From the NCBI GenBank assembly GCA_029939135.1, contig JAOZTP010000002.1, forward strand, positions 1 to 40,664: 40,664 bases of DNA, given 5' to 3'. The translations under genes were made by a program, and so were the position numbers. Source of the stretch: Desulfobacterales bacterium (GTDB lineage Bacteria; Desulfobacterota; Desulfobacteria; Desulfobacterales; JAFDMD01). How positions within the stretch are numbered: the first letter of the stretch is position 1; every line of letters begins with the position of its first letter. This document shows positions 1 through 40,664 of this stretch, in pieces. The notes beneath the pieces are model-generated. The model saw nothing but the letters and a program-made list of their open reading frames with translations, was not told where the DNA came from and made no database searches.

Positions 1-2
1 TC

Positions 3-1019
3 CCAAACGTATTATACGAACTTGGGCTTGCTCATTCCGCAAAAAAAAAAGTTATTATGATTACTCAAAATAAAGAAGATATTCCTTTTGATATTCAGGG
101 GCAAGGCATTAGATATATTAAATACGATAATAACCATATAGATAAGTTGGAAAAAAAATTAACAAAGTATGTCGAAACCGCTTTGGAGCAAAAAGAGACC
201 AAAGATTTGTTTCCGGAATTAAAAATATTTACTTCCGAATTACAGAAAAAAATGACCGACTTTGAAGAAGAAACCAAGCTATTACGCCCTTTGGCATATC
301 CGCTTGAAGTAACAACAGACCCTAAATTTTCTTATATTTTTTTAAATAACAAATATATAGGAAAAGCCCCTCAAACCCTTCATGTAAATCCTTATATTCG
401 TAATATAATAACCGTCTTTGCTATTGAACATTTTGAAGAATATATAATTTTAAATAAAAAGGATATTGAAAACAGAAGACTTAATATTAAGCTATCTTTA
501 AGAGATAAGGAATTATACCCTTCGCGAGTTCATAACTGGTTAAAGTATATCAGAGAAAACCCTAACGATATTGTAATAGGCAGGGCGGTGGCTACATATC
601 TTCAACATATAAAAGAACATGAAGAAGCGATTAAGGAATTAGAAAGACTAATCGGAATATGTAATAACTGGAGCATGCTTTATAACGGAATAGGGATTTC
701 CAAATCATCTTTAAAAAAACATGATGAAGCGATTTTCAATTTTAAAAAAGTAAAAGAGATGGAAGCCAATACTTATATAGGATATTATAATTTGGCTTGC
801 GGGTATTCTTTATTAAAAGATTATAAGGCTTGTCTTAACGAGATTGAAGCGATTGTAGAAAACCCCGCAATATTGGAAAGTCTTTATAAGGGAAATTGTA
901 GGGAAAATTTTTTTGATAATGAATCCGACTTTGACAATATTAGAAACGACAATAACTATGGGAAACAGTTTGAAGAATATAATGAAATTTATAAAAAACG
1001 TTGGAGAGCATGCTCATAA
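3..1019 (+). CDS. TIR-like/nucleoside-2-deoxyribosyltransferase-like - PEGA - TPR multidomain protein (5' end lies outside the window)
   Basis: Frame 3 is open from the window edge, so Met57 is internal. The edge peptide ..PNVLYELGLAHSAKKKVIMITQNKEDIPFDIQGQGIRYIKYD matches the C-terminal motif of TIR-like/NDT-like nucleotide-binding domains (COG4271 type). It is followed by a PEGA-like segment (LEVTTDPKFSYIFLNNKYIGKAPQTLHVNP) and TPR-like helices (YYNLACGYSLLKDYKACLNEIE). Confidence 0.6.
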   Translation, partial: PNVLYELGLAHSAKKKVIMITQNKEDIPFDIQGQGIRYIKYDNNHIDKLEKKLTKYVETALEQKETKDLFPELKIFTSELQKKMTDFEEETKLLRPLAYPLEVTTDPKFSYIFLNNKYIGKAPQTLHVNPYIRNIITVFAIEHFEEYIILNKKDIENRRLNIKLSLRDKELYPSRVHNWLKYIRENPNDIVIGRAVATYLQHIKEHEEAIKELERLIGICNNWSMLYNGIGISKSSLKKHDEAIFNFKKVKEMEANTYIGYYNLACGYSLLKDYKACLNEIEAIVENPAILESLYKGNCRENFFDNESDFDNIRNDNNYGKQFEEYNEIYKKRWRACS

Positions 1020-1077
1020 TATATTTTTATTCAAACGTATTTTGCGGTTTAAAACAAGATAGGTTAATACAAAATAA

Positions 1078-2115
1078 ATGAAACAAATTACAATAAATAG
1101 CGCGGCAGGAAATTCTTTAATATTAACAAACGAAAAGATAAAGAACGTTTATAAATATATTTCCGCAAAAAGAATAATTATTATAACCGATTCCATTGTA
1201 AGAAAGTACTATGAAGATATTTTTCCGCCTGCCGATATTATTGAAATTAAAAGCGGAGAGGTAAATAAAAATCTTAATGCCATAGAATATATTTATAATA
1301 GATTGATAGAGTTGGAAGCGGATCGCTCCTCTTTTATTCTCGGCATTGGCGGAGGAGTAGCAACCGATATTGCCGGATTTGCGGCTTCCACCTTTATGAG
1401 AGGAGTGAAATTCGGATTTATTCCCTCTACCCTTCTTGCTCATGTTGACGCTGCAATCGGCGGAAAAAACGGGGTCGATTTTAACGGTTATAAAAATATG
1501 ATCGGAACTATTAATCAGCCGGAATTTGTTATATGCGATTCCTGTTTTTTAAAAACTCTGCCGAAAAAAGAAATTTTATGCGGGCTTGTCGAAGCGATTA
1601 AAGCCGGAATTATAAAAAATGAAACCTTATTCTCCTTTATAGAAAAAAATTTTAAAGAAGCTATAAATCTGGAGCCAAAAGTTATCGATTATATTATTTA
1701 CGAATCTATTCTTATCAAGGCGGATGTAGTCAATGCGGACGCAAAAGAAACAGGCGAGCGCAAGCTTCTTAATTTGGGGCATACTTTCGGTCATGCCATA
1801 GAATTAACTTCTAACATAAGGCATGGAGAAGCGGTAAGCTTAGGCATTATAATATCCGCCCTTCTCTCTTTAAAAAAAGGCTTATTATCCGAATTCGATT
1901 TTTACAGGATAAAAAATCTACTTATAAGTTTAAATCTTGCGCCGAATAAATCGGTTAAGTTTGATATAAAAAAAGCCGTAGAAGCCTTAAAAAAGGATAA
2001 AAAACGAGTCGGAAATAAAATAGATTTTATTCTGATTAAATCTATAGGAAAAGCCGTAAGACAGCTTATAGATTTAGAGGAATTGGCGCATGTCGCCGAG
2101 TCTTTGAATTTTTAA
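1078..2115 (+). CDS. aroB: 3-dehydroquinate synthase
   Basis: 345 aa with the hallmark motifs GIGGGVATDIAGFAASTFMRGV, DAAIGGKNGVDF and NLGHTFGHAIE. Confidence 0.9.
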   Translation: MKQITINSAAGNSLILTNEKIKNVYKYISAKRIIIITDSIVRKYYEDIFPPADIIEIKSGEVNKNLNAIEYIYNRLIELEADRSSFILGIGGGVATDIAGFAASTFMRGVKFGFIPSTLLAHVDAAIGGKNGVDFNGYKNMIGTINQPEFVICDSCFLKTLPKKEILCGLVEAIKAGIIKNETLFSFIEKNFKEAINLEPKVIDYIIYESILIKADVVNADAKETGERKLLNLGHTFGHAIELTSNIRHGEAVSLGIIISALLSLKKGLLSEFDFYRIKNLLISLNLAPNKSVKFDIKKAVEALKKDKKRVGNKIDFILIKSIGKAVRQLIDLEELAHVAESLNF

Positions 2116-2130
2116 AAATTTAATCTTTTA

Positions 2131-2215
2131 TTGTGAGATTTCTCTCGCCGCGATTGTTAAGGTTACAGAAAAAAAAACCTTTTGCGCCTACTATCAAGCG
2201 AAGCGATAAATCCCT
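2131..2215. repeat. Family A repeat, degenerate pair between the convergent aroB and DAHP synthase genes
   Basis: GAGATTTCTCTCGCCGCG ... CAAGCGAAGCGATAAATCCC are two inverted half-sites resembling the family A consensus. Confidence 0.35.
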
Positions 2216-2236
2216 TTATCATTTCAAATAACCTTT

Positions 2237-3325
2237 TTAATTTATTTTTTTTCTTTGAATGCCTATAGCCTCCTGATGTATTTTGCTGAAAAGCTTTAAT
2301 ATGAATTCTTCGGAAAGATTATGTTTTTTTCCGGCAGATATTCTGCTTTCGGCTATAGCATTCCATCTTTCTGGCTGAAATATAGAAACCTTTTTTGATT
2401 TTTTCTTTTTGCCTATATCTTCGGCAAGTTCTTTTCTTTCGGCAAGAAGGTCTATTATTTTGCAATCTACCGCATCTATCTGATCTCTTACTTTTTCTAT
2501 TTCAAAATGGAACTCTTCATCTTTTATATATTCTTTTTTAAATTGCAGATTATTCAAAAGAGTTTTAAGATCTTTCGGGGTAAGCTGCTGTGATGAATCG
2601 CTTAACGCCGCGTCCGGGTTTATATGAGATTCTATCATCAAACCGTCGTATAAAAGATCCATTGCGGTTTGCGAAACGGATAAAAGCAATTCTCGGTTTC
2701 CGCATATATGGCTTGGATCGCATATAATAGGAAGCTCCGGCATTCTTCTTCTAAGTTCTACAATCAGTTCCCACTCCGGTATATTTCTATACTCGCATTG
2801 TTTAAATGAAGAAAACCCTCGATGGATAACCGCTATTTTTTTAATTCCGGCGCCGTTAAGTCTTTCTATCGCTCCTATCCATAAATCAATATCTGGGTTT
2901 ACCGGATTTTTAACCATTACCGGTATATCGACTCCTTTTAAAGAATCTGCAATCTCTTGAACCGTAAAAGGATTAACAGTTGTTCTTGCTCCTATCCATA
3001 AAATATCTATTTTGTTATCAAGCGCCTCTTTTATATGTCCGCTGTTTGCAACCTCTACTGTAACAGGCATATTAAACTTTTTGCCCGCATCTTTAAGCCA
3101 TTTCAAACCGGTTTTGCCTACCCCTTCAAATGAATTGGGTCTTGTGCGAGGCTTCCATATTCCCGCCCTTAATACGTTTACGTTAAATTTTGAAAGCTCT
3201 TCCGCGGTTTCCATAACCTGCTCGTAAGATTCCGCGCTGCATGGTCCGGCTATTATCAATTTCTCCTTTTTTTTTATGTTCCAACTGTCTATACTATCTA
3301 TTGTTAAATTTTTAATATTTTTCAA
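2237..3325 (-). CDS. Bifunctional 3-deoxy-7-phosphoheptulonate (DAHP) synthase type I-beta / chorismate mutase
   Basis: IIAGPCSAES...LRAGIWKPRTRPNSFEGVG...ICDPSHICG is the KDO8PS-like DAHP synthase core. The C-terminal ~90 aa (IDAVDCKIIDLLAERKELAEDIGKKK...LFSKIHQEAI) look like an AroQ chorismate mutase. The gene is convergent with aroB. Confidence 0.85.
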   Translation of the reverse strand: MKNIKNLTIDSIDSWNIKKKEKLIIAGPCSAESYEQVMETAEELSKFNVNVLRAGIWKPRTRPNSFEGVGKTGLKWLKDAGKKFNMPVTVEVANSGHIKEALDNKIDILWIGARTTVNPFTVQEIADSLKGVDIPVMVKNPVNPDIDLWIGAIERLNGAGIKKIAVIHRGFSSFKQCEYRNIPEWELIVELRRRMPELPIICDPSHICGNRELLLSVSQTAMDLLYDGLMIESHINPDAALSDSSQQLTPKDLKTLLNNLQFKKEYIKDEEFHFEIEKVRDQIDAVDCKIIDLLAERKELAEDIGKKKKSKKVSIFQPERWNAIAESRISAGKKHNLSEEFILKLFSKIHQEAIGIQRKKIN

Positions 3326-3572
3326 AAAGTCTCCTTATCGCAGGCATTATATATATATTTTCCAAATCTGCATTAGCCATATAAGCGGATAAAATATTTA
3401 TTTTTTCTTGCGGTTTTTTATGTTTGTCCATTATAAAAAGATACTTGCCTTTTATTTTACATAAACCGCTTTTTACGTTTATGCCAGCTGTTTTTAAATT
3501 TTTCTCCTTTACTTCAATTCCTATCCGGTCGGCTATATCTATTAAAGCGTTATATATTTCTTCGTTATTCAT
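3312..3572 (-). CDS. Hypothetical 86-aa protein, overlaps the DAHP synthase start by 14 nt
   Basis: Clean ORF on the same strand as the downstream aro gene, with an overlapping stop/start arrangement typical of an operon. No recognisable motif. Confidence 0.5.
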   Translation of the reverse strand: MNNEEIYNALIDIADRIGIEVKEKNLKTAGINVKSGLCKIKGKYLFIMDKHKKPQEKINILSAYMANADLENIYIMPAIRRLFEKY

Positions 3573-3814
3573 TTTTAATATGCAAAACTGGAATTATTTA
3601 TATTTTTAGTAAAATTACAATCGGCTTTTGTTGATAATATTAGGCTTAATATAAGTCAAGTTTTTAAGCGTAATTTTTGCAAAAAGCTTCGGGCGGATTG
3701 GTTGAAGATGCAGAAAAAAGGGCAAGGCGTTTTATTGTTTGTCTTTCAAAAGAATAAAAATGTAAAACGTGAGCGCGAGTGAAGCAAGCATCCCTCTCAA
3801 ACAGCTTTTTATGT

Positions 3815-4063
3815 TTACTGGAACAGATATAAATTGGTTTTTTCGGGGTTGAGCCATAGCAAAATGCGATCATAAAAATGATTCATCAGGAAAAAGAAAA
3901 AGCTAAACCCTGCAAACATAAAGACAATTTTTAAGAAATTTTCAATAAAGAAAGACAGAATTGCTACAATAAACATCAAACCGCCAAGCAGCTTTCCGAG
4001 TAATAGGAAAGGTTTTCTTAACCACATCATCGGATAGAAAAATATGGACTTTATAATTTTCAT
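3815..4063 (-). CDS. Small integral membrane protein (2-3 predicted TM helices)
   Basis: Strong RBS (AAAGGAGGcgactaaATG) and very hydrophobic segments (LLLGKLLGGLMFIVAILSFFI, IVFMFAGFSFFFFLM). Confidence 0.55.
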   Translation of the reverse strand: MKIIKSIFFYPMMWLRKPFLLLGKLLGGLMFIVAILSFFIENFLKIVFMFAGFSFFFFLMNHFYDRILLWLNPEKTNLYLFQ

Positions 4064-4238
4064 TTAGTCGCCTCCTTTGATCAATAATATAATATATGAA
4101 ACTTTGTTTATATAAAATAAATCATATTTTTTTTTATTTCACAAATCCAAAATGACAAATAGATATTATCTCTGTTTTTCTTCCTTGATATTTCCCGAAA
4201 AAAATTATAAAAATCTTTATTATAAATAAGGAGAAGCT

Positions 4239-4505
4239 ATGACTATTATTTCAATGTTTTATGGAATAATTATTCGTATATATACGCTTGACAATAAACA
4301 TCATTATATACCGCATATTCATGCAAAATATGCCGAATTTGAAGCCTCAATTAATATTAAAAAAGACGAAATGCTTGTAGAAAACCTACCTAAACAACAA
4401 TTAAGATTGGTTCAGGCTTGGATAGAACTTCATAAAGAGGAACTATTAGCTAATTGAGAAATTGCCACAGCAAGCGAAAATCCATATAAAATTAATCCAT
4501 TATGA
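4239..4505 (+). pseudogene. DUF4160-family gene with a premature TGA at 4455-4457
   Basis: MFYGIIIRIY..HHYIPHIHAKYAEFEA is the DUF4160 signature. The frame reads ..EELLAN-TGA-EIATASENPYKINPL-TGA, and the usual family C-terminus has Trp (TGG) at the position of the first TGA. Confidence 0.6.
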
Positions 4506-4573
4506 GGTGGGAAATGTATTGGGACGCAACAATCGTAAAACCGAAACCAGACTATAAAATATTAGGTTACTAA
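4502..4573 (+). pseudogene. Remnant (23 codons) of the usual DUF2442 partner gene
   Basis: The ATGA overlaps the extended DUF4160 frame. The peptide MRWEMYWDATIVKPKPDYKILGY* resembles a DUF2442 N-terminus (..V.P..DYKL.V) but stops after 23 aa. Confidence 0.4.
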
Positions 4574-4808
4574 CATAAAACATCCTATTATGATAAAGAA
4601 AAGCGCTTATATTGATAATTTGTAGAATAAGAGCGGATAAAATTTAAATCAAAAAAAATTTTTACAAGTAGATATAAAAGAAACAATAAAATAGGCGCAA
4701 TTGAATAATAAAAATCGGGACGCACGGATAGAAACAGGCTGCAAAATAGAAAAGCTGACAGGCTTAATTGGCTATTCGTCGATATTAAAACAGGAAATAT
4801 AAAGGCTT

Positions 4809-6065
4809 ATGGATAAAATAATAATAAAAGGCGGAAAGTCTTTAAAAGGAGAGGTAAAAATAAGCGGCGCAAAGAACGCCGCCCTGCCTATACTTATTTC
4901 CTCTCTTTTAACGGACGGAACATGCAAATATAATAATGTTCCGGCTCTTCAGGATATTAAAAGCGTAAATTTTCTTTTGGAAAATCTCGGAGCAAAGGCA
5001 ATTGAAACCGGTATAGACAGCATGTCCGTAAATTCCGAAAATTTTAATAATCATAAAGCCGACTACGATTTGGTTCGTAAGATGAGAGCCTCGATTCTGG
5101 TATTAGGGCCTCTTTTGGCGCGTTTGAAAAAGGCGGAAGTATCTTTGCCCGGAGGCTGCGCCATAGGAGCAAGACCTGTAGATTTGCATTTAAAAGGTTT
5201 GACTGCGCTCGGAGCAAAGATTGAAATTAAAAGCGGTTATATAAAAGCCTCTTGCAGTCGGCTTAAAGGAGCAGACATATATTTTGATTTTCCTACGGTT
5301 ACCGGCGTGGAAAACCTTATGATGGCGGCAAGTTTGGCAAAAGGAACAACCGTTTTAAAAAACTGCGCAAAAGAGCCGGAGGTAATAGCGCTGGCGGACG
5401 TTTTAAATAAAATGGGCGCAAAAATAAAAGGAGCCGGAACTCCGATAATCAAGATTATAGGGGTAAATGAATTAAAACCTGCGGAGGTTTCGATTATGCC
5501 AGACAGAATTGAAGCGGGAACCTTCATGATAGCGGCTGCCGTTACAAATGGAGATATTCTTATTAAAGGATGCGACCATAAATATTTGGAAGCGGTTATA
5601 AACAAGTTAGAAGAAGCCGGAGCGAATATCATAATAAAAAACAGTAATATAAGGGTGATAGGAAATAAAAAGATAAAAAGCGTAGATATAAAAACTCTTC
5701 CTTATCCGGGTTTTCCTACGGATATGCAGGCTCAGTTTATGGTTCTTATGTGTTTGGGAAACAAAGTAAGTATGATCGAAGAATCCGTATTTGAAAACAG
5801 GCTTATTCATGTAAGCGAATTGAATCGTATGGGAGCAGATATTAAGGTTGCCGGCAATAAAGCTATGGTAAAAGGGGTTAAATTTTTATCCGGCGCGCCT
5901 GTTATGGCAAGCGATCTGCGCGCGAGCGCTTCTTTGGTTCTTGCGGGGCTTGCGGCAAAAGGGGAAACCGAAATCAATAGAATTTATCATCTTGACAGAG
6001 GCTATGAAAATATAGAGGCAAAATTTTCCGCTTTGGGCGCAGATATAAAAAGAATCTCCGTTTAG
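4809..6065 (+). CDS. murA: UDP-N-acetylglucosamine 1-carboxyvinyltransferase
   Basis: 418 aa with [28 protein letters not shown] (active-site Cys), [10 protein letters not shown] and [10 protein letters not shown]. Confidence 0.95.
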
Positions 6066-6071
6066 AATAAA

Positions 6072-8525
6072 ATGGACGGAATAAAAAGCAGACCAGCCGT
6101 TATTGTTTTTGTTGGAATTATATTCGGCATTCTTGTAGGAGAAAAACTTTGCGGTTATAAAAATTTCGTCTTAATCTGCCTATCCTTTATTGTAATCCTT
6201 GCCTGTTTTAAAAACCGCCTTATAAAATTTTTGCACAATTCTAAAACTGAGCAAAACAAAAAATTATTCAACCCTCTTATATTATTCAGTCTATCCTTAA
6301 TATCTGGCTACCTTCTTATTCAGCCTTTTGTCTCCCCTATTCTACCGAAAAATCATGTTTATCATTACGCCGATTTAAAACAGAAGCAGACTATTATAGG
6401 GGTAGTATCTTCGGAACCGTTATGCAAAAAAGAGAAATGCAAATTTGAGGTTTCTGTAAATTCTATTAAAAAAAATAATAAAAAGATTCCAATCTCCGGC
6501 AAAATAATCGTTAGTTGGATAACCGAAAAAGGTAAAAAAATATATCAAGGAGATTTAATAGAATTTAACGCAAAAATCAGGTCTATAAGAAATTTTCATA
6601 ATCCCGGCGGATTTGATTACGAAAGATACATGGCTTTTAAAAAGATTTATGCAAGCTCCTTTGTATATAAAGAGAAGCTTAAAATTATTAAAAAAGCCGA
6701 AGAATCAAAATATTTAATAAGCGGATTAAGAAAAAACTTTTGCAACTTAATAGAAAAGCTGCCGTATAAAGAGGAAAAACAGGTATTAAAAGCCCTTTTA
6801 ACCGGAAAAAAGGATGAGATACCCAAAGATATAAGAAAGGCTTTTAACAATTCCGGCGCAAGTCATATATTAGCGATATCCGGTCTGCATATAGGAATAG
6901 CCGTTTTTATATCCTTTTTTATTTTTACAAAGATATTTTCATTATTTAAAAGTTTTACGGAAAAAGGAACCGTTAAAAAAATCGCCGCTTTTTTTACCGT
7001 AATAATAGCGGTTATATACGGCTTTTTTGCGGGAATGTCCCCCTCCACGCAACGAGCCGTTATTATGACTACGGTATTTTTATACTCTTTTATATTTGAA
7101 GAGGAGCCTGATACTTTAAACAGCCTTGCTTTATCCGGCATAATTATTTTAATAATAGAGCCGGCGTCTCTTTTTTCCATCTCTTTTATACTCTCTTTTA
7201 CCGCAGTTTTTGCAATATCTTACGGACTTAAAAAAGTAGGCGTAAAAGATAAAAATAGAATCCTTATATTTTTTCTCATATCGGTTTTTGCAACAATAGG
7301 AACCCTTCCTATTATACTATACAATTTTAATACACTTTGCGTAATAGGACCTTTTACAAATTTTATAGTAATTCCCGTTATAGGTTTCATATCGGTTCCT
7401 ATAGGGCTATCTGCGGTATTTATATATCCTTTAAGCGTAAAATTATCATTTTTTCTTTTAACAATATCGGCGGTTGTTTTATCCGGCGCAATAGAGTTTA
7501 TAAAAACAGTTTCTTTAATACCTTATGTATCGGTTAAAACAATCACTCCTAACATAATTGAAATATTATCTTTTTATGCGCTTGCAATTTCTTTGTTTAA
7601 CATAAAAAAATCAAATTTTGCCAAAAACACGGCTTTATTTGCGGCGCTTATTTTATGCGCGGATAGCGCATATTGGATAAAGGAAAGATTTTTAAGCCAA
7701 GAGTTAAGAATTACCGTTATAGACGTAGGACAAGGAAACTCCGCTCTTATAGAATTTCCCAGAGGGGAATGTATGTTAATAGACGGCGGCGGCTTTTCGG
7801 ACAAATCCGACTTTGACGCGGGCGAATCTATAGTAGCTCCGTTTTTACGGAAAAAAAAAATAAGAACCGTTAAAACAATAGCGCTAACCCATCCAGATTC
7901 GGATCATATAAACGGATTGAGTTATATAGCGGAAAACTTTTTTGTAAAAAATTTATGGAGTAATAACGAAGCGAAAAATACAAAAGGTTATAAATCTTTG
8001 ATAAACGCCGTCCGAAATAATAATATTAAAAATATAGATTTTCAAAAACTTTATGGCAGTCATGCCATAAACGGCGTTAAATTGGATATACTTTATCCGG
8101 TTAGAAATTTTGCCGAACTTAAAAAAAAGCAGTTATGGCGAGATACAAACAATAATTCATTGGTTTTAAAGGTAAAATACAAAGATTTTTCCTTTCTTTT
8201 TACCGGAGATATTAGAAAAAAAGCGGAAAAAGAGCTTGTAAAAACAGCCGGATCAAAACTTAAAACCCAAGTAATGCTTGCGCCTCATCATGGCAGCAAA
8301 ACATCTTCGTCTAATATTTTATTAAATGCGGCTTCGCCCGCGCTTGTCGTAATATCTTCAGGTTTTAATAACAGATACGGTTTCCCTCATACTCAGGTTA
8401 TTAATAATTATAAAAAAATAGGATGTAAAATTTTAAGAACCGATATTAACGGAGCCGTAGAGATAAAAAGCTTTGGCAAAGCCTTTAGATATAATGCGTC
8501 AAACAACTCAAACCGTCTCTTTTAA
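6072..8525 (+). CDS. comEC: DNA internalization-related competence protein ComEC/Rec2 (polytopic membrane domain plus C-terminal metallo-beta-lactamase domain)
   Basis: 817 aa. It has an N-terminal OB/DUF4131-like part, a competence-domain motif (SGASHILAISGLHIG), many TM helices, and MBL motifs (VIDVGQGNSALIE, LTHPDSDHINGL, LAPHHGS). The start lies 6 nt after the murA stop. Confidence 0.9.
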   Translation: MDGIKSRPAVIVFVGIIFGILVGEKLCGYKNFVLICLSFIVILACFKNRLIKFLHNSKTEQNKKLFNPLILFSLSLISGYLLIQPFVSPILPKNHVYHYADLKQKQTIIGVVSSEPLCKKEKCKFEVSVNSIKKNNKKIPISGKIIVSWITEKGKKIYQGDLIEFNAKIRSIRNFHNPGGFDYERYMAFKKIYASSFVYKEKLKIIKKAEESKYLISGLRKNFCNLIEKLPYKEEKQVLKALLTGKKDEIPKDIRKAFNNSGASHILAISGLHIGIAVFISFFIFTKIFSLFKSFTEKGTVKKIAAFFTVIIAVIYGFFAGMSPSTQRAVIMTTVFLYSFIFEEEPDTLNSLALSGIIILIIEPASLFSISFILSFTAVFAISYGLKKVGVKDKNRILIFFLISVFATIGTLPIILYNFNTLCVIGPFTNFIVIPVIGFISVPIGLSAVFIYPLSVKLSFFLLTISAVVLSGAIEFIKTVSLIPYVSVKTITPNIIEILSFYALAISLFNIKKSNFAKNTALFAALILCADSAYWIKERFLSQELRITVIDVGQGNSALIEFPRGECMLIDGGGFSDKSDFDAGESIVAPFLRKKKIRTVKTIALTHPDSDHINGLSYIAENFFVKNLWSNNEAKNTKGYKSLINAVRNNNIKNIDFQKLYGSHAINGVKLDILYPVRNFAELKKKQLWRDTNNNSLVLKVKYKDFSFLFTGDIRKKAEKELVKTAGSKLKTQVMLAPHHGSKTSSSNILLNAASPALVVISSGFNNRYGFPHTQVINNYKKIGCKILRTDINGAVEIKSFGKAFRYNASNNSNRLF

Positions 8526-8701
8526 AAAGCCGCTTTTCTTTGTAATGCCGTCAAATCATTTTCGGATATTCTTATGTTGATTTTTCTGTTTTTTTTCATA
8601 GTATTTTTGGCTATGGTTTTAAAATCGGTTTTTGAAACGCTGGGTTTAAGCTTTCCGTTTTCATATGCCTGTAAAATTTCGTTTTCGTAATCGTTTAACA
8701 T
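8522..8701 (-). pseudogene. BrnA/CopG-like antitoxin, C-terminally truncated (59 codons, below the ORF-track cutoff)
   Basis: My translation is MLNDYENEILQAYENGKLKPSVSKTDFKTIAKNTMKKNRKINIRISENDLTALQRKAAF*. The KINIRISExDLxAL segment is the start of the BrnA ribbon-helix-helix, and the rest of the RHH is missing. The stop overlaps the convergent comEC stop inside TTTAAA. Confidence 0.45.
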
Positions 8702-8877
8702 AGTTGAAAATCTCCAAAATATTTCTTTGTAGCTTTTCTACTAGGGATAATAGTTTTTAAAAAATATCCGTCCTCCTCTTCTACATAAGGAACCAAATAA
8801 GCATAACCTTTTACGTTGACAATCATTATTTTTTGATTTGGGTATTTTTCTTTATTAGGATGGTCAGTTTCAATTAT
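8695..8877 (-). pseudogene. BrnT-like (DUF497) toxin remnant lacking its N-terminal half
   Basis: The open frame NIIETDHPNKEKYPNQKIMIVNVKGYAYLVPYVEEEDGYFLKTIIPSRKATKKYFGDFQLC* has a C-terminal ..IIPSRKATKKY resembling the BrnT RIISARKAT..E..Y motif. An upstream in-frame TAA leaves only a 43-codon ATG ORF. An ATGTTAA overlap couples it to the antitoxin. Confidence 0.4.
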
Positions 8878-8887
8878 ATTTTAACTA

Positions 8888-9220
8888 TTACTTTTTTGTA
8901 AGATGCCATCCATCATTACATGGGCATCTGTAAACTCTAAGCCGCGCTCCTTGTTCCTTTTTTAATATTGCCGCTCTTTTTTCCGCATCCTTTTTTGTTT
9001 TATAGAGGTTTTTTCCGCAGATTCCGCATATTATACTGGGAGTTTGCCTGTTTTTAGGAGATAGGTGCCATAATCCGCAGGTATGGCATCTATACGGGAT
9101 AAAATTTGCGCCGTAATCAATGTTAGCGTAATCCGCTCCCTGCTGCGCTTCATATTCGGAATTGTATTCCGTAAGCGGTTCGCCTGTTCTGCCAGAGCAT
9201 GTGGCGCTTTTGAAACTCAT
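8888..9220 (-). CDS. Small protein with two tandem Cys-ribbon ..Y(R)C..C..WHL modules
   Basis: 110 aa with RBS GGAGA 9 nt upstream. Two internal repeats are present: CSGRTGEPLTEYNSEYEAQQGADY...YRCHTCGLWHLSPK and CGICGKNLYKTKKDAEKRAAIL...YRCPCNDGWHLTKK. Confidence 0.55.
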   Translation of the reverse strand: MSFKSATCSGRTGEPLTEYNSEYEAQQGADYANIDYGANFIPYRCHTCGLWHLSPKNRQTPSIICGICGKNLYKTKKDAEKRAAILKKEQGARLRVYRCPCNDGWHLTKK

Positions 9221-9328
9221 TCTTTTTTTTCTCCGATTTATTCAATTTTTGATATTACAAGCAAACAGCCCCGCTTTTTTACTCTAAAGGCTCATTATAT
9301 TTTACGTTCCGTTGCAAAAGGCTTGCTA

Positions 9329-10393
9329 TCAATCCCGATTCCAATTTAAACTACCATCACACATAATACACCCATAAATCCATGAGTTTTCCAAGTCATG
9401 TCCAGCTATCAGTTCATTGCAGTATCCGCAATGTTCAGGTTCGTCAAGCAATTCTAAACAATTAAGACATAAATAGGAATTATCAAATGGTATAGCAGAA
9501 GGAGCGGCTGAATATTCACAGTTGCCACAATAAGCTTCTAAAGGTTCTTCTTTATAATATCTACCGGGGGACAATTCTTGAAGAAGAAAATCAACATCTG
9601 AAACAAACCCACACTTTTGACACTCGCCGCATCCTAAATCTTCAACTTTAATATTTGTTTTACATTCAGGACAAGCGATAACTAAAAAATTACTGCGCAT
9701 ATTACATATAAGGCATGTGCAAGAAAATAATGGATTATAAGTATCATCCACCTTCGCGGCATCAAAACTGCAAAAATAGCAGGTTTCATATTGAATGCCA
9801 TTCTTTTTATCCTTGCAAATAGCAGATTTCATTTCTTCGTATTTTGCGCGTAAATATTTTTTATGGCGCTGCATTAAATGGTTAAGTTTTTCAATTTCCT
9901 CTGAGTAATCTTTAAAAATCGCTTTCCATTGATTGATAAGTAGCAAATGAAGATAAAACCACGCCGCATACTGTTCCGGTATAACTTCTTTGAGAGTCAG
10001 ATTGTCTGGTTTAACTATATATTTTTCATGGAAAAAATGAATAAGTTTGTTTCTATGATTTCTAACACTTTCAAAATATTGTTCCGCTTTATTTTCAATC
10101 TTTTCCCCAGAAATATTGTTTAATCTCTTGATGGTTTCCTTCATACTGGCTGAATGGAAATCGCCTGCTTGAAATTTTGAAAGATTTGCATTCTCAGGTT
10201 TTGCAACTATTAAAGACCAATGTTCAACCAGGAGACGAGCTTTAAAAAATAGTTCTATGGCAGAACAAAAATGAATGACTGAATACTTTGGCGATTTATC
10301 TAACTCATCAACAGATTTTTTTAAAAAGTCTATAGCGTTACGAGTTAGGCTATCAAAAAAAATTTGTAGATTTATCGACTTTTTTTTATTCAT
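9329..10393 (-). CDS. HEPN-like (Rx4H) N-terminal domain fused to a C-terminal array of at least 4 zinc ribbons
   Basis: The track starts at TTG 10399; ATG 10393 with GGGAA upstream is the likelier start. The N-terminal helical domain carries VRNHRNKLIHFFH (R116-x4-H121 in track numbering). The C-terminal 170 aa contain 8 or more CxxC pairs (CYFC, CLIC, CPEC, CGEC..C, CGNC, CLNC, CGYC, CIMC). Confidence 0.6.
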   Translation of the reverse strand: MNKKKSINLQIFFDSLTRNAIDFLKKSVDELDKSPKYSVIHFCSAIELFFKARLLVEHWSLIVAKPENANLSKFQAGDFHSASMKETIKRLNNISGEKIENKAEQYFESVRNHRNKLIHFFHEKYIVKPDNLTLKEVIPEQYAAWFYLHLLLINQWKAIFKDYSEEIEKLNHLMQRHKKYLRAKYEEMKSAICKDKKNGIQYETCYFCSFDAAKVDDTYNPLFSCTCLICNMRSNFLVIACPECKTNIKVEDLGCGECQKCGFVSDVDFLLQELSPGRYYKEEPLEAYCGNCEYSAAPSAIPFDNSYLCLNCLELLDEPEHCGYCNELIAGHDLENSWIYGCIMCDGSLNWNRD

Positions 10394-10508
10394 TCGCAAT
10401 TTCCCGTTAACAAGTTATTGTGCATGTCTGTATATCTTGAATAATATTAATAATTTTATTGTCAAACAGATAGCCGTTTATGTTGGGTTTTGAGAAGCGA
10501 CGCCCAAA

Positions 10509-11348
10509 CTACTTTTTCTTTTTACTTTTTCGGATAATCTTCCTTTTGGCTTCGGTTATAGGAGGCGGAATATCAGCGCCGATTATTTTTTCTATGGCGT
10601 CAAAGCGTTTCGGGCATGCCTTAATGCAGGTTCCGCATTTTATACATTTTCCCTGGTCTATTATATGAATTATATTTTTTGCTCCGTCTATTGCGTCTAC
10701 AGGGCATTGTTTAACGCAGATTCCGCATGCTTTGCATTTATTCGGGGTAATATAATATGAGGGGGCATCTGCAAATAATCGTTCTATTTCCTCCGCGGTA
10801 AAAAAATCTTCATATTGAGAGGGGTCTTTAAGAATGGTTTCAAGTTTTTCCTTTTTCGCTATTTTAATATAAGGGATAAGTTTTGAAATTTCTTTAAGTT
10901 TATCTTCAATTATATTCGGGTCTTTTTTTTCGGCTTTGCCGATCGGTCCTATTTCTTTTATTTTGTTTGTAAAATTATTAACAATTTCTGCAAACAGATT
11001 TCCTTCGCCGGAAGACATAAAGTCTATTTTTAATCTTTCCGGGTTTAACCCTATATATTCCATTATTTTTTTCAATAAAAGGGTTATATTTAGAGCATGA
11101 TAATTGCCATGCGTGGTATAATTGCATTCGTTAAGACGGCATCCTCCTATAAAGACTCCGTCTATTTTGTTTAAGAAGGCTTTTATTATAAATTCCGGAT
11201 CGATTCTTCCGGAACACATTACGCGGATAAGTCTTATTTCCGTATTATATTGTAATCTGGAAACTCCAGCGAGGTCGGCGGCGCCGTAGGCTCACCAATG
11301 GCAAACAAAACCTAATATTCTCGGTTTGAATTTATGTTTGGAGCTCAT
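10509..11348 (-). CDS. bamF: MvhD-like domain fused to a 2x[4Fe-4S] ferredoxin, selenocysteine-containing (BamF-type subunit of class II benzoyl-CoA reductase)
   Basis: The track ORF (10509-11219) starts mid-domain. The frame continues upstream through TGA (11292-11294) to ATG 11348, giving [51 protein letters not shown]. In the canonical MvhD motif (CNWCSYxGADLAG) the U position is Cys. The C-terminus has CKACGICVKQCP and CIKCGTCIKACP. Confidence 0.8.
11257..11269 (-). promoter_or_regulatory. Candidate bacterial SECIS apical hairpin for the bamF UGA
   Basis: On the mRNA, CUGGA-GUU-UCCAG (5-bp stem, G-first loop) starts 22 nt after the UGA. This geometry is compatible with bacterial SECIS models. 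Found by eye only. Confidence 0.35.
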
Positions 11349-11395
11349 TATCTTTATATCTCCTTTAGTTAAATTTCATTGTATAGCTTCATAAT

Positions 11396-11445
11396 TTGCC
11401 CGTTTGCGGCGGTTAAAATTTTTTTCGCCTTGCAAACGAACAAAT
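11396..11445 (-). repeat. Family B palindromic element, short (centre-deleted) copy, between bamE and bamF
   Basis: TTTGCCCGTTTGCGGCGGTTAAAATTTTTTTCGCCTTGCAAACGAACAAA contains both conserved arms (GCAAAC..GGCAAA and TTTGCAAGGCGAA) but lacks the central GGAATACATGTAGTATTTCGAGG core. Confidence 0.5.
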
Positions 11446-11687
11446 CACTTTGCTATCCAACAAAATTTTATCATTATTTTTTATAATTAAGGATTTGCTA
11501 TATCTCCAAGATATTCAAAGTTTTTTGCGTAAACGCAAACTGTTTGAAAGTTGCGCAAAGCGCAGTTGAAAATCCCAAGAGGCAAGCAAAAGCGAAGCAA
11601 ACAAACTTGAACGTCTCTGTTTTTTGCAATTAAATAATATTTGCTTATAATTTAAAAAAATCTCTTTTATTATTTCCCCGTTTTTGA

Positions 11688-14600
11688 TTATGCCGCCGCT
11701 TCTATTTGGCTTATGATTTCTTTATCCGTAAAATGTTTTAAACTTATTGCGCCGGTAGGACACTTTGCGTTGCAAAGTCCGTCTCCTTTGCAAAGAATAG
11801 GGTTAACAAAAGCCTTTCCGCCTCGTTTTGTTTTGCGTAATTCTATGGCGTTGTATGAGCATATGGATATGCAGGCTTCGCACCCTATACATTTTTTTTC
11901 ATCTACTTCGCAAACGGAACCGGAAACCGTAACCATATCGCGAGAAAGCAGGGTTAAAACTCTGCCTGCGGCTCCGTAAGCCTGACTGATTGTTTCGGAT
12001 ATATGTTTCGGGTAATGAGCTGTTCCGCAAAGATAAACTCCGTCTGTTCCGAATTCTACGGGTCTTAATTTTACGTGAGCCTCTTTGAAAAAACTATCTG
12101 GTCCTAAAGGAACTTTAAATAATTGAGATATTTTTTTATTATCTTCCGGCGGAATAACCGCCGCCGCCAAACCGATTATATCCGCGTTTATGGCAATTTT
12201 TCTGTCTAATATATAATCATGTGCGGCTACTCTTAATCCTTTGTCTATGGCTTTTACCTCCGGAGCGGCTTCCGGTTTGTAGCGGATAAATTTTATATCC
12301 TTATCCGCGGCTTGCCTGTAATAGTCTTCCTTAAAACCGTAAGTTCTTATATCTCTAAATAAAATGTATATGTCGGCGCTTGGGTTTATCTCTTTTAGTT
12401 TAAGTCCGTTTTTAATAGATTCGGAGCAGCATATTCTACTACAGTAGTTTCTATCCTCGTTTCTACAGCCTACGCATTGAATTATTACGATATTTTTTGC
12501 GTTGATTACGGTTTTATCCCGTTTATCTATTAAATCTTCCAATTGAAGATTTGTTACTACCCTTTCATCTTTCCCGTAAAGATATTCTTTCGGTTTATAT
12601 TCCTGCGCGCCTATAGCAATTACCGTCGCCCCATGTTCTATTTTTTCGGTTTGGTTTTTATATTCTATTTTGGTTTCAAAATTTCCCACATAACCGTAAG
12701 CTTCGGTTATGTCAGCCTCTATTCTTACGCGGATTAAAGGATGTTTATAAATTTCGCTTATAAGATTATCCATATGATTTCTAATATCCAAATCTTCCAA
12801 TAAGTAACAGATATTTTTTGCAACGCCTCCAAGCTCTTTATTTTTTTCTATAAGATATACGGGATGATTTTGCTTGGCTATGGAAAGAGCGCATGTCATT
12901 CCGGCTACTCCGCCGCCTATTACTAATGCGGTTTTATTTACCGGAAGGTCTATTTCCTTTAAAGGCTCAAGATGCGCCGCCCGCGCCGCAGACATTTTAA
13001 TTATATCTTTTGCTTTTTGGGTCGCATCCTCCTTTTCTTTGGAATGCACCCAAGAGTTATGCTCTCTTATATTAGCCATTTCGCAAAAGTATTGATTGAT
13101 TCCGGCTTCTCTTAAGGTATCTCTAAATAACGGCTCAAGGGTTCTTGGCGAGCATGCCGCTATAACTACGCGGTTTAACCCTTTCACTTTTATTGCTTCG
13201 GTTATCTCTTTTGCGGAATTTGTAGCGCATGAAAAAAGCTGCTCGCAGGCATAAACAACGTTAGGAAGGGTTAAAGAGTATTCAACGGTAGAAGGAATAT
13301 CTACGATTCTTCCTATGTTTGCTCCGCAATGGCATACAAAAACGCCTATTTTCGGCTCCTTTTCGGCTTGATCGATTTCAGGCGGATAGATTCTTTCTTC
13401 GGTAAGTTTATCTCTTCTGTAATTAAGAAGTTCGCCGCATTGGGAGCCTGCGCCGCCCGCGCTAAAAACCGATTCCGGAATATCGGAGGGACCGCAAAAT
13501 GCGCCGCTTATAAATATTCCCTCTCTTGTCGTCTGCATTGGATTGGATGAGTCCGTTTTGCAAAATCCGTAAGAGTTAAGCTTTATTTGAAATTTTTCGG
13601 CTATTTTACGATGATCCGCCGGCGGATTTAATCCTACAGACAACACCGCCATATCAAATTCTTCCTCTTTTACTCCGTCTTTAGGATCGACGTATCTTAT
13701 TATTATATTTTTATTTTGAGGATTTTCTTTTACTACTGAAGCGTAGCTTCTGATAAATTTAACTCCGGGAAAATTCTCGGTTCTTTGGTAATATGTTTCA
13801 AAATCTTTACCGTAAGCGCGAATGTCGTTATGAAATATTACACATTCTGCGTTTTGATTATGTTCTTTTGTTAAAATTACCTGTTTTTGAGTGTAAGCGC
13901 AGCATACCGCAGAGCAATACGGATTATCTCCGGCGGTTACTCTTCTTGAGCCTACGCATTGAAGCCAGGCTATTTTACTCGGATGTTTTTTATCGGAGGC
14001 TCGCAGTATTTCCCCTTCATAGGGTCCTGTTGCGCATAAAATTCTTTCAAAATCAAGAGATGTAACCACATTTTGAAACTCTCCGTAGCCATACCCGCCT
14101 TTTATTGCGGGATCAAACGCTTCATATCCGGGAGATAAAATAACGGCGCCTATTTTTATTTCTGCTTTCTCCTCTTTTTGATTAAGGTCTATAGCGTTAT
14201 TTTTACAAACTCCTTCGCAGATAAGGCATTTTTTCTCTTTAAGATAAAGGCAGCTTTCATCTATGTATGCGATTAAAGGAATTGCTTGAGAAAAATATAT
14301 ATGAACCGCTTTATTTTCCGATATATCCTGATTGAATTTATCCGGGTATTGAACGGGACAGTATTCTACGCAGGTAGCGCAACCAGTGCATTTTTCCTCT
14401 ATTATATATCTCGGTTTTTTTATTAAGGTTGCTTTAAAATTCCCCGCTTCTCCTTCTATGTTTTCAACTTCCGCAAATGTTATAACCTCTATGTTAGGAT
14501 GCCGGCCGACCTCGACCAGTTTAGGAGCGAGTATTCACATGGAGCAGTCGTTGGTAGGATAGGTTTTATCCAATTGAGCCATTTTACCGCCTACAGCGGG

Positions 14601-14762
14601 ACCTTTTTCAATAAGATAAACCTTAAAGCCAGCGCCCGCAAGATCCAACGAGGCTTGTATGCCGCTAATTCCTCCGCCTACTACCATTACGTCCGCATAA
14701 TTCTTTTTTTCGGTTTTACAAAGTTTTTGAATTTTTTCTTTTATTAGTCGATTCTTATTCAT
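11688..14762 (-). CDS. bamE: Long HdrA-like FAD/FeS protein, selenocysteine-containing (BamE-type subunit)
   Basis: Track ORFs 14535-14762 and 11688-14069 are in the same frame. I translated the 465 nt between them and found no stop. The only interruption is TGA 14535-14537, inside ..[20 protein letters not shown], where canonical HdrA has CSMC. Other features are a GGGISG FAD motif, a second VIGGGVAGM domain, and several CxxCxxCxxxCP clusters. Total length is 1024 codons. Confidence 0.85.
14504..14517 (-). promoter_or_regulatory. Candidate SECIS apical hairpin for the bamE UGA
   Basis: On the mRNA, GGUCG-AGGU-CGGCC (5-bp stem including one G-U pair, 4-nt loop with G at position 2) begins 17 nt after the UGA. 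Found by eye only. Confidence 0.3.
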
Positions 14763-14865
14763 TATTTTTTTCCGTTTAAATATTTCTATTCATGGAGTTT
14801 TTATCTATTTTTTTTCTCTCTTCCATCTCCGGTTTTGAGTTTTTAATTGAGTTATTTTAAGGTTT

Positions 14866-16017
14866 TTAAAGCGCCTCTGCAATTACCTCGCTAATCTCTT
14901 TAATCTCTATCTGTTCGCTTCCCTTAACGGTTAATTTGCTGTCTTCAAAATTGGCTACGCAGTATGGGCATGCCGTAACCAATACTTCGGCGCCGGCATC
15001 TATTGCCTGTTGTAATCTAATGTCCGAAAATCTTTCTCCTTTGGATGTCTCCATCCAAATTCTGCCGCCTCCGCCTCCGCAGCAAAGGCTATTTTCCTTT
15101 GTTTCTTCCATTTCAAGCAGTTTAAGTTCCGGTATCTGTTTTAATATTTCTCTCGGCTCATTATATATGCCGTTATGACGTCCGAGATAACAGGGATCAT
15201 GGTATGCGACCTTTTTATTATATTCTTTGTTAATTTTCAGTTTCTTATTTTTGAAAAGTTCCAATAAATATTCGGTAATATGTATAACTTCAAAGGTTGT
15301 CATAAATTCCGGGTATTCGTTTTTAAGGGTATGATAACAATGTGGAGAGGATACGAGAATTTTTTTTACGCCGTTGTCTATAAATGTTTTTATATTCTCT
15401 TTTGCCAATTTTTCAAATAGCTGTTCGCCGCCGGTTTTACGGATGCTTTCCCCGCAGCAGTTCTCCTTTTCGCCCAGTATTCCGAAATTTGCTTCAGCTT
15501 TTTTAAGAATTTTTGCCGTAGCCGCCGCCGCTTTTTTTAATCTCGGATCGTAGCTGTAATAACAACCCGTAAAATATAATAGTTCTGTTTCCTCATCAAA
15601 TTTTTTTATCGAAAGCTCCTTTGCCCAGTCTCCCCTTTTTTTTCTATCTTCGTTAAACGGATTGCCTTCTCCGGTAAGGCTTCCGCTTATTCCGCGAATT
15701 GGAGCGGCAGAAGCGGGTAATATATCATATTCTGCGGCAATCTTTCGCAGCGCTAGTCCGGATTCTATTTGTTGAACATCTCGGGGGCAATGAGTCGGGC
15801 ATTTTCCGCAAGTTGTGCATAGCCATAAATCTTCGCTTTCTATGTCGGTAAAGCCGAATGCCGCCTCCCGAACTATTTTGCGCATGCTAAAAGGGCGGAC
15901 TTTATTCCACGGGCATACTATATCGCATAATCCACATTGAAAGCATTTTTTAAAGGCTTCGCCTCCGCTTGCTTTTATCATATCTGATATTTCTTTATAA
16001 TCGGATAAATTTTCCAC
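14866..16017 (-). CDS. bamD: HdrD-like FeS protein with two CCG domains (BamD-type subunit)
   Basis: GTG start preceded by GAGGA. It has CFQCGLCDIVCP and CTTCGKCPTHCP ferredoxin motifs plus CCG motifs (NCCGES, LCCGGGGG). Confidence 0.8.
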   Translation of the reverse strand: MENLSDYKEISDMIKASGGEAFKKCFQCGLCDIVCPWNKVRPFSMRKIVREAAFGFTDIESEDLWLCTTCGKCPTHCPRDVQQIESGLALRKIAAEYDILPASAAPIRGISGSLTGEGNPFNEDRKKRGDWAKELSIKKFDEETELLYFTGCYYSYDPRLKKAAAATAKILKKAEANFGILGEKENCCGESIRKTGGEQLFEKLAKENIKTFIDNGVKKILVSSPHCYHTLKNEYPEFMTTFEVIHITEYLLELFKNKKLKINKEYNKKVAYHDPCYLGRHNGIYNEPREILKQIPELKLLEMEETKENSLCCGGGGGRIWMETSKGERFSDIRLQQAIDAGAEVLVTACPYCVANFEDSKLTVKGSEQIEIKEISEVIAEAL

Positions 16018-16113
16018 TTTTTTCCTCTATTTAAATTTCGCTTGAAATATTATATATATTCCTACGGTTAAAATAGAATATTAAACGTTTCATCTGTTTG
16101 CAATTTCAATTAA

Positions 16114-16150
16114 GGGATTTCTCCTCGCTACGCTTGTCGAAATGACAAAC
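16114..16150. repeat. Family A half-site (GGGATTTCTCCTCGC..GTCGAAATGACAA)
   Basis: GGGATTTCTCCTCGCTACGCTTGTCGAAATGACAAAC, in the bamC-bamD gap next to the family B copy. Confidence 0.65.
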
Positions 16151-16209
16151 AAAAACATAGCCATACGGGTTTTCCCTCATTTATATTCGTATTCGGTCAA
16201 AATTTATCT

Positions 16210-16329
16210 GCATAACGAAGCAGTTTGTTTGCAAGGCGAACATTTTTTTTAACCGGAGGAATACATGTAGTATTTCGAGGATTAAAAAAAATGTTCAACG
16301 CCGCAAACGGGCAAACTGCTTCGTTATGC
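16210..16329 (+). repeat. Family B long imperfect palindrome (full copy) between bamC and bamD
   Basis: The outer arms GCATAACGAAGCAG (16210-16223) and CTGCTTCGTTATGC (16316-16329) form a perfect 14-bp inverted repeat. The core is TTTGCAAGGCGAA..AACCGGAGGAATACATGTAGTATTTCGAGGATT..TTCAACGCCGCAAACGGGCAAAC. The bamC stop codon (16324-16326) lies inside the right arm. Confidence 0.75.
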
Positions 16330-16866
16330 CGCGGACTTTACGGAGATTTGAGCTATAGAATCTATTACTTGCTCTAATCCGTATTTATCTGCCAAAGCTT
16401 TTAATCCTGTTTCCAATTCGTCGGACATAAGCGTATTTTCAATTTTTTCCTCCGCCTCTTCATAAATCAAAGCGTCCGTTATGCACCATTTAACGCATAA
16501 AGGCTCATCTTCTCCTTCGCACATGTCGCATTTTAAAGGAAGTCCGGAATCAGGCTCTTTAAATTCCTCTCTTGAAGGGCATGATGCTCGGCAAAAGGCG
16601 CATTCCTCATACTCTTTTCCATCTATTATATATTTGTCTCTGCCGGCGCATTCCGCCGGAGTATATTCCCCCGCATAAACAGGAATGTATATGTCCGCCA
16701 ATGGCTCACGGATTACCCGAATACGCGCCCTTGCCGGATTATTGGAACTATATTTCGGCAAAGCGTGAAAAGCGGAGCATATCATTTCGCAAGCTTTGCA
16801 GCCGTTGCATTTATCAGCGTCTATTTTTATTCTTTTTATTATTTTTTTCTCTTTTTCAACCTTCAA
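16324..16866 (-). CDS. bamC: 4Fe-4S cluster protein (BamC-type electron-transfer subunit)
   Basis: TTG start 3 nt after the bamB stop, with GGGAGG 8 nt upstream. 180 aa, Cys-rich: CNGCKACEMICS, CAFCRASCP, CDMCEG..PLCVKWC. Confidence 0.8.
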   Translation of the reverse strand: MKVEKEKKIIKRIKIDADKCNGCKACEMICSAFHALPKYSSNNPARARIRVIREPLADIYIPVYAGEYTPAECAGRDKYIIDGKEYEECAFCRASCPSREEFKEPDSGLPLKCDMCEGEDEPLCVKWCITDALIYEEAEEKIENTLMSDELETGLKALADKYGLEQVIDSIAQISVKSAA

Positions 16867-16869
16867 GGT

Positions 16870-18867
16870 TTATACCTCCCTTTTATTCGGTTCGGTTTTT
16901 TGACCTTTTTTATTCGGCAAAATCTCTCTTTTTATGAAATCTTCGCTAACATAATTTAAACCGAGTTGGTTTAAGCTTTCTTCGGTAGGGATTCCGTCTT
17001 GATTCCATCCTTTAAGTTTGTAATATTCGTCTAAAAGCTTTTCTTCCAATTCCGGAAATCTTTTTTTCCAATGGTTTTTCGGCGGCTTGTCGTCTTTTCT
17101 TCTCATTCCTCTTCTTATATTGATAGCTCTTATAAGGGTTCTGTATCTTTTTGCGGCGGCGGTTAATTTTTCTTCGTCCATATCAATTCCGACTCCCGCA
17201 GATATAAATTTTGGATAATTATGTATATGATAAGGAGGTTTTAACGGAAATGAGGATAAGCCAGCGCACATTCCCAAAGCGTCGTCTATGTAATGCATTT
17301 TTTCCTGCCAATCCACTATGTCGCAGGTCATTTCAACGGTCGGATAAAAGGGTATCGAATTTTCTCCGCGAAGTTCCCAATCTAAAAAGTATTGTTTGAA
17401 TTTTTCGTCCGGAACATGGAACCAGTCCTTTACAAACGCTTCTCTTTGTTCTCTTTTCGGAAATGGCGCTTGCGGAAACTGCCCTTCTATTTGGGTGATA
17501 TTAATTTTTTCGCCGGTAGCATACATAAGAAAGTATATAGGATTTAACATGGATAATTTAAGCGGCAGTTGCTCATGTTTTTTGATGTTGTTATGAGCGT
17601 ATTCTTCGGCTCCATCGCCAATTTTTTTTGACGCCCAATATGTTCCGTCCGCCAGTATATCCCCTATTCCTTCTCTTTTTACTATTTTATCGAGAAGCCA
17701 ATAGAATCTTCCTTCGTTATCTTTCGGCATGCCCGGAAAATCTTTATCCTTTAATATGCCGTTTTCGTAAAGTTCCAATGCAAACGCCATAACCTGCGGA
17801 GCGGAAAAACTGTCAACGCCATGTTCCGTAGCTATTTGAGCGATTTTTAATCCAAAATCAAGATCGGACATTGCCGCCATTGTATAGGTAAGTTTGGAAA
17901 AGCATTTCATCATGTATGTAGGCATTCCCGGAAGGGTGAGAGTCGCGCCGCATTTCATCGGGCAGTTGTAACAGCTTATAAGCCTTGTTTGCGCGTCATT
18001 CATTGTTTTTGTCCATGCTTTTGCTGTATCTTCGGTCCAAAAGCCTTTTCGACGAACGCGCGAATTTCCCCACATAAAGTTTTCGGTATGCCATTTTTCA
18101 TCATGTATTTTCATCTCTTGAGGCGAGCCGAGCCCCGCCAAAATCGGCATTACTCCGGGTATAGGATTTTCTTCTCGAAATTTTATATATTCCATAACTT
18201 CGTTGCAAAGTTCCATGAATTCTTCCGGTTTTGCAACATTTACATCTTTTGTTCCGCGAACGACTACCGCTTTTACGCCTTTATCTCCCATAACCGCGCC
18301 GAGTCCGCCTCTGCTTGCGCTTGATCTGCCCTGCTCTATGGAGGCGAAAAACACTCTGTTTTCTCCAGCCGTCCCTATAGAGGCTACTTGAGCTTTAGGC
18401 TGGTTTAACTCCTTTTTGATTATCTCCGCAGTCTCTATAGCCCCTTTCCCTTTTAAATGAGAGGCGTCTTTTATTTCAACTTTGTCATTATTTATCCATA
18501 AATAAACAAGGTCTGGAGATTTTCCGCGGAGTATAACTTTGTCGTAGCCTGCATATTTTAATTCCGGCGCCAAAAACCCGCCCATCATAGAAAACGCCAT
18601 TAATTCGGTTTGCGGCGATATTGTAGAAACTATGGTTCTGTTGCAGCCTATGGCTGGGGTTCCGCATAAAAGTCCTGCGGAAAATATTAATAGATTATCG
18701 GGAGAAAACGGCTTAACTTCCGGCGGGACTCTGTCCCATAATATTTTGGCGTTAGAGCCGAGCCCTCCGAGATAAAGTTCGGTATCGGCAGGATCCGTAG
18801 CTACCCTTTCGATATTTCCTAATGTTAGATCAATTTCGAGATTAAATCCGGTTTCTGCATATCTCAT
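16870..18867 (-). CDS. bamB: Aldehyde:ferredoxin-oxidoreductase-family tungsten enzyme (BamB-type catalytic subunit of class II benzoyl-CoA reductase)
   Basis: 665 aa. The N-terminus MRYAETGFNLEIDLTLGNIERVATDP..LYLGGLGSNAKILWDRVPPEV..CNRTIVSTISPQT is very close to my recollection of Geobacter BamB. The AOR fold is supported by the EQGRSSASRGGLGAVMGDKG motif. The gene heads the bamBCDEF order. Confidence 0.88.
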   Translation of the reverse strand: MRYAETGFNLEIDLTLGNIERVATDPADTELYLGGLGSNAKILWDRVPPEVKPFSPDNLLIFSAGLLCGTPAIGCNRTIVSTISPQTELMAFSMMGGFLAPELKYAGYDKVILRGKSPDLVYLWINNDKVEIKDASHLKGKGAIETAEIIKKELNQPKAQVASIGTAGENRVFFASIEQGRSSASRGGLGAVMGDKGVKAVVVRGTKDVNVAKPEEFMELCNEVMEYIKFREENPIPGVMPILAGLGSPQEMKIHDEKWHTENFMWGNSRVRRKGFWTEDTAKAWTKTMNDAQTRLISCYNCPMKCGATLTLPGMPTYMMKCFSKLTYTMAAMSDLDFGLKIAQIATEHGVDSFSAPQVMAFALELYENGILKDKDFPGMPKDNEGRFYWLLDKIVKREGIGDILADGTYWASKKIGDGAEEYAHNNIKKHEQLPLKLSMLNPIYFLMYATGEKINITQIEGQFPQAPFPKREQREAFVKDWFHVPDEKFKQYFLDWELRGENSIPFYPTVEMTCDIVDWQEKMHYIDDALGMCAGLSSFPLKPPYHIHNYPKFISAGVGIDMDEEKLTAAAKRYRTLIRAINIRRGMRRKDDKPPKNHWKKRFPELEEKLLDEYYKLKGWNQDGIPTEESLNQLGLNYVSEDFIKREILPNKKGQKTEPNKREV

Positions 18868-18944
18868 TTTTTTCCCCTTTATTAGTAGATTGGGTTGAGC
18901 TTTGCTTCACCCAACTTGCTTATTTTTTCCCTTTTATTAATAGA
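18868..18944 (-). repeat. bamB leader: duplicated ~22-nt RBS-containing segment flanking a hairpin
   Basis: 18868-18889 (TTTTTTCCCCTTTATTAGTAGA) and 18921-18944 (TATTTTTTCCCTTTTATTAATAGA) are direct repeats. They bracket the hairpin TTGGGTTGAGCTTTGCTTCACCCAA (18890-18914). Confidence 0.5.
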
Positions 18945-19027
18945 AGGTTATATAAAAAGTAACTACTTTATAGCTATGTTGTATTTACGTGTCAAGAATA
19001 AATAATTCCCGTTAAAGAACCGCTTTT

Positions 19028-19117
19028 TTTGCCTGTTTGTAGCGTTGGGCAAAATTTTTAATCCTTGAAGCGCTTAAGATTAAAAGTTTTCACCGCCTTG
19101 GAAGCAGAACAAACAGG
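19028..19117 (-). repeat. Family B element, degenerate copy upstream of bamB
   Basis: TTTGCCTGTTTGTAGCGTTGGGCAAAATTTTTAATCCTTGAAG...CACCGCCTTGGAAGCAGAACAAACAGG. The outer inverted repeat is CCTGTTTGT / ACAAACAGG. Confidence 0.4.
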
Positions 19118-19387
19118 TTATGTAAATACGCGAAATGAATTCTCCCCGCAAACATAATCATTGAATTGTTCATATTTTTTTTGACTTATAATAATATTAA
19201 TGTATATATTAACTATTTTTGTCCAATTTGTATCAATTTCTATCTGAATGGAGTTTCTTTTAACAGGCTTGTCTGGCGCTCATACTGCATTGATAATTTA
19301 AAATTAAAACGGCATTTTATACATGCTTTGCCGTTAAAAAACTATGTTAACATATTAATAAAATTTTTATAAAAAGAGAAATTAAGT

Positions 19388-21903
19388 ATGAAGATAAAAG
19401 GAATTTATTATTTTATCTTATTTATACTTATCGGAGCTGGCATTGCGGGAGCGAATGATTACTCAAACCCGATAACCCCAAGCCCAGTAACTACCCCGAT
19501 AACAATGACCAACGGAAGCGATAACTACACAAACACCATAATCGGCACAATTAATATTACTAGCGCACCCGGTATCGGTATAGATGCAAGCGCAAGCGCT
19601 GATACCGGCGACGATACTATTATAAACGCAGGAAATATTACAGTTTCAAGCGTAGGCGCAGGCATAGATTTTCACGAAGGCAACAACGCGCTTTATAATC
19701 AAGCTGTCGCCCGTATTAGTGTTACCTCTACCGCTTGCTGAACCGGGCATAATTTTTGGATCGGGCAACGATAACTTCACAAACTCAGGGTATGCTTCAG
19801 TTGCAAGCACAAGTGGTATCGGTATCGAAATGGGCGCTGGAGATGATAATATTACCAATTCCGGAACTTTGGATTCCAATAATACTATTGACGTCGGCGC
19901 TGGCAATGATAGTTTTATAAATGATGGAACTGTTACGGTTAACAGCGGCGCCCAACAGGGCATAAAATTAGGAGAAGGATACAACACATTTGAGAATAAA
20001 ACTTCCGGCATAATTAATATTAACTCTACTAATGATGGCATAACTTTTGGCGCGGACGACGATAGTTTTACAAATGATGGAAGTATTACAATTACGACAA
20101 CCGGAACAAACGCTATAGCAATGGGAGAAGGATACGATAACTTCACTACTTCCGGCGCGCTGAATTTTGATAAGCCTATTGACGGGGGAGCCGATACTGA
20201 CATTTTCACATTAAACGGAACTGCAATTCGATCCTTTGATCAGGACATTGTAAATTTTGAAACCATTAATAAAGAGGAATCCGGCTCTTGGGATTTAACC
20301 GGCGCAATAACCGGCGCAACGGCTATTAATATTAATAATGGCGAATTGCATCTTAACGGAACAATTACCGCGCCGATTAGCCTTGCAAGCGCGGGAGCTT
20401 TGGGAATTACAAGCCCCAATTCCATAGGGACTCTTAATTATGCCGGCAACTTTACTCAAAGTGCAGGGGGATTATTAATAGACGTAGATAACGAGAGCGC
20501 AGATTTATTCGCAATTACCGGAAATGCAAATATAACCAGCGGAACACTGATTGTTAATCCGCTGGCAAGCTATCTTGATTATGACTGGACGCAAAAAATA
20601 TTAGACGCCACAGGAATTCGCACAGGCGAGTTTGCTTCTATTCTTTCCACAAGCGCGCTATTTGAATTTGAAGGGGATTACACGGTAGCAAATGAAGTAT
20701 GGCTTAACAAAATTAACGTGCCATTGCTTACCGCTATGGAAAACGCCTCTACTCCGATAACCGCAAATAATATCTCTCAAGGAAACTATATTCAACAAGC
20801 TATAGAGGCGGGAGAAAGAAATTCTGTTAATTAACGCTTTAATCTCTTTATCTACCGCCGAAGACGTAATCAAAGCGATAGATACTCTTTCGCCGGAGAC
20901 TGTAGCCTCCGCCATTGGCGCAAGCCAACAGAATGTTTCAGCTCAAAATTTAAACGTATCTTCAAGATTGGGAATTCATCATAGATGGATAGGATACGGA
21001 ATGCCAAAATTGATCGCAGGTCTTGCATCCGACGCTTTCCCAATACTTTACGCAAATTCAAATCAGGCGGATACTCCGCTTAATTCCTTGTGGGTTAAAG
21101 GCATATACCTTAATTCTAAAAACGATGCGGACGACGGCAAGTTTGGATTTGAAACCGATACTCAAGGATTTAGCGTAGGTAAAGATTATTTAAAGAGCGT
21201 TTTACTTTACGGAGTTAGCGGAGGGTTTTCTCAATCTACAATAGATTATGACGATATTTCTTCCGAAGGGGAAATCGACACTTTAAATTTAAGCTTATAC
21301 GGCAGCTACGCTCCGGAAAGCTATTATATTGACGCAATATTATCATATTCAAACCATAATTATACAATGGAAAGAAAAATTTCTATTCTTAACGAAACCG
21401 CAACCGGCGATTACAGAGCGGACGAATATAGCGCTTCTCTTAAAGCGAGATATCCTATTAAATTAAACGCTTTTACATTTACTCCTATAGCCTCAGTTCA
21501 ATATTCGCATTATAAGCAAGATTCCTTTACCGAAACAGGCTCCTCCGCAGCCCTTGTTATAGAGGCGACAGATTCCAACTCCTTTATGACCGGGCTTGGG
21601 GCGTCAATAGGAAAAAGGTTTGATTACGGGCAATGGAAACATTTGCCTCATTTAAAGTTTATCTGGAAGCATGAATTATGCGATACCGCAGATAAGATTA
21701 AAGCAAGCTTTGCGGATTTAGGCGAATCTTACGGAACATTTGAAATAGAAGGCTACGATGCCGGCGCCGAAACCTATAATATAGGACTCGGACTGACCTC
21801 GTATAAAGGAAAAAAATTCTCCTTATTTTTGAATTACGATATAGACATAAAAGAGAACTATATTGCGAATTCGGTTACCGGAGGCTTAAAGTTTTACTTC
21901 TAA
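19388..21903 (+). pseudogene. Autotransporter (signal peptide, G-x-D-x-F/I-x-N-x-G repeat passenger, C-terminal beta-barrel) interrupted by two frameshifts
   Basis: The three track ORFs (19388-19741, 19719-20834, 20968-21903) lie in three different frames and read as one protein. The signal peptide is MKIKGIYYFILFILIGAGIAGA. Passenger repeats run across the first junction (GDDTIINAGNITV, GNDNFTNSG, GDDNITNSG, GNDSFINDG). The third frame is open back to ~20821 (ILLINALISLSTAEDVIKAIDTLSPE..), which is the typical linker before the barrel that ends ..GGLKFYF. Confidence 0.75.
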
Positions 21904-22050
21904 AAAAAGGCGTTGCATAATTTTGTAATTTGCTCAATTTCGGCTTTGAAAAAAGTTTTTAATCCTCGAAATACTACATGTATTCCTGCGGTTAAAAACT
22001 TTTTTCGCCTTGAACTTGAACAAACCACTTTGTTATATGCAACGCCTTTT
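21902..22050 (-). repeat. Family B element (full copy) starting at the autotransporter stop codon
   Basis: The outer arms are AAAAAAAGGCGTTGCATAA and TTATATGCAACGCCTTTT. The core is the reverse complement of the 16210 copy (AATCCTCGAAATACTACATGTATTCCTGCGGTT, TTCGCCTTGAA). Confidence 0.75.
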
Positions 22051-22272
22051 AATTATTCTTTTTCCAATTAAAAAAACATGCGTATTATGTGAGTTGTGTT
22101 GAGCGAAGCAAGACCCAACATTATTAAAAATCTTTTCCAAAGTCAAAATCATACAAAATCCAAAGCCTTTATTGTTGGAAGCAGGAAAGGAAAAAAGGAA
22201 GATAGAAGAAGAGTTCCCGTCGGTTATAATTAAGGGATAAAGCGGCATATTTTTTTTTATTGCAATTAATTA

Positions 22273-22352
22273 AGAGATTTCTCCTCGCCGCGCTCGTCGA
22301 AATGACAAGCAAAAATAAAAAGCCTGTCTTGTCGAGCAAAGCGAGAAATCCT
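22273..22352. repeat. Family A complete unit (two inverted half-sites)
   Basis: AGAGATTTCTCCTCGCCGCGCTCGTCGAAATGACAAGC-aaaaataaaaa-GCCTGTCTTGTCGAGCAAAGCGAGAAATCC. Confidence 0.7.
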
Positions 22353-22416
22353 TTTATTGTTTTTATAATTATTCTTTTTTCCGTTTTAATATTTTTAATA
22401 ACAAGCGTTCATTATG

Positions 22417-23229
22417 TTAAACATTTTTATATATAACCCGCTCTTTTCCCGCCGGAATAATAAATCCTGATTGTTTATCCATGTTTATAATGGTTATATT
22501 AAGTTTTAAGGCTATTTCAACCGCTATTGAAGTAGGGTTTGATAAGCTTATTAATATAGGAATTTTTGCTCTTGCGACTTTTTGTATTATTTCAAAACTA
22601 ATTCTGGATGATAATACCGCAAGCCGCATATCCGCCATTCTATTTTTAAGGAGCAAAAAGCCTATTGCTTTGTCCATTGCATTATGACGCCCCACATCCT
22701 CTCCTTGCGAGATTATATCAAGGTTTGAATTGAAAAACATAACCGCATGGGTTCCTCTTGTTTTGGCGTAATACTTTTGACGATTTAAAAACTTTTCAAG
22801 ACTTATGTTTATTTGTCGCGGAGTTACATTAAATTTATGGTCTGCAATATTAATATTTTTTATAAGATTATCTATCCTGTTTTTTGAAGATATTTCTCCG
22901 CCGGATTGATTAACAAGCCTTTTTTGTTCTAAACCTTTAAGTATGCTTTTTTTATTCTTATCCGTAAGTTTAACGGTGATCCGGTTTTTATCGGAATAAT
23001 CGATAGAGGCAATATTTTTATGCGATTTAATTATTCCTTCGGAAAGACATAAGCCTGCGGCAAGTTCAATTTCGTTTCCGCAAGTTCTCATAAGCGTTGA
23101 ATAGGGCGTATCCTCTATTGTTATAAGAAGCGGCTCTTCTAATACAAAGTCTTGCTTATCTTTGGTTATGCCGTTGTTTTTATAACGGATAATATTGTAT
23201 CTTTTATATGTTTTGTTGTCTGAGGTCAT
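22417..23229 (-). CDS. fdhD: Formate dehydrogenase accessory sulfurtransferase FdhD
   Basis: 270 aa with the FdhD/NarQ motifs GEDVGRHNAMDKAIGF and SSRISFEIIQKVARAKIPIL. Confidence 0.85.
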   Translation of the reverse strand: MTSDNKTYKRYNIIRYKNNGITKDKQDFVLEEPLLITIEDTPYSTLMRTCGNEIELAAGLCLSEGIIKSHKNIASIDYSDKNRITVKLTDKNKKSILKGLEQKRLVNQSGGEISSKNRIDNLIKNINIADHKFNVTPRQINISLEKFLNRQKYYAKTRGTHAVMFFNSNLDIISQGEDVGRHNAMDKAIGFLLLKNRMADMRLAVLSSRISFEIIQKVARAKIPILISLSNPTSIAVEIALKLNITIINMDKQSGFIIPAGKERVIYKNV

Positions 23230-23293
23230 TTTATTTTTTTTGTTTGTTTTGCTCGTAATTTGTTTTGCTTTTTAAGCCTATACAATAAAATTA

Positions 23294-25513
23294 CTATGTA
23301 TTATTGAACATTTTATCATAGATTTCGCTTGACGCCTCCTCCTCCGCCTGTCTTTCATAAGATAAGGCAAAGTCTCGCATAGCCGCGGCAAATTTGAAAT
23401 ATCCTTGTTCGTCAAGTTGTTCCGCTTTTTTTCGATTCTTTTTAGCCAGCTCCAAAGTGTTTTTACCGCCGTCAGATATACAAACCCCTCTGCTATTGAA
23501 GAGTTGAGTAGTAAATCCTAATCTCATCTGTTCGGCGTCTTTATTGTTAAGCGCTTCGGCTACTACCGGATGAATCCAAAGGTTATTCGTAGCTATGGCA
23601 TTTATTAATACGCATCCTATTTGTAATAAAGCCATATTAAGATGCCCCGTATCTTTAGCGCTCTGTTTTACCTCTTTAAGCCAATTTTTAAAAGAGGCAG
23701 GGTCAAAAGATCCGTCCGGCTGTGTTCCGGGCGGAGTTTTCCATTCATCCAAAAGTTTATAAGCCTGTTCTGCCAGATTTTTCCGCTGTTCCGTAGGCTC
23801 TTTTTTATTCTCTTTTTCCTTTTCCGACAAAAATACCAACCCGATTAATTCGCAAAAAAACTTAGGGTCGGATGCAAGACGGTTTTCCAAAGTCTTAGGA
23901 GAGCCTTCCGAAAATTGATCTAACAGGTTAAGTAAATTCCATTCTATAATAAACAGATCATCAATATTAGCATGGGGAGATTTTTGAAGTTTTATAATAA
24001 GTTCAATGACTCTATGCTGATCTAACTCTTTTTGAGGATGTTTAGAATTAATAAGTCCCAAAAGGGCTTTTGTTGCAAGAGTTGTAAATTCGGCATTAAA
24101 ATCTTTCTTCTTATAGGTTACATGCCCTAAACACCGGATTGCCGCATTAGGGCGGTTATATTGAATAAATTTTTTAATACATTCGGTAAAATGCTGCTCA
24201 TCTTTTGACGGATAAAATGAACTATTTTGCCAGTATAACCCTTCGTCCGTTTTAAGATGTTTATTTGCGCGCATCCATGTTTCTTTTTCAAATGGAAGCA
24301 GAGTTAAAAATACGCTTTTTTGAGCAACGTTCCATTTATTTGTCAATAGATTATCCGCCCATTCCCATTTTTTCCCTTCTTTCCAAAATCTACTCCATAC
24401 AAAGCCTTTAATTAATTTTTTTTCAAATTCGTTTTTGCTTATTAAAAGCTTCGGAAGAATCTCTTTTTCAATGGAATTTGAAGCTATATTGCCAAGCGTA
24501 AATCCCACTTGAAATGGGTCGGAAACATTTAACGCAAAATTAAGCAGATATGATATTCCTCCCGTATCCAAAATTTTTGTCAAAGCATTTTCACGAATAT
24601 CTTCAAGACGCTTTTTTTGTTCTTCATAATTTCCTTTTTCGTCATATAAGTTATAATAACGCTCGCCAAAAAGATACCGATACCGTATATCCGGCGAATT
24701 TGGCGTTAGAGCGTCAGCCGCTTTTTCAATTTTAATAAGAACATTTTCAGACATTGCCCATTGCGCATCGGAAAACTTCCGGTATTTTCTAACTATATTA
24801 TTTAAAGTCTCCCAAATAGGCAGACGTTCTATTTCGGGCAGATTAATTATAGGTTCCGAAGTAAGATGATTTATAATCTTATCTCGGGCAGGATCGGATA
24901 GATCGGAAATGCGATTTATTAATTCATTAAGCTTTTTTCTATCCGACCGTGCAATTTTAACTGCCATTTCAGTATAAACAGTAATTTGCTCCCAATATTC
25001 ATTCGTAGTAACTATATTTTTCCAATCGGGCGAAATTAAGTCGCGCCAGATCGGACGACGGCATCCCGAAGTTGTTCCATGACTGCGCGGAAGTAATGTA
25101 AGCAGTAGTTTCCAACCGATTTTTGAATGTTCTTTTATCAAAGTTTCTATTGCCGCAATTCGCTTTTTCATATTAGCGCAGGTTTGAAGATGCCAAGGCA
25201 GCAAAATATCGGTTAAAGAATTTAGCGGGCGATTTGCCCAATTTCCGCCGGGGTCTATAGAAGCCAAATCTCCGAAGATAAGAATTACCCGAGTCAAATA
25301 GTCGGAATGCCAAGCAAGACCTTCTAATGCCCATAGCAAGCCGCTGATGTAATTCCTTCCGGCAATGCCATCGCTTGATTCTTGAGCAAAAATTTTATGA
25401 AACGGACTTTTTTCAATATCTATAAGAGCCGCTTCTACGGCTTTTAAAAACTCTTCGGGCGAGGCTTCCGCAATAAGCGGGAGTAATCGTTCTAAGCTTG
25501 CCATCTTTCCCAA
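23294..25513 (-). CDS. Orphan 739-aa all-helical (HEAT/ARM-like) protein, second gene of the overlapping pair
   Basis: Long uninterrupted ORF. The track start is TTG 25513; the alternative ATG 25504 still overlaps the upstream gene. The sequence is rich in Leu/Glu/Lys amphipathic helices and W-containing repeats. I recognised no catalytic motif. Confidence 0.6.
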   Translation of the reverse strand: MGKMASLERLLPLIAEASPEEFLKAVEAALIDIEKSPFHKIFAQESSDGIAGRNYISGLLWALEGLAWHSDYLTRVILIFGDLASIDPGGNWANRPLNSLTDILLPWHLQTCANMKKRIAAIETLIKEHSKIGWKLLLTLLPRSHGTTSGCRRPIWRDLISPDWKNIVTTNEYWEQITVYTEMAVKIARSDRKKLNELINRISDLSDPARDKIINHLTSEPIINLPEIERLPIWETLNNIVRKYRKFSDAQWAMSENVLIKIEKAADALTPNSPDIRYRYLFGERYYNLYDEKGNYEEQKKRLEDIRENALTKILDTGGISYLLNFALNVSDPFQVGFTLGNIASNSIEKEILPKLLISKNEFEKKLIKGFVWSRFWKEGKKWEWADNLLTNKWNVAQKSVFLTLLPFEKETWMRANKHLKTDEGLYWQNSSFYPSKDEQHFTECIKKFIQYNRPNAAIRCLGHVTYKKKDFNAEFTTLATKALLGLINSKHPQKELDQHRVIELIIKLQKSPHANIDDLFIIEWNLLNLLDQFSEGSPKTLENRLASDPKFFCELIGLVFLSEKEKENKKEPTEQRKNLAEQAYKLLDEWKTPPGTQPDGSFDPASFKNWLKEVKQSAKDTGHLNMALLQIGCVLINAIATNNLWIHPVVAEALNNKDAEQMRLGFTTQLFNSRGVCISDGGKNTLELAKKNRKKAEQLDEQGYFKFAAAMRDFALSYERQAEEEASSEIYDKMFNNT

Positions 25514-27108
25514 TCGGCATTATTAAGAATATTACGGACTATAAGATTTGCCGTTGTATTAGCTTTTTCATCAGAACAGGAAGATAAGGCTTTTGGTCTG
25601 CTTCCGATAAGAGCTAAAGTTTCCGCAATTCCTCCTCTGATTATTGAGGAATAGCTTAAAGTTTTTCCATGTATTACAGCCATATATCGCTCTTTTTTAG
25701 GAAGATCAAATTGAGGGTCGTATTCCCCCAAAACTTTTAAGGCGGTTTCTTTAAAACGTTCTAAATCTTTGTCAAATAATTGCGCCCCTAAATAATCCCA
25801 TGCTTCTTGGCGCGGTATTATTCGCCACTTTTCATTATATTGAATTAGGGGAGCGTCCGAGCGTAAAGTCTCGGCTCTAACTATCCCGATCCACTCCCCG
25901 TAACTTTTTCCCAATAAATGCTCCAAAGCGGCTATGTCGTCGGGATTATTGCCGTCCCATTGTCCGATTAATCCGGCTTCCGCAAGAAAACGGGCATTGT
26001 CGCGGTTAGCATAAGGCGGCGCCGTTCCAAGTCCTGCCATATATCTTCGCAATGCGGATAAAGAATGCGCTCCGATTGCCGCCATCTTTTCTGCTCGAAG
26101 TTCCGAAAAGTTTTTATTAAGCAAAATTTGTTTAATTGAATGTTTATCGGGGCTTCGCAGCCTTACAATTTTTTGATTTTCTACAGATAACCCGCCGAAT
26201 ATTGGTATTATAACCGAATGCCCTTTGTTTGTCGCGATTGTTTGAAAATCCATATTTTCCGAATCTAACCCCAGTTTGGGATTAGCAACCAATATATGCG
26301 ATTTAACGATTTCGGAAATCGAAAGCCATGTTTCTTTATCTTCAATGAATAAGCATTTATTGCTAAAGTAACGGCGTTTTTCATTATCAAGCGAGGCAAG
26401 ATAAGCTGAAACAAAATCTTTTACGTCCTTTCGGCTTTCGGCAAAAAAAGGCAATTTATTAGAGACGCCTTCGAGTAATTTCTGCAAAGCCGAGCAAGCA
26501 TCTTCTCTGCCGACCGTAAAAACTTCAGGCGGAATTGGCGGATCATCATCTTCTTTTTTTGGGGATTGAATTATTTCCCAGTGTTCTGCAGGCGTAAAAA
26601 ATCCTCCGATATTCTTTGAAATTCCTATTTTTTTTGCCATCCATCTTACTAATGCAGGAAACCCTCGCAGCCAATCTGCAAGTTTAACATCGTCAATAAT
26701 TTTGATCTCTCGCCATCCCTTATCTTTTCTTTTATCTATCCACTCTGTTTGCTTGGGAAATGAACGGGGAGTAACCAAAATAATAGAAGCATTAGCTTTA
26801 TCGGTTTCGGCAACCTGCTTTGTTCTTTTATTAAAGTCTTCGGCAAATTTTGCCTTTGGATTATTGCCTGTTCCGATCTCCCAATATGATCTGCCGTCCG
26901 GTACAAATTCGCGAAAGCCTTTATCGGTTTCTACTATTCCGTCCCATTCCGGTTTATTTATTGCCTCTCCATAAGGAATACGGCATGTAGAAGGGTTGGA
27001 TATTGACTGCCTTACCAATAAATAGATTAATTCAGGAATTACGGCTTGGCTCTCCCGCCCCGTTGCATAGTGATTGAGATCAACAGTATTTATTATTTGT
27101 GAATACAT
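25492..27108 (-). CDS. Orphan 538-aa protein with a possible PD-(D/E)xK-like nuclease N-domain and no P-loop
   Basis: The N-terminal ~135 aa contain ..AVIPELIYLLV..RIPYGEAINKPEWDGIVETDKGF..DGRSYWEIGTGNNPKAKFAEDFNKR.., then IILVTPRSFP...WREIKIIDDVKLADWLRGFPALVRWMAKKIG. There is no GxxxxGK[ST] anywhere. The stop overlaps the start of the next gene. Confidence 0.6.
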   Translation of the reverse strand: MYSQIINTVDLNHYATGRESQAVIPELIYLLVRQSISNPSTCRIPYGEAINKPEWDGIVETDKGFREFVPDGRSYWEIGTGNNPKAKFAEDFNKRTKQVAETDKANASIILVTPRSFPKQTEWIDKRKDKGWREIKIIDDVKLADWLRGFPALVRWMAKKIGISKNIGGFFTPAEHWEIIQSPKKEDDDPPIPPEVFTVGREDACSALQKLLEGVSNKLPFFAESRKDVKDFVSAYLASLDNEKRRYFSNKCLFIEDKETWLSISEIVKSHILVANPKLGLDSENMDFQTIATNKGHSVIIPIFGGLSVENQKIVRLRSPDKHSIKQILLNKNFSELRAEKMAAIGAHSLSALRRYMAGLGTAPPYANRDNARFLAEAGLIGQWDGNNPDDIAALEHLLGKSYGEWIGIVRAETLRSDAPLIQYNEKWRIIPRQEAWDYLGAQLFDKDLERFKETALKVLGEYDPQFDLPKKERYMAVIHGKTLSYSSIIRGGIAETLALIGSRPKALSSCSDEKANTTANLIVRNILNNADWERWQA

Positions 27109-27122
27109 TTTTTCAATTACTC

Positions 27123-27393
27123 CTATATAACACTAAATCTATAACTTTTTTTGCCGCCCATTTTGCATATTATATATAATGGTATCGGAGCTAAAATTCT
27201 GCTCTTTTGTCCATTTAATGCCATGATGATCAGGTTTAACAAGCTTAAAATATGATTTGTCTGCAAGCGCCTTAAAAGCCCGCCGTTTAAATACGGCTTT
27301 ACGTCAAAGATTCCGGGAATGCCTCCGCTTGTAATTATTTCAATTTTATAATCTTCAAGAGGAAGCGCTTTTATAATCTTATCAATTTTAATT
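27123..27393 (-). pseudogene. Start-less ~90-codon open frame immediately upstream of the orphan pair (possible 5'-truncated gene remnant)
   Basis: My translation is IKIDKIIKALPLEDYKIEIITSGGIPGIFDVKPYLNGGLLRRLQTNHILSLLNLIIMALNGQKSRILAPIPLYIICKMGGKKSYRFSVI*. There is no ATG/GTG and no RBS near the 5' end. It ends 14 nt before ATG 27108. Confidence 0.25.
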
Positions 27394-27525
27394 TAAATTA
27401 TTTTTACAGTTTAATTTGATTTCTTTAATAATATATAAATAAGCGATAGTTTAAAGTCAAACTTTTTGCTTAACCTTTCGGTTTTATTGATAGATATTTA
27501 TAAAAAAAGGAAAAGATAAAAAGGC

Positions 27526-27555
27526 AAGCCGCTTTTATTGTTTTAAAAGCGGCTT
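27526..27555 (-). terminator. Rho-independent terminator downstream of the EutBC fusion gene
   Basis: Perfect 12-bp stem AAGCCGCTTTTA / TAAAAGCGGCTT with a 6-nt loop. On the minus-strand transcript it is followed by GCCUUUUUAUCUUUUCC. Confidence 0.65.
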
Positions 27556-27579
27556 AACGTATGAGGAAGGTTTTAAAGG

Positions 27580-29847
27580 TTATTTTGCGGTCATCTCTTT
27601 TACTATGGTTAAGGTCTCTTTTGCGGCATCTTCAGGTTTATATGCAGTGTCCGAAATGCCGCTTACCACTCTTGCAATATCGTGATCCACTCCGTTTTTT
27701 GCCCATGTTTCGGCTGTTGGAGCGGCAATATAAACTGAATAATTATGGTGTCCGCTTCCGGGTCTTTCTCCTATTACGTGAAGGATGACTTTCGGTTTGT
27801 CAGTTCCCTGTTTTCCGTAAAGAAGGCTGCCGATTTTATACCCTGCTCGAACTCGTCCTGATTCTAATAATATATTTTTTTCGCTTATCGTATATCCGGC
27901 GGAAGCAAGCTCCTCTCTTACGGTTTGCAGGTATGGCAAAAGATGTCCTTCATCCATAAGCGCCCTTGCGTTTAGCCCGTCTGATATTACGATTTGAATA
28001 TCTGGCATACTGTTTTGCCACGATTTTCGCAATTTATACAACGCATTGATTGCGCCCGGAGATAGGGTTTCCCCTGTAGGAGGATGAGCAATGTAATCGC
28101 TTCGATTTTCCGAATTGGTAGAGATTACTAACGCGTTTGGAATTGTTTCAATAAATTGCGGCGTAAATGCGGCTTTAAGGGAAATTTTGGCGTCCTCGTA
28201 AAGCGCCCGAATTTTTTCTTTCAGCTCCGGATTTAATTCCCAAGGCTTGTTTCCGTAACCTCTTGCAATCGGAACGCCCCGGGCTTCAATTCTTTTAATT
28301 GCGGCTTCCCCTTCGGCATATATTTGCTCTTTGGAGCGTTTGTCTCCTTTTGCCAAAAGATATTGATAATAAACCCAAATAGGATCTCCGAAATGTTCGG
28401 TATATTTGTCGTTATTATCTACGATTTTAATTTTTTTAAAAAATTCCCACATTGCATCCGATACTTTATACCCGAATTTTTCTCTAATCCGAACATGATC
28501 TTGAAAACCTGTGGTAAGATAGCTTAACATCGGATCGTTTTTGGTTGGCAGCCCCATAAGATATGCGGGGTTTGCGGGCATTATTTGATCTATGCACCAA
28601 TCCAGATCGTCAAGGGTTACCGGCATATGAAGGGTAGAACATATATCTAATCCTAAACATAATCCGTGTAGTTTTCCTAATACTATATCTTCGAGGCAGC
28701 ATCGAACTAATTGCTCGCGGGTTTTAAATATTTCTGGTCCTATAAATCCCGCTACGTCATTTAAGTGATTCCAAACTTTGCCGTTATCAGATACTTTTTC
28801 AACCTCTTTTGTCAAAGCTCTTGCAAATCCGTATTTTCTGGATTCGTGAAGAACCATGTCGAAGCCGTTGCCTGCGCCGTTGGTAAAATCCGCCCCCTGC
28901 CCTGTTTCAAAATAAAGCCCGAATTTTGTCTTACGCATTTTTGCGTAATTTATCATTTTATCTATTGTAAGATCAAAGGTTTGGTTTGCCTGATCGCATC
29001 CCGCCAAACTCTGAAACCATAAAGCTGTTTGTCCGGGATATTGTTTTTCAACCTCCGCCTGTTTGTCTATATGGGCAAGAACGCACCAAGGCATAACTTG
29101 ATCTATGCCGAAGGTTGTTAAAACATCTTTAAGAATTTTTTCAATAGCCGCAATGTTTTCAACGGAATCGGAAACAGGATTTGTTCCGAGCGTCAAATCG
29201 CCGGTAGCGTAACTCCATCCGTTAAAAACCTGCCATATTATATCTTCCGGATTGTCCGTAGGCGAATTAGGTTGGATTCTCGCCCCAAGATACCCTTTTG
29301 CTCCGATTTTACTTCCGGGAAGCGGATTGAAAACTTTTTGCCCTACAATTATTAACTCTTGATTGGACATTAATTTGACTACGCATCCGATTGCGTCGCT
29401 GTTTAAGCCGTCCATTATGCCTTTAATATCCGATTCCGACTTTGCAAGCAGAAAATTTTTAATTTCTTGCAATGTTTTTTCTTTGATTTTGTTATATTGA
29501 GAGGCATCTGTGGTTTTCCAGATTAATTCTTGAAGATTATCTTTAAATAATGGATTATTATGAATATCTTTTATTTTTGTATTGGATAAAAGGATTCTGG
29601 CGTTTGAGCGGGAAATTTCATTTGCAGCGGCAAGCCCTAAAGCTTGGTCGCCTTCTTTAAACTCGTTTGCCGCTCCTACTATTTTTTGATAAAGGGTTTG
29701 ATCAAAGCTCCCTTGAATTCTTCTGATATATTGGAATATATTTTCGTTTGGATTGATAGATTCAATTGTAACCGCGCTTGCCTCGGTTCCAACCGCGCAA
29801 AACAGGATACATGCAATAACAATAAAAAAACGTTTTATCAGTCTCAT
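27580..29847 (-). CDS. eutBC: Ethanolamine ammonia-lyase, fused large (EutB) and small (EutC) subunits with an N-terminal signal/anchor peptide
   Basis: EutB motifs are ARIQPNSPTD, GTNPVSDSVENI, LYFETGQGADF, GFIGPE and CLEDI. The EutC-like C-terminus has IVISDGLNARAL...VILHVIGERPGSG. The N-terminus is MRLIKRFFIVIACILFCAVGTEASA, about 50 aa ahead of where E. coli EutB aligns. Confidence 0.8.
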   Translation of the reverse strand: MRLIKRFFIVIACILFCAVGTEASAVTIESINPNENIFQYIRRIQGSFDQTLYQKIVGAANEFKEGDQALGLAAANEISRSNARILLSNTKIKDIHNNPLFKDNLQELIWKTTDASQYNKIKEKTLQEIKNFLLAKSESDIKGIMDGLNSDAIGCVVKLMSNQELIIVGQKVFNPLPGSKIGAKGYLGARIQPNSPTDNPEDIIWQVFNGWSYATGDLTLGTNPVSDSVENIAAIEKILKDVLTTFGIDQVMPWCVLAHIDKQAEVEKQYPGQTALWFQSLAGCDQANQTFDLTIDKMINYAKMRKTKFGLYFETGQGADFTNGAGNGFDMVLHESRKYGFARALTKEVEKVSDNGKVWNHLNDVAGFIGPEIFKTREQLVRCCLEDIVLGKLHGLCLGLDICSTLHMPVTLDDLDWCIDQIMPANPAYLMGLPTKNDPMLSYLTTGFQDHVRIREKFGYKVSDAMWEFFKKIKIVDNNDKYTEHFGDPIWVYYQYLLAKGDKRSKEQIYAEGEAAIKRIEARGVPIARGYGNKPWELNPELKEKIRALYEDAKISLKAAFTPQFIETIPNALVISTNSENRSDYIAHPPTGETLSPGAINALYKLRKSWQNSMPDIQIVISDGLNARALMDEGHLLPYLQTVREELASAGYTISEKNILLESGRVRAGYKIGSLLYGKQGTDKPKVILHVIGERPGSGHHNYSVYIAAPTAETWAKNGVDHDIARVVSGISDTAYKPEDAAKETLTIVKEMTAK

Positions 29848-30051
29848 TTCTCTCTCCGAATCTTTGCTGTTTTTATCTGCTTATTTTCTTTTCCGGTTCA
29901 TTTGTAAAAAAATTTTAAAATCAATAATTATTATTTTTTGATGAATATTTTATCACCGCCTCCTTGTTTTATCAGACTTTTACCCGCTTTGCCTTATAAG
30001 TAAAAAAGCGATTTTTGAAATTAAGCGGTAAAACCGCATGTGAAATAGGAA

Positions 30052-30082
30052 GTCTGTTCCGTTGAGTAAAGGGAGAAATCCC
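30052..30082. repeat. Family A half-site
   Basis: GTCTGTTCCGTTGAGTAAAGGGAGAAATCCC. Confidence 0.5.
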
Positions 30083-30234
30083 TTTATTGTTTTTGTTATA
30101 ATTGTTTTCGATTTTGACGTAATCGTAGAAATTTTGTTTTATTATTAAAAGCAAAGCTTAAATTGAAGATATATAGAATTGACAAACTAAAGTCAAATAT
30201 TTTTACTTTATGTAAAAAAGCCTTTTTTTCACTT

Positions 30235-30447
30235 AATTTAGGCGGATAACTTCGTAGTTTGCCCTATTTCTACGTTGGATAAACTTTTTTGTTATGCGCC
30301 GAGATTTAAGCATTTTTTTTGTTTAAATATTTTTTAATAATGGCGGTTTACAGTTTTCTTTTTTCAAGTAGTTTCTTCGTTTGCAAGGCGAAAAAAAATT
30401 TTCAACGCCGCAAACATGCAAAATACGCAGTTATCCGCCCAAATTTT
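30235..30447 (+). repeat. Family B composite (inverted right-arm copy plus short copy) abutting the stop of the DUF294 gene
   Basis: The left part AATTTAGGCGGATAACTTCGTAGTTTGCCCTATTTCTACGTTGGATAAA is the inverted image of the right part TTTCAACGCCGCAAACATGCAAAATACGCAGTTATCCGCCCAAATT. The TAA stop (30446-30448) directly follows. Confidence 0.65.
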
Positions 30448-32770
30448 ATATGCCCATAAACTTCAAGCTAGAATCATCTTGAAACCTTTCTATTTTTTTA
30501 AATATCTCTTTTAATAATTTTCTTTCGAGACGGGACAAATCATTAGGATTAATATGATTATCAGGGGCTTTTTTCTCATAAATTATAGCTTTTACCTGCC
30601 GAACAAATCTAAGTTGCATCATAAAATCGTAAGATTGATCTATATCTTTATAATCCTGACGGGATAATACCTTTTTATCATATATTTTATTAAGTCTTTC
30701 GTGAGTATTGGTTTCCCAAATTGAATTTTGCAAAGCGTATATTCGGGCAAAATCGACTACCGGTATCATAGCGCTCTTTATATCAAAAGAATTTTTATGT
30801 TCCCCTTTTGATTCAAGCTTAAACTGTCTGAAAAGATTAAGAGGCGGCTTAAAATATAAAGCGTTTTCGGCAAGGCGTCTAAAAAAACCGGACCAGTTTT
30901 TTAAAGAATCAAACAAAAAAAATTTTAGCTCCTTTATAAGTTCGCCGTCTCCGCTGCCTTTTCTAAAATCAAAAAATATACTGGCGTAAAGAAGGTCTTC
31001 AGGAGACGCTTCATATATCCAAGAATTAAAATAGTTTTTCCATTGAGAAATAGAAGCGCATAATTTAGGATTTTTTGCCATAATGTTTCCCTTACAAAAG
31101 GCATAACCCGCTTTATCAAGCATATTGCATACTTTTTTTCCCATCTTTAAAAAATATTCTTTAACCTGTTTTTCGTCGCTTTTGGGAACATCTTCAAATA
31201 TTATGGCGTTATCCTGATCCGTTTTTAAGGTCTGCTCATATCTTCCTTCGCTTCCCATGATCATAAATACAAATTTTACCGGAGGCTCTCCTATATCCTT
31301 TATTGTAAATTCAATAAGCTTATCTAATATGGAGCCGCTTATGGCTGAAACAAACTTTGTAATATGTTTTGCCTTTGCTCCTTTGCTTATAAAATCATGA
31401 ATTGTTCTTGGCAGCCTGTTATAAATTTTCGCTATTTGCGTTACAGTATCGGCTTTTGAAATATTCTCTATAAATAAAAACGGGGATTTGCTTCGGGCGG
31501 TTAGCATATCTTTATGAGTGGCTATGCCAGCTATTTTTCCGTCCGTATCGCTTATGACGATATGTCTTTTATTACCCTGCATACTTTTTAAAATAGCCTC
31601 GAAAATAAAGGAATGCTCAGACACGCTTACAAGAGGAGAAGACATTATGGAGGACGCGGGCATTAAGAAATCGTATCCTGCGGCTACTACTTTATTTCTT
31701 AAATCCGTATCTGTTATTATGCCTATAAACTCCTGTTTATTGTTTCTAATTAGTATGGAACCGGAGTTTTTATTTTTCATTATAGATGCGGCTTTTTGAA
31801 TGGAATCTTCCGTTTCGCAAAATATAAGGTTTCTATTGCATATATTGCCGATGGTATTATGAAACGCTCCCAGACCGTCCGCTTCCGCTCCCACGCTTCC
31901 GTCAATTAATGAATAGTAAGATTTTTTTAAAATTTTTTCCCCAAAAGTATCGGTAAAATAGTCTGTTATGATAGAAAACTTATCGCAAAGGTTTAAAAAA
32001 TGTTCGCGCGCAAGCTTGTAAAAAGAGGCGTTTTCTTTGATTTTTATACTTTCAAAAGCTATCCCTTTATTTGCAAGTATAGAATAGCCGCCGAAGATAT
32101 CCCCTTTTTCCATAATTTTTTCATTTTTATTATTATCTTCTATCCTCCCCCTTGTCGCCAAACCGCTTCTTAATATATAGATATGCTCTATTTTTGATTC
32201 GTTTTGGGTAAATAATAAAACGTTTTTAGGAAAACTTACTACAGATAACATTAAAGCGGTTTTATTTATATCCTCTTTCCGCATAAAAGAAAAAGGGGCG
32301 GTATTTGCAAGCATTCTTTTTGCATTATCCGTCTTTACAACCGAAGCGTAATGTTTGTTTTGCATTCTGGCGTCGTAGCTATCTACAAAATATTCATAAA
32401 AGGAATCGTATCCGGCGCAAAGTTCCAAAAACTTTTTTTGGGATATTATATATAAAACGGTATCTTTACTCGCGCGGACATTGCGCGGCATTATGCCGGA
32501 ATTCATCAGTATCGAAATTCCGCCAAGTATATCCTTTTCTTTAAGGTAAGCCGCCGTATTTTTTTCTCCCTCTTTTCCGAAATCAAGCTCCAACTCCCCC
32601 TCTTTTATTATATACGCCCCTTTTGTTTTGCTTATCCCCCGCTCAAAAATCATTGATCCGGAGATATATTTTTCTTCCATTACTGATTTGGAAATATTTT
32701 CGACCTCTTTTTTCGGTATCGAAACAAAAGGTTCTAAATCAGATAAAAACTCTGCAATTTCCTTTTTCAT
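30446..32770 (-). CDS. 2x cNMP-binding / 2x CBS / DUF294 putative nucleotidyltransferase
   Basis: 774 aa. It has two CAP-effector-like domains (IFERG..AYIIKEGELEL and GDIFGG..) and a CBS pair (IIGIITDTDL.., IAGIATHKDML). The polymerase-beta-type NTase motif is MGSEGRYEQTLKTDQDNAIIF, followed by a DUF294_C-like tail. Confidence 0.8.
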   Translation of the reverse strand: MKKEIAEFLSDLEPFVSIPKKEVENISKSVMEEKYISGSMIFERGISKTKGAYIIKEGELELDFGKEGEKNTAAYLKEKDILGGISILMNSGIMPRNVRASKDTVLYIISQKKFLELCAGYDSFYEYFVDSYDARMQNKHYASVVKTDNAKRMLANTAPFSFMRKEDINKTALMLSVVSFPKNVLLFTQNESKIEHIYILRSGLATRGRIEDNNKNEKIMEKGDIFGGYSILANKGIAFESIKIKENASFYKLAREHFLNLCDKFSIITDYFTDTFGEKILKKSYYSLIDGSVGAEADGLGAFHNTIGNICNRNLIFCETEDSIQKAASIMKNKNSGSILIRNNKQEFIGIITDTDLRNKVVAAGYDFLMPASSIMSSPLVSVSEHSFIFEAILKSMQGNKRHIVISDTDGKIAGIATHKDMLTARSKSPFLFIENISKADTVTQIAKIYNRLPRTIHDFISKGAKAKHITKFVSAISGSILDKLIEFTIKDIGEPPVKFVFMIMGSEGRYEQTLKTDQDNAIIFEDVPKSDEKQVKEYFLKMGKKVCNMLDKAGYAFCKGNIMAKNPKLCASISQWKNYFNSWIYEASPEDLLYASIFFDFRKGSGDGELIKELKFFLFDSLKNWSGFFRRLAENALYFKPPLNLFRQFKLESKGEHKNSFDIKSAMIPVVDFARIYALQNSIWETNTHERLNKIYDKKVLSRQDYKDIDQSYDFMMQLRFVRQVKAIIYEKKAPDNHINPNDLSRLERKLLKEIFKKIERFQDDSSLKFMGI

Positions 32771-33021
32771 AATTTTAATTATCTCCCGATGTTGTATTGT
32801 TATATTTGCAATTCGGTTGCATGAATTTCCCCTTTGTATCCCCGCTTGTATGTTGGGTTGCGCGCAGCGAAATTCAAATTTTTTTTACATCTCGGCATAT
32901 TAATTATAAATTTAAATTCCTCCAGATAACAAACCGGTTCCTTTCAGTTTAAGGCAGATAAAATCTTTATCCAACGCTAAAACCAGACAAAACACAAAGT
33001 TAATCGCAAAAAACAATATCT

Positions 33022-33164
33022 AAATTTGGGCGGATAACAAAGTGGTTTGTTTGTTTGCAAGACGGATCAACTTTTTAACCGCAGGAATACTAATGTATTT
33101 CGAAGATTAAAAATTTTATCCAACGCCGCAAACAGGCAAACTACGCAGTTATCCGCCCAAATTT
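33022..33164 (+). repeat. Family B element (full copy) abutting the stop of the exonuclease gene
   Basis: The outer arms AAATTTGGGCGGATAAC (33022-33038) and GTTATCCGCCCAAATTT (33148-33164) form a perfect 17-bp inverted repeat. The core matches the 16210 and 21902 copies. The TAA stop is at 33165-33167. Confidence 0.8.
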
Positions 33165-35120
33165 TTAATATTTTAGCTTAGAATATAGAGTCTTTTTGGA
33201 CGCCTCTATGGCGTCTTTTAAAGTAAAAATATTCTTTTTCTCAAGCATCGGAATCAGTTTTAAAAATATCTCCGCAGCAGCCAAAGCGTCTCCTGACGCC
33301 GTATGACGCCCTTTTATTTCAACTCCCGCAAGTTGAGCTATACTTTTTAAATCATGCCTTTGATGGGCGGGATAAACCGCCGAAGCCAAAATCATAGTAT
33401 CAAGAACCGGATTATCAAACTTTACTTTTGTATCCTTTTCTTTTACTTGCAGCAGCTTCATATCAAACCCTGCGTTATGAGCTAATAAAACCGTATCTTC
33501 GGCAAAATTATAAAAACTATGTAAAACCTTTTTAATAGTCGGCTTATCTTTTACCATAGAGCAGTTTATTCCATGAATCTTCTCTGCTTCCCAAGGTATT
33601 CGGATTCCAGGGTTTACTAATTCTTCAAATTTTTCTTTAGAAAGTAATTTATTATCCACAATTCTAACCGCCGCTATTGAGATGATCTCGTCCGTTTGGG
33701 TATTAAGCCCTGTAGTTTCCGTATCAAATACGGTATAAGCAAGGTCTTTAAGAAGGTAATCGTTTAAGCGCTGATGCTTAAAATGCTTTGTAAGAAGATC
33801 AAAATTGTAAAACTCCTGTTTTTCGTCTGTAATATCAATGCTTTGTATGGTTTCAGGATCTCCTATTTCAACTATCGGCATAAAAAGTTTAAGATATGTT
33901 CTGTTTAAAATACATGAAGAATCGATTGTAAGAATTCCTTCGTTATAATCTATAATTTCGGATAAAGTTATTAATATTTTTTTATTGTCCGCAGTTAATA
34001 CAGGCTGATTTAAGCTTGAAATAACCGTTTTTGCGGTTTCGTCGTCCGAAAGAATAAATAAAACCGCAAGCATATTTTTTTCTCTTGCAATCTTGCAATG
34101 AAAAAAATCCAAGCCTGTTTTTTCGCGAAATTTAATAACAATAAAAAGAAGCGCTAATATAAAGGAGTAGCTTTCCACCTTAATCCAGTTTGACTTTTCG
34201 GAAAATTCGGTGGTAATTTCCACGTCAAGTTGCTCTTTTGCTCTTTTACGAAACGTCGCCATAATATCTCTGTCCGAAACAGTAATAAGAGGCATTCTTT
34301 TTTTCATGTAACCGAGATAACCGTCTTCGGATTCAATCGCCTTTTTAACCAAAGCAATTTCCGCCGTCATGTCGTATAAAAAAAGAATAAATCCTATATA
34401 TTCTTTATTATTGCCCGTTATAGGGGAGGCTTGAACCTTTATAAGCTTTTGACTGTCGGTTACCATAAAAAAGGAGGATGATGCCTCAATATTATCTTTG
34501 TTTTGCCAAATGTTCGCTTCATAAAGGGCATGGTCCGTCAACTCCTTATCTATAATGCCAAAAATTGATCTTCCTATACCTATAAAATGGCTTTTGCTTT
34601 CTATGATCTTTGCCTCTTTATTAAAAAGAATTATCTTGCCTTCGGCGTTACAGGCAAGCGCTCCGTAAGGAAGTTGTTCCATAAAAGAGGCGAGAATATT
34701 TTTTTCGTTTTCCACAGCGGCTTTTGCTTCTTCTATTTCTAAGCTTACGTCCGTTTTTAATTTATCATATTCGTCCGCCATCTCGTTTATAAGGCGCGCC
34801 AAATTAAATACGGATTTTCCGCCTTCGGTTTTTATTCTATGAGACGGGTTAGAACTGATGATTAAGGCGGTTTCGTCCATAATTTTATTTAAAGGAATAA
34901 AAAAAATATTTAATAACGCATCCGCTACAAAACCGATGCCTCCGCAAAAAAATAAAAAGCAGATAAACAGATAACCGCCGTTCTCTTTTATAATTTTTAA
35001 AAGAAAACGCTGATCGTTTAAATCAAGCTTATTCCAAAACAGAAGCGATATAAGCAGAAAAAAAACAACGGTAACCGCTATGGATAATAAGGTAAAATAT
35101 AAGAATTTATTTTTTTTCAT
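33165..35120 (-). CDS. Membrane-anchored sensor (2 TM, HAMP/PAS-like) fused to a DnaQ-like DEDDh 3'-5' exonuclease
   Basis: Two N-terminal TM helices are followed by a coiled-coil and a PAS-like segment (FMEQLPYGALACNAEGKIILFNKEA). The exonuclease motifs are YTVFDTETTGL (ExoI), LLAHNAGFDMKLL (ExoII) and HTASGDALAAAEIF (ExoIII, H-type). Confidence 0.8.
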   Translation of the reverse strand: MKKNKFLYFTLLSIAVTVVFFLLISLLFWNKLDLNDQRFLLKIIKENGGYLFICFLFFCGGIGFVADALLNIFFIPLNKIMDETALIISSNPSHRIKTEGGKSVFNLARLINEMADEYDKLKTDVSLEIEEAKAAVENEKNILASFMEQLPYGALACNAEGKIILFNKEAKIIESKSHFIGIGRSIFGIIDKELTDHALYEANIWQNKDNIEASSSFFMVTDSQKLIKVQASPITGNNKEYIGFILFLYDMTAEIALVKKAIESEDGYLGYMKKRMPLITVSDRDIMATFRKRAKEQLDVEITTEFSEKSNWIKVESYSFILALLFIVIKFREKTGLDFFHCKIAREKNMLAVLFILSDDETAKTVISSLNQPVLTADNKKILITLSEIIDYNEGILTIDSSCILNRTYLKLFMPIVEIGDPETIQSIDITDEKQEFYNFDLLTKHFKHQRLNDYLLKDLAYTVFDTETTGLNTQTDEIISIAAVRIVDNKLLSKEKFEELVNPGIRIPWEAEKIHGINCSMVKDKPTIKKVLHSFYNFAEDTVLLAHNAGFDMKLLQVKEKDTKVKFDNPVLDTMILASAVYPAHQRHDLKSIAQLAGVEIKGRHTASGDALAAAEIFLKLIPMLEKKNIFTLKDAIEASKKTLYSKLKY

Positions 35121-35188
35121 ATCTTTATATTTGCCGTTATAAATTTTTTTTTAACCTTGCTCCTCAAAATAACAGGGTAAAAATAAGA

Positions 35189-35218
35189 GGCTGCCTTGTC
35201 AAATAAATCAAGAAATCC
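35189..35218. repeat. Family A half-site in the exonuclease/acs divergent region
   Basis: GGCTGCCTTGTCAAATAAATCAAGAAATCC. Confidence 0.45.
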
Positions 35219-35434
35219 TTTAATTGTTTTTCGGAATTATTTGCGGCTTTATTTTATGATGCCGCATAAAAAATATTGACTTGCATATAATAAATAAGCT
35301 ACATTCATTAAAAGTGTCAATACATAAAAATTATAGTAGGTTTTAGATAACATCCGCATAAATGCAAAGGTTGTTAATCGTAAAATTAAAATTGACGGCA
35401 AAACGTCTTAAAACCAGCGAAAGGAGAGGTAAAT

Positions 35435-37483
35435 ATGGCCAAGAATAAAACAGTTGATCAAAAAAATGTCGGAGGTTCAGAAAGTTCGATAGCAGTTCAT
35501 TGGCAGGAGGAAAAATATTTATATGCTTCGCCCGGATTTATAGGGCAGGCAAATCTTACGGACGAAACAATATTCGAGCGCTTTAGTCTTGATAATTTTC
35601 CAGATTATTTTACCGAATATGCAGATCTTTTAACATGGTATAAAGGTTGGGATACCGTTTTGGATACCAGCGATGCTCCATGTTGGAAGTGGTTTAAAGG
35701 CGGACTTATTAACGCTAGCTACAATTGTATAGACCGTCATCTTAAAGATAATAAAAACAAGACCGCAATTCATTATGTTCCGGAGCCTGAAAATGAAAAA
35801 ATCGAGCATATTACATATCAGGAGTTATATGTTCGAGTAAATGAATTTACGGCTCTTTTACGAGATTCTGCAGGGCTTAAAAGAGGCGACAGAGTAACTA
35901 TTCATATGCCAATGTCCGCGGAACTTCCGATAACTATGCTTGCCTGCGCAAGACTTGGAGTAATACACTCCGTAGTATTCGGCGGTTTTTCCGCAAGCGC
36001 TTGCGCAGACAGAATAATAGATTCTAACAGCCGAGTTTTAATAACAATGGACTCATATTACAGATCCGGAACGCTTCTTAATCATAAAAAAAGCGCTGAC
36101 GAAGCCGTTGAAATAGCAAAAAAAGGCGGACAAACAGTAGATACGGTATTGGTATGGGAGCGTTACCCTGGCAAATATTCTTCCGAAACTCCTATAGTCA
36201 AAGGCAGAGACTGCATTGTAAACGAGGAGCTTACAAAATATTACGGCGTAAGAGTAGAACCGGAAAAAATGCTTGCCGAAGATCCCCTATTTTTAATGTA
36301 CACAAGCGGAACTACCGGCAAACCAAAAGGATGCCAGCACGGAACCGGCGGTTATCTTTCTTACGTTGCCGGAACCGCAAAATATATTCAGGATATTCAT
36401 CCAGAAGATGTTTATTGGTGTATGGCGGATATCGGATGGATTACGGGACATTCTTATATAGTATATGGTCCCCTTTCATTAGGCGCTTCTACGGTAATAT
36501 ATGAAGGCGTTCCTACATATCCGGATGCAGGGCGTTCTTGGAGAATAGCTCAAGAACTTGACGTAAACATATTCCATACCGCTCCTACGGCAATACGAGC
36601 TTTAAGAAAAATAGGTCCGGACGAACCGGCAAAATACAATTATAATTTCAAACATATGACTACCGTAGGCGAGCCTATAGAGCCGGAAGTATGGAAATGG
36701 TATCATAAAGTCGTAGGAAAAGGAAAAGCCGTAGTTGTAGATACTTGGTGGCAAACCGAAACCGGAGGCTTTTTATGTAGCACGGTTCCGGCGTTACAAC
36801 CGATGAAACCGGGCAGCGCAGGCCCCGCGGTTCCGGGTATTCATCCGGTTATTTATGACGAAGACGGAAACGATATTCCGGCAGGCGCTGGCAAAGCAGG
36901 CAATATCTGTATAAGCAATCCGTGGCCTGGAGGCTTCCAAACAATTTGGGGCGATAGAGACAGGTTTGTAACAAATTATTATACGAGATACTGCAAAGAC
37001 CCTAACAGTAAAGATTGGAGAGATTGGCCTTATTTAACCGGCGACGCGGCTATGCAGGCGGAAGACGGATATTATAGAATTTTAGGCAGAATCGACGACG
37101 TTATTAACGTATCCGGTCATAGACTCGGAACAAAAGAGTTAGAATCCGCCGCTCTTACGGTGGGGGAAGTAGCCGAAGCCGCTGTTGTTCCTGTAGCTCA
37201 CGAAATAAAAGGAAAAGAACCAGATTTATACGTCGCATTAAAACCGGGCATAGCGGCTACCGAGGAGCTTGCAAAAAAGATTTCGGACGCAATATGTAAT
37301 AAAATCGGAAAAATTGCAAAACCGCGCAAAGTATGGCTTGTGCCCGATATGCCTAAAACCCGTTCCGGCAAAATTATGAGAAGAGTTTTAGCAGCAATTT
37401 CAAACAAAGGGGACGTAGGCAACGTTATGACTTTGGCAAACCCGGAAATAGTTGACGCTATAAAGAGGCAGGTTCAAAAATAA
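35435..37483 (+). CDS. acs: Acetyl-CoA synthetase (acetate--CoA ligase, AMP-forming)
   Basis: 682 aa with LMYTSGTTGKPKG, YWCMADIGWITGHSY, DTWWQTETGG, YLTGDAA and PKTRSGKIMRR. The RBS is AAAGGAGAGG. Confidence 0.95.
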   Translation: MAKNKTVDQKNVGGSESSIAVHWQEEKYLYASPGFIGQANLTDETIFERFSLDNFPDYFTEYADLLTWYKGWDTVLDTSDAPCWKWFKGGLINASYNCIDRHLKDNKNKTAIHYVPEPENEKIEHITYQELYVRVNEFTALLRDSAGLKRGDRVTIHMPMSAELPITMLACARLGVIHSVVFGGFSASACADRIIDSNSRVLITMDSYYRSGTLLNHKKSADEAVEIAKKGGQTVDTVLVWERYPGKYSSETPIVKGRDCIVNEELTKYYGVRVEPEKMLAEDPLFLMYTSGTTGKPKGCQHGTGGYLSYVAGTAKYIQDIHPEDVYWCMADIGWITGHSYIVYGPLSLGASTVIYEGVPTYPDAGRSWRIAQELDVNIFHTAPTAIRALRKIGPDEPAKYNYNFKHMTTVGEPIEPEVWKWYHKVVGKGKAVVVDTWWQTETGGFLCSTVPALQPMKPGSAGPAVPGIHPVIYDEDGNDIPAGAGKAGNICISNPWPGGFQTIWGDRDRFVTNYYTRYCKDPNSKDWRDWPYLTGDAAMQAEDGYYRILGRIDDVINVSGHRLGTKELESAALTVGEVAEAAVVPVAHEIKGKEPDLYVALKPGIAATEELAKKISDAICNKIGKIAKPRKVWLVPDMPKTRSGKIMRRVLAAISNKGDVGNVMTLANPEIVDAIKRQVQK

Positions 37484-37516
37484 CTAACTGCAATTAACAT
37501 TAATTTATTAAAAATA

Positions 37517-37555
37517 AAACGCCTCGGATTATAAATATAATTCGGGGCGTTTTTC
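37517..37555 (+). terminator. Rho-independent terminator of acs
   Basis: AAACGCCTCGG-(AT palindromic loop)-CGGGGCGTTTTTC. The GC-rich stem has one G-U pair and is followed by a T-run. Confidence 0.7.
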
Positions 37556-37641
37556 TTTAAACCCCTTCGCAACCTTTTTATTTTGTCCGTTTTTCGCAAG
37601 CTGCCAACACAACAAAATACTTTGTTGCGTAAAGGTCTTAT

Positions 37642-37690
37642 CCTGTCTGCTAATTATATAAATGAGAGCTCGGGCAAAGCAAGAAATACC
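37642..37690. repeat. Family A half-site (degenerate) on the left flank of the tandem array
   Basis: CCTGTCTGC...GAGAGCTCGGGCAAAGCAAGAAATACC. Confidence 0.4.
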
Positions 37691-37708
37691 TTTATTTTAT
37701 TCTAAATC

Positions 37709-38030
37709 AAGCGTTATTTCTATCATATAAGCGTTACAATTTTGATATAAACGCTGATATTATCAATATGAATGTTATATTTATTAATATAAATATTAAA
37801 TCATCAATATGAATATTAATTTTATAAATATGAATATTTATATTACCAACAAAAACGATAGTATCATAAAAACGATGATAAAATTAACTATATTAAGGTT
37901 GATATTGCAAAGACGAATATTTATATTATTAATATGAATGTGATATTGATAGAATAAAGATAATTGGCAAAGCTTTTAACAAGATTAAGATTCATATTGA
38001 TAAAATAAAGGTTAATATTGTCTATCTTTC
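37709..38030. repeat. Degenerate tandem array of 20-21-bp AT-rich units (iteron-like)
   Basis: Seven clear units lie head-to-tail at 37709-37852: AAGCGTTATTTCTATCATAT / AAGCGTTACAATTTTGATAT / AAACGCTGATATTATCAATAT / GAATGTTATATTTATTAATAT / AAATATTAAATCATCAATAT / GAATATTAATTTTATAAATAT / GAATATTTATATTACCAACAA. The motif ATATGAAT recurs at 37766, 37807, 37828 and 37932, giving spacings of 41, 21 and 104 nt. An inverted copy lies at 37990-37997. Confidence 0.7.
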
Positions 38031-38092
38031 GGAAAAAGTCCGCTAAAACGTCCAAAATCTACTTGCGTAACGGCAAGCAAAAAGAATTTTTT

Positions 38093-38121
38093 CCTGTATT
38101 TCGAGCAAAGCGCGAAATACC
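38093..38121. repeat. Family A half-site on the right flank of the tandem array
   Basis: CCTGTATTTCGAGCAAAGCGCGAAATACC. Confidence 0.5.
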
Positions 38122-38239
38122 TTTATTACTCCGCTTAATTCTAATTATTTTATATTTAAAAACAGATTTGAAATTTACGGCAAATTATGGTTGATCGGAT
38201 TAGCTATATTTAATAATTCAATATAAACGCAAAAATAAT

Positions 38240-38389
38240 AAAGGAATTTATCGCTTCGTTCGACAAAACAGGCTTCCTATTCTTGCCGTCTCATTTCGGC
38301 AAATATTATTTCCGGTTATCTTAACTTTTGGGCGCAGTATAATATTATTCCTGCTTGTCATTTCGACGAGCAAAGCGAGGAGAAATCCC
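38240..38389. repeat. Family A unit with expanded spacer
   Basis: AAAGGAATTTATCGCTTCGTTCGACAAAACAGGC ... CCTGCTTGTCATTTCGACGAGCAAAGCGAGGAGAAATCCC. Confidence 0.65.
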
Positions 38390-38418
38390 TTAATTAAATT
38401 ATAAATAAAGAAAAACTC

Positions 38419-38613
38419 ATGCCAAAAAACAGAATATCCTTATTTCCAAAACTTAAAACCCATTTTGAAAAAAAATTTGAAAAACTTAAAATTTATCAAA
38501 AAATCTTATACGGTACCGCCATTCTTTTTATACTGCTGTTTATCTTTCATCTTTTTCTTTTTTGCTATACCAAAATTCTAAATATCCTATTTAAATCAAA
38601 AGGAGGTTTTTAA
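38419..38613 (+). CDS. Hypothetical small membrane protein (possibly the first fragment of a broken gene)
   Basis: 64 aa with one strong TM segment (ILYGTAILFILLFIFHLFLFCY). There is no convincing RBS. An AGGAGG lies inside its 3' end. Confidence 0.3.
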   Translation: MPKNRISLFPKLKTHFEKKFEKLKIYQKILYGTAILFILLFIFHLFLFCYTKILNILFKSKGGF

Positions 38614-38785
38614 ATATAGGCATTATAGGCGATTTCCTTGCGGTTTTAAGCTTTGGGTTGTTGGCATACTCTCTATTGCAAACCTCAAACGCCTTAAAAA
38701 TACAGGCAAAAAACCTAAAGGCAAACCAAGAAGAATTACAATTAAACAGAGACGAAGCGATAGAGGCAAACAGGATAAAATTTGA

Positions 38786-39355
38786 ATGCGAGGTTATGGA
38801 GCGCTTACCGAAAATATAGAATACAAAAAACACGGCGGCGATAAATGGATAGCCGACAAAAAAAACGTTATTATAAGGCTAAACCTTTCCAATCTTATAC
38901 AAAATTATCCTGCGACACTTGCAACCCTTGTAAAAATAACAAGAGAAGAGGATAATGAACTTTTAACAGAGTTTGCTCATAATGTTATAAATAAAAATAA
39001 GGATAAACTTTACAATTTGAAATTTCCTGAAAACATAGACTTGAGAGCAGCGCAGCTGGAAGAAGCAGTCTTATTAGGAGCGCAACTACAAAACGCAGAC
39101 TTGAGCGAAGCATATTTGCAAGAAGCAAAACTTGACAACGCCCTTCTTTGCTATGCGGATTTAAAAGATGCAAATTTTTTAACCGCCGAACAGTTATCAA
39201 AAGCTTTCTCTTTGTATAATGTAAACAATTTAAATCCTGACTTGGAAAAAGAGATAAAGGAAAAATACCCGCATCTTTTAGAGCCTAATTATGAAATAAG
39301 AGAATGTAACGACAAAGACAAAGGGATACATTTTGCCGAAAAAAAGACCAATTAA
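38786..39355 (+). CDS. Pentapeptide-repeat protein
   Basis: The repeats are LRAAQLEEAVLLGAQLQNADLSEAYLQEAKLDNALLCYADLKDANFL, classic A(D/N)LXX repeats. The start is uncertain because a second open frame (38595-38818; TM helix plus coiled coil, no canonical start) overlaps the 5' end. Confidence 0.6.
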   Translation: MRGYGALTENIEYKKHGGDKWIADKKNVIIRLNLSNLIQNYPATLATLVKITREEDNELLTEFAHNVINKNKDKLYNLKFPENIDLRAAQLEEAVLLGAQLQNADLSEAYLQEAKLDNALLCYADLKDANFLTAEQLSKAFSLYNVNNLNPDLEKEIKEKYPHLLEPNYEIRECNDKDKGIHFAEKKTN

Positions 39356-39446
39356 ATTAAGAGCGCTTTTGACTATTAACGAGCCGTTTTATATATTTAC
39401 CGTAATCGGAAAACGAATAAATTAATAAAAGATTTTCAAAATAATA

Positions 39447-39531
39447 AAAGGATTTCTCGCTTTGCTCGACAAGACAGGCTTTTTATTTTTTTTTGCATGT
39501 CATTTTGACAAGCGCAGCGAGGAAAAATCCC
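39447..39531. repeat. Family A complete unit
   Basis: AAAGGATTTCTCGCTTTGCTCGACAAGACAGGC-tttttattttttttt-GCATGTCATTTTGACAAGCGCAGCGAGGAAAAATCCC. This is the inverted arrangement of the 22273 copy. Confidence 0.7.
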
Positions 39532-39629
39532 TGTATTTTTGTTACTTGATTATAATCGGAGAAAACAATAATATTAACTGTTAATTACAAACCAAATAAC
39601 AATGCCTTAAAATAAAAAGAGAATAGATT

Positions 39630-39920
39630 ATGACAAAGAATGAAATCCTTAATACTTTGAAACAGTATAAAAAAAAAAATGAAAGTAAATATCAGATACG
39701 GCGTATAGGTATCTTCGGTTCCGCCGCAAAGGGGCAAATGAACGAACAAAGCGATATTGATGTTGTAGTGGAATTGGGAAAGCAGGATTTGTTTAATATT
39801 GTAGGCATTAAACAGGAGCTGGAAGAGGCATTATATTATCCTATTGATATTATAAGCTACAGAATAAACATGAATAAATTTCTTAAAAAAAGAATAGATA
39901 AAGAGGCTATTTATGTATGA
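39630..39920 (+). CDS. mntA: MntA-type nucleotidyltransferase antitoxin
   Basis: 96 aa with the minimal NTase motif GIFGSAAKGQMNEQSDIDVVVEL. It overlaps the downstream gene by 8 nt (ATGTATGA). Confidence 0.85.
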   Translation: MTKNEILNTLKQYKKKNESKYQIRRIGIFGSAAKGQMNEQSDIDVVVELGKQDLFNIVGIKQELEEALYYPIDIISYRINMNKFLKKRIDKEAIYV

Positions 39921-40299
39921 TAAAGATATTTCTCTTGAAATCCTTCGTCAGATTTGCAATTCAATAGAAACTATTATTAAACGATTTAAGCCGATTATGT
40001 CTCCCGACGATTTTACTTATTCGGATGCAGGCTTGGAAAAGCTTGACGCTATTTGTATGCAGTTAATCGCTATAGGAGAAGGGCTAAAAAATTTGGACAA
40101 AGTTACTAATAACTCCTTATTAAAAAATTATCCTGATATTGAATGGAAAAAAATAAAAGGAATGCGAGATATTATTACTCATCATTATTTTGATTTAAAC
40201 GCAGAAGCAATTTATGAAGTCTGCAAAAATCATATTGAAAAATTAAGACAGACCATTAAAAAAATAATTAAAGATATTGAAAGCAAACCTTTCACTTAA
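39913..40299 (+). CDS. hepT: HepT (DUF86) HEPN-family toxin
   Basis: 128 aa with the Rx4HxY motif GMRDIITHHYFDL. The architecture is the canonical MntA/HepT pair. Confidence 0.85.
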   Translation: MYDKDISLEILRQICNSIETIIKRFKPIMSPDDFTYSDAGLEKLDAICMQLIAIGEGLKNLDKVTNNSLLKNYPDIEWKKIKGMRDIITHHYFDLNAEAIYEVCKNHIEKLRQTIKKIIKDIESKPFT

Positions 40300-40663
40300 T
40301 AATCTTACTTCCAACATTCCATAAATATAGCTTAACCCAAGCAAAAGAAAGCGTTAAAAGCGCCTCGTCATCCTTTTTGATTCTTCTTTTCAAATCTGGC
40401 TTTATTTTATACCTTTTAAAAAAGGTGGAAGAAAACAGAAACTCCCTAAACTTATCAATATTATATAAAGCCATAAAAGCCGCTTTTAACTTCGGATGAT
40501 CCGCAGCCTCCGGCGCCCAAGGCGGATATTGATAAAAAAGGCTTTTTATTTGAGACCATAATATCGTCTTTTTATTATATAAAACGGCATCCTGATCCTT
40601 TATCCAAGATTCCGGCGTCCATTCCTTTTTTTCATTCTTACCTTCGCAAAACTCCGGCGGCTT
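40292..40663 (-). CDS. Hypothetical protein, 5' end outside the window
   Basis: The frame is open from the window edge: KPPEFCEGKNEKKEWTPESWIKDQDAVLYNKKTILWSQIKSLFYQYPPWAPEAADHPKLKAAFMALYNIDKF... The track lists only the last 60 aa. No motif recognised. It is convergent with hepT and overlaps it by 8 nt. Confidence 0.4.
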   Translation of the reverse strand, partial: KPPEFCEGKNEKKEWTPESWIKDQDAVLYNKKTILWSQIKSLFYQYPPWAPEAADHPKLKAAFMALYNIDKFREFLFSSTFFKRYKIKPDLKRRIKKDDEALLTLSFAWVKLYLWNVGSKIIK

Positions 40664-40664
40664 A

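What the first reader, a model, noticed from the sequence alone, without database searches (positions are those of the whole stretch)
8888..10393. HEPN-like Rx4H protein with a multi-zinc-ribbon tail, followed by a tandem zinc-ribbon mini-protein
The 354-356-aa protein has an N-terminal helical domain ending in VRNHRNKLIHFFH. R-x4-H is the catalytic signature of HEPN RNases. The C-terminal 170 aa carry at least eight CxxC pairs, so four or more zinc ribbons.

About 108 nt downstream on the same strand lies a 110-aa protein made of two copies of a Cys..Cys-x(20-35)-Y-R-C-x2-x-WHL module.

Both genes are wedged between the bam operon and a decayed BrnT/BrnA pair. This is the usual setting for toxin or defence genes. 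I do not recognise a HEPN domain fused to such a dense zinc-ribbon array. The small partner could be an antitoxin, a nucleic-acid-binding adaptor, or unrelated.
Basis: partly seen in the sequence, partly recalled or inferred. Interest (0 to 1): 0.62.

Follow-up and report, generated by a model that had tools for sequence, protein, structure and literature searches.

The report
HEC-08 HEPN defence gene, unrelated neighbour
The large gene is a clear member of HEC-08, a single-gene anti-phage defence family (HEPN RNase head plus zinc-finger tail) already tested in E. coli, and the small zinc protein downstream is an unrelated neighbour, so the finding is mostly ordinary.

Summary
On the minus strand, 9329-10399 encodes a 354/356-aa protein with an invariant R116-N-x3-H121 motif and eight CxxC pairs. 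A 110-aa protein made of two Cys/His modules follows 108 nt downstream (8888-9220).

The large protein is not a new architecture. It matches the PADLOC HEC-08 model end to end (E 1.2e-83). It aligns over 350 aa (29% identity, E 2e-45) with the E. coli ECOR52 HEC-08 protein. Payne et al. (bioRxiv 2024) showed that protein defends against phages as a single gene and fails when H128 is mutated. H128 aligns with H121 here.

The partner idea fails. Among 95 HEC-08 loci and 83 small-protein loci, the two genes are adjacent only in one close syntenic relative of this genome. The small gene has no conserved neighbour. Its dN/dS is 0.23, like the housekeeping flanks, against 0.69 for HEC-08.

The small protein belongs to a widespread uncharacterised family. 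Its single module recurs in many small phage proteins of unknown function.

One new hint: the last zinc module of HEC-08 gives dN/dS about 4 between the two lineages. That would fit a phage-sensing domain.

Verdict: a new member of a known kind, of low to moderate interest.

The parts
9329..10393 (-). HEC-08-family defence gene. It is 354 aa from the ATG at 10393; an alternative TTG at 10399 gives 356 aa. Residue numbers in this report use the 356-aa form.
   Evidence: ORF list. PADLOC HEC-08 hit, E 1.2e-83, residues 6-355 against 7-357 of 358. BLASTP to the tested E. coli ECOR52 HEC-08: 29% identity over 350 aa, E 2e-45. 247 homologues.
9803..10369 (-). N-terminal all-helical HEPN domain of DUF3644 type, residues about 11-199.
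   Evidence: PADLOC DUF3644 model, E 2e-53, residues 14-163. 14 of 38 homologues hit Pfam PF12358. AlphaFold model with helices 11-199, pLDDT about 90. Foldseek finds HEPN structures 2hsb (prob 0.95, TM-target 0.61), 7bxo_D and 9bj7, but with weak E-values.
10037..10054 (-). Predicted catalytic motif R116-N117-K-L-I-H121 (Rx4H).
   Evidence: R116, N117 and H121 are invariant in 38 homologues. H121 aligns with H128 of E. coli HEC-08, whose mutation abolished defence.
9359..9790 (-). C-terminal zinc-binding region, residues 204-347, with eight CxxC pairs, enough for four predicted Zn sites. The first half resembles a double zinc ribbon. The last four pairs (291-347) weakly resemble a C4C4 RING-type finger.
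   Evidence: Invariant cysteines. Beta-rich model, pLDDT about 90. DZR and Zn_Ribbon_TF hits in some homologues. Weak profile match of 289-327 to RING finger chains, E 8e-4. dN/dS 4.2 for residues 281-356 against the syntenic relative.
9221..9328 (-). 108-nt spacer between the two genes. No terminator-like or promoter-like site was found in it. The GGAG ribosome-binding site of the small gene lies at its 3' end.
   Evidence: Sequence. Promoter and terminator scan. 91% identical to the relative, no more conserved than the flanking genes at 86-90%.
8888..9220 (-). 110-aa stand-alone protein with two tandem Cys/His zinc modules (residues 1-56 and 57-110). It belongs to an uncharacterised family and is not a conserved partner of HEC-08.
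   Evidence: establish the gene and its repeat. No Pfam, PADLOC, NCBIfam or PDB match. 20-21 of 21 members hit PHROGs 15216, 10414 and 3424, all of unknown function. One module superposes on small phage proteins. No co-occurrence with HEC-08. No conserved neighbour.
8522..8826 (-). Context only: decayed toxin-antitoxin pair. A 43-aa BrnT-like C-terminal remnant lies at 8695-8826 and a 59-aa BrnA/CopG-type antitoxin N-terminal remnant at 8522-8701.
   Evidence: ORFs. The syntenic relative keeps only the complementary C-terminal antitoxin piece. The joined antitoxin hits PF12441 (E 7e-6) and PF14384 (E 0.007). The BrnT piece has no Pfam hit.

Best explanation
The 354/356-aa gene is a stand-alone copy of the HEC-08 single-gene antiviral defence family.

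Its N-terminal DUF3644-type HEPN domain carries the Rx4H RNase motif (R116/H121). Its C-terminal half is a four-site zinc-finger array.

By analogy with the tested E. coli homologue and with other HEPN defence and toxin proteins, it most likely works as follows. The protein stays inactive until phage infection is sensed. The zinc-finger region probably does the sensing, and its last module is evolving fast. The HEPN domain, probably as a dimer, then cleaves RNA. That stops phage production, possibly at the cost of the infected cell.

What is shown here: family membership, conservation of the catalytic and zinc-binding residues, and the absence of a conserved partner.

What is taken from the literature: defence activity and dependence on the HEPN histidine.

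What is inferred: RNA cleavage, dimerisation, the sensor role of the zinc fingers, and an abortive-infection outcome.

The 110-aa gene downstream is an independent gene. It is a tandem duplication of a small zinc module that is common in phage proteins of unknown function. It happens to sit in the same small variable spot, together with the BrnT/BrnA remnants, at the end of the bam-like operon.
For: Family membership:
- The PADLOC HEC-08 model matches over the full length (E 1.2e-83), and the PADLOC DUF3644 model matches at E 2e-53.
- BLASTP to the experimentally tested E. coli ECOR52 HEC-08, with the sequence taken from supplementary table 2, gives 29% identity over 350 aa, E 2e-45. H121 aligns with H128.
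- Payne et al. report that HEC-08 is a single gene that reduced plaquing in E. coli, and that the H128 mutation negated defence.

Conserved residues and fold:
- R116, N117, H121 and 16 cysteines are conserved across 38 homologues.
- The AlphaFold model is confident (pLDDT 88), with a helical N-terminal half and a beta-rich C-terminal half.
- HEPN structures are among the top Foldseek hits.

Genomic setting of relatives:
- 29 of 95 relatives sit between an Hma-type helicase and a methylase. 14 have a HEC-09-like NYN gene just upstream. This reproduces the published context.
- Closer relatives sit beside HEPN_AbiV, restriction-modification, GIY-YIG and IS21 genes.
- 11 relatives lie on IMG/VR viral contigs.

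Independence of the small gene:
- Of 95 HEC-08-seeded loci, only L007 has the small gene. Of 83 small-gene-seeded loci, only L001-L003 have HEC-08. All four come from one lineage that is syntenic with the window at about 87% nucleotide identity.
- A 70%-identical HEC-08 homologue lacks the small gene.
- No neighbour of the small gene recurs in more than 5 of 81 loci.
- dN/dS is 0.23 for the small gene against 0.69 for HEC-08.
Against: - No activity data exist for this protein. Identity to the tested homologue is only 29%.
- Foldseek E-values for the HEPN fold are weak (0.6 and worse). The full-length query was searched, and no domain-only search was possible.
- This copy is not embedded in an Hma system, and its immediate neighbours are metabolic genes.
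- The overall dN/dS of 0.69 could mean relaxed constraint rather than an arms race.
- No terminator was found between the two genes, so co-transcription with the small gene cannot be excluded.
- No RNA-seq data cover this organism.
Confidence: 0.85

Rival explanations
1. The two genes form a lineage-specific two-gene module. The small zinc protein would act as an antitoxin, regulator or nucleic-acid-binding adaptor of the HEPN protein.
For: The genes share a strand and lie 108 nt apart, with no terminator-like site between them. The adjacency is kept in the one syntenic relative. The small gene's module is common in phage proteins, and the small gene is often found near restriction-modification, toxin-antitoxin or NERD genes.
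Against: The pair is adjacent in only one lineage out of 178 surveyed loci. HEC-08 homologues at 58-70% identity lack the small gene. The tested E. coli HEC-08 works alone. The small gene has no conserved neighbour. It evolves like the housekeeping flanks, with dN/dS 0.23 against 0.69. The adjacency in the relative is explained by whole-region synteny at 86-91% nucleotide identity.
Confidence: 0.08
2. The large protein is the toxin of a HEPN-type toxin-antitoxin system rather than a phage-sensing defence protein.
For: Structural neighbours include the HEPN toxin SO_3166 (7bxo_D; also reported). The locus lies next to toxin-antitoxin remnants.
Against: There is no MNT nucleotidyltransferase or other conserved antitoxin gene next to it, here or in 95 related loci. 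The E. coli homologue was cloned and expressed alone and gave phage-specific protection. The large zinc-finger extension is absent from HEPN-MNT toxins.
Confidence: 0.05
3. This copy is a decaying, non-functional relic sitting in a junk spot between operons.
For: The overall dN/dS against the relative is 0.69, far above the flanks at 0.13-0.23. The adjacent BrnT/BrnA pair is clearly decayed. The copy is not in an Hma system or a recognisable defence island.
Against: The ORF is intact and full length in both lineages. All 41 invariant family positions are retained, including R116, N117, H121 and the invariant cysteines. The excess of amino-acid change is concentrated in residues 281-356, where dN/dS is 4.2. 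Residues 201-280 give 0.24. That pattern fits selection for change better than uniform decay.
Confidence: 0.07

Closest known systems
HEC-08 (Hma-embedded candidate 08), E. coli ECOR52 WP_001313577.1; Payne et al., bioRxiv 10.1101/2024.01.29.577857; PADLOC model PDLC04162
   Same: Same length class (354 against 366 aa). Same architecture: DUF3644-type HEPN, a helical linker and multiple CxxC zinc fingers. Alignable end to end. Same catalytic His (H121 = H128). A single gene without a conserved partner.
   Different: Only 29% identical. The host is a vent Deltaproteobacteria-type MAG lineage rather than an enterobacterium. It is not embedded in an Hma system but sits after a bam-like operon. 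Its activity is untested.
EC042_2821 / DUF3644 HEPN family (Anantharaman et al. 2013, PMC3710099)
   Same: HEPN family with a conserved Rx4-6H motif. It is reported as fused to zinc-ribbon domains and as occurring in restriction-modification operons.
   Different: That family description also covers fusions to wHTH and restriction-endonuclease domains, which are absent here. Pfam PF12358 itself does not reach significance on this protein. It hits 14 of 38 homologues.
HEPN-MNT toxin-antitoxin (for example Shewanella SO_3166/SO_3165, PDB 5YEP/7BXO)
   Same: HEPN fold with an Rx4H RNase motif. It is a structural neighbour of the N-terminal domain.
   Different: There is no MNT antitoxin gene. The toxin there is a minimal HEPN of about 130 aa without zinc fingers. 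Regulation by AMPylation is not applicable here.
Ishtar anti-plasmid proteins (bioRxiv 10.64898/2026.07.06.735840)
   Same: Single-gene immune proteins with an N-terminal HEPN domain (DUF3644 or DUF4145) and a C-terminal domain of unknown function. They are found in variable spots between core genes.
   Different: Their C-terminal domain is described as 5-7 beta-strands plus 3 helices, and no zinc fingers are mentioned. They act on plasmid RP4.
Small uncharacterised phage proteins of PHROGs 15216, 10414, 3424, 9124 and 16009 (for example Mycobacterium phage Wildcat Q19Y54). This comparison concerns the 110-aa protein.
   Same: One beta-beta-alpha-beta-beta Cys/His module with the Y-x-C...W-H-L signature. 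HMM E-values reach 6e-12. Foldseek gives prob 1.0 and rmsd 0.6-2.4 A over 40-52 residues.
   Different: The phage proteins carry a single module. The window protein and its cellular family carry two in tandem, and some relatives carry 3-5. No function is known for any of them.

Membership tests
HEC-08 defence family | Full-length match to the family profile (PADLOC PDLC04162). | tested here: met
   E 1.2e-83, 279 bits, residues 6-355 against profile positions 7-357 of 358.
HEC-08 defence family | Homology to the experimentally tested protein across both domains. | tested here: met
   BLASTP against E. coli ECOR52 HEC-08: 29% identity, 47% positives over 350 aa, E 2e-45.
HEC-08 defence family | HEPN Rx4-6H motif, including the histidine needed for defence (H128). 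| tested here: met
   R116, N117 and H121 are invariant in 38 homologues. H121 aligns with H128.
HEC-08 defence family | Several C-terminal zinc-finger or zinc-ribbon-like domains. | tested here: met
   Eight conserved CxxC pairs. Beta-rich, confident model.
HEC-08 defence family | Acts as a single gene, with no conserved partner. | tested here: met
   No neighbour is conserved apart from the Hma genes and HEC-09, in a subset of loci. The small gene is present in 1 of 95 loci.
HEC-08 defence family | Embedded within an Hma (helicase-methylase-ATPase) system. This is the context in which it was discovered, not a requirement for membership. | tested here: not met
   The window copy lies between a bam-like operon and ComEC. 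29 of 95 relatives are Hma-flanked.
HEC-08 defence family | Protects against phage infection. | not testable with these tools
   Known only for the E. coli homologue.
HEPN superfamily | All-alpha helical bundle fold with the Rx4-6H motif on a core helix. | tested here: inconclusive
   The model is all-helical over 11-199, and the motif lies at the end of helix 103-121. HEPN structures 2hsb (prob 0.95, TM-target 0.61), 7bxo_D and 9bj7 are among the top hits, but E-values are 0.6 or worse. The Pfam HEPN_Apea and RiboL-PSP hits are below threshold. The PADLOC DUF3644 HEPN model hit is strong.
HEPN superfamily | Metal-independent RNase activity. | not testable with these tools
HEPN-MNT type II toxin-antitoxin | An adjacent MNT nucleotidyltransferase antitoxin gene. 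| tested here: not met
   There is no such gene within the window neighbourhood or as a recurrent neighbour in 95 loci.
RING-type (C4C4 cross-brace) zinc finger, for residues 291-347 | Eight ligands in cross-brace order with RING spacing, plus significant profile similarity. | tested here: inconclusive
   The spacing C-x2-C-x16-C-x2-C-x9-C-x2-C-x16-C-x2-C is compatible. There is only a weak profile match to RING finger chains (E 8e-4 to 0.04). Model coordinates could not be inspected.
BrnT/BrnA toxin-antitoxin (downstream remnants) | Match to the BrnT (DUF497) and BrnA/CopG antitoxin profiles. | tested here: inconclusive
   For the antitoxin, the window's N-terminal part joined to the relative's C-terminal part gives PF12441 at E 7e-6 (27.2 bits against a cut-off of 28) and PF14384 at E 0.007. 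The 43-aa toxin remnant has no hit.

The most novel reading that the evidence does not exclude
The 110-aa protein may represent an unrecognised, widespread family. It has 714 cluster representatives and no Pfam, PDB or PADLOC match. The family arose by tandem duplication of a zinc module otherwise carried by many small phage proteins. Such a family could play a role in phage-host conflict, for example as a nucleic-acid-binding regulator or as an inhibitor or decoy of defence nucleases. In this lineage it could have come to modulate the adjacent HEC-08. Separately, the last zinc module of HEC-08 (residues 281-356, dN/dS about 4) may be the phage-recognition surface of this defence family. No sensor has yet been described for it.
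Probability: 0.12. Interest if true: 0.55.

Novelty: new member of a known kind. Interest (0 to 1): 0.25.

Why it matters
The main value is in clearing the finding. The 'HEPN plus zinc-ribbon array' architecture is the already validated HEC-08 defence family, and the suggested two-gene system does not exist as a conserved unit.

Three smaller points go beyond what is known:
- HEC-08 occurs as a free-standing gene outside Hma systems, in an anaerobic vent bacterium. This widens its known range.
- The amino-acid change between two close lineages is concentrated in the last zinc module. That gives a testable candidate for the sensor of a defence protein whose trigger is unknown.
- The small neighbour flags a large uncharacterised zinc-module family shared between phages and cells.

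Tried and rejected
- Pfam and NCBIfam on the large protein gave only sub-threshold HEPN_Apea and RiboL-PSP hits. PADLOC resolved the identity.
- A PDB sequence search with the family profile gave only zinc-finger noise and a weak RING match.
- Full-length Foldseek against the PDB gave no significant E-values, although HEPN folds were among the top hits.
- For the small protein, Pfam, PADLOC, NCBIfam, PDB sequence search and PDB Foldseek found nothing meaningful. Weak DUF4379 'treble clef' hits in 13 of 21 members are below threshold.
- Longer relatives of the small protein were scanned for fused domains. Only weak CdiI_3-like and IF2_N hits were found.
- The small protein has no relatives on IMG/VR viral contigs by the pattern search.
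- Neighbour clustering for the small gene found no conserved partner.
- Rfam on 8000-12000 found nothing credible. The repeat search in 8400-11800 gave only short chance-level matches.
- No RNA-seq runs exist for this sequence, so co-transcription could not be tested.
- Laying metagenome contigs on the region showed strain variants, including one without the BrnT/BrnA remnants. It showed no well-supported variant lacking HEC-08. A 9305>11392 joint rests on only 27 letters and was disregarded.
- The idea that the 108-nt spacer is unusually conserved was rejected. It is 91% identical to the relative, against 86-90% for the flanking genes.
Full report
WHAT IS THERE

Both genes of the finding lie on the minus strand. 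The large ORF runs 10399..9329. The small ORF runs 9220..8888 (110 aa). A 108-nt spacer separates them, and the small gene has its own GGAG ribosome-binding site.

The motif VRNHRNKLIHFFH is present. R116-x4-H121 is encoded at 10054..10037. I aligned 38 homologues at 39-78% identity. R116, N117 and H121 are invariant. So are 15 cysteines, and C263 is nearly invariant. Together these cysteines make eight CxxC pairs: 207/210, 229/232, 243/246, 260/263, 291/294, 311/314, 324/327 and 344/347. That is enough for four zinc sites.

IDENTITY OF THE LARGE PROTEIN

Pfam gives only sub-threshold HEPN_Apea and RiboL-PSP-HEPN hits. The PADLOC library is decisive. The protein matches the HEC-08 model over its whole length (E 1.2e-83, residues 6-355 against 7-357 of 358). 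It also matches PADLOC's DUF3644 model (E 2e-53, residues 14-163).

HEC-08 is one of the 'Hma-embedded candidates' of Payne et al. (bioRxiv 10.1101/2024.01.29.577857). [quoted passage not shown] HEC-08 is not among the two-gene systems the paper names. It was among the seven of nine systems that reduced plaquing of coliphages in E. coli. Mutation of the Rx4-6H histidine (H128) abolished defence.

I took the tested protein's sequence (E. coli ECOR52, WP_001313577.1) from the paper's supplementary table 2 and compared it directly. The result is 29% identity and 47% positives over 350 aa, E 2e-45. The alignment spans both domains, and H121 aligns with H128.

Anantharaman et al. 2013 (PMC3710099) had already listed the DUF3644-overlapping EC042_2821 HEPN family as fused to zinc ribbons and found in restriction-modification operons. 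The architecture is therefore known.

STRUCTURE

An AlphaFold2 model built from the 38-sequence alignment is confident (mean pLDDT 88, pTM 0.78). Residues 11-199 are all-helical, and the Rx4H motif closes helix 103-121. Residues 204-347 are beta-rich.

Foldseek of the full-length model against the PDB gives no significant E-values. HEPN structures do appear among the top hits: 2hsb (AF_0298; prob 0.95, TM-target 0.61), 7bxo_D (the SO_3166-type HEPN toxin that the paper also cites) and AbiV 9bj7. I count the fold test as consistent but inconclusive on its own. The profile evidence carries the assignment.

Fourteen of the 38 homologues hit Pfam PF12358 (DUF3644), and a few hit double-zinc-ribbon models. 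The family profile also gives a weak match of residues 289-327 to RING finger chains (E 8e-4). The spacing of the last four CxxC pairs is compatible with a C4C4 cross-brace finger. This is a lead, not a result.

IS THE SMALL GENE A PARTNER?

The small protein is a real gene. It has 21 close homologues, 77 metagenome loci and 714 cluster representatives at E<=1e-3 in an exhaustive profile search.

Its two halves are homologous (BLASTP E 1e-6). The model shows a beta-beta-alpha-beta-beta unit twice (pLDDT 86). The likely ligands are C8/C45/C48/H52 and C65/C68/C99/H106.

Co-occurrence fails:
- I fetched 95 loci seeded by HEC-08: 80 from one genome per species, 11 from IMG/VR, and 4 from closer metagenome homologues. 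Only L007 contains the small gene.
- Of 83 loci seeded by the small gene, only L001-L003 contain HEC-08.
- L001 and L007 are the same contig (Deltaproteobacteria MAG WB1_Bin_3). That contig is syntenic with the window across the whole region, in the order HdrA-like, FlpD-like, HEC-08, small gene, ComEC, MurA. Nucleotide identity is a uniform 86-91%. The shared adjacency is therefore simple inheritance.
- HEC-08 homologues at 70%, 59% and 58% identity have other neighbours. These include HEPN_AbiV and an S49 peptidase in one case, and restriction-modification, RadC, GIY-YIG and IS21 genes in another.
- Homologues of the small gene sit next to unrelated genes: VapC/BipA, YdjM, NERD, a Tsp45I restriction-modification system, and glycogen genes.
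- No neighbour of the small gene recurs in more than 5 of 81 loci.

The two genes also evolve differently. Against the syntenic relative, dN/dS is 0.23 for the small gene and 0.13-0.23 for FlpD, HdrA, ComEC and MurA, but 0.69 for HEC-08. The small gene is best read as an unrelated neighbour.

WHAT THE SMALL PROTEIN IS

It has no credible match in Pfam, NCBIfam, PADLOC, PDB sequences or PDB folds. It does match phage protein families of unknown function. PHROGs 15216 and 10414 are hit by all 21 members, with E-values down to 6e-12.

One module superposes on many small uncharacterised phage proteins. Examples are Mycobacterium phage Wildcat Q19Y54, Gordonia phages, Caulobacter phage CcrBL9, Pseudomonas phage Persinger and crAss-like viruses. 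These give prob 1.0, rmsd 0.6-2.4 A over 40-52 residues, and 22-40% identity.

Cellular relatives are mostly 110-125 aa two-module proteins. A few have 3-5 modules separated by low-complexity linkers. No informative domain fusions were found.

My working reading is a stand-alone zinc-binding protein, probably nucleic-acid-binding, of mobile-element origin. Its function is unknown.

CONTEXT

Of the 95 HEC-08 loci, 29 have an Hma-type helicase upstream and a large methylase downstream, often followed by the ATPase. Fourteen have a HEC-09-like NYN gene immediately upstream. This reproduces the published setting.

The window copy is different. It follows an operon with the order AOR-family oxidoreductase, Fe-S protein, HdrD-like, HdrA-like and MvhD/FlpD-like. 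Behind the copy come the small gene, then toxin-antitoxin remnants, then the convergent ComEC and MurA genes.

The toxin-antitoxin remnants are informative. The window keeps a BrnT-like C-terminal piece and the N-terminal part of the antitoxin. The relative keeps only the C-terminal part of the antitoxin. The two antitoxin halves joined together hit CopG_antitoxin (E 7e-6) and BrnA (E 0.007). An intact pair therefore stood here in the common ancestor. This gap between operons is a small variable spot.

MECHANISM

Shown here:
- family membership;
- conservation of the catalytic and metal-binding residues;
- no conserved partner.

From the literature, for a 29%-identical homologue:
- anti-phage activity that depends on the HEPN histidine.

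Inferred:
- the HEPN domain is an RNase that works as a dimer with a composite Rx4H site, as is general for HEPN proteins (Anantharaman 2013);
- it is held inactive until infection;
- the zinc-finger half senses the phage or binds the RNA target;
- the outcome is shut-down of translation or RNA in the infected cell.

One observation supports a sensor role for the tail. Between the window and its relative, residues 281-356 give dN 0.198 and dS 0.047, so dN/dS is 4.2. Residues 201-280 give 0.24 and the HEPN half gives 0.69. This rests on one sequence pair, 76 codons, and a window chosen after looking at the data. It is a hint only.

NOVELTY AND VERDICT

The large gene is a new, divergent member of a known and experimentally supported defence family, found in an unusual host and outside its usual Hma setting. 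The proposed HEPN-plus-partner system is not supported. The small protein belongs to an uncharacterised but widespread family with phage relatives. That family is the only open question here.

Interest is low to moderate (0.25).

Noticed in passing
window 11688-14800 (-) and 10509-11330 (-): The HdrA-like (BamE-like) and FlpD/MvhD-like (BamF-like) genes each contain an in-frame TGA at the position of a conserved cysteine ('DCSM*ILAPK' and 'CHW*AYGAADLAG'). Both are probably selenoproteins, and the ORF finder splits or truncates them.
   Followed up: partly
window 14866-18867 (-): AOR-family oxidoreductase, a small Fe-S protein and an HdrD-like CCG protein precede the HdrA-like and MvhD-like genes. 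Together they give the bamBCDEF order of class II benzoyl-CoA reductase.
   Followed up: partly
window 8522-8826 (-) and L001:6305-6454: The window and its syntenic relative keep complementary fragments of one BrnT/BrnA-type toxin-antitoxin pair. The window has the toxin C-terminal piece and the antitoxin N-terminal part. The relative has the antitoxin C-terminal part. An intact pair therefore decayed independently in the two lineages. A strain variant in run X4 lacks the remnants altogether (joint 8495>8895).
   Followed up: partly
window 11275-11576: Metagenome contigs pile up here at 10-40 times the local depth in four vent and sediment runs, with many loose ends. The sequence upstream of, and at the start of, the FlpD-like gene is shared by many community members or copies. 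No Rfam family matches and no repeat was found inside the window.
   Followed up: partly
window 9359-9559 (-), residues 281-347 of the large protein: Amino-acid changes against the close relative are concentrated in the last zinc module (dN/dS 4.2, against 0.24 for the preceding zinc module). The same stretch has a weak profile match to RING finger chains.
   Followed up: partly
L036, L041, L017, L039 and other HEC-08 loci: About 30% of HEC-08 relatives are flanked by an Hma-type helicase, methylase and ATPase. 14 have a HEC-09-like NYN gene directly upstream. L088 has a HEPN_AbiV gene directly upstream of a 70%-identical homologue.
   Followed up: partly
P0142, P0150 (relatives of the small protein): Some family members carry 4-5 copies of the module, separated by Ser/Thr/Asn-rich low-complexity linkers. 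This looks eukaryote-like. Two relatives (P0178, P0214) have an N-terminal extension with a weak CdiI_3 (CDI immunity) hit.
   Followed up: no
window 20968-21903 (+): A 311-aa ORF is a clear autotransporter beta-domain protein (PF03797, E 7e-60). That is short for an autotransporter, so the passenger domain may be encoded by the preceding ORF (19719-20834), which has no Pfam hit.
   Followed up: no

Follow-up and report, generated by a model that had tools for sequence, protein, structure and literature searches.

Genes of the bam locus

Aromatic ring reduction by class II enzymes, which contain tungsten and selenium, proceeds without ATP in strict anaerobes. A bamBCDEF operon of this class occupies positions 10509-18867 on the minus strand of the window, the 40,664-nucleotide stretch of DNA analyzed here, which belongs to a 2.05-Mb draft genome of 204 contigs with an estimated completeness of 97.6%. 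All five genes lie where the preliminary description had placed them, and Pfam and NCBIfam agree with the domain content proposed there: AOR-family, Fer4, HdrD-like CCG, double HdrA-like and MvhD-ferredoxin. The assignment to a class II (tungsten, ATP-independent) benzoyl-CoA reductase without bamGHI is borne out by the scores of BamB and BamC, the active-site residues and the gene order.

The catalytic tungsten-bis-metallopterin subunit, BamB (16870-18867, minus strand; 665 aa; Pfam AFOR_N and AFOR_C), is ~83% identical to BamB of Geobacter metallireducens, with which residues 1-650 align without gaps (PDB 4Z3W_A; phmmer, 1268 bits), and stands apart from conventional AORs, the best of which (1AOR) scores 228 bits. 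All of the active-site residues named for BamB are kept, including Cys322, which lies in the motif MMKCF with the same numbering as in Geobacter, and the zinc site and proton conduit in the motif E251-MKI-H255-D-E257-KW-H260. Cys322 is a protein ligand to tungsten that is missing from other AOR/WOR members except YdhV (PMC12096430). Its presence, together with a score of 231 bits against the cut-off of 868 for the NCBIfam AOR model, sets BamB apart from a conventional aldehyde:ferredoxin oxidoreductase (AOR/WOR). BamC (16324-16866, minus strand; 180 aa; Fer4), the [4Fe-4S] electron-transfer subunit, matches Geobacter BamC (PDB 4Z3W_E) with 270 bits (E = 7e-80).

The HdrD-like BamD (14866-16017, minus strand; 383 aa), which contains two CCG domains (Pfam CCG, 131 bits in two stretches) and a Fer4 dicluster (Fer4_8), serves as the enzyme's high-potential exit and is 59-70% identical to BamD of 80 related loci. 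BamE (11688-14762, minus strand; 1024 aa) is a fused double HdrA-like FAD protein (NCBIfam HdrA2, 937 bits in three stretches). Its Rossmann/FAD motifs span residues 24-62 and 612-650, a 2x[4Fe-4S] domain lies near the C-terminus (Pfam Fer4_7, 957-1005), and residues 1-1024 align with BamE of related loci at 62-73% identity. The last gene, bamF (10509-11348, minus strand), encodes a 279-aa MvhD-like adaptor with a FlpD/MvhD domain and two Fer4 domains. As noted in the preliminary description, the track of open reading frames breaks both selenoprotein genes: bamE, with one in-frame TGA at 14537-14535 (Sec76), appears as pieces of 75 and 793 aa, and bamF, with one in-frame TGA at 11294-11292 (Sec19, the position reported for Geobacter BamF), is represented by its last 236 aa only. 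A tRNA-Sec gene and SelB (369 bits; cut-off, 242) are encoded in the genome; SECIS-like hairpins sought 3′ of both UGA codons show no better folding than shuffled controls.

A gene for the sulfurtransferase FdhD (22417-23229, minus strand; TIGR00129, 153.6 bits; cut-off, 140.9), which probably matures the tungsten cofactor of BamB, lies upstream of the operon, and 25 of the 80 related loci have an fdhD homolog no more than 10 kb from bamB. In two genomes of the same genus (G065 and G130), fdhD is directly upstream of bamB and ends ~0.5 kb away. On the basis of this gene order, the ~3.5 kb between fdhD and bamB in the window (18868-22416), which holds plus-strand ORFs without family matches and an autotransporter beta-domain gene (20968-21903; Pfam Autotransporter family), is inserted DNA and lies outside the enzyme.

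The BamF input end and a proposed electron path

The N-terminal part of BamF is recognized by Pfam FlpD (residues 11-134, 155 bits) and matches MvhD of PDB 5ODC_D both in sequence (143 bits) and in fold (TM 0.88). The C-terminal part (10509-10760, minus strand; approximately residues 197-279) is a 2x[4Fe-4S] ferredoxin domain with two CxxCxxCxxxCP motifs, all eight cysteines of which are invariant across 30 homologs, and it stands where Geobacteraceae BamF has a wHTH-like segment, which in Geobacter docks BamI (preprint 10.64898/2026.04.10.717634). Over ~75 aa, this domain shares ~60% identity with the C-terminal end of BamH from Geobacteraceae, and the similarity takes in the tail past the second cluster motif. 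Compared with 30 BamH C-termini, it gives a mean identity of 64% and 117 bits, against 41-44% and 42-46 bits for other NuoF-like C-termini of the same genome. In Geobacter, the C-terminal domain of BamH carries the [4Fe-4S] clusters H1 and H2 and takes external reduced ferredoxin (preprint 10.64898/2026.04.10.717634). At the level of sequence, then, the BamI-docking wHTH is lost from BamF and a counterpart of the BamH C-terminal domain is in its place. The preliminary description, which had overlooked that the BamF C-terminus is a domain of the BamH ferredoxin-accepting type, had nevertheless raised a different electron-input partner, and the altered C-terminus backs this suggestion.

The absence of bamGHI after bamF is confirmed: no NuoE-, NuoF- or NuoG-like gene follows in the 10.5 kb by which the contig extends past bamF, where the genes are unrelated. 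Likewise, no ortholog of BamG, BamH or BamI was found across the draft genome, in which the best matches reach identities to the references of 37-41% (NuoE-like), 52-56% (NuoF-like) and 44% (BamI-like). In 30 loci used as a yardstick, true orthologs show identities of 52-77% (BamG), 57-78% (BamH) and 61-91% (BamI); most fall at 61-91%, with a few divergent BamG and BamH at 52-59%.

BamBC, the bifurcating HdrA-type BamE, the BamD exit and the MvhD-type BamF are all intact and orthologous to the enzyme of G. metallireducens, Bam[(BC)2DEFGHI]2 (PDB 4Z3W; cryo-EM, 10.64898/2026.04.10.717634), the same complex as that isolated from Desulfosarcina cetonica. The two share the gene order, Cys322, the Glu251/His255/Glu257/His260 conduit, Sec19 in BamF, one Sec in BamE, the BamD exit and ETF genes. 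They differ in that the canonical eight-subunit architecture is not found here, both BamGHI, the HydBC-type module for confurcation of NADH and ferredoxin, and the BamF wHTH being absent and BamF ending in BamH-like 2x[4Fe-4S]; the FMN/NADH site and the HydBC-type confurcation step are consequently lacking as well. Methanogen Hdr complexes offer a second comparison (PDB 5ODC, 7BKB, 8RVU): the N-terminal domain of BamF has the MvhD fold (TM 0.86-0.92) and BamE corresponds to two HdrA-like units (8RVU, 647 bits), but BamF is ~140 residues longer than MvhD, its fused ferredoxin domain included, and an aromatic ring and ETF take the place of heterodisulfide and ferredoxin. The C-terminus of BamF is of the same kind as the ferredoxin-interacting 2x[4Fe-4S] C-termini of HydB/NuoF-type subunits of bifurcating hydrogenases and Nfn-ABC/Stn (8A6T, 7Q4V, 9BOV, 8OH5), except that here it has no FMN/NAD-binding core attached and is joined to an MvhD-type adaptor.

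The product of the locus is probably a class II benzoyl-CoA reductase of a short but functional form, BamBCDEF, the only dearomatizing reductase found in this small genome of a sulfate reducer, with a ferredoxin-only, single-bifurcation mechanism. Judging from domain homology, reduced ferredoxin would give electrons straight to the ferredoxin domain of BamF, from which they would pass through the C-terminal clusters of BamE and the [2Fe-2S]/Sec19 site of BamF to the bifurcating FAD of BamE. From there, one electron would go uphill via BamC and reach BamB, at whose tungsten site benzoyl-CoA would be reduced to 1,5-dienoyl-CoA, and the other would go downhill via BamD and an ETF, enter the menaquinone pool and feed sulfate respiration. 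NADH would have no role, and the enzyme would therefore perform one bifurcation, as opposed to confurcation followed by bifurcation. Ring opening would follow by Dch, Had and BamA, encoded elsewhere. If this model is correct, aromatic rings can be reduced without the NADH/ferredoxin confurcation step recently described for Geobacter.

Two types of bam operon

Related operons can be divided into an Fd-type, in which BamF has a C-terminal ferredoxin domain, and a wHTH-type, in which it has a winged-helix end. Among 52 typed loci, bamGH lies downstream in none of the 20 of the Fd-type and in 31 of the 32 of the wHTH-type, and the operon of the window bears both marks of the short form, the BamH-type 2x[4Fe-4S] domain on BamF and the lack of bamGHI. 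In a count made by hand of 301 genomes of the same order, 51 had a full-length Fd-type BamF, 48 had matches ending at about residue 194, from which end point alone they were assigned to the wHTH-type, and 4 had both. The short-form operon is thus a widespread type, about as common as the wHTH form in these genomes; that it is no oddity of this genome had not been recognized in the preliminary description. In four of five further genomes of the Fd-type, including one complete chromosome, no homolog of BamH exceeds 56% identity, which shows that the short form can stand alone.

Five-gene bamB-F clusters that end at bamF, with no bamGHI next to them, have also been annotated in two cultured sulfate reducers, strain NaphS2 (NPH_7171-7176; PMC2988823), where the cluster is induced on benzoate, and the benzene degrader BzS1 (PMC13416013). 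The BamF ferredoxin fusion is not described in these papers, BamG-I of NaphS2 are treated as encoded elsewhere (PMC2988823), and a short form with this fusion has apparently not been described in the literature found. An Fd-type BamF is encoded at L045, a locus of the Desulfatiglandales, the order to which NaphS2 belongs.

Trees of the core and of the adaptor point to repeated exchange of the operon's input end among BamBCDE cores. In the BamE tree, the type changes at least six times and monophyly of the Fd-type is rejected (AU test, p = 3e-7). In the tree of the BamF N-terminal domain, a single clade with 99% support takes in 20 of the 21 Fd-type rows, and the test does not reject monophyly (p = 0.115). 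The input end may accordingly be regarded as a cassette, either bamF-Fd alone or bamF-wHTH with bamGHI, that would be swapped by recombination between BamBCDE cores. The wider proposal, in which the short form works by itself, with ferredoxin as its only donor and a single bifurcation, in about half of the ring reducers of the Desulfobacterales and a cassette has been swapped at least six times, is about evenly balanced between being right and wrong. If it is right, the simpler scheme operates in roughly half of these organisms, and the input end is a plug-in cassette exchanged by recombination, at least six times, between otherwise identical catalytic cores.

Alternative readings and pathway context

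BamBCDEF might instead bind, in place of BamGHI, a NuoEF-type NADH module encoded elsewhere in the genome, in which there are two NuoEF-like sets. One is divided between contig C173, which starts with a NuoE-like fragment, and contig C86, in which the C-terminus of a NuoF is followed by a 210-aa protein (2Fe-2S and 2x[4Fe-4S]) that is 44% identical to BamI; the other, on contig C13, is a NuoE and a NuoF with the domain order of BamH. A precedent is provided by strain NaphS2, in which BamG-I homologs apart from the bamB-F cluster are counted as parts of the enzyme (PMC2988823). Such assembly in trans is unlikely, however, as these proteins, at 37-56% identity to BamG, BamH and BamI, fall below most true orthologs (61-91%, with a few BamG/BamH at 52-59%), BamF has no wHTH of the kind to which BamI is docked in the structure from Geobacter, and the fused ferredoxin domain already gives an entry port. 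Moreover, the C86 set looks like a separate complex because its own HdrA-like/MvhD fusion protein comes next.

Somewhat less likely again is docking of the BamF ferredoxin domain to a hydrogenase, a formate dehydrogenase or a 2-oxoacid:ferredoxin oxidoreductase rather than to free ferredoxin. Domains with 2x[4Fe-4S] are generic connectors, and the PDB matches to this one cover MvhB polyferredoxin, RnfB and FwdF in addition to C-terminal domains of HydB-type subunits. Nonetheless, it is closest to the BamH C-terminus (64% identity and a common tail motif), which is assigned to accept external reduced ferredoxin, and the flanks of Fd-type operons hold no gene family specific to them and no conserved gene for a partner.

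The preliminary description had correctly noted that bamA, dch, had and a benzoate-CoA ligase are missing from the window, the sole AMP-forming ligase of which is of the acetyl-CoA synthetase type (35435-37483), and had proposed a paralogous or stand-alone module, perhaps for a different aryl-CoA. A paralogous module for another aryl-CoA is improbable. Many genomes do contain several BamB paralogs with unassigned substrates (PMC5109826, PMC4148979), and no benzoate-CoA ligase above the family cut-off was found in the genome (best, 225 bits; cut-off, 375). Against this, BamB is the single BamB ortholog of the genome, the next AOR-family matches being 29-33% identical, and both its closeness to the crystallized Geobacter enzyme and its complete set of named active-site residues speak against a different substrate. 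Nor is the module an orphan: bamA/oah (549 bits; curated cut-off, 464) and had (479 bits; curated cut-off, 339), two genes specific to the benzoyl-CoA pathway, occur on other contigs, and a hydratase gene adjoining had is likely dch. The predicted function as a benzoyl-CoA reductase is supported because bamA and had exceed their cut-offs. Two etfBA pairs, one beside a BamD paralog, and dsrAB are also present in the genome.

Loss of bamGHI from the assembly, conceivable for a draft in 204 contigs that is estimated to be 97.6% complete, is highly improbable, given the 10.5 kb of unrelated genes past bamF, the same gene order on a 129-kb contig of a same-genus genome and a BamF domain swap that marks the type without bamGHI in 20 of 20 loci. 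Beyond bamF lie ORFs of 356 and 110 aa, neither with a match in Pfam or NCBIfam, and then comEC on the opposite strand; the 356-aa ORF, earlier labelled HEPN, is at most a putative HEPN gene, with an Rx4H motif (RNKLIH).

The BamBCDEF operon and its subunits

In strict anaerobes, the key enzyme of aromatic degradation is class II benzoyl-CoA reductase, which belongs to a well-known family. As the preliminary description proposed, the window carries a five-gene bamBCDEF set on the minus strand (10509-18867), and searches against Pfam and NCBIfam recover the expected domains in every product. The 665-aa BamB (16870-18867) consists of AFOR_N and AFOR_C domains, the 180-aa BamC (16324-16866) is a Fer4 protein, and the 383-aa BamD (14866-16017) combines a Fer4 dicluster with two CCG domains. 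BamE (11688-14762; 1024 aa) is a double HdrA-like FAD protein with Fer4 domains, and BamF (10509-11348; 279 aa) joins an FlpD/MvhD domain to two Fer4 domains. Unusually long intergenic gaps of 339 bp (bamE-bamF, 11349-11687) and 306 bp (bamC-bamD, 16018-16323) occur within the operon, and a promoter and terminator scan over 8500-23500 gave counts equal to those of shuffled sequence. The DNA datasets that contain the operon are hydrothermal vent and sediment metagenomes, and no RNA dataset is listed for it.

BamB and the crystallised BamB of Geobacter metallireducens (PDB 4Z3W_A) align over residues 1-650 with no gap (1268 bits, approximately 83% identity), whereas no true aldehyde oxidoreductase scores above 228 bits; BamC matches the crystallised BamC at 270 bits. 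A 2025 review (PMC12096430) lists the residues that mark BamB off from other tungsten oxidoreductases: Cys322, which ligates tungsten, and Glu251, His255, Glu257 and His260, which form a zinc site and proton conduit. All five are kept at identical numbering in the window BamB. Because of these scores and the retained Cys322 and Glu/His site, BamB is placed with the Bam enzymes and not with conventional aldehyde oxidoreductases, in agreement with its original assignment.

The interruption of both bamE and bamF in ORF calling, noticed previously, is explained by one in-frame TGA in each gene, at 14537-14535 (residue 76) in bamE and at 11294-11292 (residue 19) in bamF. Both codons are read as selenocysteine on the basis of alignment and because the genome contains a tRNA-Sec gene and a SelB that scores above its family cut-off. 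The 60 nt after each UGA, searched for SECIS hairpins, fold no more stably than shuffled controls (z = -0.5 and -0.1). Position 280 of BamE, taken by raw numbering and unaligned to Geobacter BamE (Lys280), is Asn. The operon is an intact and genuine short-form class II benzoyl-CoA reductase operon, that is, BamBCDEF without BamGHI.

The ferredoxin domain of BamF and the two operon types

The C-terminus of the window BamF contains two CxxCxxCxxxCP motifs, all eight Cys of which are invariant in 30 homologs, whereas the 255-aa BamF of a Geobacteraceae locus ends in a helix-turn-helix-like segment. In Geobacter, BamF has a winged helix-turn-helix (wHTH) that interfaces with BamI, according to the 2026 cryo-EM preprint of the Boll and Schuller groups (10.64898/2026.04.10.717634). 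The ferredoxin (Fd) domain of the window BamF is approximately 60% identical to the extreme C-terminus of BamH over approximately 75 residues, including a proline-rich tail past the second cluster motif; in the BamF and BamH comparisons, the Geobacteraceae MAG locus L091 stands in for G. metallireducens, the PDB structures searched holding no BamD-I chains of the holo-complex. Between 21 BamF Fd domains and 30 BamH C-termini, identity averages 64% over 75 aa (117 bits), compared with 41-44% over approximately 45 aa for other NuoF-like C-termini of the window's genome and 33% for the C-terminal ferredoxin domain of BamE. Judged by sequence, the C-terminal domain of BamF is of the BamH type and not a generic ferredoxin. 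The BamF AlphaFold2 model (mean pLDDT 81.7) has an N-terminal domain resembling MvhD (TM 0.86-0.92). Five Fd-type BamF proteins (P0043, P0047, P0050, P0054 and P0067) have Cys in place of selenocysteine at position 19 (CNWCCYGG) and are called at full length in databases; these are Cys variants of the short form.

BamF allowed 52 of 80 loci encoding BamB relatives (81-86% identity) to be typed. bamG and bamH are absent from all 20 loci with an Fd-type BamF, within the 2.6-4.3 kb available downstream, and directly follow bamF in 31 of the 32 loci with a wHTH-type BamF; the one wHTH-type locus without them (L050) is a rearranged cluster, which has no adjacent bamC and bamD either. A hand count over 301 genomes of the same order gave 51 with a full-length Fd-type BamF containing an in-frame TGA, 48 with matches ending near residue 194, the end point by which they are assigned to the wHTH type, and 4 with both. 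The five-subunit form is therefore about as common as the eight-subunit form in Desulfobacterales. BamF relatives number in the thousands in the protein database, and the best 120 all combine FlpD with Fer4; the named ones among these are 'hydrogenase iron-sulfur' or 'delta' subunits, most of them end at the Sec codon, and some have Cys for Sec. Public databases label this BamF 'hydrogenase iron-sulfur subunit' and cut it at the Sec codon.

In a tree of 51 BamE sequences the two operon types are interleaved, and well-supported branches force at least six changes between them; a single Fd-type clade is rejected by the AU test (lnL difference 847, p = 3e-7). In the tree of the BamF N-terminal domain (185 shared alignment columns), 20 of 21 Fd-type sequences form one clade with 99% support, and a single Fd-type clade is not rejected (p = 0.115). 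The simplest reading of the two trees is that the input end has been swapped several times by recombination between BamBCDE cores, the exchanged unit being either an Fd-type bamF alone or a wHTH-type bamF together with bamGHI. The Fd-type BamF of a Candidatus Glassbacteria MAG (L030) is the only one whose N-terminal domain joins the Geobacter-type wHTH BamFs (L072 and L091) and not the other 20 Fd-type proteins; it may mark either an independent second fusion or a breakpoint within bamF.

A bamB-F cluster apart from BamG-I homologs was reported for strain NaphS2 in 2010 (PMC2988823), and 'BamB-F' is annotated in the benzene degrader BzS1 (PMC13416013). The open literature, as searched apart from subscription papers (Löffler 2011; Anselmann 2019), contains no description of the fusion of a ferredoxin domain to BamF, of how this relates to the missing BamGHI or of how common it is. 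The five-subunit architecture with the ferredoxin domain of BamH on BamF therefore appears to be a widespread variant that the literature has not described. Metagenome surveys that accept a pathway as 'complete' only with bamB-I will misjudge the number of ring reducers.

Proposed electron input without BamGHI

The electron-input mechanism of Bam has been resolved only in the 2026 preprint, and only for the eight-subunit Geobacter complex, in which the C-terminal domain of BamH, with clusters H1 and H2, is assigned as the acceptor of external reduced ferredoxin (10.64898/2026.04.10.717634). The short form has lost the FMN/NADH module, and an H1/H2-type domain has moved onto BamF. By transfer from the Geobacter structure, the [4Fe-4S] pair of BamF would take electrons from reduced ferredoxin and pass them, through the C-terminal clusters of BamE and the [2Fe-2S]/Sec19 site of BamF, to the bifurcating FAD of BamE. 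From there, BamC would carry the low-potential branch to the tungsten site and on to benzoyl-CoA, and BamD and ETF the high-potential branch to the quinone pool. Because a common five-subunit form retains no more of the input module than its ferredoxin-accepting domain, the published scheme of confurcation followed by bifurcation is probably not universal. As a smaller complex, the short form should also be more tractable for probing how an HdrA-type flavin attains -620 mV.

The main alternative to direct input at BamF is a NuoEF-type module that is encoded elsewhere and acts in trans. The genome was searched with BamG and BamH from L091 and BamI from L047 and L072, all checked by Pfam. A NuoE/NuoF pair on contig C13 is 41% and 52% identical to the BamG and BamH references, and a partial set is spread over two contigs, with a NuoE fragment (37%) opening C173 and, on C86, a NuoF C-terminus at the contig start (56%) plus a BamI-like protein (44%). 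Against the same references, true orthologs from approximately 30 other loci show 52-77% (BamG), 57-78% (BamH) and 61-91% (BamI) identity. In four of the five other genomes with Fd-type operons, one of the four being a complete chromosome, no BamH homolog exceeds 56% identity; the fifth has an additional 72% BamH ortholog elsewhere.

The second NuoE/NuoF-like pair is broken by contig ends (C86, L106; C173 start, L107). On C86 (3-3644), the NuoF C-terminus is followed by the BamI-like protein, with 2Fe-2S and 2x[4Fe-4S] clusters, and then by an 826-aa HdrA-like/ferredoxin/MvhD fusion; the C86/C173 set is probably a separate flavin-based bifurcating complex.

The remaining alternatives to input from ferredoxin at BamF are of lesser weight. 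The Fd domain of BamF could dock another partner, although all-against-all clustering singled out no gene family as particular to the surroundings of Fd-type operons. A different substrate, as raised in the preliminary description, would have to be used by a BamB with every Bam-defining residue in place. Loss of bamGHI through assembly is a weak explanation for their absence after bamF, since the contig continues from there for 10.5 kb to its end with unrelated genes and no NuoE-, NuoF- or NuoG-like gene.

Ring-reduction pathway and neighbouring genes

The genome is a 2.05-Mb draft in 204 contigs, estimated to be 97.6% complete, and contains dsrAB. The window copy is its only BamB ortholog, the remaining genes of the AOR family being 29-33% identical. 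The downstream dienoyl-CoA pathway, missing from the window, is present on other contigs: bamA/oah lies on C33 (549 bits; cut-off 464) and had on C177 (479 bits; cut-off 339), and immediately before had lies an enoyl-CoA hydratase, divided between the end of C33 and the start of C177, that is likely to be dch. No gene in the whole genome reaches the TIGR02262 (benzoate-CoA ligase) cut-off, and the nearest candidate is a fatty-acid-CoA ligase of generic type. A 2-Mb sulfate reducer, probably of hydrothermal vents, thus carries a full benzoyl-CoA ring-reduction route. A class I reductase is unlikely; a BcrABCD-type enzyme requires two HGD-D-type subunits, and only one gene of that family was found in the whole genome (C128:2525-3436). 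Of two etfBA pairs, one adjoins a BamD paralog (37.5% identical) that lies directly upstream of etfB/etfA (C134:7544-10102). This order is that expected where an ETF:quinone oxidoreductase-like Fe-S protein accompanies an ETF, and offers a possible exit for the high-potential electron.

fdhD recurs near both operon types (25 of 80 loci); in two genomes of the same genus it shares the strand of bamB and lies approximately 0.5 kb upstream of it. In the window the spacing is approximately 3.5 kb, and the intervening region (18868-22416) therefore looks like an insertion that parted fdhD from the operon. It contains two plus-strand ORFs (19388-19741 and 19719-20834) without Pfam or NCBIfam matches and an autotransporter beta-domain gene (20968-21903).

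On the other side of the operon, a 356-aa ORF (9329-10399, minus strand) combines an Rx4H motif (RNKLIH) with a C-terminal half that is rich in Cys and resembles a zinc ribbon; after it comes a Cys-rich ORF of 110 aa (8888-9220, minus strand). Neither has a Pfam or NCBIfam match, and the naming of the former as HEPN is a motif-level guess. Both are kept in the same-genus genome G065 (78% and 83%), and the 356-aa ORF has no match in the contig examined of a further genome of the genus (G130). Elsewhere in the window, a 755-aa ORF (27580-29847, minus strand) joins the domains of both ethanolamine ammonia-lyase subunits, EutB (large) and EutC (small), in one polypeptide.

Follow-up and report, generated by a model that had tools for sequence, protein, structure and literature searches.

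A frameshifted accessory gene in a Desulfobacterales genome that probably encodes a P-loop-less, Avs-like defence protein

Main finding

Two overlapping minus-strand open reading frames in the analyzed window (the whole stretch of 40,664 nucleotides) were found to read as one gene of about 1271 codons (23294-27108(-)), cut in two by a 1-nt deletion. Its product is probably a distant, P-loop-less relative in kind of the Avs8 and Avs4 defence proteins, a single-chain immune receptor in which a nuclease-like effector domain, a STAND-like module and a solenoid sensor follow each other, frameshifted in this genome.

Structure of the locus

Both open reading frames of the original prediction were present (25492-27108(-), 538 aa; 23294-25513(-), 739 aa), overlapping by 22 nt, or by 13 nt when counted from ATG 25504. 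The flanking genes were fdhD and a fused eutBC as described, the eutBC terminator was located at 27556-27525(-), and the start-less remnant upstream of the cassette was real and could be identified as a DUF2442 pseudogene. The features of the locus are as follows.

23291..27166 (-), accessory cassette, full extent (blastn/tblastn synteny and junction alignments with the relative L167, Pfam of the L167 genes)
27109..27166 (-), 5' leader unique to the cassette, carrying the Shine-Dalgarno AGGAG (27124-27120; homology to L167 stops at ~27167)
25492..27108 (-), N-terminal half of the disrupted gene, 538 codons and a premature TAG at 25494-25492 (ORF list)
26614..27108 (-), predicted nuclease-like N-terminal effector domain, aa 1-165 (AF2 secondary structure, conservation in 132 diverse sequences, weak PD-Lambda-4_A (Avs8A) matches of the family here)
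25729..26541 (-), predicted STAND/AAA+-like module without P-loop, aa ~190-460 (Foldseek PDB and BFVD matches, motif scans)
25501..25502 (-), frameshift site (tblastn frame switch, sequence, family consensus)
23294..25513 (-), C-terminal half, predicted HEAT/ARM-type alpha-solenoid, 739 codons from TTG 25513 with an ATG at 25504 (identity to homologue P0002, AF2, Foldseek)

One gene split by a frameshift

Both open reading frames matched a single profile of 1258 positions, phrog_18693 (PHROGs v4), in co-linear order, the first at positions 4-489 (E 1e-36) and the second at positions 524-1245 (E 2e-90). The window gene is a direct member of this PHROG, which carries no annotation (function unknown). 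With tblastn, the 1269-aa homologue P0002 aligned in frame +1 up to ...ADWERW and then in frame +3 from (A)SLERLL, which placed the frame switch at one codon boundary, ...ADWERW / ASLERLL; the two halves shared 59% identity with P0002 residues 3-543 and 62% with residues 542-1267, respectively. The lesion was the loss of one G from a GGG run (GGG->GG) at 25501-25502. At this site the window has aga tGG Caa gct tag, where the sequence expected from intact relatives is aga tgg gca agc (R-W-A-S), and the family consensus across the break is ...WxRWASL.... The overlap is present because this single G is missing. In 76 of the 84 homologous loci the gene was a single open reading frame of at least 1200 aa, and the 120 best homologues were nearly all 1264-1283 aa long. 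Since both halves match one PHROG profile co-linearly and the homologues are single open reading frames, this is not a gene pair.

The headline claim of the original prediction, two translationally coupled genes forming a two-component system, was thus overturned by the single ~1270-aa homologues and the 1-nt deletion, while the frameshift that it had named as an alternative proved correct on the co-linear PHROG match and the frame switch. A genuine coupled pair, with a nuclease/NOD subunit and a separate solenoid sensor subunit, is highly improbable and already largely refuted. The stop of the first frame comes 10 nt after ATG 25504, which itself follows a purine-rich stretch, so re-initiation is physically plausible, and the break falls near a domain boundary, where the bridge region gives way to the solenoid. 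However, one missing base accounts exactly for the arrangement, the gene is undivided at most loci and in nearly all database relatives, and the junction is not conserved and has no slippery heptamer. Internally broken copies (~6% in other genomes) were split at scattered positions, leaving N-terminal pieces of ~156 to ~1090 aa. Given a real break, ribosomes that stop at TAG 25494-25492 and start again at ATG 25504 could yield two chains, by accident rather than by design. The gene is rather likely to be inactivated in this genome. There is a substantial minority chance that the assembly or the sequencing erred at the short homopolymer and that the gene is intact and functional in the organism: the lesion is one base in a G-run, both halves otherwise align end to end with relatives at the identities above with few gaps, and the adjoining DUF2442 gene is also one G short of a GGGG run when compared with L167. 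Against such an error, the breaks hit accessory genes (the Avs-like gene, DUF2442 and apparently an autotransporter), while long housekeeping frames of 650-820 aa were intact, and copies elsewhere are broken as well. The DUF2442 gene also has an ATG to ATT start substitution and has lost its DUF4160 partner, neither of which a homopolymer error can produce.

Domain architecture

The N-terminal domain was the best conserved domain of the protein, with a predicted alpha-beta-beta-beta-alpha-beta topology (AF2 secondary structure). Among 132 diverse sequences, D56, E77, K87, T113, D139 and W146 were near-invariant, D56 being kept in 131, E77 in 130 and K87 in 127 members. The N-terminal motifs quoted in the original prediction were present in the protein, and its view of a nuclease-like module held for D56, E77 and K87 but not for E26 and E60, which occurred in only 52 and 53 of the 132 members; of the acidic residues proposed for a conservation check, D56 and E77 stood and E60 did not. 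The (D/E)xK spacing is non-canonical, with I-G after E77 and the lysine on the following helix, 10 residues further on. Pfam, PDB-sequence and hhalign comparisons gave no link of the domain to any nuclease family. The predicted fold and the conserved D56/E77/K87 suggest that aa 1-165 form a nuclease-like alpha/beta domain.

The AF2 model of the N-terminal 538 aa (pLDDT 84) matched Avs4 best in the PDB by Foldseek (E 7e-7), along with MalT, Avs5, Apaf-1, CED-4, RFC and ORC, and the BFVD matches were RFC, AAA+ and NLR proteins. TM-scores were low (0.2-0.3). The central module would comprise NBD-like, helical and winged-helix parts. A motif scan found no Walker A in the whole reconstructed protein, where LPFFAESRKDVKDFVSAYL occupies the expected position. 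None of 109 close members had Walker A at that position, and only two of 131 diverse members had such a motif anywhere. No conserved Walker B acidic pair was found in the module, and its NBD-like core was the least conserved stretch of the protein. Fold matches and motif scans hence support the predicted STAND-like region lacking Walker A.

The helical-repeat C-terminus was likewise upheld, as its AF2 model was all-helical (pLDDT 86) and matched transportin-3, importin-13, exportins, SF3B1 and PP2A-A. The solenoid would span ~730 aa (aa ~546-1271), among which many Trp and charged residues are invariant. Its conservation is unusually high for an arms-race sensor. Taken together, the models point to a P-loop-less STAND/AAA+-like module followed by an alpha-solenoid.

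Family distribution and genomic context

The label "orphan" could not be maintained, with 486 matches among word-prefiltered candidates and 6065 representative clusters (50% identity) from bacteria and a few archaea. Neither Pfam nor NCBIfam has a model or a name for the family. It was found on 24 plasmids, 11 of them conjugative, whereas sequenced phage genomes were essentially devoid of it (one weak, partial match in 50,697 records). An intact homologue is, for example, WP_014615232.1 of Shewanella baltica pSBAL17501. An N-terminal XRE-type HTH was present in eight of 38 diverse members, for which the RefSeq name is "helix-turn-helix transcriptional regulator". The N-domain was replaced by a Metallophos domain in P0269 and by other N-termini in P0293 and Shewanella WP_014620926.1, which follows an effector logic.

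Restriction-modification (R-M) genes were located near the family gene in 23 of the 84 loci, often in the order hsdS-gene-hsdR. Other neighbours in other genomes were AAA_15/AriA-like, AbiE, Abi and SieB genes and IS elements, and one copy adjoined parAB on a conjugative plasmid. No conserved neighbour was found across loci that could be a fixed partner, and about 70% of the loci had no recognisable defence neighbour in this coarse analysis. In the window, no R-M or other classical defence gene lies beside the cassette. L167, a relative of ~89% identity, lacks the cassette and has a Peptidase_C92 gene in its place (blastn/tblastn synteny); homology to L167 restarts directly 3' of the stop codon of the gene, and the other end is at ~27167. 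Judged from this synteny, the spot between eutBC and fdhD is variable, and the gene occupies it as an accessory cassette. The accessory, defence-type context originally proposed is supported by the R-M, Abi/Sie/AbiE and plasmid associations in other genomes and by the absence from the L167 locus.

Comparison with known systems

Outside the HTH extensions, PD-Lambda-4_A (Avs8A) was the sole PADLOC family matched by superfamily members. Eleven of the 38 diverse members (29%) matched it weakly (best E 5.6e-8), and three matched a second PD-Lambda-4_A model; the match was co-linear at residues ~95-175 and, in one member shown, covered only ~80 residues. The window protein itself did not match. Avs8A consists of an Mrr nuclease, a P-loop NTPase and a tandem-repeat sensor (~143 kDa), and acts as a DNase after binding the HK97-fold capsid protein (bioRxiv 10.1101/2025.07.02.662641). 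Avs8 (E. coli ECOR07 WP_000963924.1) resembles the family in its ~1280-aa chain, N-terminal Mrr-type nuclease, STAND centre and long repeat-like C-terminal sensor, and the validated KpAvs8 has degenerate Walker motifs (PMC13581612), which is comparable to the missing Walker A here. However, sequence similarity is marginal, EcAvs8A carries a P-loop that essentially every family member lacks, and descriptions of Avs8 give an operon of two genes (A and B) whereas the family has no conserved partner. Avs4 (PDB 8dgf; Mrr-like nuclease, STAND, TPR sensor; portal-sensing) was the best structural match over 613 aligned columns, with the same tripartite logic of effector, NOD and helical sensor, but the TM-score was only 0.26 and no sequence similarity was detected. 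Avs4 also has Walker A/B and requires ATP binding, and its sensor is TPR-like while the family solenoid is karyopherin-like.

DSR2 and Dsr1 share the single chain, the N-terminal effector (SIR2) and a large alpha-helical repeat sensor with no NTPase; unlike in the family, their effector is a NADase and a STAND-like remnant is missing. The top 50 Foldseek matches of the C-terminal half did not include DSR2. DSR2 works without nucleotide hydrolysis. The same applies to Dsr1 (PMC13581612), so NTP-independent sensor-effector immunity exists. PrrC/RloC-type genes of type I R-M operons are comparable in position, as some loci have the family gene, co-oriented, flanked by hsdS or hsdM on one side and hsdR on the other, but PrrC is an unrelated protein (ABC-type ATPase and anticodon nuclease), and R-M linkage of the family was confined to about a quarter of the loci and did not extend to the window.

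Proposed function

A regulator or scaffold serving mobile elements, as a MalT-like, STAND-derived transcription or DNA-transaction factor whose N-domain binds nucleic acid instead of cleaving it, is an unlikely reading of the same data. The HTH-bearing members, MalT among the top Foldseek matches, the strong solenoid conservation, the copy beside parAB and the non-canonical active-site geometry would suit it. However, the HTH-bearing branch also keeps D56, E77 and K87 almost without exception, a hydrolase takes the place of the N-domain in P0269, the gene occurs within R-M operons and Abi/Sie/AbiE neighbourhoods, and some members show weak Avs8A homology; defence proteins often carry a fused HTH for autoregulation. 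Less probable still is a PrrC-like guard of a type I or IIG R-M complex, silent as long as it is bound there, that fires when a phage anti-restriction protein disables the complex. Many of the 23 R-M-linked loci have co-oriented, adjoining R-M genes, with the hsdS-gene-hsdR order in L026, L070 and L076 and, in L010, L019, L022 and L025, a position directly 3' of the gene for a type IIG enzyme, and a conserved host or anti-restriction ligand would fit the high solenoid conservation. Against this, 61 of the 84 loci, the plasmid copies and the window have no adjoining R-M genes, and the solenoid has no link to Hsd subunits. Defence genes in general tend to land in R-M operons.

If a P-loop-less, Avs-like receptor works as Avs4 and Avs8 do, its solenoid would bind a ligand from the invader, with a conserved fold of a phage protein as the likeliest candidate, and binding would relieve autoinhibition. 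The STAND-like module may serve as a nucleotide-independent oligomerisation hinge that joins the N-terminal nuclease domains, upon which DNA would be degraded and the infection aborted. The members of this very large and unnamed family are probably sensor-nucleases directed against phages, with the build of bacterial NLR/Avs immune proteins.

Gene structure

Two overlapping open reading frames were found on the minus strand of the window:
25492-27108, minus strand: ORF1, 538 aa
23294-25513, minus strand: ORF2, 739 aa from a TTG start, with an ATG at 25504

The overlap, 22 nt from the TTG start or 13 nt from ATG 25504, was as described in the original prediction, which had proposed two coupled genes or, alternatively, one gene of about 1270 aa split by a frameshift. 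Hundreds of strong homologues were recovered for each frame, therefore neither is a chance ORF. Both matched the same profile, phrog_18693 (1258 positions), in a co-linear manner, ORF1 at positions 4-489 (E 1.2e-36) and ORF2 at 524-1245 (E 1.9e-90). The 120 best database relatives of ORF2 were nearly all single proteins of 1264-1283 aa, and a single ORF of at least 1200 aa was present in 76 of 84 homologous loci. When the closest homologue, P0002 (1269 aa), was compared with the DNA by tblastn, residues 3-543 aligned in one frame (59% identity) and residues 542-1267 in another (62%). The switch fell exactly at ...ADWERW / (A)SLERLLPL..., where the DNA reads gat tgg gaa aga tGG Caa gct tag. Putting back one G (tgg gca agc) recreated the family consensus W-x-R-W-A-S-L, indicating that one nucleotide has been lost from a GGG run at 25501-25502. 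The co-linear profile matches, the single-ORF homologues and the deletion at the junction rule out a coupled two-gene operon; it was the alternative of the original prediction, a single frameshifted gene, that proved right.

Programmed -1 ribosomal frameshifting was also rejected. The shift site (G GAA AGA TGG CAA) contains no slippery X XXY YYZ heptamer, and the relatives are in frame, so that conservation of the shift is lacking. A small number of copies in other loci were also internally broken, at positions that differ from the break in the window gene, and the fragment lengths of the family in the protein database were scattered. The best-supported explanation for the window gene is that it belongs to a large and unnamed family of probable defence sensor-nucleases, similar to Avs8 and Avs4 but without a P-loop, and that this copy is disrupted.

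Nature of the lesion

Whether the break lies in the genome or in the assembly was judged from neighbouring accessory genes, partly by comparison with L167, a locus about 89% identical that carries no family gene at the same spot:
27139-27386, minus strand: DUF2442-family pseudogene directly upstream of the family gene; an intact 77-aa version is present in L167
19388-21903, plus strand: autotransporter, apparently split into three ORFs, judged from the ORF layout

Loss of a single base from a homopolymer in a gene that is otherwise pristine is what a sequencing or assembly artefact would produce, and an intact gene misread in this way is a possibility we take seriously. Against this, the other breaks found nearby also hit accessory genes, while the long housekeeping ORFs of the window were unbroken. 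Compared with L167, the DUF2442 pseudogene has a mutated start (ATG to ATT, 27386-27384) and is short of one G in a GGGG run (27279-27281); its DUF4160 partner, located at 7431-7700 in L167, is absent from the window. Of the three autotransporter pieces, the first (117 aa) carries a signal peptide, the second (371 aa) is the passenger and the third (311 aa, from a TTG start) is the PF03797 beta-domain; this apparent division implies two further frameshifts in an accessory gene. On balance we lean towards a real lesion in the family gene.

Size and distribution of the family

When 1.84 billion representative proteins were searched exhaustively with a family profile, 6065 matched at E<=1e-3 and 3507 at E<=1e-30; the best 150 of the 6065 were mostly 1250-1420 aa long. 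Among 185,579 species genomes scanned by pattern, 240 copies were confirmed; they were distributed in more than 15 bacterial phyla and in two archaea (Nitrosopumilales and Methanotrichaceae). The close subfamily kept a mean column identity of 68% across phyla, implying horizontal transfer. The family occurred on 24 plasmids, 11 of them conjugative, and was essentially absent from the phage genomes searched. A putative short subfamily of 700-850 aa proved to consist of truncated members of divergent full-length branches.

Members are labelled in RefSeq as "hypothetical protein" or, misleadingly, as "helix-turn-helix transcriptional regulator". Pfam, NCBIfam and PADLOC yielded no credible match for the two halves of the window gene, and a literature search found no earlier description of the family. 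Intact copies were found in culturable hosts, for instance on Shewanella baltica plasmids and in Desulfitobacterium, Acetobacterium, Cupriavidus metallidurans CH34 and Rhizobium, so the family is open to straightforward experiment.

Predicted domain architecture

The N-terminal half was modelled by AlphaFold2 with a 44-sequence alignment (pLDDT 84, pTM 0.74). Residues 1-165 formed an alpha-beta-beta-beta-alpha-beta-type domain whose predicted elements (H20-35, E41-43, E58-61, E72-78, H84-98 and E107-112) follow an order that fits a PD-(D/E)xK core. In residues from about 190 to 460, an alpha/beta core led into a helical bundle and then a unit resembling a winged helix. In Foldseek searches against the PDB this half matched Avs4 (8dgf, E 7e-7; co-linear at the level of the whole model), MalT, EfAvs5, Apaf-1 and CED-4, as well as many RFC/ORC/Cdc6 AAA+ proteins; matches in BFVD were to RFC, AAA+ and NLR-type proteins. 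The model of the C-terminal half was entirely helical (pLDDT 86) and matched karyopherins, SF3B1 and PP2A-A, indicating an alpha-solenoid. Searches of PDB sequences with a narrow and a broad family profile gave no match.

The models thus predict the body plan of NLR and Avs proteins, with an N-terminal effector, a NOD (NBD-HD-WHD) and a C-terminal helical-repeat sensor. The domain sketch read from the DNA alone was borne out, with the N-domain as a putative nuclease.

Conserved motifs and loss of the P-loop

Conservation was analyzed in 131 diverse full-length members that are 25-53% identical to the window protein. In the N-domain, D56 (131/132), E77 (130/132) and K87 (127/132) were near-invariant, as were T113, D139 and W146. 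Among the acidic residues singled out by the original prediction, D56 and E77 held up, and E60 (53/132) and E26 (52/132) were poorly conserved. D56 precedes strand 2; E77 ends strand 3 and is followed by I-G; K87 lies 10 residues further on, at the start of the next helix. The N-domain departs from the canonical D...(D/E)-x-K spacing, as the conserved lysine is not at +2 on strand 3; at best, it would represent a PD-(D/E)xK variant in permuted form. Pfam and PDB searches gave no independent profile link of the N-domain to a nuclease family. Alignment by hhalign with thin profiles of HsdR N-terminal nuclease domains from the compared loci gave a probability below 1%. At E<=10, Pfam matches of 38 diverse members were to HTH domains only, with no STAND family among them.

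No Walker A motif (GxxxxGK[ST]) is present in the window protein. It was missing at the expected strand-helix junction in all 109 close members inspected, and only 2 of the 131 diverse members had one anywhere in the first 800 aa. The consensus at this position was L-x-h-x-[AT]-x-[ST]-P-[ED]-[ED]-h-h-D-F-V-A-A. The Walker-B-like strand lacks a conserved acidic pair, its E/S and D/T/S positions being variable. Columns conserved at 90% or more made up 3% of the NBD-like core, the lowest share, and reached their highest shares in the N-domain, with 12%, and in the first segment of the solenoid, with 10%. Ahead of the core lies an F-x-x-G-R motif, whose arginine (R201) is conserved in at least 95%; it may be a counterpart of the hhGRExE signature of STAND proteins.

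Possible relation to Avs8

A PADLOC scan of 38 maximally diverse members showed that 11 weakly matched PD-Lambda-4_A, the PADLOC name for Avs8A (best E 5.6e-8), and three matched a second PD-Lambda-4_A model. In the homologue P0198, residues 93-171 aligned with positions 98-175 of 1283, inside or beside the Mrr region of Avs8A. The remaining PADLOC matches were accounted for by the HTH extension, and the window protein itself had none.

Avs8A, formerly PD-lambda-4A, is a protein of about 143 kDa that combines an Mrr nuclease and a P-loop NTPase with tandem repeats at its C-terminus; once bound to major capsid proteins of the HK97 fold, it degrades DNA (bioRxiv 10.1101/2025.07.02.662641). The Walker motifs of KpAvs8 are degenerate, "suggesting a lack of ATPase activity", and certain Avs sensors are found in proteins without a STAND domain (2026 STAND census, PMC13581612). 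Compared through the PADLOC profile, the present family looks like a distant Avs8 relative, alike in size and layout, that has lost the P-loop throughout.

Exchange of the N-terminal module

About a fifth of the diverse members carried an additional XRE-type HTH at the N-terminus. In the homologue P0269 a calcineurin-type metallophosphoesterase (Metallophos PF00149, E 2e-8) stands in place of the nuclease-like domain. Other N-termini than that of the window protein were also present in P0293 and in WP_014620926.1 of Shewanella baltica OS117; by eye both have an E..D..QxK look, and phmmer searches of them against the PDB gave no match. In WP_014620926.1, homology to the family begins only at about residue 367 (899 aa aligned at 41% identity), thus the NBD-like core is missing. 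Such swapping is expected of a module in the effector position. Two plasmid loci carried altered copies:
L179 (Shewanella baltica OS117 plasmid), 2346-7703: variant member with a different 287-aa N-terminus and without the NBD-like core
L177 (Buttiauxella plasmid pBTX_57), 2567-7667: 922-aa copy without the N-terminal third

The L179 variant, on a conjugative plasmid, directly follows genes for an Abi family protein and superinfection-exclusion protein B. The L177 copy is located downstream of a group II intron reverse transcriptase, suggesting disruption by intron insertion.

Genomic neighbourhood

Clustering of 1167 ORFs from the 84 loci revealed no conserved partner gene or upstream element. 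The most frequent neighbours were HsdM, HsdS, HsdR, type IIG Eco57I-like enzymes, AlbA_2, YgjP and DUF1016. Restriction-modification genes lay within 10 kb in 23 of the 84 loci, often co-oriented and directly adjacent, with the order hsdS-gene-hsdR in L026, L070 and L076. Further neighbours included an AriA/Gabija-like AAA_15 ATPase, UvrD, a Prok-E2/ThiF/JAB protein, AbiEi/AbiEii, an Abi family protein, SieB, IS elements and parAB.

The window host is a low-GC member of Desulfobacterota. Two genes of the compared intervals are located as follows:
27580-29847, minus strand: fused EutB-EutC ethanolamine ammonia-lyase, 755 aa, in the window
L167, 7991-8404: Peptidase_C92 (YaeF/YiiX permuted papain-like amidase), 137 aa, at the position of the family gene in the window

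The order is eutBC, DUF2442 pseudogene, family gene, fdhD in the window and eutBC, DUF4160, DUF2442, Peptidase_C92, fdhD in L167. Homology between the two stops about 58 nt upstream of the family gene ATG and restarts right after its stop codon; the family gene is therefore an accessory cassette at a variable spot. The presence of Peptidase_C92 in its place marks the eutBC-fdhD interval as a cargo-swapping hotspot. The eutBC terminator noted just upstream of the cassette was confirmed, and the view that the gene is an inserted accessory module agrees with its absence from this site in L167, its patchy spread, its occurrence on plasmids and the restriction-modification neighbours. The family is a defence-island or mobile accessory gene, patchy in distribution, with variable neighbourhoods and presence or absence between close relatives.

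Flanking repeats that would delimit a mobile unit were rejected, since the repeats of 66 nt and 48 nt found close to fdhD and eutBC are members of dispersed intergenic families (about 10 sites in the window) and neither adjoins the gene. At least three families of 45-100-nt intergenic repeats, for example ...TTGTCGAGCAAAGCGAGAAATCCTTTTATTGTTTTT... and ...TTCAACGCCGCAAACAGGCAAACTACGCAGTTATCCGCCCAAA..., are dispersed in the window in direct and inverted orientation. The sites are (kb):
~6.1, 11.4, 16.1-16.3, 19.0, 21.9-22.4, 30.0-30.4, 33.0-33.2
35.2, 37.7, 38.1-38.4, 39.4

Some form hairpins (21948-22006), and L167 also has a copy upstream of eutBC. Rfam gave no match over the whole window; the repeats may be of REP or MITE type.

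The fused EutBC has a hydrophobic, signal-peptide-like N-terminus (MRLIKRFFIVIACILFCAVGTEASA), which cytoplasmic B12 enzymes do not usually have. Both the fusion and this N-terminus are kept in L167, and similar fused proteins occur in Bacteroidota MAGs. At 30446-37483, two proteins that adjoin an acetyl-CoA synthetase may form a regulatory module for acetate metabolism: one (774 aa) is a cNMP-binding/CBS/DUF294 nucleotidyltransferase, and the other (651 aa) has an RNase_T/DnaQ-like exonuclease domain at its C-terminus.

Implications

For the window, an "undescribed two-gene system" is reduced to a single accessory gene that is broken. Thousands of unannotated proteins gain a testable identity through the family. 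It also shows that proteins built on the NLR/Avs plan can endure in many phyla without any P-loop, which has so far been noted only for single members such as KpAvs8. Confirmation would show how far STAND signalling depends on the nucleotide switch, and defence-annotation tools would gain a widespread family. Nuclease activity, a trigger, oligomerisation and a defence phenotype are what we infer for its members.

A more far-reaching reading, which we offer tentatively and consider doubtful as a whole, is that the family comprises STAND-derived immune receptors (at least 6000 clusters at 50% identity, in many phyla) that have permanently dropped nucleotide binding and that existing defence-finder models miss. 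All that would then survive of the NOD-like module is a hinge for ligand-gated oligomerisation, placed between a permuted Mrr-like nuclease and an alpha-solenoid of unusual conservation, and the solenoid would recognise an invariant feature of the invader or the state of a restriction-modification complex. If true, an entire lineage of NLR type would for the first time be shown to signal with no NTP switch.
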